Below, one piece after another: positions 1-64,000 of a stretch of 64,000 bases of DNA. The notes under the pieces are model-generated. The model was not told the origin of the DNA. It made no database searches and worked only from the letters and a program-made list of their open reading frames with translations. Position 1 is the stretch's first letter. The number at the start of each line of letters is the position of its first letter. A program made the translations under genes and the position numbers. Origin of the DNA: Macrostomum hystrix (Eukaryota > Animalia > Platyhelminthes); assembly GCA_950097015.1 (NCBI GenBank), contig CATNEN010000002.1:7068001-7132000 (forward strand), given 5' to 3'.

Positions 1-20
1 TTCAATGTGTACAGTCTGTA

Positions 21-113
21 GTGCGCGCACATTCCCTAAAAAATATATAAGGCATGTCAGCTCTAATTTTAGAACGACGATCCTTATATATTTTTTAAGT
101 ATTGTGCGCGCAC
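21..113. repeat. Inverted repeat with 32-bp arms (3 mismatches) and GTGCGCGCAC outer ends
   Basis: 21-52 GTGCGCGCACATTCCCTAAAAAATATATAAGG is the near reverse complement of 82-113. Confidence 0.9.
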
Positions 114-332
114 TATGAACTGTACCTAAATCTAAAATTAAATTGCTTACTTGACTACTATAAGTAGAGCAGTTAGCAGCATTTGTTTAATAATTGTCAG
201 ATAAATCTATGGCTAATTAAATAATTCTATCAACAAAAACAATAAAGTATAATATTATCAACGGGAGTAATCAGTCAATCAATACAATCAATATTCTTAA
301 CTATAGCATATAATATCAATTATAATAACATT

Positions 333-370
333 AGCGTATAAAGCGCGCACATGTGCGCGCTTTATACGCT
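333..370. repeat. Perfect 38-bp palindrome
   Basis: AGCGTATAAAGCGCGCACA|TGTGCGCGCTTTATACGCT, checked base by base. Confidence 0.95.
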
Positions 371-600
371 GCAGTAACATGCAGTCAAACGAATTCAATT
401 ATCCCTCCCTCGAAGGCCTGTGCATGTTTTCTCTGCGTGTTTTCTCTCTGTCCCGGCCCCCTTTATCTGCCCCACGGTGTTTTTCACTCACTATTTAAAT
501 ATTTAATAATATTTTATATTATTAATATAATATAAATTAAATATTTTATATAAAATCTTAAATAAAGCAGGCAGACAGACAGGCGGGCAGGCAGGGCGAA

Positions 601-3600
601 TCAATCAAAATTATGCTCCGCCACTGAGTGCAGCCGCCGTCGCTTTCCGGCCACCGGTCTACCGTGCAGGACTGCGTCGGCTCGTTGGGTGCTCGCCGCC
701 ACCTCCCCACTTCCACCAGCCAGGCTGCTGATGAGTCCCTGGGTCGGCGGCCTAACTATTGGTCGCATCTCTGCGTCACCTGATGGCACCACAAACCGGC
801 GGACAATATCGCGGCTGCGAATTACTGTGCCCATCTCGGTGGCCATCTGGGCATTGTGCCCATAATTGTACCGGATGACAGCTGCAGATGTGCCGTGCGC
901 TCTGGCGAACATATCCAGCTGCTCCGGCTCCATCATGAGCACTACGGCACAGAGGGTGCGACGCCAGTGCGTGGCCACATAGTGCCGACCCAGTACTCGC
1001 TGCCCGCCTGCGCTGATCATGCGGCTCATTGCCGACTGGCTGTACACACCGCCGAACACATCAATGAAGACGGTCGGCGACTCCGGTTGCTCGATGCCGC
1101 GAGCAGCAAGCGACGGCACGATATATTCGTCGTGCAGGCGCAGCAAGGCCTCGCAGAATATATCCGGCAGCACCATCCTGGCTGGGTCGCCGGAGTGTCC
1201 GACCTTGTGCGGCACTTCACGCAGCGGCAGGACGAGATGCGAGTGCCCAGCCAGATCGGCAGCGGACGGCCCGCTCCCCCCATCTGCACTTTGCGTGTGT
1301 TGGCGGAACAGCTGTTTTTGGTCGGCCGACGCGTTTCGCCGAACCGAACGGTCGACCAGGTGTCGCCGTCTCAAGTATATCCACGGCAGAAGTCGCAGTG
1401 CCTGCTCGACGCTGCAGTAGAAAAGCATCTCCTGCACTATCCGCCGCAGACATCCGGCGACTGAAGGCGCCATCATCTGCTTCGCCGTTGTCTTTAGTGT
1501 CATCAGCGATGCCATCAGCGACCACACCTGCTGCCTGCATGCCCCATTCGCCGTCGACTGGCAGTGAAGACCAGCTGTGTCTTTGGAGCATGATGAAAAA
1601 GCGGTCTCGACGGGCGAACACGGCATCAACCTCGTCTACGTTGACGTAGGTGTTCATAAATGCCACCTGCCGCTCATTGTGGCCAAGCTTGTAGACGGCC
1701 TGCATAGTATAAATGTGGTTGCGTTTACTTCTAGTAGATAGCAGCACGAAACCAAATAGAACTAACTGTCATTAATGCAGCTGCTGTGCAGCTATAGCCT
1801 ACCTGCTGTATGGCTCGGACATTGCCGAACTCGCCACGAGCCTGCTGCACCACGCTGCTAAGGCGGGCGATGAGAGCCTGCTCAGCCGCCAGCGGGTTGT
1901 TGGCCTTCTGCGCCAACTGCATTCTCCAGCAGACGCCACTGCCGACAGAGTCGACGTCCTCAATAGCAGGGCGCTCGGTGTCAGGCGAGGGTGAGTCGAT
2001 GCTGCAGAACAGCTCGGCTTCGCGCAAGCCAACGGCGGCCATGATGGCATTGGCGCCTCGCAGGCCCCTCACGCGTAGCCAGCCCTCCATGCAGCGGCAG
2101 ATGCTGACAAGCTCCTGGCACTTGCGCGCAGCAGTCGACTGGGCCAGCTGCATGGCGTCACCGACTGTTTCAGCGCTGAAGCAGTCCTGCACCCTGTCCG
2201 GCTGAAGCAGCAGGTCTGCAAGCGATATGCCCGCTCGCTGCCAGGTGCGTAGAAGCGTCGAGCTCACGGACCTGCTGATGTCGCGCCAACGCTGCTGGTG
2301 GCACAAGTTGGCCGCAATCCTGGCCCGCGATGGGTCCCTCCACCATAGCTCCCGCAGGCGTTCCACCGTTGCGGAGATGCTGGGCCGGTCACCCAACGGC
2401 TGCAGCAGCTCTGGTGGCACGGGCTTCGCAGGTGGCGACGTGCGAAAGTGTCGACAGCGCGGACCGCGACGCTGTTGCTGCTGCTTCTGATCGGCTGTCG
2501 ACGCTTCCTGCTGCAGTTCTGCTCCGAAGATGGACTTTTGAAGCCGGTCGAATTCGGCACTGGCCAGTTTTATCTTCAACGCAGCCCACCTTGCTGCAGC
2601 TGCTCGACGCTGCCTCGGCGGAGTAGCTGCCAGCTTCACTAGCGGCCTCTGTGCAGCCGACACCACAGCCGATGACGTGCTGGGACGATTAAGCGCCGAC
2701 TTAGTGGCCTGCACCGCCAACTGCAGACAGGCAGCCGAAGAGGAAGACTCTGCTGCCACCGTATGGACCGTCGACAGAGTCCGCATTCTGATGCTGGTTC
2801 CGGGCAGTAGCTCCTGCAAGCCGACATTGTCATCTCCATCGTCAGCGTCCTCCTGTGAGGACATTAGCAGCAGCGGCGCAGTCGGGTCAAATAGGCGTCG
2901 CCGGACGGCTGGACGGCTGGCTGACGACAGCCGAGCACTGGCCGCTGACTGTCGACCGTAAACGGACGGCGCGGCGATGCTGTAGAGCTCGGCCAACAGA
3001 GACCCAGCCTCGTATTCAGCTGGTTCTGCCTCTGAAGGCTGCTGCGGAGGCGGTGGTGGCATCTGCTGCGGAGGCGGTGGTGGCATCTGCTGCGGAGGCG
3101 GTGGTGGCATCTGCTGCGGAGGCGGTGGTGGCATCTGCTGCGGAGGCGGTGGTGGCATCTGCTGCGGAGGCGGTGGTGGCATCTGCTGCGGAGGCGGTGG
3201 TGGCATCTGCTGCGGAGGCGGTGGTGGCATCTGCTGCGGAGGCGGTGGCTGCTGGTGTTCCACAGCAACGGTAGCAACAACAGCTGGCACTGCTGGACAA
3301 CTGTGCTGCCTTGCTGTCCTACGCAGCACCTTGCCGCAGGCTGGGCACGCATGTACATGCTCAGTGTTGGCTGAGCTGCGCGTGTGGGTGCTGCACGTCA
3401 GGCAGAGCCAGACCATCTGGGCACGCTGCTTGGCTGACGCCGCTGCCCAAGATGCCTCGGACGGCCGCACCTTGACTGGGGCATCCTCGAGTCGGAATTG
3501 GCGCACAGCCTCCTCCGCGTGCCTCCTCAGGAAGTGGCGTTTCGGGTGCGTCTGCGGTCTGCCGTCGCCACAGAAGATGCAGCACGACTCGTTGTCTGTC

Positions 3601-3602
3601 AT
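601..3602 (-). CDS. Intron-containing tyrosine recombinase (Crypton-like). Model complement(join(601..1460,1528..1699,1803..3602)), about 943 aa; an alternative start at 3701 is in frame
   Basis: The C-terminal part has YR-type motifs: HKVG (candidate Lys), ATHWRR (H/T-x-x-R) and AHGTSAAVIRY, where the Tyr is 9 residues after the His as in lambda Int/XerD. The N-terminus has CIFC, CLTC and CPAC..HSC Cys/His clusters. Three ORFs join in frame through GT-AG introns 1802..1700 (phase 0) and 1527..1461 (phase 1). The second intron is less certain; a frameshift is the alternative. Confidence 0.7.
3040..3250 (-). repeat. 21-bp coding tandem repeat (PPPPQQM, about 10 copies) inside the YR gene
   Basis: Unit GGCGGTGGTGGCATCTGCTGCGGA-like, in frame in ORF 1731..3701. 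Confidence 0.95.
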
Positions 3603-4883
3603 AGCTATTGTTATTACAAATTGATGCAGTGCCATATAGGTGTATGAACTGAATTCAGTATGCATGCAACACATGCTATATACAGTCCGTTGTGCGTGCA
3701 TCTAAATAAATATATATATGCCCCTTTATCCCATTATGGAATACACTATTTTAAGTGTTGTGCGCGCACATTGTCCCGTACTGTTGTCATCGCTGCTGCA
3801 TTTATATTCGATTGAGTGCTGCGTTGAGCACATAAATCACTTATTTTTCTGTTGTCCCTAACAACAACAACAACAACAACAACATCCCGGCTGTAAAAAT
3901 TATAAGCCTCTGAATCATTTATAAATTTTAAAAACAATTTTTCATTTGCAATGTAGTACAATCAGCTCAGACATTCGATTTTCCAGTGAACAGCACACCC
4001 ACCCCCTCCAACTCGATCTTCCTCCCTCAAAAGCAGTGCCGAGCCAGCCAGACAGACCTGCAGATGGAAAGAGAGACGACTTCGATCGTCTTCAGTCTAT
4101 GGCCACAGGGGTGACATTATCGATTGGTTAAAGCAGACACACTGCTTCTCTTTTTCAAGGCAGAGCAGTGGCCTTCCACACCCTTTTACCATAGACTATG
4201 AATTTAGAGACAGGGCCGCCCCCTTTCGCTTTCGAAGGTTTAAAGAAAGGGTGGCAAGCAAAGTAGCAGTCTTTTAGTTTTAGCCCGGCCCAACTGCTCG
4301 ATCGAACTGCAGCTTACAGTCAAATATAATTCAGAGATTCATCCACAATTCGAATCAACAGTCTGCCTTCTATTTGCTTGGACTATATTAAAACAGGCTA
4401 CAGATATAATATCGACAGAGAGCCACAGGATCTATTATTATGTCAACAGCAAGCATTAGGATCTAATATATTTCTAGGCAGCTCAGAACTGCATAACACT
4501 TACAGAGATTTCTAATATATTATAATTATAGAGAACTGCATGCGCTATTATCTATTAGATTAACAGACCGATTGTTATATGTATACAAATACTAATTGAA
4601 GGGCCTATTATATATACAAAGACTAATCTGAGGGCCTATTATATTAACACAGCTTGTAATGCATATTTATGAACAGATACTTATATGGCCTATTTAAAAT
4701 ACATAGCCTTTTTCTTATTTGCAGCGCAACAGACAGCATCAGCAGAAGCATCAGCAGAAGCAACCGACAGCATCAGCAGAAGCATCAGCAGTAGCAGCAG
4801 TAGCAGCTCAGTAGCAGCTCAACAGCTCTAGCAGCATCAGTACCAGCAGCCAGCCCCATCTGCCCGTGCCCACTTCGAGGTGC

Positions 4884-5340
4884 AGCAGAAGCAGCAGTAC
4901 CAGCAGCCAACCCCGTCCGCCTGTGCCCACTTCGAGGTGAGATAAAAATTAAATTGTACAGCTGGATAGCATTAGTTAGCCTCAGCAACTATATTCGAGT
5001 AGACTTTAGCGTCGAAATTATATTCTAATTGCTTTTTTCCATGCTCATCCTCAGCTCAGTGCAGCTAAACCGGCCGGCACCAGCCAGCAGCATCAGTAGC
5101 CGAAGCCAGCCCCGTCCGCCTGTGCCCATTTGCCAAGCAGCAGCAGTAGCAGCAATAGCAGCAGTAGCAGCAGTTGCAGCACAAGCAGCAGAAGCAGCAG
5201 TACCAGCAGCCAGCCCCCGTCCGCCTGTGCCCACTTCGAGGTGAGATAAATATTCAATTGTACAGCTGGATAGCATTAGTTAGCCTCTGCGAAATATAAT
5301 CGAGTAGACTTTAGCATAGAAATTATATTCTAATTGCCTT
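4884..5340 (+). repeat. Direct duplication of about 150 bp with CAG/GCA-rich low-complexity flanks
   Basis: 4884-5035 matches 5184-5340; both copies contain CCCACTTCGAG|GTGAGATAAA. Confidence 0.85.
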
Positions 5341-5890
5341 TCCGTGTTTTTTGCTTGTCGTCGCTGCCGCCGCCAGTCAAAGTTAAATAAAATTATTGAA
5401 TGTCATAAGACATAGAGTCTGTGTCAATCAGTGTCAATCAGTCAGTCAATCGATCTCGAACGAAACAATACATTCAGTATACTGTACACTGCTGCTGCTC
5501 TAATGCAATATCAATAACGAGAGAAAAAGAGTGCTTGCGAGCAAATCCATAGAGGAAGCGTGGTCTTCCCAGTTCTAAAAATAGCTGCAGAGCTAGCGCG
5601 TGAATTTAAATACACTGTTTACGTTGTTATAAACGAGAGAAGATGAAAGTGATTTTAGGAAGGCCTTTATGTTCATTTTTTGTCTTAATCTGACTTCCGA
5701 ATAAATAAATCTAAATAGTAAGCTAAATGGAGCAGAACTGAACTGCTGCGCACTGAAATATAAGCGCTATACGAAAATTGCTATGTTTGCGTTTCAATGA
5801 GGCCCAAATGGCTCTCCGAAAAGACCGAATAATGAGTCGAAAAAAGCTGGGCAAAAATCTGAAAATTAGGAAAGTATATTGACATATTTG

Positions 5891-6855
5891 TAGACCTAGA
5901 CCTACATATTCCTAGACCTATTGCTGGACCTATTCCTAGGCCTATTCCTGGACCTATTCCTAGACCTATTTCTAGACCTAATCCTAGACCTATTTATGAG
6001 AGATACAATTCAGACTACTGACAACAGTAGAAAAGCAAAGACTTGGCTGCAAAACTCTCACATAACACTAAAATATATCTAAAATACATTAAAAGAGACT
6101 TCTGTGCACACTAAGAGTGGTGGGAGAGGACTGCGTGTGGCTATGGCTGACTGACGAAGGCAAACAAGCCAGAAACCGGTCTCGGTCTGCCAGCGCGAGG
6201 TTCGTTCCCCACTTTTAGTGTGTTACACTATTCCTAGACCTATTCCTAGATCTATTCATATCGACCTATTCCTAGACCTAGACCTATTCCTAGACCTATT
6301 CCTAGACCTATTTCTAGACCTATTCCTTGACCTATTCCTAGACCTATTCCTATCGACCTATTCCTAGACCTAGACCTATTCCTAGACCTAGACCTATTCA
6401 CAGACCTATTCCTGGACCTATTCCTAGACCAATTCTTGGACCTATTCCTAGACCTATTTCTAGACCTATTCCTAGACCTATTCCTAGACCTATTCTTATC
6501 GACCTATTCCTAGACCTAGACCTATTCCTAGACCTAGACCTATTCACAGACCTAGACCTATTCACAGACCTAGACCTATTCACAGACCTATACCTATTCA
6601 CAGACCTATACCTATTCACAGACCTATTCATAGACCTATTCTTGGACCTATTCCTAGACATATTTCTAGACATATTCCTAGACCTATTCCTAGACCAATT
6701 CCTAGACCTAGACCTATTCCTAGACCTATTCCTAGACCTATTCCTAGACCTATTCCTAGACCTATTCCTAGACCTATTCCTAGACCTATTCCTAGACCTA
6801 TTCCTAGACCTATTCCTGGACCTATTCCTAGACCTAGACCTAGACCTAGACCTAG
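5891..6855. repeat. 12-bp minisatellite (CTAGACCTATTC), interrupted by unique sequence at about 6005-6225
   Basis: Visible tandem array. Confidence 0.95.
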
Positions 6856-7527
6856 TCATCGACACATTTTAAATTATTTCAGTCATAATTATCGGGGCGT
6901 CGGAGAAGAGCAGGCCAATATAACGTTTATTCTGTTCAATAAAGTCATGGAAATAAATTCATACTGTGAAAATGCATGCACGTGAGCTGTAAATATGCAT
7001 GCATTAAGGTTTTTATACTAGCCTCTGTGAGGCATGAATTGGTCAATGCGTTGAATCATTGCAGGGACATTGAGGCAACGAGGTGGCAGCGTTGGGCAAG
7101 TTGCTCGTTACTTTCACGACCGCAACTTTTTATTTCCTTTTTTCTACCGGAAACAAATTATTACTGATAACTTTGGGTGCAAAATATGTACGTGGTGCTA
7201 TAATAGTTGCTATAGCAACAGTAACAACAAATCAATTATACTGCATTACAATATTTGCCGCAACCAAGTGGAAATTCATCGAAAAGGAATAACGAGATTG
7301 ATTTGGATTCGTGTTTTGGGAGCCTTAATTTGGAGTCTCACGTTTCTGTAGACGATTACACATTGCAACTTCCAAGAAGTTCCAACTTAAGCATTGCAGC
7401 AATCAACTAAGGACCGTGTTGATGTACCCGCAAATCACAATGTCATGCCATTTTCCGTTTTCGCTTTTCGTTTTCTCTTCTGAAAAGAGAGAAAAGAAAA
7501 TAGTTTTCTCTTCTCTTTTCTAAGTGT

Positions 7528-7718
7528 TATGCACTTAGTATAATGGTTGTCTGTGCATCGACAAGGGTATGAGAGTACTTGGCTAAAAAAACTAATTTCT
7601 AGGAAATTTGGAAATTGAGGCAATGAGGAAATTTGGAAATTTCCTAGAAATTAGTTTTTTTAGCCAAGTACTCTCATACCCTTGTCTATGCACCGACAAC
7701 CATTATACTAAGTGCATA
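7528..7718. mobile_element. Foldback/MITE-like palindrome with arms of about 80 bp and TA at both ends
   Basis: TATGCACTTAGTATAATGG...CCATTATACTAAGTGCATA; the arms are near-perfect reverse complements. Confidence 0.75.
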
Positions 7719-7803
7719 CATTTTCTCTGAAATCTAAAATTAGAAACCATATGATGTCGTTTTTTGGGTAGATAAACAGCCGTGTTGACGACTCTTAGGC
7801 TAC

Positions 7804-8181
7804 ATCGAACATGCGCGACGGTCGCCTAATAGGCAACTCCGAACATGTTCTTTGTTCCGAGAACATGTTCTTTTAAATTAATAAGGCTACTTAATGTATA
7901 TTAATGAATTAATAACATGAAGAAAAACTATGCCTTCCTTGGCATGAGGTCAACAAACAATACAGAGTTAAACCATGTGTGTGTGTTAAACCTCACTAGA
8001 AATAGTATGGGTTTAACTCTGTCTTGTTTGTTGACCTCATGCCAAGGAAGGCATAGTTTTTTCTTCATGTTATTAATTCATTAATATACATTAAGTAGCC
8101 TTAATCATTTAAAAGAACATGTTCTCGGAACAAAGAACATGTTCGGAGTTGCCTATTAGGCGACCGTCGCACATGTTCGAT
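7804..8181. mobile_element. Foldback/MITE-like palindrome with arms of about 175 bp
   Basis: 7804-7980 is the near-perfect reverse complement of 8007-8181; TAC flanks both sides (possible 3-bp target duplication, weak). Confidence 0.8.
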
Positions 8182-8407
8182 TACTGTCTCTTAGACCCTA
8201 TCTCTGTCAACACGGGTCATTCTGCTGAATCTCGCTTGACAAATTTTATTCTGACTCATAGGGTGCTTTTGCCCGTGCCGATAATGTACAGTATCAATTG
8301 TACATGCTGAGTGTACATTTACTGAATTATTTTCCTTTCCTTTTTTCGGGGGGGGGTGGTAAATCTAACAAGAACCACGTGATGGCATTTGTTTTCCATT
8401 CACTATA

Positions 8408-8416
8408 CTATATAGG
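8408..8416 (+). promoter_or_regulatory. Candidate TATA box of the small Cys-rich protein gene
   Basis: CTATATAGG about 185 nt upstream of the ATG at 8595; supported by position only. Confidence 0.3.
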
Positions 8417-8594
8417 CGGTCCGAGTCCCAAGTTTTCGCTTCTTTAGCTCGTATTCCACAGGTTGTCTGAGCCCAGCTCCGAACTCCAAAACTAGATCCG
8501 AGCTATTTAGTAATTGACTTTTCACCGAGTCAATTCACCTATTATCGAGTGCTGCGTCAGACAATAAGCTAACTATTTTTTCTGACCTAATCGA

Positions 8595-9004
8595 ATGATG
8601 GGTGAGTGATGTTGCTAATTGTTTCGTTATTTTATTATTTTTATAGATACATTTCAGCAGGTTATCGCATGTTAAACATTTGTTTTATCGACTCCGAACA
8701 TTGCCAAACAGCTTCGAAGCTCCTCATCAAAGCTGGGCTGCTTCTGATGCTGCTGCTGATCGCCGGCCCGATGCTGCTGCCCGAGGCCGGACCTCTAGGA
8801 GCCCTGGCCAGCTACGGTGCCTGCCAGAGCGGCTGCAACGCCGTCTGGGTGGCTTGCGTGGCCGCAGCTGGCGGGGTGGCCGGAGTCTCCACGGGTGGTG
8901 CCGCGGTTCCTGCCGCCATCTTGGCCTGCAACACTGCCAACGGGATCTGCATGGCCGCCTGCGCCGGTATCACCATCGCTGGAGCCGCCGCGCCGACGCC
9001 CTGA
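8595..9004 (+). CDS. Small secreted Cys-rich protein, join(8595..8601,8712..9004), 99 aa, of the YGxCQxGCN...ACN...CMAAC type
   Basis: ATGATGG|GTGAGT donor and AAACAG|CT acceptor join in frame. Hydrophobic signal peptide, then GPL..SYGACQSGCNAVWVAC...ILACNTANGICMAAC...APTP with 6 Cys. Confidence 0.85.
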
Positions 9005-10715
9005 GGAGTGGGCAGCAGTTTTCGTGACGATTTCAAGGCTACTCAGTGCCTCGTTATTCTTACATTTCAAATGCCTAAGCCACTCGCTCTATATTTAGTA
9101 TGGTCAACCAGATATCAAAGCACACTATTTTTTTATTTGAAATTATATACTGAAATCCGAGTGTCACAACATTTTAAATTTCAACTAAATTGTTTAAAAT
9201 TCACACCTAAAATATACTAGTTCAAAGGCTTTCGTAATGCCTCCATGTCACTTATAGAGGCCTTTTGTGCCACGTAGTCGCTTTAAAGTTTACAAAAAAA
9301 TAGTTTAGAATGAGTTGATCTTTGCAAAAGCATTTTTTCTGTTAAACCCTGATGTTAAATAATTCAACCACAGAAACAGCGCATTTCACAATGTCGATTT
9401 TCTCTCCGACTCCTGCAGAAGTTGATGCTACGCATAAGCAAAGCTTTAACAGTAGAAACACCACGGGGTATTTCAAATAACCACTGCCTACTGAACTACT
9501 GAAGCCGTCCGACATCAGCATCGTCGAGACATTCAGCGATTAACGATTAACGAGTAAGTTGGGAGTAGAAAACAAGCACGCATGCATTAGCGTCCGCGCA
9601 GTCATATTTATTGTACTCGTACGACTCAATGGCTGACTCAGCATTTGTTAGGAGATTAGGGGTGGGTGCTACAGCGCCTTGCATCAGTGAGAGAAAGTAA
9701 GCATTGGAAGTCTAAAGACAGCACAGTGGGGTGACATGGGTGCACGTGAACTATAGCCATGCAGATAGCAAATAGCGAGTATTGAAATGACAATAAACTA
9801 GCTGTTATAGAGTGGCGCGCAAATGGTACTTTTGCTAAGCTATCGGACAGATTCAATAAAGAAATTTACAATGTTTACAATTTACAAAATTAACCATAAT
9901 AGCCGACTTGATTACATGATCGATCTGCAATTCAGTGAGCGAAAATATGCCTATTTTGATGGTTTTGCCGCCAGTCGTGTAGACTAGAATCGTTGAATAT
10001 CTCGACGACGCAGCTGTTTTGCAATTGTGGAAGTTGTTTCATTGGATGGAGATGATAACATTCAGGATTTTAATTGTGATTGGTTGAATATGTTTGCAGA
10101 TGTAGAAAATGGAAATGTGGCTGTTTGAAATACCCCATGCTCTTTCTGGCGTCAATCCATTTGTTCTGTCAAACCCAGAAGTTATATAGTTAAACCACAG
10201 AGAAGCACAGTGAGGTCCGCCATTTCAGAATGTACTACTCGTACATTTTCTCTCCGATCCTCTTAGCCTGAGTCAGAAGTGGAGGCTACGAATAAGCAAA
10301 TGTTTAGAAAAGTCAAATTTTTATTGGGAGCCTCGGTGAATACAAGAGACACCTCGAGCCTTTGCCCCTTGACAACTAAATGATTGGGAAGTACATGTAA
10401 TCCCAGTGCAGTAATTGCTTTTTTTAATGTGAAAAACGTGAAAAGTTCCTATCCAGCTAGTGCATTTTTCTGAGAAAATCTGCCTTTAATAATTTTCCAA
10501 GAAACTAAGTTAACGTTAACGTTCACTTAACGTTATTTTTTATTTTTAATCGGCAATTAACAATGAAATACCCCGGGCCGGGCCAATCAGCAGTCAGTTC
10601 GCTAACCGGCAGGGTCGACCTGGCAGAGGAACAAGCGGCGCGGCCGGCACCCAGGCTTTGATGAGGGTTGGGGAGGGCGCTTGACTATATAACGACTATT
10701 GCGTTGTCATTTTGA

Positions 10716-11040
10716 TTCATCGTCGTGTGTCTTACCGTGTGTATCATCGTCGTGTGTTTTACCGTGTGTATCATCGTCGTGTGTCTTACCGTGTGTATCA
10801 TCGTCGTGTGTTTTACCGTGTGTATCATCGTCGTGTGTTTTACCGTGTGTATCATCGTCGTGTGTTTTACCGTGTGTATCATCGTCGTGTGTTTTACCGT
10901 GTGTATCATCGTCGTGTGTTTTACCGTGTGTATCATCGTCGTGTGTTTTACCGTGTGTATCATCGTCGTGTGTTTTACCGTGTGTATCATCGTCGTGTGT
11001 TTTACCGTGTGTATCATCGTCGTGTGTCTTTTCGCGTGCA
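10716..11040. repeat. 27-bp minisatellite (ATCATCGTCGTGTGTTTTACCGTGTGT), about 12 copies
   Basis: Visible tandem array. Confidence 0.95.
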
Positions 11041-11429
11041 TTTTCGTGCGTCTTCGTTGCAATCGTTGAACACATCCTAGTATAGATACCGGGACAGGTA
11101 AGCCGGTCCAACTAGTTAGCCAAAGAAAAACCCACACTCAATCCCACGTCAGTAAGTAGCTTGCGCTGAGCTCGGTACGTCTGGCCAACTGCTGACGGAG
11201 TGTTAGATAGGGATTGGCAAGCACGGAAGTACTCTCCATATCGCCGACCATCATCGGTGGGACGCCGTCAAATTGACATTGTCATGCCAAAGTGAAGCAT
11301 AAATATAGTCAGGGCAGCTGTGCGGTTTCTCTCATTTCAAATGTTCTTTTTATGAAAAAAGCTGTCAGTTCTTTACTTTCTTGTACCATTATAGGTCTAT
11401 GCATTTTTTATCCTCTGTTAGGTGTCCAA

Positions 11430-11700
11430 AGTTTGGCACAGAGGCCGATATTTCTTGTAAAAATGTCTCGCTGCTTGAACTGAACGGACTCCAGCGACAC
11501 TTCAGGAGAAATCGGACTCCATTTTCTACTTCTGACCAACACTGGGCAAATCCTATCATCGTAAGGAATTCTAGGTCTTACGGTCCATTATGTTTCACAT
11601 GATAAGTTGTGATCTCCCAGACGAAAGTTGAATAGAATGCTTCTACTTTCGGGGCAAAGAAAATGCATATATTTCTCCGTAGTAAAGTCTTTCATTAACT
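11430..11700 (-). pseudogene. Degraded 3' end of a non-LTR retrotransposon ORF2 (Zn-knuckle region)
   Basis: My translation FNFRLGDHNLSCET*..RPRIPYDDRICP / EVENGVRFLLKC resembles the FRLxxHxLxIETGR...RICxxC..VEDExHFLLxC tail of LINE RTs; it has a stop and a frameshift. Confidence 0.7.
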
Positions 11701-12274
11701 TATGATAGAAATGTCACGTAGACATGTCACAAAAGACCGGAGTCACTGCATGGATCAATAAAACTATTAAATTAACCTACTTTGCACAGGTGTGTTGTAA
11801 TATTGTTTACTGCAAGCTGGTACAAAAGTAGTAAATAAGTAGTAAAATATGAATATGAAGCTATTGGATACGATAAATTGAGAAACTTGAAAATAGGAGT
11901 TTATATACGAGTTTAAAAGTAGAAATAAATCTACAAATGCTGAGAAGTGTGACAGGAATTCTAAAAGCATTCTAAAAGTACACTAAGCTTGATCTAGCTC
12001 CAGTAAATCAAGTCCAAGGATGTTGTAGTGAAAATAAGTGCCAAATTGCCTTTATTTAATTTTATCGATTGAGCTTTAGATACAATTAGGAAATCTGAAA
12101 TGCTACTTCAAGATATTTCACTGGCGACAGCATAAGTAAGCTCATATAGCTGTAGGTAGTGTTACATACACCCGCAATTGTAAATTGTGTCAACTGAGCA
12201 TGCAGATCAGCTTTCAGCACTTCTGAGGTCGCAGACTGAGGCAAGCCAAATCCTCGCTACCCACATTAGCAGGT

Positions 12275-15200
12275 TCAATTCCACTGAGACGCATCGGATG
12301 AGCTATCGCTCAGGATCTCTTGCTGTTGGACTTTCGACAAAGGTGATCCCGAAGATGTTTGCGACAGGGTTGAGCTCAACTGTAGCTGCTGCTGCTGCTG
12401 CTGCTGCTCTTTAGTCTCAATAGGTTCAATTCGCTTGGCAGTCGGTTGAGGCCCAGATAGAATTGAGTCGAACGACACATTGAGCAAGGATATTTTTTTT
12501 AGCTTTTGCTTCTGTTGCAGCGGCGACTGCTGCGACTCCGGCTGCGGCTGTTGCGAATCGAGGTCCGAGTACGAAAAAATGGAACCCGGAGCAACGTCTT
12601 GTAGGCCAGAATCGCGCGAGTGAATTTTTTGGCCAGGGTCAAGCTGCTGCTGCGACGAGATTTGGCTCCTGAGAAGAATTGGCTTGATGGCTGTCAGGAG
12701 GTCGGGCGGATATGACACACCAGTCATGAGCAGTTTTTCGCAGTCATAGCTGAGCTCTACCGCCGGATCCATAGGCTGCCTGATGGAATGCACGGTGGCA
12801 GCGGCGCTGCTCCCATGGTGAAGCAACTCTCCGATGCCTTTTGCGCTTGCAGAGTCAAGAATGCACACTGGCACATTGCGAGGTGCTTCACCGGGGGCGA
12901 AGGTGGTGGCTGCTGCAGCTGCCTCGGGGCCTCCTGTGAAGTTCAAGAGGCCAGCAGTCTTGCCGTTGGCAAAGCTGTTAGAGTCATACCGAGACAGTTG
13001 CACCTGGGTTTCGCTTAGCTGTATGGAACTGGTGGACTGGCGCAAACTTTGAGCACCCGTGGGATCGCAAAACAGCTGGCCGCCTTCACCCTTCACCGAC
13101 TTAAAGACATACTCTGTGTCATCAAAATCATCGTAGCTGAGCTGATTCTTGGAATTGACATGCTGCTCAGCGTCCTTAATGAAGATGCGCACGGTAGCAA
13201 CCTCCAGAGCGCGGCTGAGCGGGTTCTGGTAGGTCGGGTTGCTCATGTCCAGCTGCTCATTGTCGTTGGGATGGCGCAGCCATTCTGGCGCAGCAGACTC
13301 AGTAAAGAAGAAAATATGCAGCTTAAAGATCGGCCCGTCCTCCATGCAGCAGATCCGGGTGTATCTGAAGGCAAGGAATGGCTAGCAAACTGTATTAAAA
13401 AGAGACAAAAAAACAAAATTGTTTGAATGGCACAAACTGACTCACCTCAAGTAAATCTGAATCTGCTCGCATAAGCTATCAGTCAAAGTTGACTCCAGAA
13501 TACCGCAAAACTTGCGCTTCTCCGAGTAGTGCAACAGCTGACCGCTCTTTGGGGTCACCAAGATTTCATCTCCCGGCTCGAGCTGGCCATAATCTTCTTC
13601 CTGAGGTATGATGCAGTAGTACAAAGTAGCTTTATAGATGTTTACCAAGTAGATTTCCGTTAGCCAGTGCGCATGCACGCTGCCGATGCCGCGTTCAATG
13701 ATGACGTCATTCTTTGGATACACAATGACCGGGCCGGATATGGTGTCCTCCGGGACGAAGTAGGGGTAGAAGCAGCGGCTCATCTTGTAGCCACCCGTGA
13801 GTGTCTCGGTGTGTCGGAATAGCTCCTCAATGTTGTAGTTCCTTTCGTCTACCGCATACGGATCTACGAAGGCAACGTCCAGAAGGAACACATGGCTTTG
13901 CACGTGATTCTTTTCGTCCTTGACCCCCGTGTTGCGCTCGGTTGCGGCCATTTTCAGCCACACAGCCAAGTCTTTGCGCCGCTGAATCGTCCGCAACATC
14001 CGCGAAGAGTCTTCGTCCTGCCCCAGGGCTACATTTGCACCAGCGGCCATCAGGCGCGCCGCATCGAACGATGTGCGGCTGTTGCGGTCTGAGAAGAACT
14101 CGCCCATTACAGGGACACTGCCCTCAGCTGTCATGCGATGATCTTCAAAGCCGCTGTCCTTCATGATCGAAGTGAAGTCATGGCCCACTGGCATAGTTGC
14201 GCGTGAGTTAGAGTAGCTTGAATCTTTGTTATTGACGTTGCTATTGTGTCGCCGTTGTTTCTGAGATTGCTGCTGCTGCTTTTCTTGCTGCTTCCAGAAG
14301 GAGCTTTCGTTGGCCGTACTGAGCGCCTCGTCCTCGGCGATGACGTCACTATATAAGAAGCGAATGGACACTGCGTCTGCCTGCTCTTCGTGCTCCTTCT
14401 CGTTGAGGGTGTCTCTAGCCAACGAGGCGAAATTCTTAGTGTCGGCAAAGCGGTGATTGTCGCAACGCACTTTATTCTGCGGTGCGCTGCGACTGACCGA
14501 GGAGCGAAAGAACTTCTTGTCCATCATTATGTCCGCCTGTATATGCTCCGCTGTAGAGTTGACAGCCTCAAGTCCTTATTTAAGTCAATTTTGGGGGTTA
14601 CATAACTGATATTTTCACACCCAACCTTAAAAGTATAAAATTAATATTTGCAGGAGGGCTGCACTGCAAGCAGTGGCACATCATTTAGTGACACTAGACC
14701 CGCAGCAAGCGAGGAGGCAATTCTGCGCATTCCGCTGACTCCGCTGAGCACACACGCACACAGATACCGTACGCAGGCACGCGCTCACACAGGTGTGTAC
14801 ATCTGCCCTGACTTTCTCATCGTCAGACAGTGTAAACTCTCACTGTGCCTTGGAGGTTGGCCCTCAAGGGCGTAAATTGCATGACAAGCCTCCAAGACTT
14901 CTCTCCGAGGCTGCGCCCCCCAAATAAATGTGGCCTCGCCTTGGAATCGAGCTCAGGGACCTTCGTGCGAAAGGCAAACGCGTTAACCGCTCTGCCACTC
15001 ACCTCCCAACCCAACCTTACACGCAGACTCAGATTTAAAAGCGGAGGAAAAAGTCTCACCCGCATCGTCTCCGAAATTGGAAGCGTTCGTAGCAGCTTGC
15101 ATGTTGCTTGACGAATTGTTCCCTATACCGCTAGTCTGGTTTAGATGCTCAAGTGTCTCTGAGAACTTGGATGTCTGGTACTTTAAGCTAAACATTTTAC

Positions 15201-16131
15201 GACGAAATCTCGGCATGAGAACGCCCTCTGTTGGCATGACAACATAATGCTGAGGCGCCGTGGTCCTGAGCTTGTAAATAAGATAGTGACTTGGCGCGTG
15301 ATTCCGGATCGTGACCTCGCCAATCCAGGGATTGTAGGAGCGCTTTCCCTTCTTCAGCTGGATGCGAGTCTCCCGCTTGAACTGGATGTAGCGGTTCGGA
15401 TAAACCTCTGCATGCTCCGCCTTGTACGGCTCGCTCGGATTGGTGAAGTTGCGAAACAGCCGCTGGGCGCGGATTTCAAAGTCGGTGAACTTGCGGATGC
15501 GCAGCACCCGCCGAATCTGCTGATCGCCCTGGTCAAGCTCCTCCTGACGCGTGGCCGCCGCGTCCAACAGGATGTCATTGGACTCGTTCACCCTGTGGTT
15601 CTGCGTGCCAACCTCCGGTATGAGAATGGTGCGTCTCTTTGTGAACGGCAGGCTGGGAATGCGCACCCGGATGCTGGCACGGTAGGGAGCGAACTTCTCC
15701 AGACGGGCCTTCCAGTCCACAGAGTTCAGCACGTTGCCATAGACAATGCACAGGTCCTCCAGCAGCATACTGTGACCTTTCTCTACCATGCGCTCAATGT
15801 ACTCACGATCTGCTCCTTTCATCACCTTGTCCATGTCGCCGATGTACCCGCCTTTGTCATCGTTGAACACCACCATGAACTTGAAGCTGTGGAAGTCATT
15901 CAAGGAGCCCGAAGGCTGCAGCAGGAAGCTCGAGCCCTCCAGCAGGCGGTAGTTATAGTGGTAGTTCCGATCGAGCTGTCTGACTATCACTCCGATGTAC
16001 TCGTTGGGATTCCTATTGAACACCTCGCAGTGACCAATCCAGCTATCCCGGTTGGTGTTGCGCGTCAACAGCACCTCCTGCTGTGGGAAGGCCAGATCGC
16101 TGCGGGCGAACATTCTTTCCGTGACATGCAA
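12275..16131 (-). CDS. MSP (major sperm protein)-domain protein, complement(join(12275..13364,13446..14550,15060..16131)), about 1088 aa
   Basis: Three long ORFs join in frame through GT-AG introns (phase 1, then phase 2). EVTIRNHAPSHYLIYKLRTTAPQHYVVMPTEGVLMP matches the MSP signature (N..FKxKTTxPxxYxVxPxxG). A second degenerate MSP-like segment lies near the N-terminus. The 5' end is uncertain. Confidence 0.75.
14645..15007 (-). mobile_element. tRNA-derived SINE family A, near full length, in intron 1 of the MSP gene
   Basis: Head GGGAGGTGAGTGGCAGAGCGGTTAACGCG...GCTCGATTCC has Pol III A-box and B-box motifs; the body is shared with other copies in the window. Confidence 0.8.
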
Positions 16132-18226
16132 GTCTAGTCAGGCCTCAATGCTCAGCTTATTTAAGTGATGTCTCTTTGTAAATATACCTTTGCTTTTGAA
16201 TTCGTCACTTCAGCGTTAGATTTCGTCCATCGCACAGATCCTATATACACTAGATGGTTCACTTCCATTAGCCTATGTGGAACGCTTTTGCAAATGTCTA
16301 TGGTCGGAATCGTGAGTTGCAGTAAGGCCAGAAAAGTCTGAAAATGCTTGGCAGACGAAGAAGTCAAAAGAAAGTTGACCTTGCATAGAAGCCGAGAAGT
16401 TTCATGAACTCAAAGATTTGCTTCGCTGCTGGCTGCGGCAGCTCGTGTGTACGCGGCTCTGCACAAGAAGCTACTGTTCGACTTCACCGCTTTCCTCAAG
16501 ACGATCGAGGACTTTCCTCCGTCGCGACTCGATAGATGGAGATTCTAGAGTTACAAATGCTGGACCTCCGTCTGGAAGACATCCGGGCAAGCGATCTAAA
16601 ATTGTGCAGTAAGCATTTCGACGATGAATCATTGACGTGTCCACCAGGCATGAGGAATAATCAGGTTCTCGTCTAGCTTGGAATGCACTAACTACCAAAT
16701 CTGGAGAAAGTGCTGCCGCGATTGCTACCTGATGGGCTACAGCCTGTGATTCTACAGCCTGTGTATATAGGATCTGTGGTCCATCGAATAAACATACAAA
16801 AGCCATAGAATAAGATAGTGTGCCACTAAAAGGGAGAACTGCGTTTAATTTCGTCAACAGTAGCCATAGAATATGAAATGACAGCAAACGCAAACTTGTG
16901 AGGAGGGCAGCAGTCAGAACAGGGCATATAACTAGATAAGAGAAGTCTATTGAACACACAAAACTTCAACAAAGTCAGCCATTAATGTCTTCGAAGTTCA
17001 GGCAGTGATGGAAGTACGTAGAGTGCTCCCCTTGCCAGTGCTTCAACCCTACCATTGTCATTGAAGAATTCAATCTTCATCGCGTTGGTAAGCGCTTATC
17101 AGTCGTTTTCTATCTAGGGCCGCAATCCGCGTATGCCGCCACGCTGAGCCATGGATGGTTCGACAGACGAAATCTATGGCAGTTTAGCCGAAATCCATTT
17201 CTCGTCTTTATATCTCACACTGGTTCGGCCATAGACAAAACTATTTAGTCTTCGCAAAAGCCCCATTTGAAATGAATGGCTTGACGAAACCAAATTCTAA
17301 AAGTGACGAATTCAATCGGAAAAATGTATAGTCTAGCTGCACAATGTGATAGCCACTTCAGCCATAGACGCGCATAGATAGGATGCATCGATGTCTATGG
17401 CATTCAACAGCCAATAGAATGGAACAGGGGGGGAACCGAATGCTAAAATGCGGAAGCAAGCAAAAAATAACTGATCCAGATTAGGACTTTATTCTTTCCT
17501 TTCCTCCATGTGACCCGAGCTTGTCTAAGTAATATACTTGGAATATACTAAGTAATATACTTAGACAAACAATAGTCTACTTTTTCGTATATTTAGTTTC
17601 TTAAAAATATGATCGAAATAACAAATTTAACAGGGAGGCAAGCTGGCTAGAAATCTGATAGCGCGAAAAATACCTGCGGCGTTTTAACAAAATAAAATCA
17701 TTCTTAATATATAGGAAATAAATAAATTGAAACTGGACATACACGGCTTGTAGATTCTATAGGTGACCTCTTGCTGTGATGAATTTCAGAACAACAGCTT
17801 TAATTGTTCTCAAAACAGTGATGATATAGGAAAGTTTGGCTACGCTTCAAGGGCCAATAGAAAGTAGGAGAATGTGCTAGTCGTAATCTTTGATAAAATA
17901 CCCTTAAATATTTATAAGTTCTCGAATCGTTTCGTCGATTTTCGCCAATCAGACAGTTGCAGCATCAGTATTTGAGTGTGAGGTGTATGGAAGGTCGCTT
18001 TTATCTATCTGCTGAGCTATTGATAGAAAATACATTTCAAGAGATATATAATCGAAAAAGGGTTTCTACTTTTCAAGACACCAATGGTGGCGTTTTCTAA
18101 GGAAGAAAACTTAATACTCTAATAGTAGCCTATTGCTGAATGTATTTAATTAGGCCTTCAAAGATTATCCCACAGGTTGCGAGTGTTGCGCCCTCCATGA
18201 ACTTCAACTTCTAGCTCCGAGCTCGG

Positions 18227-19442
18227 TCAACCGCGGCACATGCCCTGGGCCTCGGCGCCAGTCACCACTCGGTGGCTGCGGTTCATGGCGCACTTCTCGC
18301 CCTCCGGCTCCGGGTTGGTAATGTGCTCCACGGCAATGAGCTCCGGCCTGCCGTGCTTGTACCGAAGCCGGCAGACGTGGAAGCGGCTGGCCGTTCGGCC
18401 GGCGCACGGGTTCTCGGCCGAGTCGTTCTTGTTGCAGCGGTCACCGCTCCAGCCAGCCTGGCAGTGGCACTTAAAGGCGTCGGCGAGGTTCACGCAGCGG
18501 CCGTGGTCGCCGCAGGGCTTGGAGTGGCAGTGGTTGTACATGCGGCACAGGTAGCCGTAGTAATTAGGGAGGCAACTCAACCAGACTCGCAGACTCAAAC
18601 TGAGAAAAGGAGTCGGGGGGGTTCATTTCACAATGTGAAAAGATAAATATATTTCATTTGCTTGCGCCAATGATATGCTCAAGCCACAATGAAACTCACT
18701 GAGTCCTCCCGCTGAGCTGCACCGTCTGCTTCTCTTTTGTGGGTTTCACAGTGCCTTGAATTGTCTCGATAAGGTCGGGGCTGCCCACCCGGTCGTGATC
18801 GTAGACTGTGGATGATAGCGACAGCTGCTCGGGCAGGCTGGTGAACGGCTGAGTTACTGGGTTTGGCTTCGAGCCAATCATCGCGCCGAAGGCCACGGTG
18901 TCCGAGTTGCTGATCCAAGGCAAGGCGATGTTGGCCACGGAGCAGCTTAATGAAGGATTTCAAGTGCCAAATTTAATCAATTAGTCACCTTTGACAACAA
19001 CGCATGTTCGTTAATTACCGCTCACTCCAGGCCCATGTAAGAATGCGCAGCTCAGCCATGGGCATAACGGCTAGAGATTAAGGGTGCGCCCGCTAGGGAT
19101 TTGGGGTGGCCGCTAGGGATTTGGGATGTGTCGCTAGGGATTTAGAAGCGTGAGAAGATATAGAAGCTAAAATAAATGACGTCACCTTCGGTCACAATGT
19201 CTTCCTTACCTCTTGAAGTCGCCGGCGGCCCCAACGCACAGGTTGACCTGCGGGTCGCAGGCGGACACTCGCCTCTCCCAGCTGAAGATCTTCAGGCTGT
19301 CGCAGTAGCGCCCGTCAGCCAGACGCGAGTCCGGGACAGCGTACTGCACGAACTGAACGTGCAGCAAGCCGTGCTGCGGCTCAGCTAGGGCCGTCAGCAC
19401 CGTCAGCAGCAGCGGCAGCAGCAGAGTTGCTGGTCTCAGCAT
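18227..19442 (-). CDS. Secreted Notch-ligand-like protein (signal peptide + MNNL/C2 domain + partial DSL + EGF, no TM), complement(join(18227..18599,18700..18945,19210..19442)), 283 aa
   Basis: Both introns are canonical, phase 2 and in frame (852 nt total). GLLHVQFVQY...LADGRYCD, VYDHD...DLIE and RVWLSCLPNYYGYLC resemble the Delta/Serrate N-terminus. One 6-Cys EGF repeat follows. Confidence 0.75.
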
Positions 19443-20139
19443 TTTACTCTAGATTTCTCGGTTAGAGTAATTAAAACTACAAAACTCAGAGCTGATGCCA
19501 CAAAAACTTTGGATTTCGAGCCCTTAAAAGAATAAGGAAAGGTAGAGCCGGCACAGGTTCGCAGGTGCTCGTGGCAGTCAATGCGCGTGGAGACACAATA
19601 GCTGGAGAGACTGGGACTGAGTTGCTGTTAGTTTGAGAGGCCAGTGTGGGGTAGAGCTTCGTACCAGGCCAACATACCGATGCAAGGGCAGAAGATACAA
19701 CAACTGGTCAGGTTCAGTGCATTTTGAAGTGCACACTTGTTAATATCTTAGCTTATCACTGTGCATAGAGTGAATGCCTTTCAAGACGACTTGAACACTC
19801 ACTTGTGTGAGTGTTTCTCAACTGCCTGCATCAGAAGCTGCTCAGGACATAACTTTGGTATCACGTCTGTGCGTCTGCTCTAAGCTCACTGAAGCAGGCA
19901 ATGCATAGCTAAAGTTGGACAATATTTCTTGAACAGAAACTTGACGGCAAACTTGACGACGAGAAGTCAAACAGGTCTATTGTTGATGCAGATGAATGTT
20001 TGCAGCTCAGCAGTTCACGCTTCAGTGTTTTAAGAGAGGCTGCTCTGATGCAAAAGTGAAGTATAAAAAATGTTTTCCAATGCTCTATAAGTGTCACAGA
20101 TGTCTGCAGTTGTGTTTTCAGTACAATCAAATTCAGAGG

Positions 20140-20852
20140 CTACCGCTGTTCGCCGCACCAGAGCTGCAGTCGCAGGAACTCGGACCTGTCAATCACCCGA
20201 TTGAACAGGGTCCAGCAGGCGATGCTGCCCTTGACACAGTGATCATCGTTGTACGGTTCGTAGCCGATCTTAACGCAGCCGAAAAAGGGCTCGTTTACCT
20301 TGACGTTTTTGGATGTCCGAACCAGCTGAGTGGCAGTCAGTTGTCTGTCGTTGTAGAACAGGCCCTGCTAGTCCGTGCCGTTGAATGTGGCTCCCATGGA
20401 GTGCGTCTCCGAGATATTTAACAAGCTGCTAGCCTTAAATTGATTTAGGAATTTTGCTCCGGAAACAGAACTGTGGCTAGCAGCCTCCAGGAACGTAACC
20501 GAGTGGGCGAGCCAGCCACTTTCGGTGGTACTGACGCACGGAGTGCAGCTGCGTGCCACTACGTAATTCGGTTGAAAGTTAAAAGGCGAAACTCGCATTT
20601 GCACCTTTGCACGCTGTGTTCACAATGCTCACAAAAAGTTTTTTAAACGTCTGGCTTTTAAAATTTCTGCTTTTGACAAGCTGCTTGGTTCCAATGAGTC
20701 GAGGGATATAAAAACTCAAGTTTTAAAGTATCAAACACCACTAACATGGCTGACATGCTGCAGCGAGCCCAGGTGTACACCGAGTGTTGCCCGCCCGGAC
20801 TGAACAGGCCGTACAGTCCGGACAGGTTGGCCCACGCCTGCGAGTCCATCCA
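20140..20852 (-). pseudogene. PAN-LamG family copy C: 5'-truncated pseudogene (end of exon 2 plus exon 3)
   Basis: Homologous to 22900-23900. TAC is changed to TAG (GTD*) near 20366. Homology stops at about 20852, where the PolB fragment begins. Confidence 0.8.
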
Positions 20853-20929
20853 GGTTTTCCTGGCGAGACAACAAGTTCAGTGCGCCATCTCGAGTTGGAG
20901 CTTCTCCAGGACCTGGAAATATACCATAT

Positions 20930-21740
20930 GTTCGTGGACGGAAAACGCGGTGGCATGGCCTTTATCAACTCGCATAGAGCCAACCATAGTCTAACGGTCA
21001 AACTGACGAATTTGATCCTAAGCGGCCTCAAAGACACTTGATCCCAGTTGATGCAAATAATCTCTACGATCAGCTTCGTCTACAAAGCTCCCTTGGCGTG
21101 ACTTCAAATTTGAGGCGTTTTACTCCGCTGAGCGGGTGGAACACTGGCTACTGAAAGGGTTCAACGCGGATGGTTTTCGTGGGTACATCCTGACGGTAGA
21201 CTTTACATACCCAAATGAGATTCATGATCAGACGGCCGACCTCCCACTAGCTCCTGAGAAAGGGAGCCCTAATTGTCTTGGATGCTCCCCTACCAATGAC
21301 AGCTGTGAGGGGCTCTACGCGGGCAGAATGGTCTTGAATACGGGGCGATACCTCCAAAGCTTCTGCTAACGTGCCACGGCAAGATGGATTACGCAGCCCA
21401 TGAAAATATTCTGCAGTTTTATCTGCGCCAAGGCATGCGGCTGAGCAAGGTCCACAAAGTCTTCCAGCAGGCGCACATCCTACAGAGTCGTATATTCGAC
21501 GCAACAGCGAGCGTCGGGCGAAGGCTCAGAATGAGTTCGAGAAGGACTACAAAAGGCTGCTAAACAACTCCACTTGAAACAATTAAAATGTTTGTGGAGC
21601 AGAGCTGGCTGACCAGACGCATCGCCATGCAGTGAGCAGCATGAGTTGCACACTGTAGCCAATCTCAAGCGTGCTCTCTCCTTCTGTGAGGAGAAGCGCA
21701 CCTGGATCTCCTCCAACGAAAGTCTGCCCTACGGACTATT
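20930..21740 (+). pseudogene. Degraded family B DNA polymerase fragment of Polinton/Maverick (adintovirus-like) type
   Basis: Successive motifs across frameshifts: KRGGMAFI, VDANNLY, GYILTVDFTYPNEIHDQTADLPLAPEK, PKLLLT...FYLRQGMRLSKVHKV, AQNEFEKDYKRLLNNS, ALSFCEEKR...LPYG. Internal deletions are evident. Confidence 0.8.
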
Positions 21741-21795
21741 TGTTCGTCTTGAGGCTGGTAATACAATGAAAATTCTATTACCTCATACCTCTTCA

Positions 21796-22225
21796 CAGCC
21801 CTACACACACCGACCCCTGATATCCCTCCCCAGCCCTGCACACACCGAAACCTCATACCCCTCCCCAGCCCTACACACACCGACCCCTGATATCCCTCCC
21901 CAGCCCTACACACACCGAAACCTCATACCCCTCCCCAGCCCTACACACACCGAAACCTCATACCCCTCCCCAGCCCTACACACACCGAAACCTCATACCC
22001 CTCCCCAGCCCTACACACACCGACCCCTGATATCCCTCCCCAGCCCTACACACACCGAACCCTCATACCCCTCCCCAGCCCTACACACACCGAACCCTCA
22101 TACCCCTCCCCAGCCCTACACACACCGAACCCTCATACCCCTCCCCAGCCCTACACACACCGAACCCTCATACCCCTCCCCAGCCCTACACACACCGAAC
22201 CCTCATACCCCTCCCCAGCCCTAGA
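21796..22225. repeat. About 35-bp minisatellite (CCCCTCCCCAGCCCTACACACACCGAACCCTCATA)
   Basis: Visible tandem array. Confidence 0.95.
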
Positions 22226-22899
22226 CATCGACCCCTCCCAGCCACATTATCTTTCTGGGGCACGGCAGAGTATTTTCCTACTAATCATAGGAAACGTCTC
22301 AGAGCCAAATAAGGCATTCACAAGTTCCTAATTTATTGAAAAAAAATGCAGAACCAAACAAAAGTGCAAAGAAATAACCAGGTTCATTACACCCTACTGC
22401 TCACACTACAGCCACCCCACTCCTAAACTTCTAATAATAACTCCTAACTTCTTAGCTTATTATGGTTATAAAATGAATGCCTTCCAAGACCGCCATGTTT
22501 CTTAACTGCCTGCATGAAAAGCTGCACAGGACATGGCTTTGAGGCTTGAGTATTTGCATCTGCTCAAGCTCACACACTGACTCAAGCTGGAGATGCAAAT
22601 TGCTAAAATTGGAAAATATTTCTTGAGCAGAAACTTGACGACAAGCAGAAGTCAAACAAGTCTATTGTTAATGCGGATGAATGTTTGCAGCTCACCAGTT
22701 CACGCTTGATCAGTGTTTTAACAGAGGCTGCTCTGATGCAAAATTCAAAGTAAAAATTGAAGATTTTTTGGAACTCACAAATGTCCCAGATGCTAGCAAT
22801 TGTGTGCAAGACTCCGCAGCCTAACCTAAAATATAACCTTGGGACTCTACTCCTAAAACTTCAAAGGCTGTGAAAGTCAAAAGCTGTCCCAGCAGCTGC

Positions 22900-24738
22900 T
22901 CACTGTTCGCCGCACCAGAGCTGCAGCCGCAGGAACTCGGACCTGTCAATCACCCGATTGAACAGGGCCCAACAGGCAACGGTGCCTTTTATGCAGCGGG
23001 CATTGCTGTTGGGTTCGTAGCCGATCTTGACGCAGCCGAACCTGGCCGCGCTCACCTTGACGGTGCTGGATGCCCGAAGCAGCTGAGTGGCATTCAGTTG
23101 TCTGTCGTTGTAGAACAGGCCTTGGTAGTCCGTGCCGTTGAATATGGCTCCCATCGAGTGCGTCTCGGAGGCTGTGAACGAGCCGCTAGCCGTAAATAGA
23201 GTCAGAAATTTTGCTCCGGAAACATAATTAAAGCTAGCGGCCTCCAGGTACGTAGCTGCGTGGAACAGCCAGCCACCTTCGGTGGTACTGCCGCATGGTC
23301 CGATCGAGTGCAGCTGCTTTTCACTGCCAAATTAAGAACCAGTTGGCTCAACATTACAGCATATTCCGCACAGGTAATAAATAATGCGAGCATAATGATA
23401 CTTATAGCACGGCTAGGGGCCCAGAAAAAACGTTGGGTGTCAACGCGCAGCCAGCGAGGAGGCAATTCTACCCACTCCGCTGAATCACGAGTACACACGC
23501 ACACAGATACTGTACACACAGCTCACACTCTCATTGAGCCTTGAAGGCTAGCCCACAAAGGCACGACAAGCCCTCAAGCCTTCTTTACGCAGCTGCGCCC
23601 CATATAATTGTAGCCTCCCCATGGAATCGAGCTCAGGGACCTTGGTGAGACTGCTCATACGCATGATTATAAAAAGCTTTGCGACAAATTGAATAAAAAG
23701 ACGTAAAATGTTAGGTAAATAGTACACTAGTCTAAGTTTTATAAGGTGAGTTCCATGAATAGTTACATAAGAAATATATCAATATAATGCTCAGCATTTC
23801 ATCACTAACCTTCCCGCTGACATATTGTAGCGAGCCCAGGTGTACACCGAGTGTTGCCCGCCCGGACTGAACAGGCCGTACAGTCCGGACAGGTTGGCCC
23901 ACGCCTGCGAGTCCATTCTGCCGGCCAGGCTGAGTCCGACTCCATCGATTCTGCTGGCGGACATCAGGACGGGAGTTCGAGTCCCAGGGTGGGCCAAGTT
24001 GTCAGTGGAGAGACGGAAGTTGTAGAGAATCTCGGCGGAAGTGAGCAGCTGCTGGGACAGAGAGTCTGGAAGAGCGGCACTTTGTAGGTCAGTATTAACA
24101 GCTCAGGCTTCCTGACTGTCTCATCTGTGTCAGCCAGCAGCTCCCTGAATGTCTCGCAGCTCACCTGTGTTAGCCAGCAGCTCCCTGACTTTCTCACAGC
24201 TCACCTGTGTCAGCCAGCAGTTCCTGACTGTCAGCCAGCAGTTCCCGACTGTCAGCCAGGAGTTCCTGACTGTCAGCCAGGAGTTCCTGACTGTCAGCCA
24301 GCAGTTCCTGACTGTCAGCCAGCAGTTCCTGACTGTCAGCCAGCAGTTCCTGACTGTCAGCCAGCAGTTCCTGACTGTCTCACAGCTCACCTGTGTGTCA
24401 GCCAGCAGTTCCTGACTGTCTCGCAGCTCACCTGTCCACCGCATCGCGAAGGCCCGGCAGCCGCTCCGAAACCGCCAGTCGCGCGAGAACTCGCCCCAGT
24501 CGGCCAGGAAGCACGCGCCGCTCGCTTGAGAATGCACCGCCACGCAGCCCGACGTTCTGCGGCAGCGAAGCACGCAGGCGGCTGACAGAGCAGCAGAGGA
24601 GCCCTGAACTCCGACGTCGATGAAGGAGGACGGCTGGTGCAGGCCCGGCTGCGGGCAGCGTTCAGTGACAAACAACTGTGAGCAGCCGTCAGCCAGCAAG
24701 GCCAGCAGACTCAGGCTGAGCAGGGAGCTGAGATGCAT
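22900..24738 (-). CDS. PAN/apple + LamG/ConA-like secreted protein, copy B: exons 24738..24432, ~24101..23810, 23323..22900
   Basis: Exons 1 and 3 are open and the same length as in copy A. The strong exon-2 acceptor (AAAG at 24080) is out of phase; only a weak GAG acceptor at 24102 keeps the frame. It may be a young pseudogene. Confidence 0.65.
23455..23650 (-). mobile_element. SINE family A, internally deleted copy (intron 2 of copy B)
   Basis: Shares GGAATCGAGCTCAGGGACCTT and CACACGCACACAGATAC with 14645-15007. Confidence 0.75.
24125..24431. repeat. 21-bp intronic minisatellite (CAGCCAGCAGTTCCTGACTGT) with repeated splice-donor units
   Basis: Visible array; its mirror image lies at 34716-34950. 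Confidence 0.9.
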
Positions 24739-24964
24739 GCTTCAGTAACAGTGTGGGATTTTCGGTTTTCTGCTTCAATCCGGGCTGTTTATAGTGAGCT
24801 CCCATTGGGTCTACTTGCGCATCCAGTAACTAATGACCGTCCGTCTTTCGTTAAACAATTCAGCTGTACAATTTAGGTACGTTTTGCGATTTTTTTACTA
24901 CATGAGAAGTGAATGTAGTGTTTATAGCAAGAATATTTAAATAGTTTAGAATTTAAATTTGTCT

Positions 24965-25285
24965 TCACCCCGCAGCACCCCACTCCTCACACTGCAGCCA
25001 CCTCACTCCTCACACTGCAGCCACCTCACACTCCTCACACTGCAGCCAACCCACTCCTCACACTGCAGCCACCTCACACCTCACACTGCAGCCACCCCTC
25101 TCCTCACACTGCAGCCACCCCAGTCCTCACACTGCAGCCACCTCACACCTCACACTGCAGCCACCCCTCTCCTCACACTGCAGCCACCCCACTCCTCACA
25201 CCGCAGCAACCCCACTCCTCACACAGCAGCCACCTCACACTCCTCACACCGCAGCAACCCCACTCCTCACACCCAGCTACCCCAC
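24965..25285. repeat. Degenerate CTCACACTGCAGCCACC minisatellite
   Basis: A shorter inverted copy lies at 34070-34155. Confidence 0.85.
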
Positions 25286-25974
25286 AAAGCAGTTTGGGTT
25301 TGGATTAGGAAAATGACAAAGCCTGTTTAAAAGAAAGGCGTCTACTCGAAAGAAGCATTTATTCCAGTACTTTCCTTCACTAGCACGCGCATTTTAGGTG
25401 CCTCCGATTCAAGTATTTATTTGTACACAAGAAACCTATCGCCTGGCTTTTCCATAGAGAAATTTACTTTAAATTACAATATTTAAATTCAAACAGGGAA
25501 AGGTACATAACAGTAAAAAAAGATAGAGACAAATTACTGGCCGATCGGGTTTAGGCCTGATAGAACACACAGGACATAAATCAAGGCAGTTTAAAGTGCT
25601 TTGAAAAACATCTAAATATTAAGATCGATAACATAGGAAAACAGTCTAACTATTGCCGGCCGGTGTTCAAGTCAGAGGCATACAATGCAGCATGCAAACA
25701 AAATACCCGAGCGAAATGAACAAAGATAAATAAAAAAGAAATAAATGAAGACAGAATTCAGCGCATACATAATTAATTACTGGTAAGCTAATTAGTTAAT
25801 TTTTAAGACAATCAGCTAATAAATATGGATAGGCGGATAAATATAAAGCAGGTATATGCATTCAGAGCATAGAAGAACATTCAAAACGATTTCTGCTAAA
25901 AATAATAGAAGCTAAGCAGTAAAACGGCTGATAAGGCTCACTGACTGCCGACTGACATGGCCAATCACCTGGCC

Positions 25975-26690
25975 AATGTGGGGTGTGGGCCAATCTGGGT
26001 GTGTGGTGAGGACCAATCAGGGTGTGTGGTGAGGACCAATCAGGGTGTGTGGTGAGGACCAATCAGGGTGTGGCCAATCAGGGTGTGGCGTGAGGACCAA
26101 TCAGGGTGTGGGCCAATCAGGGTGTGGGCCAATCAGGGTGTGGCGTGAGTACCAATCAGGGTGTGGCGTGAGGACCAATCAGGGTGTGGCGTGAGTACCA
26201 ATCAGGGTGTGGCGTGAGGACCAATCAGGGTGTGTGGTGAGGACCAATCAGGGTGTGGCCAATCAGGGTGTGGCGTGAGGACCAATCAGGGTGTGGGCCA
26301 ATCAGGGTGTGGGCCAATCAGGGTGTGGCGTGAGTACCAATCAGGGTGTGGCGTGAGGACCAATCAGGGTGTGGCGTGAGTACCAATCAGGGTGTGGGCC
26401 AATCAGGGTGTGGCGTGAGTACCAATCAGGGTGTGGCGTGAGGACCAATCAGGGTGTGGCGTGAGTACCAATCAGGGTGTGGCGTGAGGACCAATCAGGG
26501 TGTGGCGTGAGTACCAATCAGGGTGTGGCGTGAGGACCAATCAGGGTGTGGCGTGAGTACCAATCAGGGTGTGGCGTGAGTACCAATCAGGGTGTGGGGT
26601 GAGGACCAATCAGGGTGTGGGCCAATCAGGGTGTGGCGTGAGTACCAATCAGGGTGTGGGGTGAGGACCAATCAGGTTGTGGCGTGAGGT
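25975..26690. repeat. About 23-bp minisatellite with CCAATCAG in every unit
   Basis: Units such as GACCAATCAGGGTGTGGCGTGAG, roughly 30 copies. Confidence 0.95.
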
Positions 26691-27341
26691 CCCCAAAAGC
26701 TCACACACTGCTCAGATCATGCCCAGCTTAAACTCGTGGGCAAAATTATTTCGCAAGCTTAAAAAGCAGGTGCGAGGAAAAAAAACAGCGAACGCTGGCC
26801 TAAATAAAAAATGAAAACAAACAACCAGAGCTAGTTGCGTCACAAGAGCAGCTGAAGGAAAACAAGAGAAACAATGAGACAAAATGACAGACTAAAGCAA
26901 TGAGAAGCAGACAAGGCCTCATATTAGCATGTATCAGGACTGCACAAAACAGTAAATAAATTGGTAAATAGCAATCATTTAGACCCATTCCAGGAAATCT
27001 TACGATTGATTAAATTTTTAATTTCAAAGCAATTAGAGACAGTCAAGAAATTCAAGACAGCTCAACATTGTGCTCCAAGCGAACAACTGCAAGCGCTGTA
27101 CACAGGCGGAGCAGCACCTCACGCATTGTGGGGAGGGGTGGACAGAAGGAGAAGTGCGAAAGAAAAAGCAACAGCCAAGGAAACAGGAGAGCGCCAATAA
27201 TTCTCACAGGAAAAAATTGTTTCATAATTTTAAAGTCAATCTGCGAAAAAAACTTACTAAACAAAAACTATAGGACTATTGTAACAAACAATGCTTTCAA
27301 TGCTTCGCTCTCCATCACCAGGCGGCATAGCAACTGAGTCA

Positions 27342-27765
27342 CACCCCATATCTCATGTCCAGCAGACACCCCATATCTCATGTCCAGCAGACACCCCATA
27401 TCTCATGTCCAGCAGACACCCCATATCCCATGTCCAGCAGACACCCCATTTCTCATGTCCAGCAGACACCCCATATCTCATGTCCAGCAGACACCCCATA
27501 TCTCATGTCATACAGACACCCACTTTCTAATGTCCTACAGACACCCCATTTCTCATATCCAGCAAACACCCCATTTCTCATGTCCAGCAGACACCCCAAA
27601 TCTCATGTCCAGCAGACACCCCATATCTCATGTCCAGCAGACACCCCATTTCTCATGTCATACAGACACCCACTTTCTCATGTCCTACAGACACCCCATT
27701 TCTCATGTCATACAGACACCCACTTTCTCATGTCCTACAGACACCACATTTCTCATGTCCAGCAG
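27342..27765. repeat. 25-bp minisatellite (TCTCATGTCCAGCAGACACCCCATA)
   Basis: Visible tandem array. Confidence 0.95.
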
Positions 27766-28228
27766 GATTCGCAGAAGACTATAAACTCAGTTGCTATGCT
27801 ACAAGATTTGGAAAGCAAAAGGCGGCACGGCACCTGTGTCAAGCAACCAATTTGAATAAAACAGAACTTAGAAAATTAATAAAATATCAATGACGAACAG
27901 GCCAGGCCACATTACTGATTAAACTATTATCGTCGAGTAAAACCAGTTCGCTTAAAGTTCTAGGACAGCAAAAATCATCAATAAAATGGTCACTTGTGAA
28001 TTCCAGAAAAGTTCGCAGGCAAATGGCCCTTTAAAAAAGAATCAGACAGGTAATAAATAATTCACTCGATTTGAGAGGCTAAACTCTAAACAGAAAAGAC
28101 AAAACAAAATAAACAGACACAGAGAAACAGGGGTGCCAAAAGATAATTCATGAACGGATGAGTTTTTGTACATTAACCAACGGACAAGAAATCCCTCAGG
28201 TATCCGCATGAGGAGCCACAGAGGCGGG

Positions 28229-29809
28229 TCAGTAGGGCGCGATCAGCTCCCTGATAATATCCTGCAGTTTGCCCAGCACCTCCGATCTCACATGACCGAT
28301 GGAAGGCAGGATGCGATCGATCTGGGCTTGCAGCTCCGGCACAAATGCCTGCGACTGGCCCTGGGAGCGGTACATGCCCTGCACCGTCTGTACTCGGTCG
28401 CGCAGCTGTGCGTGAGCCTCCTCAGGAGTACAGGTCTCATTGCTCATGGCCAGTGCTACCCGCTGGACACTCGAGGCCAGCTCTGCTGCGCATTGGTTCA
28501 GTGTGGGCCTGGCCTGCTGCTGCTGCTGCTGCTGCTGGATGTGAGTGAAACTTTGCTGCAACTGCTGCTGTTGAAGCTGCTGCTGCTGCTGTTGCTGGTG
28601 CTGCTGAGCCAACTCCTGAAGGCTGGAGAGAGACACAGGCACCGCGCCCTGCGGGGTGACAGCAAGTAGGGCCACGGTGCCCGGTGGCAGGCAGGGCAGG
28701 AAGCTGGCGGGACCTCCTGTGCTGCCGGCGGGCCCCATTATTGGCAGCATGATCGGCTGCTGCTGCTGCTGAATTGGCTGCTGCAACTGTTGCAGCTGGT
28801 ACTGCGGCAGCTGCTGCAATTGCTGCAACTGCATGGGCTGAAGAACTGACTGCGGCAATAGCTGCTGCTGCTGCTGACTAACTATCATCATTTGCTGCTG
28901 CAACTGCTGCGGCTGCTGCTGTGCCTGCTGCGGGTGAACAGCTAGCTCCTCCTGCTTTGGCTGCTTTATGATCGCCGCTGCCGACTTTTTCAAAGGCTGC
29001 TTGGCGGCAGCGGGTGCCGAAGTTGACGGCCTGTCAGCCTGTTGCTGAGCGGCTTTGGCCGACTGCACCCTCAGCTTCTCCTGTGGAGTTCAGTGAGAAA
29101 TGGGATAATTTCATGTTAATTTTTTCCCACAAATCTAAAAGTTAATGGTGTGAGCGGTTAACGCGTTTGCCACCTGCATTTGGGCGCAGTCACGGATAAA
29201 GGCTTGGGGGCTTGTCTTGCAATTTAATAACTCCCCAATTCCCACAGTTCCACATAGTCAATAACTCCCCAATCCCCACAGTTCCACACAGTTAACAACT
29301 CCCCAATCCCCACAGTTCCACACTGTTAACAACTCCCCAATCCCCAGTTCCAGACAAACCTGAAAAGCTCGGTAAGAATCTGTCTGCTTGTAAGCCGTCA
29401 TCTCCTTCTCGTAAGCCTCCATGGCCTTCTTGTACAGGTCTGAGTAGCGCTCTTTCTCCTCGGTGGACAGGTCCCTCCACTGCTGGGCTACCACTTTGAT
29501 CTGATCGCGGCCTTTGAGCTTGAGGTCGGGCGTATCCCGGATGTGCACGCCCAGCTGTTCCATTCGCTCCTTAACGAAGATGGTATAGGCTGATCGAGGG
29601 TTTATCGGCTCCTGCGGGTCGCGGCGCGCCCTCCGCGATCGCCGGCCGAAGCCGATCGGCTTGCGCGGCTTCGGCAGACGAGGCGCGGCAACGGCGGTGT
29701 CGCTGGCGGACAGCTCGGCTGCTACGGCGTCATCTTCGCTGGCTGTTGGGCCTCCGTCGCCGCCGGCGCCCCGGCCCGTCACGCCCTCAATGATTTGCGT
29801 TAGAGACAC
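28229..29809 (-). CDS. HMG20: HMG-box protein, HMG20A/B (iBRAF/BRAF35)-like, complement(join(28229..29080,29360..<29809)); true start not visible
   Basis: HMG box RDPQEPINPRSAYTIFVKERMEQL...WRDLSTEEKERY...YKQTDSYRAF. Phase-0 intron CAG|GTTTGT...CACAG|GAG. Gln-rich linker and a C-terminal EVLGKLQDIIREL helix resembling HMG20. Confidence 0.75.
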
Positions 29810-29908
29810 TTTGGCTGCCGTGATTGGTCGCTGCGGTAGAGCACAGCGGGTTGACGGCTGGGCTGAAGCATGAGTTGGCGAGTGACAACTGTGGCTGTGA
29901 TTCCCGAA

Positions 29909-30300
29909 TAGAAATAACTGCTACCCTACTAGCCATAGAGATGAAATAACTGCTACCCTACTAGCCATAGAGATGAAATAACTGCTACCCTACTAGCCAT
30001 AGAGATGAAATAACTGCTACCCTACTAGCCATAGAGATGAAATAACTGCTACCCTACTAGCCATAGAGATGAAATAACTGCTACCCTACTAGCCATAGAG
30101 ATGAAATAACTGCTACCCTACTAGCCATAGAGATGAAATAACTGCTACCCTACTAGCCATAGAGATGAAATAACTGCTACCCTACTAGCCATAGAGATGA
30201 AATAACTGCTACCCTACTAGCCATAGAGATGAAATAACTGCTACCCTACTAGCCATAGAGATGAAATAACTGCTACCCTACTAGCCATAGAGATGAAATA
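29909..30300. repeat. 32-bp minisatellite (GAAATAACTGCTACCCTACTAGCCATAGAGAT), about 12 identical copies
   Basis: Visible tandem array. Confidence 0.95.
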
Positions 30301-31345
30301 AATATTCCGATTCAACTAAGATGATGTCCAATGGACTTCCTAATACATCGAAGACAGTTGTGGCATCGGAGAGATAAAATATTCACTATATTCTTACCTT
30401 AGTATCTGCTTAATTTATACTTTTAAGATTATGAAAACCACTATGGTTAATATTTTAAAGTAAATATTACATAAAAAATATGAAACAAGAGAAATAATTT
30501 TATTTGATAATATGTAGCAGGATTATTATGATGATATAATCTCTTTATAATTACTCCCCAAATGCTAACACCTGCAAAGTTAATTGTTTTATTATTTACA
30601 TGGATAATAATTGTAAATTATGTACTTAAATATTTAACTTAAAGAACATTTACTATGCATCAGATAATAAACTTATGTGATGGCACATGATCTGTGATGG
30701 CACATATACTAATAATGTTGTTAGTAGTGTTCAGTGTGAACATATAAAGTACATTAAGAACAAGGGCTTTGCATGACTACAACTAAATGTTAAATGTTCT
30801 GTCAGTAGCATAAACATTTTTAATTTTCAATTGGACTTTAAATACTTAAAATAATTACATTTTTATATGCTTTATTGCTTTTAATAAAATATGATATACA
30901 AACAACAGTCTTTTTAAGCAGAATGTGTTATATATTTAAAAAATTATAATGATCAGTTTTGTTGTGATGTATATGTTTCTGCATGTCACTCTGGCATGAA
31001 CTGGCATGCAACTAAAAAGTGGTATAACCTTGGCATACAATTTATATTTTCCCCATTTTCCTTCTAAAGTTCTGGCATGCACCTAACATGATCTAGACTA
31101 TGGGGCCACATCACAGAGTCAAGCTTAGGGGCTCTGGTGCAAGAGACAAACACATTAGACTGCTCTCTCCTGGCCACTAATAATTGCGATTGATATTCAA
31201 AGTTACAAAATTATATACAACAATATAATGCATGCCCCAAATTCTCCAATTAAATCACAATGTCAGACTTAGATGATACATTCAGACCTTAACATTTTTT
31301 AACATAAGGCTATTAAATGACTAAAAAGTAGGGCTCGGTCGTGAT

Positions 31346-31626
31346 CATACATGCGCAACCTCCCAAATCTTAGCCGGCCTTGCGACTTAGTTTTTACTCT
31401 CATTTGCGACTTAGTTCGTTTCATTGCTCTATTTACGACTTAGTTTGCTCTCATTTGCTCTCTTTTTCTCTCCCTTTTTTCCTTTTCTTCACGCCTTCCT
31501 TTTTTGTCCCTTGGTCCCCCCTTTGATTTTTTTGCGCTTGGTCGATTGGTTTTTGCGACTTACCTTGCTTGGCCCTCGTTTAACCCGGCCGGTTCGGCCG
31601 GGTCGGCCGGGTGTTGCGCATGTATG
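31346..31626. mobile_element. MITE with 14-bp TIRs and an 8-bp target duplication (P/hAT-like)
   Basis: CATACATGCGCAAC...GTTGCGCATGTATG, flanked on both sides by GTCGTGAT. Confidence 0.9.
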
Positions 31627-34304
31627 GTCGTGATCATGATTACAAATTTGTGATTTCACGACTAATGGAATCACGATTGTGATTATTTTCTTACTCATGA
31701 AAATTGCATCGTGATTTTTTACTACTTTTTGTCATTTTTCATGACCCATCAATACTTTTTTTTATGGAAATTTTGGGAATCCAAATGCAAGTACTATAAT
31801 CTAGAATTTTGTTTTATTGATATAATAGCACATCTACAGTACAAATCCTTTCAATTTCAGATGGCTCAAAGATATCAACTTATTAACACTGGATGAAGAA
31901 TCTAAAGAAAGATAAAGAAATCAAAGCGGCCATCTGCTTTCTCGGTCGTCCATCTTGGAAGACAGAAGTGTTCAACTTGCCTCACAACTTACAAATGGCA
32001 GCAATGCACAATTGTTGATTTATTTTTTGTTTGGATGAAGACATTTGGTGCGAGCACAAAAAGATGTAGTGAGCAGAATTGAGAGAAGAATTGCGAAATG
32101 CAAATTAAAGCACAATTGTTGACTATTTAGTATTCTAGTATTTTAGAATCTAGTATCTATCTATATACAATCTATAGATAGTTATGACTTCTTTGCCAAG
32201 TTGCTATCCTTTATTGATTATTTGATATATATATATATCTAATATCCATTATCATTAATTTAAAAGATAACCAGATTATTTGATAAATCTTATCATTTTC
32301 TCTATCTTATCTATTATTTGATTGACATATTGGGCAATGTTCTATTTCTATTCATTATATTATTTTTTTGTTTGCAATTGACAGATAACGACAAAAAACT
32401 AGTTTAGGCCTAACAGTAACAAAAAGTCAGTAGTTTGGTCACACAGTTCTGAAAAGTCTTGGTCAGTCTTTCTTCTTTCAAACCGGGTAATAGTGCCTAA
32501 TCCAGTAGAGGAGGGCACCAAAGCTATTCTTGGGGTATAGACGGCGCCATAAGAATTCTTCGAGGTGGCATTCAAATATAATACTGATTATAATACAATC
32601 AGAGTTTAATGTTGAACTCTTGATTGCAAGCCACAAAGTTTAAGTTAGGCCTAGTTAAGAATTGAAGGCAATTTTAGAGGTAATAATGACACACTGCCAT
32701 ACTCTCTTCATGTTCTGTTAAAATTCTATGCATCAGATAATAAACTTATGTGATGGCACATGATCTGTGATGGCACATATACTAATAATGTTGTTAGGCC
32801 TAGTAGTGTCCAGTGTGAACATATAAAGTACATTAAGAACAAGGGCTTTGCATGACTACAACTAAATGTTAAATGTTCTGTCAGTAGCATAAACATTAGT
32901 TTGGTCACACTAATATAAATTGTATGCCAAGGTTATACCACTTTTTAGTTGCATGCCAGTTCATGCCAGAGTGACATGCAGAAACATATACATCACAATA
33001 AAACTGATCATTATAATTTTTTCAAGCGAAAGTCAATAAATACAGTATAAAATAATTTATAAAAAATATTGAAATATAATACTTTTCTTTTTTAACTACA
33101 CGTTAAATATATATTATCTAGTTCATTCTTAATATTAAGATCTAAGTCAATGAACGCGAAATTTAAATTTAGAAATGCAAAATGCACTCAAGGGTGACAT
33201 ACACGATTTATTATATCAGCAGTAATTAATTAAAACTAATCTTAAATGGAAACTGATGCTTTTAATTTACTCTTTGCGTGGACATGGTACCGTTCGTACA
33301 CTTCTACCCTGACCGTACGCCAGGAATATGTACATTAGGTAAGTACATGACACTTTATTTATATTAAGAAATTCTTAAACGGCAGCAATTTAAAATTTGT
33401 TCATAGAAAAAGAATGTTGATAAAAACAAAGTTTGCAAGTAGATTTAAGAAATATTTATATTTCGATGCAAAACTGGAACTAAATGTTCTGTTTAAACAA
33501 ATATTACACAAATAATAATAAATACTTTTCAGTCTAAAATAGCGTGAAGTCGGGACGGGTCTTCACCCTGTCTTCGAAATACCTGGTACTTGACCATTGT
33601 ATGTTTTGTGCTTTAACTTCGTCTTGAAATGTTAAGATGCATTGCATTGATAATATATGCTCTGGAAGTCTAGAATTTAATGCGCATTTCATGTTACTTT
33701 TAACTAATTTTAACATAATGTTTATGTCCTATTAATTTTAATTTGACATATGTATAGTTGACTGGTATCAAACGTAAGGCAGTTATTTACTCCTGCCAAG
33801 TACAAACAGCAACTTTCGGTCTTCCTCTAACCTTAACAAAATAGAAAAGCATATTAAATGCGTTTCATCGTTAGTTTTAGTTTTTAGTTTGGAACTTAGA
33901 AATCTGACTTTTTCCTCTACTTTGTGTTCAGTCCAAAGGACAGAAACACGCTTGTTTCCTAAGTCCGAGATTCCTTGAGACTTAAAAAAATTCCCCTTCC
34001 CTGAACTATCTTTGTGGGAAAACTAAGCGATCCAAGCCTGACTACCCGGTTGCTCCACTGCTAAAGAATGCTGCAGTGTGAGGAGTGGGGTAGAGCTGCA
34101 GTGTGAGGAGTGGGGTGGCTGCAATGTGATGAGTGGGGTGGCTGCAGTGTGAGTTGTGGGGTGGCTGCAGTGTAGGGAGAACTTTTAGTTCTGAACTATT
34201 TAAATATTCTTACTAGAAGCACTACATTCACTAATAAAAAAATAAACAATCGAAGAAATTTACTACACTTTTACAGCTGAATTGTTTAACCTAAGGCGGA
34301 CGTT

Positions 34305-34355
34305 CATTGGTTACTGGATGCGCAAGTAGACCCAATGGAAGCTCACTATAAACAG
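34305..34355 (+). promoter_or_regulatory. CCAAT boxes and TATA box of PAN-LamG copy A, conserved in copy B at about 24790-24830
   Basis: CATTGG, ACCCAATGG and CTATAAA lie 55-105 nt upstream of the ATG in both paralogs. Confidence 0.5.
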
Positions 34356-34408
34356 CCCGAATTGAAGCAGAAAACCGAAAATCCCACACTGATCACTGAT
34401 CCTGAAGC

Positions 34409-36610
34409 ATGCATCTCAGCTCCCTGCTCAGCCTGAGTCTGCTGGCCTTGCTGGCTGACGGCTGCTCACAGTTCTTTGTCACCGAGCGCTGCCCGCAGCC
34501 GGGCCTGCGCCAGCCGTCCTCCTTCATCGACGTCGGAGTTCAGGACTCCTCCGCTGCTCTGTCAGCCGCCTGCGTGCTTCGCTGCCGCAGAACGTCGGGC
34601 TGCGTGGCGGTGCATTCTCAAGCGAGCGGCGCGTGCTTCCTGGCCGACTGGGGCGAGTTCTCGCGCGACTGGCGGTTTCGGAGCGGCTGCCGGGCCTTCG
34701 CGATGCGGTGGACAGGTGAGCTGCGAGACAGTCAGGAACTGCTGGCTGACAGTCAGGAACTGCTGGCTGACAGTCAGGAACTGCTGGCTGACAGTCAAGA
34801 ACTGCTGGCTCACACAGGTGAGCTGCGAGACAGTCAGAAAGCTGCTGACTCACACAGGTGAGCTGCGAGACAGTCAGAAAGCTGCTGACTCACACAGGTG
34901 AGCTGTGAGACAGTCAGAAAGCTGCTGACTCACACAGGTGAGCTGTGAGACAGCCAGGGAGCCAGAATATTTTCTGCAAAAATCTACAAACCTTTATTGT
35001 TTAAAATTTTTTTCTTTTTTGTTATTTGCTTGAGTTGATTTTATTAAGAAATCAAATTTGCCCTTCTCTCCCGCCCCTTCTCTCCCTCCGCCCCTTCTCT
35101 TCTTCAGCCGCAGGGAGCATTCAGGGAGGATGCAGGGAGGATGCAGGGAGGATCCAGGGAGGATGCAGGGAGGATGCAGGGAGGATCCAGGGAGGATGCA
35201 GGGAGGATGCAGGGAGGATCCAGGGAGGATGCAGGGAGGATGCAGGGAGGATGCAGGGAGGATGCAGGGAGGATGCAGGGAGGATCCAGGGAGGATGCAG
35301 GGAGGATGCCTAGGCGTCAGCGAAAATAGGACGAATGGCCCTCTATTTAGCATTAAATCATCAGCAGAATCCGGCCTTCCAGACTCTCTGCCCCAGCAGC
35401 TGCTCGCTTCCGCCGAGATTCTCTACAACTTCCGTGTCTCCACTGATAACCTGGCCCACCCTGGGACTCGAACTCCCGTCCTGATGTCCGCCAGCAGAAT
35501 CGATGGAGTCGGACTCAGCCTGGCCGGCAGGATGGACTCGCAGGCGTGGGCCAACTTGTCCGGACTGTACAACCTGTTCAGTTCGGGAGGGCAACACTCG
35601 GTGTACACCTGGGCTCGCTACAACCTATCGACCAGGTAAGTGGGGTTTTAATCATGAATGTCTAGATATCTGAAAAAAATGTTGTTTTCTTCTGCCTAAA
35701 GACCCAATAGAGGCCTCAGGAGCCACACAACCCCTCAGGAGCCACACAACCCCTCAGGAGCCACACAACCCCTCAGGAGCCACACAACCCCTCAGGAGCC
35801 CACAACCCCTCAGGAGCCACACAACCCCTCAGGAGCCACACAACCCCTCAGGAGCCACACAACCCCTCAGGAGCCACACAACCCCTCAGGAGCCACACAA
35901 CCCCTCAGGAGCCACACAACCCCTCAGGAGCCACACAACCCCTCAGGAGCCACACAACCCCTCAGGAGCCACACAACCCCTCAGGAGCCACACAACCCCT
36001 CAGGAGCCACACAACCCCTCAGGAGCCACACAGCCCCTCAGGAGCCACACAACCCCTCAGGAGCCACACAACCCCTCAGGAGCCACACAACCCCTCAGGA
36101 GCCACACAACCCCTTTAGAAGCCACACAACCCTTCAGAAGCCGCAGTGTTGCATTGTGCATCGTTTTGCCAACCTAATTTTTTAAGTGGCACGCAGCTGC
36201 ACTCCCTCGGTCCATGCGAAAGTTCCAACGAAGGTGGCTGGCTGTTCCACGCAGCTTCTTACATCGAGGCCGGAATCTACAATCCGATCGGCGGAGTGAA
36301 GTTCCTGACGGTGTTAACTAACACCGGCTATTTCAGTGGCTCCGAGACGCACTCAATTGGAGCCGCATTCAACGGCACGGACTACCAGGGCCTCTTCTAC
36401 AACGACAGACCGCTACCTGCTGGCTCGCTGGTTAGGACATCCAGCACCGTCACGATTAACGAGGCCAGGTTCGGCTGCGTCAAGATGGGTTACGAACCGC
36501 ACAGCGATGATCACTGCGTCAAAGGCACCGTTGCCTGCTGGGCTTTGTTCAATCGGGTGATTGACAGGTCCGAGTTCCTGCGACTGCAGCTCTGGTGCGG
36601 CGAACAGTGA
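34409..36610 (+). CDS. PAN/apple + LamG/ConA-like (pentraxin-like) secreted protein, copy A, join(34409..34715,35365..35635,36187..36610), 333 aa
   Basis: Signal peptide; ACVLRCRRTSGCVAVH...GACFL is PAN-like. The C-terminal GLFYND...RFG...VKGTVACWALFNRVID...LWC resembles a LamG/pentraxin end. Introns are phase 1 and phase 2; total 1002 nt. Confidence 0.8.
35123..35307. repeat. 11-bp minisatellite (GGGAGGATGCA)
   Basis: Visible intronic array. Confidence 0.95.
35715..36142. repeat. 19-bp minisatellite (CTCAGGAGCCACACAACCC)
   Basis: Visible intronic array. Confidence 0.95.
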
Positions 36611-36656
36611 ATAAGCTGCGGCAGATGTACACAGACTCAGGCCACGGCCCTTGACC

Positions 36657-36885
36657 AGAAGATACACCTATAGTCTGGAAGGTACACCTATAGTCTAGAA
36701 GATACACCTATAGTCTAGAAGATACACCTATAGTCCAGAAGATACACCTATAGTCCGGAAGGTACACCTATAGTCCGGAAGGTACAACTATAGTCTAGAA
36801 GATACACCTATAGTCCAGAAGATACACCTATAGTCCGGAAGGTACAACTATAGTCCGGAAGGTACAACTATAGTCTAGAAGATAC
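36657..36885. repeat. 20-bp minisatellite (GAAGATACACCTATAGTCTA)
   Basis: Visible array just 3' of copy A. Confidence 0.95.
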
Positions 36886-37649
36886 CCAGTCAATCGGGTC
36901 ACTGGATGAGCAGAAAAAACAGTTCTCTAATTGACAGAGTCAATTTCAAGGCACGCGATTAAAATAAAACCTCAGCAATCCAGACTTTCAAGACCAATTA
37001 AAGAGCTCCCATGCACTGCTTGTGATTAAAAAATTCTATTATACTCGTAATTCCTGTGACACGTGGCTTTTTGAGTGTACCGATGTTGCATATGCTGTGT
37101 TTTTTCCTGCAATCTGACAATCAAAGAAGCCGAAATGTGTTTGCATCAAATTCAGGAGGGAAGCGAAGAAAAAGGCAGAAAGCAGAAAAAAACTGCAAGA
37201 CATTAGTCGTACTGGTTTTTCAAGGCAAAAGTACGAGCGTAAAAAGAAGATTGCGAGCTGGTTTCCAGTTTAGAGTGCTCTGATTTTAGCACGCTATAGT
37301 CTTGATCATTGCTAGTCTGGCGTCAATCACCAACAATTCATTATTTTCAAGGCTTCTTTTTTTATAGAGACCTCACCTGCATGGCAACACGACAGTAACC
37401 AGAAATGCAAGACAATCACTAATGGCTTCGTGGTTAAAAAAATAATTCTAAAGCAGTCGCTGCCATGCTCCATTGATTGTCATCATCATTGTCATGCCAT
37501 TGCTTGTGGCTCCAGAAATAGGTGCTAAAATATAGAGCAAAAAATAAGGAAGCATGTTGGTTCTCATCGGATAATCAGGTATTTATCTGCAATCACCATG
37601 GAAATGGAAACATGATTAAACCTATTGCGAGTCCAGTTTCAAAAATGTT

Positions 37650-38820
37650 CTGGATTTTCCTGGCGATTGGTTGAATATCTGAGCCCGTGTACTGGGTCTT
37701 CCTGGCGATTGGTTGAATATCTGAGCCCGTGTACTGGGTCTTCCTGGCGATTGGTTGAATATCTGAGCCCGTGTTCTGGATTTTCCTGGCGATTGGTTGA
37801 ATATTTGAGCCCGTGTTCTGGATTTTCCTGGCGATTGGTTGAATATTTGAGCCCGTGTTCTGGATTTTCCTGGCGATTGGTTGAATATTTGAGCCCGTGT
37901 TCTGGATTTTCCTGGCGATTGGTTGAATATCTGAGCCCATGTTCTGGATTTTCCTGGCGATTGGTTGAATATCTGAGCCCATGTTCTGGATTTTCCTGGC
38001 GATTGGTTGAATATTTGAGCCCGTGTTCTGGATTTTCCTGGCGATTGGTTGAATATTTGAGGTGTTCTGGGTTTTCCTGGTGATTGGTTGAATATTTGAG
38101 GTGTTCTGGGTTTTCCTGGTGATTGGTTGAATATTTGAGCCCGTGTTCTGGGTTTTCCTGGTGATTGGTTGAATATTTGAGGTGTTCTGGATTTTCCTGG
38201 CGATTGGTTGAATATTTGAGCCCGTGTTCTGGATTTTCCTGGCGATTGGTTGAATATTTGAGCCCGTGTTCTGGGTTTTCCTGGCGATTGGTTGAATATT
38301 TGAGGCGTTCTGGATTTTCCTGGCGATTGGTTGAATATTTGAGGTGTTCTGGATTTTCCTGGCGATTGGTTCAATATTTGAGCCCGTGTTCTGGGTTTTC
38401 CTGGCGATTGGTTGAATATTTGAGGCGTTCTGGATTTTCCTGGCGATTGGTTGAATATTTGAGGTGTTCTGGATTTTCCTGGCGATTGGTTGAATATTTG
38501 AGGTGTTCTGGATTTTCCTGGCGATTGGTTGAATATTTGAGGTGTTCTGGATTTTCCTGGCGATTGGTTGAATATTTGAGGTGTTCTGGATTTTCCTGGC
38601 GATTGGTTGAATATTTGAGGTGTTCTGGATTTTCCTGGCGATTGGTTGAATATTTGAGGTGTTCTGGATTTTCCTGGTGATTGGTTGAATATTTGAGCCC
38701 GTGTTCTGGATTTTCCTGGCGATTGGTTGAATATTTGAGCCCGTGTTCTGGATTTTCCTGGCGATTGGTTGAATATTTGAGCCCGTGTTCTGGATTTTCC
38801 TGGCGATTGGTTGAATATTT
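37650..38820. repeat. 42/39-bp minisatellite (CCTGGCGATTGGTTGAATATTTGAGCCCGTGTTCTGGATTTT)
   Basis: Visible array with two interspersed unit lengths. Confidence 0.95.
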
Positions 38821-39237
38821 TGGGAGATACAAAAAATGAAAAATGTGGGTATTCGAATTACACTGCCTTACGATGAGAACACCTGTGTGAGCGAGTGCCT
38901 GCGTACAGTATCTGTGTGCGTGTGCTCAGGGGGCAGAATCGCATCCTCCAGGTGCGGGTCCAGTGTCAAATGATGTGCAGCAATCCAGCAATAGTTATAA
39001 TTTCTTTTATATTCATTTAGGTGTTGACCTTTCTTTCAATATTAATTAGACAAATTTGTTAATATATGTAAACACTGCGGTGATTTTCGGCACGCACGTG
39101 AGCTTTTGTTTTGCTTTATAATTGTTATAATAAGAAAACATTTCTATACAAATTAGTCTATTTTAAGTTAAAAATAAACGTAAGATTTCGGAATAGCAGC
39201 CAAGTTGACACCCTGACGCAGATAACGCGTCCTGTTG

Positions 39238-42200
39238 CTATAGAAACACTCCGTCGGACTCTTCGTCAACGCTGTCCGCCGGGGGACTTCTCTCGGCCGA
39301 GCCCGCCACCGAGCGGTGATGCAGCTGCACCGGCTCGTCGAATTCGAAGCCAAAGTTTGTCTGTGTCTGCGCGCACGACTGCGACTGGGAGCTGGTCCTG
39401 GGCTCCAAAGCCAGCTCCTTGGCAGACGACAGCCGGCGTCGATTCTCCAGGTAGGCGGATATTGTCTCCAGCACCTGGCGCCGGTGCAGCTTCTCCTTGC
39501 TCTCCCTGCAGAACATTCGCAGCCTGGAGACAGTGTACAGGTACGGATTCAGAGCCGAGTTGATCGGCAGCGCGAATATCACGAGGCCGGTGGTGGTTGT
39601 GCGAGAGATTTTGTAGCCGGACGAGACAAGAAGAAACAGAACAATTGTTGGCAGCCAGCAGATCAGGTCAGTCAGGACCAGCAGAAACAGCCGGCGAGCC
39701 ATCAGGTGATCGATGTCCATGGCTTTGCGCTTCGCCTTGCGGCGAGTGTTTTTCAGGTGCAGGAACACGCGCAGGTAGCAGCCAGTCATGAAGGCGAACG
39801 CGGCGCAGTTGTACACAATGGCAACCAGCTGCGGCAGTCGCTGGATCATGGAAATCTGACCGTCAAGGTAGAAAGGCGAGCAGGCAGCGTTCAGATTGTA
39901 CGGCATGATCTTCCTCACCGTGGCGGACAAAGCCAGCAGCGAGAAGCCGGTCGCAGCCAGCCACGTGACCGCCACCACGGCAGCCACCCTCTGCAATGTC
40001 CAGCCGTGCTTCTTGAAGCGCTGCACGGTGAGCTTGAAGCGATCAAAGGACAGGAAGGCCAGGATAGTCACCGACACTTCGCTGCTGACCGTGGCCAAGA
40101 TCGCGCACACGGTGCAAAGGCTTGACGCACGCCACTGGTCGTCGTGAGCAATGTACTCGTGTCGATAAGACGTGTCAGTGCCGGCAATGATGAGCAAGTA
40201 GACAGCCATGAGCAGGTCGGCCAAGCTCAGATTGAGAATGAGAAAGTCCGTGGTTTTTTTAAACAGCTTCTTCACTAGGCGCCACGCGATGACGAAGAGA
40301 TTTCCAACCAGCGCGAGGCAGCCGAAGATCCAGACCATGACCTGCTGAGCCAGGTCTCCCAGAAGGTCATCGCACGAGCTGAAACCGTCGGCTGGCGGCG
40401 TGCAGTTCACGGCCACGACGTCAGCCAGGCAGCAGAACTTAAAGGAGTCGGTGTACAGGTTGTCCAGCCGCTCCAGCTTGGAGAAAGTCCTGATGGGAAT
40501 GAAGACGTCCGGGCCGGTGCCAGACAGGTCCAGCACTCGGAGCTGCCTCGGCCCGCCCTCGAAAGCCAACTCGTCGATAGTGACCAGCGGGTTTCGGCTG
40601 AGGTTGAGGTGCCGCGTGTTGTTGCTGCCGTAGAAGGCGTAGCTGGGCAGGCTGACGATGCTGAGATTCGACAGGTCGAGCTCCGCCACCAGCGGCAGGT
40701 GGGCGAAGCCGTAGCTCTCGATGCTGACGATCGGGTTGCCTCGAATGAGCAGCGTGGTGAGCCGCACCAGGCCGGACCAGACATTGCTGGGCACGGAGGC
40801 GATCTCATTGTTGCTTAAGTCCAGGTAGCGCAAATTGGCCAGGCGGGAGAACAGGCCAGCCGTGATCTCCTTGATGCCGGCGCTGCGCATCTCCAATAGG
40901 CCGAGGAGCGCCAGGTGGTCGAAGTCGCCAGGCCTGGCAGACAGCTGCGTATTGCCGCTGAGGTACAGGGCTCTGGTCAGGGGTGACACAGTCTGGTTGA
41001 TGTTGAAGCTCAGAGGACGCAGGCACTCGGTGATATAGCCGCGGCAGTTGCAGGGCTGGCGGCACTGCATGTCGCAGAAGGCCTCGTCCTCGGCATACCG
41101 GCAGTGCGGCACGCCATCGCAAGCGTTTTCGACCGGGACGCTGATGACAAGAGGCCGCGGGGTGGCGTGTGGACTGAGGCAGCGAAGGTGGCCGGCCAGC
41201 TGCGAATTCGTTCAAGGGGTTGTTGGTCAACTACTTGCCGATTATCCCAAAATTCCGCCTCGCGGAATCCCATACTCCTCATCCCGAAATCCCGAAATCC
41301 AACATACTAAAATACCACACCCAAAAGTCCCGCATTCTAAAATCATCTGATCTCACATTGCTATATCCCACACCTCAATATCCCACATCCCAATATCCCA
41401 CATCCCAATATCCCACATCCCAATATCCCACACCTCAATATCCCACATCCCAATATCCCACATCCCAATATCCCACATCCCAATATCCCACATCCCAATA
41501 TCCCACATCCCAATATCCCACATCCCAATATCCCACATCCCAATATCCCACATCCCAATATCCCACATCCCAATATCCCACATCCCAATATCCCACATCC
41601 CAATATCCCACATCCCAATATCCCACATCCCAATATCCCACATCCCAATATCCCACATCCCAATATCCCACATCCCAAACATCCCGAAGACGTGAACCTC
41701 ACCAGCGGTGGCTGCTCGCAGTCGATTTCGTCGGCACCATCGCTGCAGTCCTGCATGCCGTCGCACAGGCGGTAGACTGGCAGGCAGTAGCCGGCCGGAC
41801 ATTGGAACAGGCGCCGGCAGCCGAATGAGGCGCCGCCGCCGGCCCCGCAGCTGCGCAGGTGCTCCATGTTAGGGCACACCTGCTTGCCGAACTGCCGCCT
41901 GTCGAAGACGCAGGCATTGTTCCTCGGGAAGCACTTGACGTGGTTGAACATGCAGCGCTCCCATTGGCTGTCCGGACAGTCCGGGAACTCCAGCGAACCT
42001 GGATCGATGACGTTCTCGCCGCGGGTGCAGTTGTTGGCCCGCAGGCAGGTCATGGCTTCGTCCTCCAGGAGGCTGCCGGGACAGTCGACCTGCGTGTCGT
42101 TCACCAGGCCGTTGGGAATGCAGCGGCCGCTCAAGCAGGAGAAGCCGTTGCAGATGTTGCAGTTCTGCTCGTCGCTGAGGTCCTGGCAGTCGCTGATCCC

Positions 42201-45200
42201 GTTGCAGCTGGTAGCAATGGGAAAATTTTCGCTGATTGTACTCAAGTAAGCACTGCGATTCATATTATCCTAGCATGAAGTCTAAAAGAGCATTCACAGT
42301 AGAAAGACTATAGGGGCATTTCCAATACACACATTTTCCGTAGTTCTGTATCTCCCAAAATATTGAACCAATCGCCATGAAAATCCAGAACACGGGCTCA
42401 AATTTTCCGCTCTATGCAACGAAACAGCTTCCAGAATTACAAAACATCGGCATCATCGAGATATTCAATGATTCTCGTCGGGGTGTCTGATGGCAAAAAC
42501 CATTGATACAGCAATGTACTGATTATATCGTTAAAGAATCGCTGAATATATCGACGATGCTGACGTCGCACAGCTTTGAAATTTAGTTCATCGTAAAGAG
42601 GGTAAAATGTATCCGTTTAGTTGACTTTCACGAACAAATTTCATTCAGTTTGGGGTTGGATATTTGAAACTCCACTCGTGGTCTTTCTACTGTTTCTCGT
42701 TATCTCTTATCAAAGAAAACTCATATTTAATTAAGCAAAGGTGTAAATCAAATATTGACACCGGCTTGTTATTTCGGGTTATCCGGTGTTTTCCAATAAT
42801 ACGAAATTATTACCGGTCAGTGGCCTTTGGAGATATTTTTGACCTCCATTCTCATAGACATTTTTAGAACTGCGGCCTAGCATTATAAAGCACAGGTCGG
42901 CAAAGCTATGTCTCGGAGAAGACGAAATCCAAGAAAGATGAGACAAGGGAGAGTCAAGGGACAATGGAGAGATGAGACAGGGAGAGATGAGACAGGGGAG
43001 AGATGAGACAGGGGAGAGATGAGACAGGGGAGAGATGAGACAGGGGAGAGATGAGACAGGGAGAGATGAGACAGGGAGAGATGAGACAGGAAGAGATGAG
43101 ACAGAGGAGAGATGAGACAGGGATGAGATGAGACAGGGAGAGATGAGACAGGGAGAGATGAGACAGGGAGAGATGAGACAGGGAGAGATGAGACAGGGCA
43201 GAGATGAGACAGGGAGAGATGAGACAGGGAGAGATGAGACAGGGGAGAGATGAGACAGGGAGAGATGAGACAGGGGAGAGATGAGACAGGGATGAGATGA
43301 GACAGGGATGAGATGAGACAGGGGAGAGATGAGACAGGGGAGAGATGAGACAGGGAGAGATGAGACAGGGGAGAGATGAGACAGGGATGAGATGAGACAG
43401 GGAGAGATGAGACAGGGAGAGATGAGACAGGGAGAGATGAGACAGGGCAGAGATGAGACAGGGAGAGATGAGACAGGGAGAGATGAGACAGGGGAGAGAT
43501 GAGACAGGGAGAGATGAGACAGGGGAGAGATGAGACAGGGATGAGATGAGACAGGGATGAGATGAGACAGGGGAGAGATGAGACAGGGGAGAGATGAGAC
43601 AGGGAGAGATGAGACAGGGGAGAGATGAGACAGGGATGAGATGAGACAGGGAGAGATGAGACAGGGAGAGATGAGACAGGGAGAGATGAGACAGGGAGAG
43701 ATGAGACAGGGAGAGATGAGACAGGGGAGAGATGAGACAGGGAGAGATGAGACAGGGGAGAGATGAGACAGGGATGAGATGAGACAGGGATGAGATGAGA
43801 CAGGGGAGAGATGAGACAGGGGAGAGATGAGACAGGGGAGAGATGAGACAGGGATGAGATGAGACAGGGAGAGATGAGACAGGGATAAGATGAAACATGG
43901 ACAGATAAGTCAGCCAGGAGCTCAGCCAGCTTTGCTCACCGCTGATCACTCGAGATGCACTCCATGCTGCGCTTGCAGCGGAACTCGCCAGCTCTGCAGG
44001 CCTCGAACTGGCAGTTGGCCTCATCCATGCCGTTGCTGCAGTCTACCCGGTGGTCGCAGAGCCTTGACCAGGTGATGCGCTCGGAGTCATTGCTGCCGCA
44101 CTCGAAGAACTGATCCACAATGTCCGAGCTGCAAGCCATTTCGTCTTCTCCGCCTGAAGCAAAATGGTCTCGATTTGAGTTCTGTGATTTATTAACTTGT
44201 CGGCGCAAGACTCTTGGAAGACAGAAATCTTTTTAGACAAAAATCTTGGCTAATTCGCTTAAAATCAGCAATTTTCAATAAATTTTTCCACTTCAATTGA
44301 GAAAAGAATTTATAGATTCGCCCACTCACTCGGACAGTCCTGCTTTCCGTCACACAGTCCGTCGCTGCTAATGCAGGTGCGATCCAGGCAGGCAAACTGG
44401 TTGCTTCGGCAGCCCACCTGCTGAGCCACGGGGCTGCGCACGCACAGCACGGAGCGAGTCGGCAGTTTGTCGATCTGGCCGTCCTTCCGATGACGTCTCG
44501 ATGACGAGGTCGACAATGAGGCGTGGTTGAATAGCGTCGCGGTTCTATCACTCAGGCTCTCCGGTCCTTGTCTAGATGTCGTCCGAGTGAAGACGTCCGA
44601 CAGATCGTCCTCATCAGCCTCAGCGCCAGCAGATGCTTCGTCAGCGAACAGGGTCCGGTCGGAGGAGAACACGAAAATGCGGCCCCGCTGCACCGAGTAG
44701 CGCCAGACGCGCAGCATGTCATTGTACGGCTTCTGCTTTCCGGGCTCCTTCGGCAGAGTGGCAATCTGGCCATTGAGCTGCTCACACATGAGCCCGGCAT
44801 TCTCCAAGGTGAGCTCGGGCTCCACAGCGCTACTGTTCTGTGTGAGCAGCATGTAGCACTGCCGCTCATGCTCCAGCCAGTTGTCGGTGCAGGCCGGGCT
44901 GTCGGATCGGATTTTCACCATTTGCTGCTGGAAGTGGCGCTCAAGCTGGCTCTTTTGGTTCGTGTCGTCCGTTGACCGTTCGCAGATGTGGCTCTGGCCC
45001 TTGATCTCGATGTTGCAGGGCACCTTGATCCAGTTTGAGTGGTGCCGCGGGTTGTGCAGCATCATTCCCACACAGGGATAATTGGGATCATTGCTCGGCT
45101 GCGGGAACTCCTCGTTGATGAAGGCCTGGACGTTCGGCGAGGACCGTGAATAGACAGTCTCGTAGTGCGAGGGGTACCACTCGTGGAAGATGAATGGCTC

Positions 45201-48200
45201 GCCGTTGCTCCATTCGAAGTTCTGTTCCAATAGTTGAGTTCAAAAAGGAGGAATACAAAAATAATTTTGCTACCTAAGGACACGAGGGTGAATGGCAGAA
45301 TGGTCTAACGCGTTTGCCTCTCGCACCAAGGTTCATTAGCTCGATTCCACGGCGAGGCCACATTCAGTTTGGTAGCAGTCGCGGAGAAGCTTGGGGGTTG
45401 TCGACCAACCTTCTAGCCACAGTGAGGATGTACACTGCCTGTGTAATTGTGTCTTGCGTACGGTATCTATGTGCGTGTGTGCTCAGGAGTCAGCGGAATG
45501 GGCAGAATTGCCTCCTCGGTGGTTGCGGGTCTAGTGTCACCGAATGATGTATCAGTGCCCACCTGCAAATATCCTTATTATTACCAAGGACACAAAGATG
45601 GGAATCCGAAGTTTGGACCTCATAGAAGTTTTCCCTTCGATGCCAATAGTGTCCTACAGCACCCTCACATTGCTCAGGTAGAAGCTTTCGGAGTAGAAGT
45701 TGCCGTCAGCCGCCGCAGCTCGACCGGAGTGGAGCTGGCCCAAGCGCACCTCAGGCCGCGCCCGCAGGCCGATGTAGATGAACACATCCGAGTGCGCGAA
45801 GGCCTCCGTGTGCCACTCGTGCAGCAGCATCTGCTTGATGGCATTCATCTCCTCCTGGCTCTGGATGCTGACCAGGTGGCCGCCAAGCTCGTTGCACTCG
45901 GCGGCGGCTCCGTCCCAGGACATTGGCGCACTGGGGCGCAGGTAGCGATAGCAGGAGTCATTGTGCCTCAGCCAGCCGGGCCAGGTGCACTGCCCGAACT
46001 GCATGCGGTCCGTGTCCCGCTTCAGCTTGAACGAGATCGAGAAGCCGTCGTAGGAGCTCTTCGTCTGGGAGATCTTGCTGGCCTGAGTGAAAAATTGAGA
46101 TTGAGATTGCCCACTTCACGACAGCTCCCAAGCCGAATAACCGGTTTTTGTGAAAGTCCACCATTTGAATCAAAATTTTCCACTCTTTATGATGAACTTA
46201 TTTTTTAAAGCCTTGCGAGTCAGCATCTTCGAAATATTCAGCGACTTATGTCGAAAACCCAGGTGACAAGAACAAGTAACACTGCTCTTTATAGCATAAT
46301 CCATTGTTTCAAAATGGCAAGATAAAAAAATTAATCAATCCAAAATAGTTAAAAATGATAGCCAACATGATGACAAGATAACATTCTGTGAGCAGAAAAA
46401 TATGCCTTTATTTATGGTTCTTGCCCCCAGACACTGCGACAAGAATCGTTGAATAACTCGACGAGACCGATGTTTCGTTAATTGTTAATCGGATGGAGCG
46501 GAGCCCCGTGTTCTGGATTTTGATGTCGATTGGTTTAACATTTTAGGATATCCAGAAAAAGAAAAATGCTGGAAGAAATGACCTCGTGGTGTTTCTACCG
46601 GTAAAGTGTCTGCAATGTTTCCTAGTCAATCGTAAGTGGCATGACATACCAGAAACATCAGCAACAGTTTCCGACTTGAGATGGTCGAAAACTTCTCTCC
46701 TTTCTTGTAGCCGCACAGGGTTGTCTCCTTGCTGAACGAGTCGTTGATCGATTCGGACATGAGCAGTTTGCTGTTCAGGCACACGTCAAGATTGAAAACG
46801 TCAAGCGAGAACTCGTAATAGGAGCTCGGGCTGTCCGACTCGACCCGGCCTCTGTGCGGATCGAAAATCCAAACCAGCGGCTCTTCGTAGTTCTGATAGG
46901 CGAACGGGTAGTTCGGCGTTTCCAGGAAACCGCACTCCGTCTGCACAATCTGCTCGCCGCCGGTGTTCACGCTCTTGATCTCATTGTGCGGCACTCGCAC
47001 GCGGCACTTCTTCTCCAGGTGAATGGACCAGTGATCGGGTGAGTAGGCGCAGGTTGAGGTGTAGCTCACTGTCACCAGGAAGGATCCATTTACCTGTTGG
47101 CGAACGAAATTGAGCGCTGACGAGCAGTTGGTCTTCTCAAACATTGACAGCGGACCCGCGAGGCTCTCAGTCTCGTTCAGGGAAATCAGCGCTGTCAAGA
47201 ACTTGGTGGTTAACAGCGAGAACACAAGATAAGGCTCCGATGTTACGAAGGTAACCGAATGATTCGACTGGCTGTTGATGCTTCGCTTCGCTGGCGAATG
47301 CAGCAGGATGCAGTTTGCGTCCCGCAGCTCGCCCTGCTGCTTCCAGAAGTTGACGTGATCGCAGATGTATCGATTGACGTAAAATCTAATTACAATGCCA
47401 TCTGGGACAACCTGCTCTTGCTCCCTCAGATCTTCGTAATAATAAATCCAAGTTTCGACGGTTTTGTTCCTGGCCATGACTATGATGGGGAAGAAGCTGG
47501 ACGAGCAGTAGGGGCCCTCGGTCTCCTCGTTGCCATCAGCATCTGTCAGGATTATGACGAAGCCGCTCATTCTGCAGCTTGGGTCCAGCGGGTCCTTGTA
47601 CAAGCTGAACTGGGTGAAGTTGAAGTACAGATCAGATTTCCACTCAGTCGATTGGACCTGAAGCGGCACAATGACCTGCACTGAGCGCTGCCTGGGCTGT
47701 ATTTCGTGCATCTTCGTCTGCAACGCCTTGTAGGTATAGACGAAGCTGAAGTTTCGAAAGTTAGCTACTCTCGAGTCCTGCTGGATTTCGTTAACGTCGC
47801 TTGTCCAGTTCAGACCGACATCCCTCAGTCTGCTTGCCCAGACCGTCAGTTCCAGAGGCTCCGAGACCTGGGCATTCAGGGAGAAGACAAAGACCATCAT
47901 TTGCGGTGACATTCTGTCGAAGGTGACGTGGTCTAGGCAAGTCAAGCCCGTCAGGTTAGGCTCGTTCATGAAGTTCTGGTCCCGAAGGTCCTTGGGTGTC
48001 GGAGATGCCATCAGCCGGTCCGAGTAGGCCACGACAATGTTCTTGAAGCATTCGCTCTGGTTGTGTGACGTCATGTTGACAAAAGACAGATGCGCGCTTA
48101 GCTTTCTGGCGTAGATGGTTTCAAACTTGAAGATGTAGGTGCTGTGGTGGTACCACATGTGCTCATTGTTCAGCTCCGTTATGTAGTTTGGAGCCAGCTT

Positions 48201-49718
48201 ACTGAGATCAATTGACACAGACTCGCCATCCGTGAGCTTGAACTCGTCGATTCGCCGACGATACTCCCACTCCTCCTTCTCCACATCCGTGTACCGAATG
48301 CTGAACTGGCTGGTGGACTTGCTGTCGGTTCTGAAGGCGATGGAGGCCATCTCGGCGTTGATGTGATAGTAGAAGGGGGTCCGAAGTCCGCAGCCGAAGT
48401 CCGTGAAGGTTTCATTGCTAATCGCATGGATTATCTCGAGTCTGTCGTAGACGCAACTAGACCCGGAGTAGTCCAACTGGAAGGACTCAAAGTCCAGAGA
48501 GATCATCTTTCTTGGAGAGCTGGAAGTGACGTTCACATAGCAGAAACTGACTCGGTCCGCGTTGGGTCTGTAGAGAGACACAATGCTGTCGGTTGTGGCC
48601 TCCATGTTGGCTTCGCTGCCGATGCAGTACACGGGCAGGTACTGGGACAAGGTCACACTGAAGCCGGTCTTCTCTATCTGGCTGTCGGATCGGAAGGTTA
48701 GTCTAACCTCTGAGCTGTTGCTCTTCCAGGTGGTGTCCCTGAGGCCGCCGCCAAGTTGGCAGGTGTTGCTGCAGCATTCGACGCTAGGCGAGCTGCCATC
48801 CTCTACCAGCAGGCTGTCGCGTACGCAGGACAGATCGTCGGAGGCTTCGACGTGCAGGTGGGTGAATTTGATCTGGAAAATCGCGCCTGGCTCCGTGGCT
48901 CGAATGAGCACGGAGCAGTTTGAGTTGGGCGGGTACAGGTCGCTCAGGTTGCTAATTTTCGGGGAGTGAATGGTGATGAGGGAGCGCTGGACATTGGGAC
49001 GGGTCGAGTGCAGATGGCAGATGTCGAATCTGAAATAAATCAAAAATATGTTTTCTATACTTTTGAGCAGCCCACCGAGAGCCTGAGGATCGCTGGACCA
49101 TCTGGGAACTGGAGAGACGAAATCCCCGCCTGCTTGGCTGTCCTGAAGATACGCTAAACAAATAGGAAAACTAATGCACTATTTAAACAAAAAAACACAG
49201 GTATTGCTGTTTTCTAAAAGTTAAGCTACATTGCGCTAAAATCAAGCTATTAGTAAAAAATGTTTTCTGCATCAAAACTTTCTACGGCTGCTAAATGGCA
49301 ATTTTTGTCATTGAATTTTTTTTGTACAATAGTGTACTTTCGGGACAGCCAATCAGCCTACACTGGTCCGGAGAATCGGGTTTGGCGGGTTTGGGTTTGG
49401 GGTTTGGGGTTTGGGTTTGGGGTTTGGCGGGTTTGGGTTTGGGGTTTGGGGTTTGGGGTTTGGGTTTGGGGTTTGGGGTTTGGGGTTTGGGGTTTGGGTT
49501 TGGGTTTGGCAGGGAGTTGTTGTCTCTCCGGCCGGTTTCTACATTCAGAGCTCCATGGATGGAGAGCAGCTGCTGACTCACCCGGCATCCACAAACTTGG
49601 GGTGGTACAGAGAGTGCAGCAGAGCACTGGCTGAGTACGAATCATCATGCTGGTGGCTGTGCGGCTGCGGCAGCTGCAGACACACCAGGGCGAAGATTAG
49701 GAGGCCGAACCGCTCCAT
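39238..49718 (-). CDS. GRL101-like (LGR type C) GPCR with a CUB-CTLD-LDLa-LRR ectodomain, complement(join(39238..41199,41703..42207,43940..44153,44330..45221,45669..46082,46650..49029,49582..49718)), 2167 aa
   Basis: All six GT-AG introns are phase-consistent (6504 nt). Signal peptide, at least 3 CUB-like domains, 2 C-type lectin domains, about 7 LDLa repeats, LRRs, hinge FKFCC...SSCDDLL, and 7TM with SFDRF and NSALNPYLY. Confidence 0.88.
41362..41680. repeat. 15-bp intronic minisatellite (CCCAATATCCCACAT)
   Basis: Visible array. Confidence 0.95.
42960..43890. repeat. 12-14-bp purine-rich intronic minisatellite (GAGATGAGACAGGG)
   Basis: Visible array. Confidence 0.95.
45284..45570 (+). mobile_element. 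SINE family A copy in a GPCR intron
   Basis: A-box/B-box head and 3' end GGTCTAGTGTCAC...CCTGCAAATA match 14645-15007. Confidence 0.8.
49378..49509 (+). repeat. Telomere-like (TTTGGG/TTTGGGG)n tract in GPCR intron 1
   Basis: Visible array. Confidence 0.9.
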
Positions 49719-50534
49719 GTCACCCCGAGTCATCGATGACGCCAGAGCAGCAGCCGCAGTTGAGTTCAGTTGGATTGCCCTGAGACAGAGCAGCTAGCAT
49801 TGGACAATGCTCCTCTTAAGCGGTTCTGCTTCACCGGATGCTTTCTGTCTGGGCGGAAAACTGAGAACTGGAATGCCTTACCTAAGCCATTGGCCAATCA
49901 GGTGATTTACAGTCAGTTTCTTGGAGCAGCAGAAGCAGGTCTGCTCAAGAGCAGATGGTCGACTCCCACCGAGCTTATCTCCCGTGGGCCCGCAGTGTGC
50001 TCAAAGTTACTCAAATAATCGGTGTTGGCGCCACCTTACGGGCGGCTTATCATAGCAAGCGCTGGCACCCACCACAGGCAGTGCAGTTGACACGGGGACT
50101 TTGTTTGCAACTCTCCCCAATAGCCCTGGACATAATCTGCCGCGGGATTCCTTTTATTTATTGTTAATTTATCTGCACAATTCGACCCGAGTTTGTTCTC
50201 AACGCCAATCCATGCGCAGCGTCTGAAAGCTTGAATAACTCAAGACAAAACGCTGTTAGTGCTACTGATAGTAGGCATATTGCAGAATAAGTCAATAAGC
50301 ATGCGGGCAAGTTTGTGTATTTTTTCTGATTCTAAATGGACAATCAAATCACGAACAATTGGCACCAGTGAAAAACCTCCATGAGCCAACTAAATCACTG
50401 CTGAAAATACGTTAAAAATATGTGAACAAAGCAGATGAATTTACTCGTTATTAAATTGTTCTGATCGACGGCACTTTTCAGAATTTCGATTCAAGCGAGC
50501 TGCTTCCACAAGATCCAGTTCTACTCGCGGCGAG

Positions 50535-52659
50535 TCAGTGCTCAACGTGCAGGGTCTTCACGTGCTGCTTCCTGTCTCGCTCCTGGTGGACCCGGTCCGT
50601 GTCCCGGTGGCTGTGCCCCGTAGCTCGTTCCAGCTCGGCGACAGTTTTGGTGCTGCCCACAGCAGCCAAGTCCTGCATCAAGTTGTAGTCGGCCGCTGAG
50701 GCTGGGCGAGCTTTGACACCTGAAAGGTGAGAATTAATAGTGGCGATTTAGAATGATAATTAGGCGTAAAAGTTTTTTTTTTAATTGCTAACAATTGATT
50801 GCACCTGCCCCAATTAGGCCAGATGTGCAGCCGACAGCACAGCCGCAGCTGTTGCTCGGTGCATCTGAAGGCTGCGTACAGCTGTTCAGTCCATGGACTG
50901 GGGGGACGCCACACCCACCCTGAATTACCCCAGCTAACGCTGGTACCCATTTAACAGCTGGGTGAACTGAAGCAATGCAGTGTTAAGTGTCTTGCTAAAG
51001 GACGCAAATTGTTCCAGTGGAATCGAACCCACGACCTTCAAGTCGTGAGTCTGACGCTCTAACCACAAGGCTACAACCTCCCATGTGGTCCCCTGTGAGA
51101 GAATGCCTGATGACTAGTGCACAAATGAGCAGTTTCAAAGTTTTACTGGATAAAAGTACAGGCTAGCACCATCTAGGTAATTTGAAGGTAACCCTATCGT
51201 AGGTAATCCTATCGTAGGTAATCCTATCGTAGGTAATTCGGATACAAATGCACAAAAATAAACAGGAATATCGCTATAAAAGCATGTTGGTGCACAGGTA
51301 TTTACACAGGTACCACATCGGTAGACAGGTACACAAGTTCGCAATGCTGAACGTAAATAGGTATTCGCAGGTGATCATTATGATTATGATTATGATTAAT
51401 CATATGATTATGATTATCATTGAAAAATTCTAACGAATCCAAGAAAATCCCACCATCGAATTCTCCGTGGCCAATCACAATGCGCTTCAAAGCTCGCCAC
51501 CACCTGCTCAGGAAGCCTTCATCGTCGCTGTCGGCGAAGCCGGACGGCTTCGATTCGACGCCGGGCACACCATCGGCGGCAGACTTCAAAGCCGCGCTGT
51601 CGGCCTTGCTGTGCAGGTGCTGATGGTCCGGGTTCGAATCGCCGTGCATCAGGCCGTGCATCAGGGTCTCCTGGACTCAGGGTCACAGGGCGGAAAATAA
51701 ACTACCTTTTTCAGGAAGGTTTCGGGTCATTCTACTCATTACTAAAATCCCTGAGCACACACTCACACAGGGTGTGTACATCTGCCCTGTCAGGCTGTGT
51801 ACACTTTCACTGTTCTTTGGAGGCTGGCCCTCAAGGGCGTAAATTTCACGACAAGCCCAAGCCTTCTCTCCGCGGCTGCGCCCCAAATTGATGTGGCCTC
51901 GCCGCGGAATGGAGCTTAGGACCTTGGTGCGAGAGGCAGACGCGCTAGACCGCTGCGCCACTCAGCCTCCCCACAACAGCAAGTTGTTGGCTAGAGCATC
52001 GGGGGTTCGATTCCCGACTATGCTGGGACAATGGAATTGGCACTCGAATTACTAAAAAGCCTCCCAGGTAACAAGTACTTGAACGCTTCTCTGAGCACAG
52101 TCGGAGCTCTGCTCACCTGGTTCATCGGTCTGTTGTGTTCAGCTCGCTTCTCCACTGTCGGCGCCGGATCGTGCGAGTGAGTCGACCCGGTGTTGGCGTC
52201 GCCGTGCATCAGCACACCGTGCAGGAACTCCTCCTGGTTCAGCTGGCCGGGCTTCTCACCCGGCTTGGCTGTCTGGCCTTGCAGCTCTTCGCGACGCTTC
52301 TCGGAGTCCTCAACTTTGTGACTGTCGCCAAGAGCATTGTCACCGTGCATCAGCACCCCGTGCAGGCAGTCCATGCCAACGCAGGGACCTGGGTGGGCAT
52401 TGTCATTCAGTCTAGAGTACAGGAGTGCAGTACAGGTTCAGGGACTTGAGAACACTGTCATTCAGTGTGGAGTTCAGGAGTTCAGTACAGGTTCAGGGAC
52501 TTGAGAACACTGTCATTCAGTGTGGAGTTCAGGAGTTCAGTACAGGCTAGGCTTCAAACGGAACTCACCAAACACCTTTCCTTTCCTCGGAGGCGCAGCA
52601 TGCGTCGCTGCAGCTAGAAGCAGGAAAATAATCTGCAGTAACGGCCGCCGCTGCATCAT
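50535..52659 (-). CDS. Orphan secreted His-rich repeat precursor, complement(join(50535..50719,51454..51670,52117..52388,52569..52659)), 254 aa
   Basis: Signal peptide MMQRRPLLQIIFLLLAAATHAA. Four exons are phase-consistent (765 nt). Three repeats of (L/M)HG(V)LMHGD; KRR, KR, KR and RK sites. Confidence 0.8.
50925..51085 (-). mobile_element. tRNA-derived SINE family B (V/Meta-like central domain); a partial second copy lies at about 54895-54955
   Basis: Minus strand GTGGTTAGAGCG...GGTCGTGGGTTCGATTCC, then CCTTTAGCAAGACACTTAAC...CACCCAGCTGTTAAATGGGTACC. Confidence 0.7.
51730..51972 (-). mobile_element. SINE family A copy in intron 2 of the His-rich gene
   Basis: Head and body match 14645-15007. 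Confidence 0.8.
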
Positions 52660-53764
52660 TGCAATCCGAGGATAGATAAAAACAATCAATAAGGCAGCAA
52701 TGCCGCTATTGTGTATGCTTAGACCGTATATTCTGTTCCGTTTCGACTAGAATGTGAACAAAAAACTTAAAGCAGCAGTTAGCGACACAGACGGGGGACT
52801 TGAGTTAGCCTATAAGCAGATCCCATGAGAGACAGTTCTGTACAGCGGCCCCCGCGTCCAGTGAGTTTGTTAAAGCGAGCAACAGATGGTGCTGGCCTGA
52901 AATGCTGGGCAGCTTTGACGTGGCAGAGCTGCGATCCGGCCTAGCTAACCCCCCTATGCTCAGAGACTCAAATCTGCCGGCTTGCCTTCTCCACTCACCT
53001 TTCTTGGCCGGCACGATCGCGCCCACCTCAAATCTTGCTCATTGTTTTTGGGAGGGATTTTCCACTGGGAGACATTGTGCTGCGTGGAGATTCACAAACC
53101 GGCCATTAGTTTAAATCAAGAGTTAGGGATTTTTATCGTAAACATTCAGTAACAAGAGCCGGTAAATAATTATATAACTTTCAGAGGGCTGCGGGTTACT
53201 CTGCTCATTCCATAAATCCCTGAGCACACACTCACGCAGGCAGCCAGTGTACACTCTCACAATTTCACAACAAGCCGCCAAAACGCTCAGGCACATTGTG
53301 AATGTCTAAACAGATCAGTAAAAACTCGCAGCCTTGCACAGCTTTGAGTTAATGAGTCAAGGTCTTCCACTGAGAAGAAACAGATAGAATAAATTAAAGA
53401 CATTGCGCAGCACGAATCTCGACCACTCCATATGCTGTCTCTGGGAGTCTGCAGTCGCGCACTCTCAGGCCGCAAAGGGCACAAAACTGTTCCAGAGCCA
53501 CTTGGAGAGACGAGAAAAATAAATGAAAAGGCACATATAGCGTTTGGGCTTCAATTATAAACACAGGAGGGTTTCACGCTGAGACTCAGGGCGGGAAAGA
53601 GAAAGAAGACAGACAGCTTGAAGATCAGAAAGCGCACACAGGCACTGGCCACAATGCGCCTCATTAAGATTAAACGACGCTCGACTGCCCACTATAGGAG
53701 ACGATTTCCCCCGGATGCGGATTGCTGGTGAGTAGCGGGACTGGAGTGGGAAGAGAAGCGAGAC

Positions 53765-54340
53765 ACCAGGTGACATTGCATGACCTGGTGTGAAATTGCA
53801 TGACCTGGTGTGAAATTGCATGACCTACCTGGTGTGACATTGCATGACCTGGTGTAACATGCATTAACTGCCTGGTGTGACATTGCATGACCTGGTGTGA
53901 CATGCATTAACTGCCTGGTGTGACATTGCATGACCTGGTGTGACATGCATTAACTGCCTGGTGTGACATTGCATGACCTGCCTGGTGTGGCATTGCATGA
54001 CCTGGTGTGACATGCATTAACTGCCTGGTGTGGCATTGCATGACCTGGTGTGACATGCATTAACTGCCTGGTGTGGCATTGCATGACCTGGTGTGACGTT
54101 CAATGAATTGCCTGGTGTGACATGCATTAACTGCATGGTGTGACATGCATTAACTGCATGGTGTGACATGCATTAACTGCATGGTGTGACATGCATTAAC
54201 TGCATGGTGTGACATGCATTAACTGCATGGTGTGACATGCACTAACTGCATGGTGTGACATGCATTAACTGCATGGTGTGACATTGCATCACCTGGTGTG
54301 ACATTGCATCACCTGGTGTGACATTGCATCAACTGCATGG
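53765..54340. repeat. 20-23-bp compound minisatellite (CTGGTGTGACATGCATTAACTGC / GGTGTGACATTGCATGACCT)
   Basis: Visible array. Confidence 0.9.
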
Positions 54341-54604
54341 TAATAAGCAGTATAATATAGCTGTGGAGCTATAATTCTGTCGTCGATTTTAATAAGGCAT
54401 GGAACAGTCACTGAGCTTCCAGCCAATCAGGATAAGGCTGGCTAAAATTAAAAATGATAAGAAAATTAATTATAAGAGGCTATAAATTTCAAGTCTTACT
54501 GCAAGCTGCCATAATCAGGAATTAGATAGGCTGCCATCATGACATCCAAGCAGAGACTCAAGTGGTAAGTCTATTTTCCATCTCTTGATAGATACTGTAC
54601 GACA

Positions 54605-54800
54605 TTGGTGTAACATTAGTGTGACATTGGTGTGACATTGGTGTAATATTCGTGTGACATTGGTGTGACATTGGTGTGACATTCATGTGACATTGGTGTG
54701 ACATTAGTGTGTGATATTGGTGTGACATTGGTGTGACATTGGTGTAATATTCGTGTGACATTGGTGTGACATTCGTGTGACATTCGTGTGACATTCGTGA
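54605..54800. repeat. 11-bp minisatellite (GGTGTGACATT)
   Basis: Visible array sharing its core with 53765-54340. Confidence 0.9.
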
Positions 54801-55407
54801 CATTAATGACTAAGTTGTTAACATTAAATTGGCGCCCAAGAGGGTCAACATCATAGAGATCGACTGAGTTGCCTGTGCTTACTTCCGCATGTGTACTCGG
54901 TGGGATCTGGAATCGAACCCCCGACCTTCAAATCGTGAGTCCAACGGTCAAACCAGAGCAAAGTCCTCTCAAACCAGGCCATGACCAATCAGGATGCAAA
55001 TTAATACTTCAAAAGCAACAACAATGGCTAGTTCATGAGCTGTTGGCCAAATAGAATAAAGACGAGGCCAGCTTTCACTTCAAGATTTTCGTTCTTCAAT
55101 TGTTGATCACGTGCTGTGGCAGTAGGGGTGTTTGGCTGCTCATTCAGGTGAATGATGATGAGAGCTGTGCACAGGTAGCCACCACACTGCCAGCACAGGA
55201 AATTGCCACTTTCTGCTTTTGAGTACTGTAATGCCTGGGCTTCTCAGTGTTGAAGGATAAAGAATTGGAGGGCTAATAAAATATGGTGAGCAAGGCCCAG
55301 AGTTTAACTGCATTCCCTGACCAAACGATTGAGACTTTGGTAACCTTGCACATACCTAAGAAGGTTTAAAGGTGGAAAATGTTAATAAAGAATGACCTTA
55401 TGAGCCA

Positions 55408-55575
55408 CAATTTCCCAACAAAACACTTTGAAATGGGACAATGACCCAACAAAAACACTTTGAAATGGGACAATGACCCAACAAAACACTTTGAAATGGG
55501 ACAATGACCCAAAAAAAACACTTTGAAATGGGACAATGACCCAACAAAAACACTTTGAAATGGGACAATGACCAA
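55408..55575. repeat. About 33-bp minisatellite (AACACTTTGAAATGGGACAATGACCCAACAAA)
   Basis: About 5 copies. Confidence 0.9.
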
Positions 55576-55598
55576 ACAAAGCGACACTCGTCACTCAG

Positions 55599-56730
55599 GC
55601 CAGGCCAGAACCAGTTGAAACCGGTCGGATCCGGATTCTCATCGGTGGCTCGACAGTTCAACCGGCGCGCCCAGCTGGAGGCCGACGATGCCGAGTGGAT
55701 GCGCCGAACCCTTCAGCGAGTGGCCATCGACCAAGACGACGAGGCCGACATTGCGGGAGAGTCCGGAGACTCCAGTAGGCCGGACAAGAAGCAGTCGGCT
55801 GCCATCAGCGGCCACCAGCTCCGACAGATGGAGCGAGACCGGCTGATTCGGGAGCGACGCGACCGAGGCCGAAGCCTCCTTAGCTGGGGACAGCAGCAGC
55901 AGCAGCAGCAGCAGCCAGCTGCAAAAGTATGTACGAGCGTACAGTCTTTTTATGAAGTACTTTTTTTCAGTGCTTCAAAAAACTGTGTACAGCTGTTCAG
56001 TCCGTGGACTTCTAGCAGCAATTTTACAGCTAGTAGAAACGAAGAAATCGAGTTGTTTAAGGACAAAAACTGAATAGCAATACAGATTCGAAATCCTGAC
56101 CCTTCTTTGTCTGATATGCATCGTTGCCATGGAAACGGAAACTATAAATTAGCCAACTGACACCTGCAGGAGGTTTCATCCAGCACCTCAAGAGCGGACG
56201 AGGCCGACTCTGATAGCATTCTGCGAGTCAAGGGTCTGCTCGGCAGTAGAACCGGTGGCAGCGGCACCAACCAACTCAGGCGGCGGCCCCACAAAGCCGC
56301 ACCGCTGAGGCCGCCGCCGCCGCCGCTGACTCTGTCTCCGACGCCTTACATTCAGCAGCAGGCGCTGCCGAATAACGCTCAACCACTGCTGCAACCCCCG
56401 CTGCAGCAGCAGCAGCAGCATCTTTCGCATCTCCGACGACCAAGACGCCTCGGTGGTCGACAGCAGCAGCAGCAGCAGCAGCACAAGCAACTCAACCTCG
56501 GGTCTTCTGAGCGACCCCAGTACCTCAACATCTTCGCCCAGCAGTCGACTACTGCTGCGTCAAAATCTGAACAATCTACTACGGAGATGACGCAGTATCT
56601 GAGGCTGCGACGGCAGCAGCAGCAGCAGCAAGCGATTGATAAACAAAGACTTTTCCTGGCCAGCCTAGACAAAGACCAAACCCAGGTGCAGCCTAGAAAT
56701 CCAGTAAACTCGCCTGAACTTATGGCTTGA
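55599..56730 (+). CDS. Gln/Arg-rich protein of unknown function, last two exons join(<55599..55926,56170..56730)
   Basis: AAA|GTATGT donor and CCTGCAG|GAG acceptor in phase 0; exon 56170..56730 is an open 187-codon frame not shown in the ORF track. The 5' exon was not identified. Confidence 0.6.
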
Positions 56731-57269
56731 GCAACTGAGCAGAGTTTTGGTGTTAACCTTGCTAAACTGACAAACGACTCACTGCTGCAGCAATTAGGAA
56801 ATAAGCGACTGTTTAGATTAGCGACCTAACAGGGGAATTCCCCCTGCCAATTTTTGTGCTGCACCCGAACGGAGCAACGCAAGCACACGAAACTCAAGAA
56901 CGGGGCCAACTTTTTGTTGCGCATTTTCTAAAACAATAATCAAGTCGCCAGCTCTTCAGACCTTCGAGACATTCTGGCCGAAGGCCAGATTTTTCCCGCA
57001 AGCGAGCTTCATACACCCCTATACAGGAATTTGCACTGCGCCTCAGTGCGGCCTTGCCTGGCCTTCAAACTTTATCAGCATGTCACCCGAATGTGCCTGC
57101 ATCATCTCCTACTTCGGTGGTCACCTACCTTCATCTAGACGGACTGTTGAACCTTCAAATGCAAAACGCGGTTAGCATTCAGGCGTGCAAAAAATTTTTA
57201 GGGGGGATTTCCCCGGCAAAATGCCATCGTAATTCTGGCTTTTGGCTAGCCTTCACAGACCACAGTTGC

Positions 57270-57470
57270 CTCCGGCGAGGTGTGTACATCTGCAGTTAGG
57301 GCAGATGTACATCACACAGGTGTGTACATCTGCAGTTAGGGCAGATGTACATCACACAGGTGTGTACATCTGCCCTAACTTCTCATCGTCAGGCAGTGTA
57401 CACTCTCACTGTGCCTTGGAGGTTGGCCTTTGCACGACTTGCACGACAAGCCGCCAAGCCTGTCAAAAGT
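57270..57470 (-). mobile_element. SINE family A partial copy with an internal 38-bp tandem duplication
   Basis: GGTGTGTACATCTGCCCT...CACTGTGCCTTGGAGGTTGGCC is shared with 14645-15007. Other fragments lie at about 29148-29220, 38875-38950 and 53180-53285. Confidence 0.7.
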
Positions 57471-58337
57471 TGCCGCTCGAAAAAACAAACCCCTGAACTA
57501 AAATATAAAAAATTTCTATGATTAAACTTGTCTGTTTGCATTGCTTGAGATCATGAGTACAAAGCTATATAACATCTGGATCAGAATTAGATACACACAA
57601 CGCTGATAAATATATATTAAACTTTCTTCGTAATCAGATATAATAAAACTCGTATTTTTATTACATAATTATTGGCTTTAAAATCCTGCAGAGAAATGGC
57701 AAATCTATAGGCATGCAACATTCAACTTCAAAGAGAGTTAAGAGGGCCTATTTTAAGCATCGAGCAGTAGTTTCACATCCTAAAACATCAGGTGGTAGTT
57801 TTTAACAACACTAGAGACAATACTAGAGACAACACTAGAAACATGAGCAATAGAAGCGAAAATCACGCAGAGACGAGAGGAAGAAGCAATCAGAGTTTGC
57901 TTAGGAACACGAGAATAGACAATAGATTGCGAAAAATTCATTCGCGCATTCAATCAAGAAACGCGCACTACCGTGAGTAGTAAAACACGCATTTCTATCT
58001 AAGTCATGAAGCTAATGTAAATTCGCAAATAATAATATTGAATATTCAAGTGCCACTAGCCTAAAAAACCTGTTTAATATTTTCGTACACAATTTATCTG
58101 ATCGTTTGGAAGCTTAATGGAAAGGTAAAACCGATGCTCAACAAGAAATCATTTACATAATCAACTGACGGAAGGATTATAATAACTTATAAGAATTATG
58201 CGATGAATTCCTGACACCATTCTACTAGGAAAAACAGAACTGAACTGGTTCTAATAACCCAGCTCCAAGTCCGGGAAAGAATCATTTTGAACAAAATGTA
58301 CTGACTAAGCACTGGCCACCTCACTGTTCAATGAGCC

Positions 58338-60254
58338 TCACAGCTCAAAATTCCTGGTGTAGTCATACTCAATTGTCGGAATGACGGCTTGCATAAACTT
58401 CAGGAAGATGAGCAGGTACTGGTGCACTCCCAGCTCACGGCCGCCTTCCGACACGGTCACCATCAGGCGCTTCATCACCTCCGCGTGGCGGCAGGGGTGC
58501 ACACTGGCCATTGGTGGCCCGGCCAGGTGCGGCTGCGTCTCCATGGTAACGGTCTTCTTGGCGTGGTCCTGGCTGAAGTCGGCGTACATCTGGTCGACGG
58601 TCAGCGGAGCGCCCTGCTCGCTGTAGCCGACTAGCCAGAGGCGCGGGGTCTGGTAGTACTTGTCGTAGGTAATGTGAAGGTCGTAGGTTCGAGTCTGCAC
58701 AATGCCGCCGCTTTGATCGCTGGAGCCGGCAGCCGCGCCGGCGGCAGCGTCGGCGGAGGCGGCCTGGTCGGTGGCCAGACTGCCGGTTGTCAGGACAACG
58801 GCGTCGTCTTCAAGCATGCCGGAATTGGCGAAAGCCTCCATGTCGACGGCCTCTTCTTCGTCGTCGTCATCTTCGTCGTCGCCTCCCGCAGCGGTTGCCG
58901 ACGCCGCAGCCATCGAAGATCGAGCGTGATTATCGCCGGCTTCTAGCGACATGTCCTGCACGCGCTCGGCGAGACTGCCGGCTACGCCCGAAGCAGCCGA
59001 GGCACCGCCGCCGCCGCCCTCCTGGGCGAAGTGGTGAGTGTCCACCCAGCCGCCATCGGGATCGGCCTCGTCAACAACCTGAACAATGAGAGCAATGAGA
59101 ATAATGAGGATTGCTGCGCAGAGTGAGCACACCGTTGAGTTATTTACAATTTTGCAAGTTTCCTGAGTGGGTTGTAGGTTTTCTGAGTGAGTTGTAGGTT
59201 GCCTGAGCGGGTTGTAGGTTCCCTGAGCGGTTTGTAGGTTCCCTGAGTAGGTTGAAGGTTTCCTGAGTGGGTTGTAGGTTTTCTGAGTGGGTTGTAGGTT
59301 TCCTGAGTGGGTTGTAGGTTCCCTGAGCGGGTTGTAGGTTCCCTGAGTAGGTTGAAGGTTTCCTGAGTGGGTTTTAGGTTTCCTGAGTGGGTTATAGGTT
59401 TTCTGAGTGGGTTGTAGGTTTCCTGAGTGGGTTTTAGGTTTCCTGAGTGGGTTTTAGGTTCCCTGAGTGGGTTTTAGGTTTCCTGAGTGGGTTGTAGGTT
59501 TCCTGAGTGGATTGTAGGTTTCCTGAGTGGGTTGTAGGTTTCCTGAGTGGGTTTTAGGTTTCCTGAGTGGGTTGTAGGTTTCCTGAGTGGGTTGTAGGTT
59601 TCCTGAGTGGGTTGTAGGTTTCCTGAGTGGGTTGTAGGTTTCCTGAGTGGGTTGAAGGTTCCCTGAGCGGGTTGTAGGTTCCCTGAGCGGGTTGTAGCTT
59701 GTAGGTTCCCTGGGTGGGTTGAAGGTTCCCTGAGCGGGTTGTAGGTTCCCTGAGCGGGTTGTAGGTTCCCTGAGTAGGTTAAAGGTTTCCTGAGTGGGTT
59801 TTAGGTTCCCTGAGTGGATTGTAGGTTTCCTTAGTGGGTTGTATTTTACCCGAGGGGGTTGTAGGTTCCCTGAGTGGTCTGTAGACACCCTGGGCCGTCT
59901 GTAGGTTCATTAATCGATTCGAAGGTTTAGCTGAGTAGTTCAGTGCTCAAGTGGCCAGCTCACCTTCTCCAGGCTGCGGTCGTGACAGTCCATCTGGGCC
60001 ACACGGCGATAGCATGGCACATTGCGAGTGATGAGGAACTGCCTGTCAGCGGGCAGGTATGGCTTGGCCCGGCTGACATCCCCAGCTGACCACTGCCAGG
60101 TGGGGCAGTGGTGCACCAGGAAGTCGCCGGCTGCGACAAACTCCTCCGGTGTGAGCACGCCGGTCTCTTTGAACTTGGACTCGCGCAGCACGGGAGTCAT
60201 GTACTCGGCCACCTCGAGGCCTTTGCTCTTGACAGCGTTGATTAGCGACTGCAT
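58338..60254 (-). CDS. ATG3: Autophagy E2-like enzyme ATG3, complement(join(58338..59078,59964..60254)), 343 aa
   Basis: [55 protein letters not shown], catalytic [23 protein letters not shown]; phase-0 intron. Confidence 0.97.
59155..59880. repeat. 20-bp intronic minisatellite (TCCTGAGTGGGTTGTAGGTT) filling most of the ATG3 intron
   Basis: Visible array. Confidence 0.95.
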
Positions 60255-60957
60255 GGGGCTGGAGTGTATTAGTGGTCACAAATTGAATGCTGAATTAGCT
60301 GCTTGTACAGAAAATGCGACATGTTTGATACTCAATTGATTAGTAGCAGTAAGAATTAGCAAAAAAAGCATTATCTATTACACTAATAAATAGACTAACT
60401 ACTTTATTAGTGCTAGCTTTTGTAGCTATATATACATAATACTACTAGATGATTTATACTTGGCCTAGTTTTCATAGTGTAGCTATGCAACCTGCTTGAC
60501 TTTATAAAATACTTGATTATGTAGTGTCTATATTGTCTTAACAAGTATCATTGGTTTTAAATATTTATGCTGTTTTCTCTAATAAGTTGGTGCAATGACT
60601 CAATAAATATTATATAGCTATATATATTCTAGCTACTCCTCTATACTAGCAATAAATAATTCCTTGGGTACCAGGGACAACTGGCTGATGGAAGATGCCT
60701 GACCTGAATGGCATCTACTATACCAATGTACTAATGGACTTAAATGTTTTCTTTAATCTGCCCAAACAGCCAGAAAAATTCCAATTTGTCTTTGGTAGTT
60801 TCTGTAGTCACTTTGGTAACAAATATTGCCTATTTTAGTAATCAAATAATTGGCAATATAATTAATGACACATAATCTGATAGTATAATGTCTATTTAAT
60901 AGCCTTAACTAGCTATTTACATGCAATAAATATATCTTTCTGCTTTTTGCCTCTGTT

Positions 60958-61258
60958 CATACATGTGCAACCTCCCAAATCTTAGCCAGCCATGCGACTT
61001 AGTTTTTGCTCTATTTATGACTTAGTTTCCTCTCAGTTGCGACTTAGTTCATTTCATTGCTCTATTTACGACTTAGTTTGCTCTTGCTTGCTCTATTTTT
61101 CTCTCCCCTTTTTCCTCTTCTTCACGCCTTCCTTTTTGTCCCTTGGCCCCCCCATTGATTTTTTTGCGCTTGGTTGATTGGTTTTTGCGACTTACCTTGC
61201 TTGGCCCTCGTTTCACCCGGCCAGTTTGGCCAGGTTGGCTGGGTGTTGTGCATGTATG
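60958..61258. mobile_element. Second copy of the 8-bp-TSD MITE
   Basis: CATACATGTGCAAC...GTTGTGCATGTATG with flanks CCTCTGTT / CCTCTGCT; the interior matches 31346-31626. Confidence 0.88.
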
Positions 61259-62399
61259 CCTCTGCTTACATATGATTTTATTAAAATTAGTTATCTCTTC
61301 TTTATGTTGCTATTTAAACTTTAAAAACTTAACAATGTACAAAAACATGCAATATCTCAATTATTCCAGACAAATGCCATTATAGTTATACTTGTTGTGC
61401 CAATAGATATCCTGGTGTTGAAGCTTTCCATAAAACTGTCTGTGGCATTTAAATAAATAATCTGTCTCTAGATGCTAATACTAATGATATAAGATTTTGG
61501 ATTAAGTGCATTGGAGCTCACAAAAATAAGCTAAGTTGACAAGTTGCAGTGTTTTCCTATCTATGTCACAAAAATAGGTAATTATGCAATCAGAAAATAC
61601 AATAATGCAATCACTCCTATAGCCACAGGGGTAAGTGTGGGAATAGAAAAGGTCTATGGCGAATCACTAACTTTAATCTCCAAATCCCTCAAAAAGCTTC
61701 ATTTACTATACATTAATTTCTAGAAATGTTGCCATCTGTTGTCTTAATAGTGGTAGGCCTAATTTCAATGAAATACTAATATATAGGGCCTATATGTAGT
61801 AGGCGAATAATTCTATACCATGTTTTTTCTTTTAAATTTATGAGAAGGAGTGAAGATATTTAACATTTTGTTTGAATACACAATTGTTATAATGCACTGG
61901 GAAACCACCCTTCCACTCTATTATATATATGCGCACTTGCGGACTTGCAGATGTGCAAATAGACGTTTTCAAAGTTCTAAAGTCGAAAGTTCTAAAAGGA
62001 CAAAGTTTCCAAAACCTTATAATTCTTTATAAAGCTGGAAAGCTATAACCTTAGACAATAGATTCGTATTGAAGAGTAAGCAAAAAGGTTTGGATCTGAA
62101 ATAAAGTGTGCATAGGCCTATAAAGGGTGTGATAAAGGTATCACCTATAAAGGGATTGCATTAAATAAACAAGCCTGTGCAGGGTGAGGAAGAAATGAGT
62201 AGGCCCCTAATTCCATAGTGAGTGTGTGGGTAACTAATACCCTCCAATCCATTGGTAGCCCTACATTGGGACTGGAAATCATTAAGACTTTGTGTCACTA
62301 ATATAACCAGTGCGAAGAAAAATATACATAGGCCCCTATATGACTTATTCATATTAATAAGTAGAAAAAAGTGTCTTACTGCTCGGACACTCACATGCT

Positions 62400-63300
62400 A
62401 CAAATCACAATAAAGTTAACAACTCTAATATAAAAACTTTATGTGTTAGGCCTATACTGGTTAAATATTGCTGAAGTTAAATAAAAAGAAAGAGCCCTCC
62501 AACATATACAAAGCAAGTTGTAAATCCAATGTGATCTGCAGATCTGTCTATGTGAAATTTGACACATGTAAAAATATGAACAGATATATAAGAAACTAGG
62601 CCTAACTTTAGCTATAGTTAAAAGTTGCTCAAGCCTGAACTCTGATTGGCATGAGTAATGCATCAATATATATGTAATATATATAATACAGTCCAAAAAC
62701 TGGGGAACCAATACAGTTGCATAAAATCTTCCAGTAATCAAGATTGCTATATATTTACGCCTAAATGCTTGATAGAATTTTAGTACAGAGCATGACCAAT
62801 AGGCCTAAATCAAGTTAACTATAGGCGCCTACAGATCCAGCAACCATGTATGGATCGATGGTCTTTTAGTAAACCGCAAATCCTAGTTGATGGCCTCAAG
62901 TTGTCATCCCTAACCAACAGATAGATTCAGCGCATAGGCTAGGCCCTACTGTAAAAAAATGAATTTGATCCAAGAAATATTGAGATCACCAACAGAGAAT
63001 ATGGAAACTCGACTCGAAAAACTGATCAAAACTCGAAACTCATGCTGACAATCAAAATCTGCATGAATCCTCGACCGTCCAGCTGGTTATTAATTTGTCC
63101 TGGCTGCTGGCAGTAAAAATATAATAAACCTCCAGAGATGTGTCCAAAACCTCTCTATGACCGTATGCGCTAATACAACGGCATCATAGTAAACGGTGTC
63201 AGACCATTCAGAAAACTTGAATATATTTATAATGCTAGAATGTTGAAAGCTTGAAGCGAGCAGACATTCAGATATCAAGGACATCTAGAATACTCTTCAA
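62400..63300 (-). pseudogene. Highly degraded LINE reverse transcriptase remnant
   Basis: Minus-strand fragments RDDN, IKHLGVNI..SNL and AKVRPSFLY in the order expected for DD, LGV.IDSNL and LVRPxLEY; many stops. Confidence 0.4.
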
Positions 63301-64000
63301 TGTATCTTATGAAGAGTATTCTAGATGACGATGTAGTATCTTATGTACTTCTGCTCACTTATGTGTTCATTTCAATTTAATCTGAATTATCCAGATCAGT
63401 TAACGAATTTATAGTTAAGCTATATTCACCGGAAATTTATTGTTATGATAAACAAAAAGTATTATAGTCGAACCCTAAGTTTAAATTTCCATAAACTTTT
63501 CATTGTCATATTTATTTATTAAAAAATCGTTTACTCATAAAGAGTGTCTGACTAAAAAATAGACTTAAAAGAGGCAACCTATAGTTACCTGGCATTTATT
63601 GTATATTTTTGAGATGATCTTTTCCAAAACATAATGTAAACAAACTGTGGAATCTGTTACTATATTATTACTATTACTCCTTTCTGTGCATTACACAACG
63701 AGTTTTGTAGAGAATTCTTTACATGAGCTATAATATGTAATAAGTTTTGTGATTTTTTTCGACAGCTAACTAATTTGCTAGTTTTATACTGAGATTGAGA
63801 ATGACATTCGTGTTTTTTCGCTAAATTTTGCAACCCTAAATATATCTGACTTTAGTCTAGGAAGCCCTTTAGCCACAAAACTTATGATATGCGATTTTTT
63901 ATTATGCAGCAAGCGAGGATCAGTTTTTTGTGATTCCATATATATGCACTTAAATAATACATATTACATAATACATGAATACATAGTTAACGATTTTTAT

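Follow-up and report, generated by a model that had tools for sequence, protein, structure and literature searches.

At the left end of the window, by which we mean the whole 64-kb stretch of Macrostomum hystrix DNA analysed here, a gene lies on the minus strand between two palindromic units (Table 1). The gene has three exons and 943 codons in all, and our reading of the sequence gave an intact ORF with canonical splice sites. This agrees with the preliminary description of the locus, in which three ORFs were spliced into about 943 aa. The exons, the GT..AG introns and the 943 codons were all found, and the gene model is real. The exons have a GC content of ~62%, compared with 41% in intron 1. 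The proposed intron 2 has a GC content of 55%, which is exon-like and does not set it apart from the exons, and both reading frames are open across 1217-1629. Because of this composition and the two open frames, a frameshift may take the place of intron 2. Codon usage of the gene is as host-like as that of the neighbouring genes (RSCU r 0.86), and its GC3 is host-like too.

Between the gene and the left unit lie 475 bp, and there is no overlapping ORF. The window starts only 8 bases before that unit, and the neighbourhood further left lies outside the window. The locus (9-3781) and the right-flank ORFs, followed for up to 12 kb, contained no RT, RNase H, methyltransferase or DDE sequences, so the earlier statement that there is no RT holds for every exon and for the right-flank ORFs. 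No domain of another kind was recognised in these exons and ORFs. One copy of the locus is present within the 64-kb window. Our results support a single spliced gene, apparently intact and without RT, that is bracketed by repeats unique within the 64-kb window.

Table 1. Features of the locus (window coordinates).
Feature	Position	Strand	Description
Left palindromic unit	9-125	.	arms 9-52 / 82-125, 44 nt, 86% complementary, 29-nt loop
Perfect palindrome	333-370	.	38 bp, without spacer; two motif copies joined at CACA ends
Exon 3	601-1460	-	285 aa (reference window:604-1458:-), stop 603-601; YR-like domain
Y199 codon	862-864	-	~residue 857 of full model; candidate nucleophile
R166-R167 codons	958-963	-	invariant; candidate second catalytic arginine, start of predicted helix
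K85 codon	1204-1206	-	between two predicted beta strands; candidate beta-hairpin lysine
Proposed intron 2	1461-1527	-	67 nt, GT..AG, phase 1
Exon 2	1528-1699	-	57 codons and first base of split Val codon
Intron 1	1700-1802	-	103 nt, GT..AG, 41% GC, in-frame stops inside
Exon 1	1803-3602	-	600 codons; start MTDNESCC
24-nt tandem repeat	3039-3248	-	8.8 copies, 100% identity; encodes PPPPQQM
Right palindromic unit	3680-3781	.	homologous to left unit in both arms; loops unrelated

Exon 1 encodes, in this order, N-terminal Cys/His clusters, PPPPQQM repeats, a low-complexity stretch and a helix-rich region (~residues 400-600). The Cys/His clusters reported earlier are present within the first ~100 residues, as CCxxC..H..H and then CxxC..HxH.CxxC, and gave weak zinc-ribbon matches (E 0.05-0.2). 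The PPPPQQM linker is likewise there, in the form of eight PPPPQQM repeats. No homologue of exon 1 was found.

The 21-bp direct repeats of the preliminary description (93-113 and 3749-3769) are near-identical, as claimed, with 20/21 positions shared. Their extension to 93-125 and 3749-3781 retains 27/33 identical positions (BLAST E 3e-4 within the window), and the 21-mers sit inside the larger homologous units 9-125 and 3680-3781. The accompanying claim of no TIR was wrong, because the repeats lie in imperfect palindromes of ~100-117 bp that carry inverted motif copies; for instance, 21-41 and 3749-3769 are 81% complementary. The left unit has a motif with the GTGCGCGCAC box in each arm, reads GTA/CAGT at its start and ACTG/TAC at its end (slashes mark unit boundaries), and folds as single-stranded DNA at -35 kcal/mol (z -10.3). 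The right unit, of the form TA/CAGT...CCCG/TA, carries a degenerate box with two mismatches in the arm 3680-3720 and a perfect 12-nt box in the arm 3749-3781, and is a far weaker palindrome (fold z -2.5). Both units are imperfect palindromes (117 and 102 bp) and differ from each other by 20-30%. The arms pair best inside the left unit and not between the units, which makes them a poor fit to hybrid att sites. The 38-bp palindrome lies ~230 bp past the stop codon of the gene (DNA fold z -6.4).

A 23-nt motif (consensus nTACAGnnnnTAnnGCGCGCACA) forms three inverted pairs at the locus, two in the long end units and one as the minimal 38-bp pair. The sequence GCGCGCACA occurs six times, always within 23-3770, against an expectation of 0.46, and none of 100 shuffles reached six. 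The remaining 60 kb of the window contained no other motif-bearing units and no solo units, and the chance of finding three palindromic structures within 3.8 of the 64 kb is p ~0.01. The six motif copies share 89% identity in the box, compared with only 50% in the remaining 14 positions. Because the box is so much better conserved than the rest of the motif, the boxes look like constrained binding sites, not decaying duplicates.

For the C-terminal domain, we number residues by the exon 3 translation of window:604-1458:-. The K / HxxR / H-(+9)-Y motifs described previously exist as strings in exon 3 (K85, HWRR at H164..R167, and H188..Y197), but neither histidine is conserved in the four homologues, and the conserved tyrosine is Y199 instead of the Y197 of H-(+9)-Y. 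Conservation with the homologues extends to R22, K85, R166, R167, T190, S191 and Y199, after which comes a basic C-terminal tail; L156, R158, R166, R167, P178, L181, D182, T190, S191, Y199 and G200 are invariant. Y199 is the only tyrosine invariant across all five family members, and K85 is kept in the three sequences covering that position. Three residues before R166 the family has T, Y or M, with no conserved His, while an invariant Thr (T190) occupies the H/W position of canonical enzymes. Of the six canonical active-site positions, two lack conservation.

The spacing of R166-T190-Y199 is 24 and 9 residues, compared with 23 and 9 for R292-W315-Y324 of Cre, where the Cre positions were taken from invariant alignment columns. 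R22 and K85 are 63 residues apart versus 28 in Cre, so a match to tyrosine recombinases (YRs) would need an insertion. In a greedy hhalign alignment, R22 fell on Cre R173 and K85 on Cre K201. Secondary-structure prediction gives a helix (R), a beta-hairpin (K), a helix and a small beta element, in this order, and then four helices; RR opens a helix, and Y closes the last short one. A helix/hairpin/helix order of this kind is canonical for YR catalytic domains, as in the structures of Cre and XerD.

Profile searches gave no indication of a YR. Neither exon 3 nor the four homologues matched a Pfam, NCBIfam or PHROGs family at E <= 1-10, and the YR profiles sought included Pfam Phage_integrase PF00589 and its relatives as well as the NCBIfam and PHROGs integrase models. 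There was no match to DUF3504, DUF3435 or Phage_integrase, nor a Pfam match of any kind, and a sequence and profile search of the PDB matched no YR at E up to 10. Aligned by hhalign with a 20-sequence Cre-family profile, the exon-3 domain scored Prob < 1%, within the column-shuffle null. This comparison had no power here, because lambda Int, a true YR run as control, also scored Prob 0.3% against the Cre profile.

The structure searches were suggestive, without a significant match. The AlphaFold (AF2) models have low confidence (pLDDT 44 for exon 3 and 53 for homologue P0001), and every match in the three Foldseek lists had E > 0.1 and TM <= 0.28. Among these sub-threshold matches, XerA and XerH took ranks 1-5 when the exon-3 model was compared with the PDB. 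For the P0001 model, 18 of the 38 PDB matches listed were YRs, namely XerH, Cre, Tre, XerA, the Staphylococcus aureus (MRSA) integrase and Tn1549 Int. Against BFVD, integrases or Tyr-recombinase proteins stood at ranks 3, 4, 6, 10-12, 14-16, 26 and 32, which amounts to 11 of the best 32 matches for P0001. Together, the residue pattern and the predicted models weakly support the exon-3 domain as a tyrosine recombinase. The preliminary description had proposed a Crypton-like or new YR family. The YR-like residue order, spacing and predicted secondary structure of the C-terminal ~200 aa speak for the YR part of this proposal, and the missing profile match speaks against it.

An exhaustive search of 1.8 billion representative proteins returned four metagenomic fragments, and the annotated animal proteomes among 15 billion proteins yielded no orthologue. 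A single metagenomic co-assembly from brackish microbial mats supplied three of the four homologues, which are divergent paralogues. All homologues have basic, NLS-like C-terminal tails, and although they are only ~30% identical they retain the Tyr that may serve as nucleophile, as well as both Arg and the Lys. Such a tiny and patchy family fits an element of poorly sampled eukaryotes better than a conserved host gene.

We put the probability at about 40% that the locus 9-3781 is a self-contained recombination module, present as a single copy of a previously undescribed eukaryotic YR-like element. The gene structure, the motif architecture with its restriction to the locus, and the family-conserved residues are observed directly. 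For the module, we infer a YR fold, DNA binding at the motif, catalysis and mobility. The 943-aa protein would combine an N-terminal zinc-binding region with a highly divergent C-terminal YR-like catalytic domain, whose candidate active site comprises R22, K85, R166, T190 and Y199 of exon 3, with Thr in place of His/Trp. The protein might bind the 23-nt motif nTACAGnnnnTAnnGCGCGCACA, and on inverted motif pairs it would bring two sites into synapsis and exchange strands via a covalent 3'-phosphotyrosine at Y199. Recombination between the end units, which are directly oriented, would set free a circle with the gene and one unit, while one unit stays behind, and the reverse reaction would integrate the circle.

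Several observations count against such a module. Sequence and profile searches matched no YR, confidence in the models is low, and both canonical His positions are unconserved. Only one copy is visible, and the other 60 kb contain no solo units. Palindromic symmetry is poor in the right unit, and pairing of the arms is best within the left unit. Codon usage is host-like, and intron 2 resembles exons in composition.

An alternative explanation, which we consider somewhat unlikely, is a lineage-restricted, non-mobile host gene, which may encode a nuclear zinc-finger protein domesticated from a recombinase. Its end units would be copies of a small palindromic Tc1/mariner-type MITE or regulatory palindromes, to which the product of the gene itself may bind. 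Both long units have the form TA/CAGT.../TA, and we take TA/CAGT...ACTG/TA to be the classic look of Tc1/mariner-derived MITEs. The divergence of the two units by 20-30%, their unrelated loops and the degraded state of the right unit beside an intact ORF suggest selection on the gene rather than on the ends. The host-like codon usage and GC3, the introns and the single copy in 64 kb would also suit a host gene. The same is true of the absence of both canonical catalytic histidines; domesticated descendants of Cryptons have likewise lost catalytic residues (Kojima & Jurka 2011, PMC3212892). Against a host gene stands the lack of an orthologue in the annotated animal proteomes among 15 billion proteins. 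All six motif copies lie at the gene and none elsewhere in the window (p ~0.01), a clustering that is unexpected for a dispersed MITE family, and conservation is much higher in the box than in the remainder of the arms. The retention of the candidate Tyr nucleophile, both Arg and the Lys among homologues of ~30% identity also argues against it.

It is unlikely that the protein is no YR at all, but an orphan, fast-evolving nuclear protein with an R/K/RR/Y pattern that arose by chance, next to palindromes that are unrelated local repeats. The uniformly negative sequence and profile searches would agree with this, as would the non-significant structural matches of low-confidence models, the two of six canonical active-site positions that are unconserved, and the insertion required by an R22-K85 distance of 63 residues instead of the 28 in Cre. 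Yet three independent Foldseek lists were headed by or heavily enriched in YRs, though YRs make up a tiny share of the libraries, and the conserved residues agree with a YR catalytic domain along its whole length, both in their order and spacing and in their secondary-structure context. The hhalign result carries no weight here, given the equally low score of lambda Int (Prob 0.3%). Very improbable, in our view, is a fragment of a larger element extending to the left, either a DIRS-like YR retroelement with its RT off-window or a TIR transposon with a captured gene. The left neighbourhood is unseen, as the window begins 8 bases before the left unit, and the arms lying furthest out (9-52 and 3749-3781) amount to imperfect terminal inverted repeats. 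Against this stand the absence of RT, RNase H, methyltransferase and DDE from the locus and from ORFs to 12 kb on its right, and the end of the YR-like gene 475 bp before the left unit without an overlapping ORF. The repeats are also unlike the split direct repeats, or the ITR plus internal complementary region, of DIRS/Ngaro elements (PMC13465315).

Under the preferred reading as a recombination module, the locus may be no Crypton but a mobile element of a new kind, driven by a recombinase. It is quite unlikely that the R-K-R-T-Y enzyme, working without either of the canonical histidines, its N-terminal zinc-binding module for DNA recognition and the long, hairpin-capable 23-nt-motif ends on which it would act define a new eukaryotic superfamily of YR-like elements. 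Members of such a superfamily would occur in an animal and in brackish-mat eukaryotes. Its terminal architecture and active-site variant would be ones not known from Cryptons, DIRS/Ngaro or Starships.

Few eukaryotic DNA elements are moved by tyrosine recombinases (Cryptons, Starships and Tec elements), and their ends and mechanisms are poorly defined. We know of no recognisable terminal sites in any animal Crypton. If the module reading is true, a candidate recombinase is paired here with delimited candidate binding sites, including a minimal 38-bp palindrome, which would make the mechanism directly testable in vitro. The locus could then yield a compact eukaryotic system for site-specific recombination. 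It would also show that the YR active site can do without both histidines in a family that remains constrained. If the locus is instead a host gene with MITE-like palindromes, it is an ordinary orphan gene of little importance.

Crypton DNA transposons were reportedly described by Goodwin et al. in 2003. Like Cryptons, the locus has one recombinase-type protein as its sole coding capacity, without RT, although its YR identity is that of a candidate. Crypton genes can have introns, Cryptons are present in animals, and their proposed movement via an excised circle and site-specific integration resembles the mechanism suggested above. Beyond a YR-like gene as the only gene and the lack of an RT, we found no Crypton feature at the locus, and the earlier Crypton assignment is not borne out. 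Cryptons (CryptonF/S/A/I) have no TIRs and no long repeats (Kojima & Jurka 2011, PMC3212892), and their direct repeats are 4-6 bp at most, with none in animal Cryptons (PMC3212892). In contrast, our locus has palindromic end units of ~100-117 bp, both direct and inverted, and a 38-bp palindrome between them. R-H-R-Y is retained in Crypton YRs, which are DUF3504-related, whereas both His positions are unconserved here and there is no Pfam match; this relationship was judged by Pfam families. An N-terminal zinc-binding region is not known as a Crypton feature.

DIRS, Ngaro, PAT and VIPER elements are also eukaryotic and YR-encoding, with unusual terminal repeats that include inverted or split repeats. 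They differ from the locus in their RT/RNase H and, often, methyltransferase, none of which was found in the locus or the right-flank ORFs. DIRS/Ngaro repeats consist of an ITR and an internal complementary region, or of A1...B1A2B2, and not of paired palindromic units. The end units presumably resemble Tc1/mariner MITEs in their size (~100-117 bp), their long CAGT-starting terminal inverted repeats and the TA on both sides. Unlike a MITE family, they have no further copies in the other 60 kb and no DDE transposase, share a conserved box with the 38-bp palindrome, and are all clustered around one gene.

Telomere resolvases (TelN, TelK, ResT) are YR-related, and their targets are perfect palindromes whose centres alternate between purine and pyrimidine. 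The boxes at the locus are likewise alternating GC-rich palindromes, and a perfect 38-bp palindrome is present, but hairpin-ended DNA is not indicated. TelK, TelA and ResT were not matched in the PDB sequence and profile searches, and no resolvase appeared in the Foldseek PDB lists.

The comparison with Cre/loxP, Flp/FRT and XerH/difH again shows differences and similarities. There is no detectable sequence similarity to these systems, and the host here is an animal. The end units have ~75 bp between boxes, far above a crossover region of 6-8 bp, and the centre of the 38-bp site is itself palindromic, which leaves that site without directionality. The likeness lies in a recombinase gene, here a candidate, beside short sites of two inverted binding elements. 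The 38-bp palindrome is of lox-like size, lox and FRT having inverted arms of ~15 bp around a centre of 6-8 bp, and the best structural matches below the significance threshold are XerH, XerA and Cre. As in Cre/loxP-type systems, directly repeated sites around a segment would allow its excision as a circle.

We read the locus at 9-3781, which comprises a three-exon gene and the palindromic units on either side of it, as a novel tyrosine recombinase (YR)-like element or recombination module, with a probability of about 0.4. Its protein would recognise a 23-nt motif that recurs in the locus. The gene model on the minus strand (601-3602) is uninterrupted and was read directly from the sequence. 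Its exons sum to 943 codons, in agreement with the spliced gene of about 943 aa proposed in the preliminary description. Intron 2 is the weak point of the model. Its composition is exon-like, and around the exon 2/exon 3 junction (1217-1629) the minus strand stays open in two reading frames over 412 nt. Therefore, a frameshift is an alternative to splicing at this position.

Positions of the locus features and of other features in the window
Feature	Position	Strand	Details
Left unit	9-125		
Short palindrome	333-370		
Exon 3	1460-601	-	285 aa
Intron 2	1527-1461	-	67 nt, GT..AG, phase 1
Exon 2	1699-1528	-	
Intron 1	1802-1700	-	103 nt, GT..AG, 41% GC
Exon 1	3602-1803	-	600 codons
Right unit	3680-3781		
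Tandem duplication	4830-5340		unit ~304 bp, 90-96% identity
Large inverted duplication	22900-25300 and 34000-36610		blocks up to 437 nt, 80-97% complementarity
LRR + rhodopsin-type 7TM exon(s)	39241-41112	-	
LDLa exon(s)	44313-45230	-	
CUB exon(s)	46629-49043	-	
Atg3 (autophagy E2-like) C-terminal exon	58341-59132	-	roughly three-quarters identical to human ATG3, 122 residues

The 21-bp direct repeats previously reported around the gene are real (20 of 21 positions identical) and extend to 27 of 33 positions, although each is merely one arm of a larger structure. The left unit, which begins 8 bases from the start of the window, is an imperfect palindrome of 117 bp, in which arms of 44 nt, 86% complementary, enclose a loop of 29 nt. 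The single-strand fold of this unit has a z of -10. The right unit is homologous to the left unit over both arms, while its loop is unrelated and its self-complementarity is much weaker. Past the stop codon, but short of the left unit, lies a perfect 38-bp palindrome in which arms of the unit type, each represented by its outer ~19 nt, meet head to head. The locus has direct and inverted terminal repeats together, and the inverted repeats, formed by the arms of the palindromic units, contradict the earlier statement that it has no TIR. Both long units have the form TA-CAGT...-TA, which we take to be reminiscent of Tc1/mariner MITEs. We rejected the idea of hybrid attL/attR sites, produced by integration into a pre-existing palindrome, because the strongest pairing of the arms is found inside the left unit and not across the units.

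In total, there are six copies of the 23-nt motif (nTACAGnnnnTAnnGCGCGCACA), which are 89% identical in a 9-nt box and 50% identical at the remaining 14 positions. The box has six occurrences in the window, where 0.46 would be expected, and all of them lie between 23 and 3770. No unit-like sequence was found elsewhere in the window, exact-product look-ups of five window ORFs yielded no other copies on record, and the 10-nt box, when looked for in the literature, turned up in unrelated primers only.

The Atg3 exon marks the contig as animal but not human, and gene structures in the window are of an invertebrate type. Throughout the window, GC-rich coding regions alternate with AT-rich spacers and CpG is not depleted; tRNA and Rfam scans of the window found nothing. 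Minisatellites are abundant, at an unusually high density (46 TRF rows with a score of at least 100, units of 7-249 nt), and several are 98-100% identical, for instance at 10717-11027, 29911-30301 and 35714-36142. Part of the large inverted duplication consists of minisatellites with units of 21, 23 and 40 nt. The duplication encloses ~9 kb with an HMG-box ORF (29261-29809) and an AT-rich core (30-34 kb, GC 0.31-0.34), as well as a 114-nt inverted repeat (30935-31048 / 32912-33025, 98%), and might represent a large TIR or an element of the foldback type. The tandemly duplicated block resembles a Gln-rich exon with a terminal GTGAGA donor and the start of an intron. Further along, the CUB, LDLa and LRR/7TM exons look like parts of one LGR/relaxin-receptor-type GPCR gene, between whose exons lie minisatellite arrays of 15-, 16- and 31-nt units (41363-41678 and 42936-43913). 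An interstitial GGGTTTG / GGGTTTGGGTTTGGGGTTTG array of ~19 copies, telomere-like in appearance, is found at 49378-49509.

Searches and structure predictions were performed exon by exon, each exon separately. Exon 1 contains both the Cys/His clusters and the PPPPQQM linker noted previously. It opens with two such clusters, whose zinc-ribbon matches are weak (E 0.05-0.2), followed by eight perfect PPPPQQM repeats encoded by a 24-nt tandem array of 100% identity, then by a stretch of low complexity and a region rich in helices. Residues 330-600 of this exon gave no homologue in a word-indexed homologue search. For exon 3, an exhaustive phmmer search of 1.84 billion representative proteins recovered only four relatives (E 4e-18 to 3e-6), all of them fragments from metagenomic contigs of 0.6-2.4 kb. 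Three of the four (P0001-P0003) belong to a single co-assembly (JGI 3300040801) of Etang de Berre brackish microbial mats, and are mutually divergent (36-63% identical). The contig of P0002 also carries a 220-aa ORF upstream in another frame with a 4-nt overlap, which may be the N-terminal half that P0002 lacks, separated from it by an intron or frameshift. The C-terminal tails of the relatives are all basic, as expected of nuclear proteins. A word-indexed family-profile search recovered only two of the known fragments, scans of metagenomes and viral contigs with family alignments found no relatives, and tblastn against phages gave noise only.

Alignment of the five sequences revealed several conserved residues in exon 3. 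An Arg within a helix (R22) is kept in both sequences long enough to cover it, and a conserved Lys (K85) sits between two predicted strands. Also invariant are L-x-R, followed by RR at a helix start (R166, R167), T-S (T190, S191) and, nine residues past the Thr, Y-G (Y199, G200); P-x-x-L-D is kept as well. The spacing of R166, T190 and Y199 is 24 and 9 residues, compared to 23 and 9 for R292, W315 and Y324 of Cre, and a greedy hhalign alignment placed R22 on R173 and K85 on K201 of Cre. Of the YR signature proposed in the preliminary description, the two histidines (H164 and H188) are not conserved, and the conserved Tyr is Y199 instead of Y197.

Both AlphaFold models, of exon 3 and of P0001, show the order of secondary structures of a YR catalytic domain, at low confidence (pLDDT 44 and 53, respectively). 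Exon 2 may already hold the start of the catalytic domain, and therefore the N-terminal edge of the domain is probably absent from these folds. Tyrosine recombinases occupied ranks 1-5 of the Foldseek matches for the exon 3 model and 18 of the 38 PDB matches listed for the P0001 model. They were also frequent among the BFVD matches, which included an algal-virus Tyr-recombinase domain protein (rmsd 2.7 Å over 59 columns). Comparisons by hhalign with single Cre or lambda Int sequences and with a Cre-family profile stayed at noise level; the profile comparison is uninformative, because the lambda integrase control likewise failed against it. A harvest of diverse YRs gave near-identical Cre and lambda Int copies only, unfit for a broad profile. 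We lean towards a YR fold for the exon 3 domain.

The main rival explanation invokes a host gene, either lineage-restricted or domesticated, with MITE-like palindromes on both sides. The host-like codon usage, the degraded right unit, the single copy visible within the window and the missing histidines all point in this direction, yet we consider it somewhat unlikely. Alternatively, the resemblance to YRs might be fortuitous. The Foldseek lists are rich in YRs, but they are sub-threshold and without a significant match (best E 0.17, TM ≤ 0.28). Moreover, the three exons and four homologues matched no relevant family in Pfam, NCBIfam or PHROGs, and PDB sequence and profile searches returned one spurious designed-repeat match and low-complexity matches only. 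We regard a fortuitous resemblance as quite improbable. The key claims for a YR-like element or module rest on sub-threshold evidence and one copy. Nevertheless, the locus is genuinely odd, and the pairing of protein and site is cleanly testable.

Several known systems were compared with the locus. A Helitron was rejected for want of Rep/helicase. An HUH/Y1 transposase was rejected too: despite an HVH string in the zinc cluster, no Tyr motif follows downstream and no HUH family was matched. Terminal hairpins and the 3.8-kb size would fit an integrated parvovirus- or densovirus-like genome, but no NS1 or VP match was found and this reading was likewise rejected. By definition, Cryptons have a YR for their only enzyme and lack TIRs and long repeats; those of fungi and oomycetes have 4-6-bp direct repeats, and those of animals no terminal repeats at all (Crypton features from PMC3212892). 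The sole feature that they have in common with our locus is one recombinase-like gene and no RT, whose absence from the locus had been reported correctly. In contrast, no sequence relationship to Cryptons was found and the terminal structure differs, and we would not class the locus as a Crypton. The earlier observation holds in part and has been extended considerably, and its interpretation is partly supported, as YR-like but not as a Crypton. DIRS, Ngaro and VIPER elements have an RT in addition, and their repeats are either split direct ones or follow an ITR/ICR layout (PMC13465315). The likeness to Cre/lox and Flp/FRT lies in directly oriented sites, composed of inverted binding elements, that flank a segment with a recombinase gene; by analogy, the locus could work as a module of this type.

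Follow-up and report, generated by a model that had tools for sequence, protein, structure and literature searches.

By sequence comparison, the protein encoded on the minus strand at positions 52659-50535 of a 64,000-nucleotide window of the Macrostomum hystrix genome (the window being the whole stretch of DNA analyzed) is a shortened member of an unnamed and uncharacterized protein family common to flatworms, ribbon worms, annelids and molluscs. Members of this family share a layout that consists of a signal peptide, a phase-1 intron, one to seven copies of a His/Met-rich module, an ELMK[KR]RYL helix and a DLExxG[ST]T motif. Secreted, disordered, His-rich repeat proteins are a known kind of protein, and sequences of family members are already public, albeit unnamed; what is new is the module and the family as described objects.

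The assignment comes from a HMMER scan of 1.84 billion representative proteins, combined with two word-indexed searches, for which the queries were exon 2 alone, a profile of 25 members, and the Macrostomum lignano ortholog as a full-length stand-in. With exon 2, phmmer returned 36 clusters at E<=1e-3, 19 of them at E<=1e-10, with a best E of 2e-43; the 25-member profile retrieved 63 clusters and the M. lignano ortholog retrieved 62. A preliminary description of this locus had called the protein an orphan and had proposed a search for the repeat across spiralians, including the use of an HMM. That search found relatives in four spiralian phyla and in more than 60 clusters, so that the protein is not an orphan. 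All named matches are spiralian and come from bivalves (Sinanodonta, Potamilus, Mactra, Mercenaria, Mya, Mytilus, Solemya, Pinctada, Ruditapes, Ostrea, Saccostrea, Pecten, Tegillarca and Dreissena), a chiton (Liolophura), cephalopods (Octopus and Argonauta), annelids (Owenia, Paralvinella and Dimorphilus), nemerteans (Tubulanus and Lineus) and Macrostomum; Owenia fusiformis CAH1798606.1, Octopus bimaculoides A0A0L8G269 and Pecten maximus LOC117341636 can serve as examples. In the databases, the matches are labeled hypothetical or uncharacterized, or are plainly mis-named. No gastropod, planarian, neodermatan, ecdysozoan or deuterostome names were present among the named matches, which is not proof of absence, and many of the matches are unnamed environmental contigs. 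As far as can be seen from the named matches, the family appears to be confined to Spiralia. Many matches reside on contigs of 1-3 kb from Logan RNA runs, and a single cluster comprises 201 member sequences; both observations fit an origin from expressed mRNAs. The phase-1 intron, which interrupts the Gly codon before PC, is found at one and the same position in four phyla, represented by Macrostomum, Owenia, Lineus and Liolophura, and a marine metagenome fragment contains the same exon pair around this intron.

The earlier statement that the protein belongs to no recognized family holds for curated resources. When the four exons and eight homologs were compared with Pfam (hmmscan, E<=1 to 10), nothing rose above noise, and a sequence-profile search of the PDB gave 0 matches at E<=10. 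In the ESM Atlas, the Owenia member yielded no usable match, and all scores for a Mytilus member were at the noise level (<=0.78); MEPE and SPR1 came up at such scores as look-alikes in composition only. Literature searches by motif strings and by gene and protein identifiers found no paper on the family.

The repeated module, GP-x6-[LM]HG[VI]LMHGD-x3-G-x2-H, spans about 30-40 residues and is present in three copies in M. hystrix; across the family, successive copies lie about 42 residues apart. Because the core motif is found in 291 copies in the 86 retrieved, related proteins, with the H, M and H positions invariant, it represents more than a chance resemblance. In a logo built on the 262 copies with full flanks, the core is nearly fixed (H0 100%, G1 93%, V/I2 86%, L3 87%, M4 100%, H5 100%, G6 83%, D7 90%). 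It is preceded by G in 66% of the copies at position -9, P in 75% at -8 and [LM] at -1, and is followed, after x3, by G (76%) and, after x2, by H14 (86%), often with a further His and acidic residues behind it. The x6 stretch is variable and is either of the C-x-G-M-D-C type or of the acidic x-D-A-E-E-x type. The two cysteines of the former are paired or shifted in position: 69 copies carry both, 13 have the downstream Cys alone at the standard offset, and in no copy does the upstream one stand by itself; the pair is commonest in the first module. Beyond the modules, the proteins continue with a Y-x-x-W stretch, the ELMK[KR]RYL-type helix, an acidic linker and a D-x-RHDLExxG[ST]TxP segment. 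The family medians are 8% His, 21% Asp+Glu, 11% Lys+Arg and a pI of 5.05.

At the M. hystrix locus, this architecture is distributed over four exons, all on the minus strand, as are the introns and protein features given below. These exons hold all the motifs quoted in the preliminary description, each at the place given there. The coding sequence of 765 nt translates into 254 amino acids with no codon broken across the model, the first ATG (52659) and the stop codon form the exact ends of the reported interval, and all three introns are of the GT...AG type, with the donors gtgagt, gtgagc and gtggga and acceptors ending in ag. Exon 1 (52569-52659) contains the first ATG followed by two basic residues, a 13-residue hydrophobic core and the residues T-H-A, then A-P, from which, by the -3/-1 rule, we infer a signal peptide (52659-52597) with a cleavage site THA/AP predicted by eye; after a short basic stretch, this exon ends in phase 1 within a Gly codon, at the donor gtgagt. 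Exon 2 (52117-52388) encodes module 1, which contains the Cys pair in the form C-x4-C (52386-52339), the helical stretch EKRRE (52302-52288), module 2 (52233-52198) and VEKRA (52155-52141). Exon 3 (51454-51670) encodes module 3 (51670-51638), the core of which is one residue short (LMHG-LMHGD) compared to the M. lignano ortholog, a low-complexity linker and the predicted amphipathic helix FLSRWWRALKRIVIG (51514-51470), within which FLSRWWRALKR falls; it ends in phase 1 at the donor G/gtggga. Exon 4 (50535-50719) encodes the conserved motif DYNLMQDLAAVGSTKTV (50690-50640), which aligns to the D-x-RHDLExxG[ST]TxP segment of the family, and a His-rich basic tail ending in HVEH (50615-50538), followed by the TGA stop (50537-50535). 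The protein thus combines a predicted signal peptide, three HG(V)LMHGD cores, the amphipathic helix and the His-rich tail, in agreement with the original view of a secreted protein with a His/Met-rich repeat; its His content is 8.3%, below the previously estimated value of about 10%.

Intron 1 (52389-52568) is largely made up of a 55-bp tandem repeat (52401-52546, 2.7 copies), and intron 2 (51671-52116) is 446 nt long compared to 78 nt in M. lignano. Intron 3 (50720-51453) harbors an (ATTATG)n microsatellite (51377-51421) just beyond the exon 3 donor. Further in lie a tandem repeat with a 15-bp unit (51186-51237) and a single copy of a ~200-bp SINE that is abundant and has a tRNA-like head (about 50880-51085). 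The open frame that continues past the exon 3 donor reads as an Asn/His run (NHNH...) and corresponds to the intronic microsatellite, which is noncoding. ARAGORN detected no tRNA genes in the window, and the tRNA-like stretch of intron 3 scores 23 bits against a cutoff of 29 bits; a tRNA gene at this site was accordingly rejected, the stretch being the head of the SINE.

The Macrostomum proteins, at 254-277 amino acids, are short compared to the 330-470 typical of the family, have three modules, lack the FSFPFISDT stretch and end in HVEH. Their helix has diverged, with RWWRALKRIV (RWWRAL) in place of ELMKxRYL, and DYNLMQDLAAVGSTKTV represents the last motif. Like the rest of the family, they have a signal peptide with AP-x-x-basic behind it, a phase-1 intron ahead of GPC, the modules, and, toward the C-terminus, a helix and a DLExxG[ST]T motif; in the alignments, every element of the family is kept in these short and diverged proteins. 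The HDE[GST] and HVEH endings raised the question of a KDEL-type endoplasmic reticulum retention signal, which we rejected, the terminal Leu being absent: the C-terminus is HVEH in M. hystrix and HDEG, HDES, HDET, HREH or unrelated in the relatives, and none fits [KRHQSA]-[DENQ]-E-L.

The nearest proteins are those of M. lignano, where the ortholog is BOX15_Mlig023571g1 (277 amino acids). The two genes have the same exon breaks, with protein identities of 80% in exon 2, 72% in exon 3 and 74% in exon 4, and in both Macrostomum species the next gene, which follows this one, encodes a CUB/Lectin_C/LDLa/LRR/7TM receptor (39238-49718 in the window). Exon-wise Nei-Gojobori estimates for this pair give a dN of 0.18, a dS of 1.04 and a dN/dS of 0.17, and the gene is present in a single copy in the 220-Mb assembly of M. 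hystrix. Because the ortholog shares the exon breaks and the genomic neighborhood, the dN/dS is low and the gene is single-copy, we conclude that this is a real, constrained gene, which is intact and, by its substitution rates, subject to purifying selection. That the exons could instead be a chance chain of open reading frames or the remains of a decaying pseudogene appears extremely improbable. Our searches found no transcripts of M. hystrix itself, which is the one observation in favor of such an origin and the reason why the splice junctions rest on orthology and splice signals; against it stand the intact frame, the canonical junctions, the conservation of exon structure and synteny, and the low dN/dS at a dS close to 1.

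The structure models point to a protein with little fixed structure. AlphaFold2 gave a pLDDT of 66.7 and a pTM of 0.26 for the M. lignano ortholog (51-row alignment), and a pLDDT of 63.4 and a pTM of 0.25 for the Owenia member (72-row alignment); in the ESM Atlas, the model for the Owenia protein reaches a pLDDT of 0.40. Both AlphaFold2 models are devoid of a globular core, each module core forms a short helix, and the longest helix spans 31 residues. Helices are also modeled for the segment behind the first module, to which EKRRE belongs in Macrostomum, for the amphipathic segment (residues 192-208 of the M. lignano ortholog) and for the tail. The protein is acidic and is predicted to be intrinsically disordered, with the conserved parts forming short helical elements. 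If the module core is helical as modeled, H0, M4 and D7 would lie on one face together with the acidic residues at positions -3 and -4.

Metal binding appears to be a reasonable reading of such a secreted, His/Met-rich repeat, and seems to suit the protein better than a role as a neuropeptide precursor. Specifically, we favor, at slightly less than even probability, a disordered protein of the secretory pathway or the extracellular space that would bind Zn2+, Cu or Ni2+ via its His/Met/Asp modules. The features that speak for this possibility are the secretion or lumenal location implied by the predicted signal peptide, the disorder, and the invariant His/Met/Asp arrays. Under this model, the ligands of each module would be two or three His, a single Met and Asp/Glu. 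Several ions of Zn2+, Cu or Ni2+ would be bound by one protein, reversibly and depending on pH, either extracellularly or within the secretory pathway. The role of the protein might then be that of a multivalent metal buffer or carrier, or else of a matrix that self-assembles when triggered by metal, and the C-terminal helix and motif could provide a handle for a partner or for sorting.

Proteins that bind metals through His repeats include the prion octarepeats, histidine-rich glycoprotein and the histidine-rich Ca-binding protein. These combine short tandem His repeats with a disordered region that is secreted or lumenal, and their binding of Cu or Zn is multivalent and pH-sensitive. We detected no homology between them and the present family, in which, unlike in these binders, the module is longer, predicted to be helical, spaced at about 42 residues and endowed with invariant Met and Asp.

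Two aspects of the module do not sit easily with metal binding. The histidines at i and i+5 share no common helix face, and the near-invariance of Gly, Val and Leu exceeds what simple chelation needs, and would suit a linear motif that is read by a partner. The latter observation brings in a different possibility, namely, that the protein is a multivalent scaffold for protein binding, in which the HG[VI]LMHGD helix would serve as a short linear motif for a conserved partner, such as a receptor, an enzyme or a chaperone of the secretory pathway, with any metal binding being incidental. The high conservation of the non-ligand residues quantified above (G1, V/I2, L3 and G6 at 93%, 86%, 87% and 83%) amid variable disorder is compatible with a scaffold, as are the variation in the number of modules, from 1 to 7, and the presence of separate conserved motifs at the C-terminus. 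Nevertheless, residues such as the invariant His, Met and Asp typically serve as metal ligands, and the adjacent GRL101-like receptor, considered as a candidate for a partner, was rejected as a conserved one: the linkage that is kept in M. lignano holds only within Macrostomum and is absent in Owenia, Lineus and Liolophura. On balance, we consider the scaffold unlikely, albeit worth keeping in mind.

The first of the two readings offered in the preliminary description was that of a possible neuropeptide or pheromone precursor, on account of its dibasic sites. A prohormone cut at basic sites into peptides, or a granin-like, acidic protein that aggregates to form the matrix of secretory granules, would be expected to have a signal peptide, an acidic pI and disorder, all of which are seen or predicted here, and the Cys-x4-Cys loop near the N-terminus adds to the similarity. 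Moreover, across the family, KR/RR pairs are modestly in excess (141 compared to 89 expected from shuffles), both Macrostomum species have EKRR and VEKR, and across the family a single basic site, ELMK[KR]RY, recurs in 40 of 70 sequences. Other observations, however, speak against processing at these sites. Only 19 of the 202 inter-repeat spacers contain KR or RR, and the sole pair of alignment columns with KR/RR in at least 15% of the members is the K[KR]R[YWF] helix motif, where 37 of the 138 KR/RR sites in the alignment are located. The ELMK[KR]RY motif is itself part of a predicted helix, and in many members P2 is occupied by Q, N, T or L. The sites noticed originally are either specific to the genus or not conserved: outside M. 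hystrix, EKRR and VEKR occur in the M. lignano ortholog alone, EKRRE falls within a predicted helix and has EKLRE as its equivalent after the first repeat in Owenia, and ALKR is replaced by LKY in M. lignano. In addition, the conserved core is not followed by Gly and basic residues. Because the cleavage sites are not conserved in the family and the spacers are rarely dibasic, listing the gene as a neuropeptide precursor is unwarranted on present evidence.

With regard to granins (chromogranin A and B and the secretogranins), the family resembles these in being acidic (pI about 5 to 6), predicted to be disordered and assigned to the secretory pathway, and in having an N-terminal Cys loop and scattered basic pairs. 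It differs from them in showing no sequence match and no Granin match in Pfam, in the lack of conservation of the basic pairs, and in the His/Met repeat that granins lack, so that the likeness appears to be a resemblance only. Taken as a whole, a prohormone or a granin-like matrix protein seems improbable to us.

Another possibility is a secreted material cured by metal cross-links, in which the protein would be a structural, adhesive or matrix component, for instance, in adhesive organs, mucus, eggshell or seminal fluid, a role for which a His-rich, acidic, secreted protein appears suitable. A protein of this kind was the second suggestion of the preliminary description. Precedents are byssal His-Zn chemistry and the mussel protein mefp-12, which is secreted and contains about 9% His, and a helical peptide of which undergoes Zn- and pH-dependent phase separation (PMC13022425). 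The latter resembles the present family in being secreted and His-rich, and is cited here as an analog only. Mefp-12 is described as restricted to Mytilidae, with six globular domains of the Cys/His type and a central helix of 129 residues (PMC13022425), whereas the Mytilus members of the family have only two Cys and the spiralian layout, which sets them apart from mefp-12 as published. An identity of the two, suggested by the similar His content of about 9%, was therefore judged unlikely from that description, and the models contain no helix of comparable length. Several further observations speak against a material protein: family members are found in animals whose secreted materials differ widely, including octopus, chiton, an interstitial annelid and nemerteans; its M. 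hystrix member is single-copy and under steady purifying selection, whereas many material proteins are fast-evolving and multi-copy; and the Gly/Tyr/DOPA-type composition of known glues is lacking. We accordingly regard a metal-cured material as a poor candidate, about as improbable as the prohormone or granin-like role.

Returning to the metal-binding model and its possible extension to partner binding, a broader proposal can be put forward tentatively, with a probability that we place clearly below even. The HG[VI]LMHGD helix might be an undescribed Cu/Zn- or partner-binding module that has remained nearly unchanged since the spiralian ancestor and defines a Spiralia-specific family of secretory-pathway proteins, perhaps the functional counterpart, in spiralians, of granins or of the metal buffers of secretory vesicles, or else a multivalent extracellular metal carrier. 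The family stands out in that a near-invariant nine-residue core is found in at least four spiralian phyla with no corresponding Pfam entry, PDB structure or publication found. If the modules bind metal, they would represent a new natural His/Met/Asp binding motif, and the family would open a way to examine how molluscs, annelids and flatworms handle metals in the secretory pathway. For the study of this family, M. lignano is a tractable model that is amenable to RNAi and in situ hybridization.

The introns of the His-rich repeat gene (minus strand, 52659-50535) carry both dispersed and tandem repeats. Intron 3 (50720-51453) holds one copy of a SINE-like element of about 200 bp at 50880-51085, with a tRNA-like head that scores 23 bits against the Rfam tRNA model, under the 29-bit cutoff. 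This element is very abundant: a first look put the number of its candidate genomic copies at 2618 or more. Because the 40 scored copies are 90-94% identical, their sequences suggest a fairly recent burst of the element. Intron 2 (51671-52116) contains a second tRNA-like stretch (51860-52040), which looks like another SINE head. Given that the Macrostomum lignano intron at this position spans only 78 nt, the comparison of the two loci indicates that this insertion is specific to the M. hystrix lineage.

Most of the 180-nt intron 1 (52389-52568) is taken up by a 55-bp tandem repeat (52401-52546; 2.7 copies, 95% identity). At the start of intron 3, an (ATTATG)n microsatellite (51377-51421) lies in frame just past the exon 3 donor, which is weak (gtggga). 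Overlooking this donor, whether by eye or in automated gene calling, would yield a false Asn/His-rich C-terminus translated from the microsatellite.

Next to the gene lies a large receptor gene (39238-49718) with CUB, C-type lectin, LDLa, LRR and 7TM domains, and its position and orientation are the same in M. lignano (locus L008, 9904-14803). This linkage was looked for and not found in one annelid (Owenia), one nemertean (Lineus) and one chiton (Liolophura). A weak tblastn match on the minus strand marks a long in-frame tandem array with a 42-nt unit at about 37645-38268, close to where the neighbouring region begins. The array, whose many copies translate as HGL[KR]YSTNRQENPE, could be either an exon of a repeat protein or a minisatellite that merely looks coding.

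Finally, the last four residues are H-D-E-[G/S/T/E] in many members of the unnamed spiralian HG[VI]LMHGD-repeat family and HVEH or HREH in its flatworm members, as judged from P0017 (Octopus bimaculoides, A0A0L8G269), P0010 (Owenia fusiformis, CAH1798606.1), P0029, P0030, P0073, P0075 and P0076, together with the terminus of the M. hystrix gene itself (50538-50549). These tails resemble HDEL but lack the terminal Leu, and this HDEL-like, Leu-less tail is conserved across phyla in the family.
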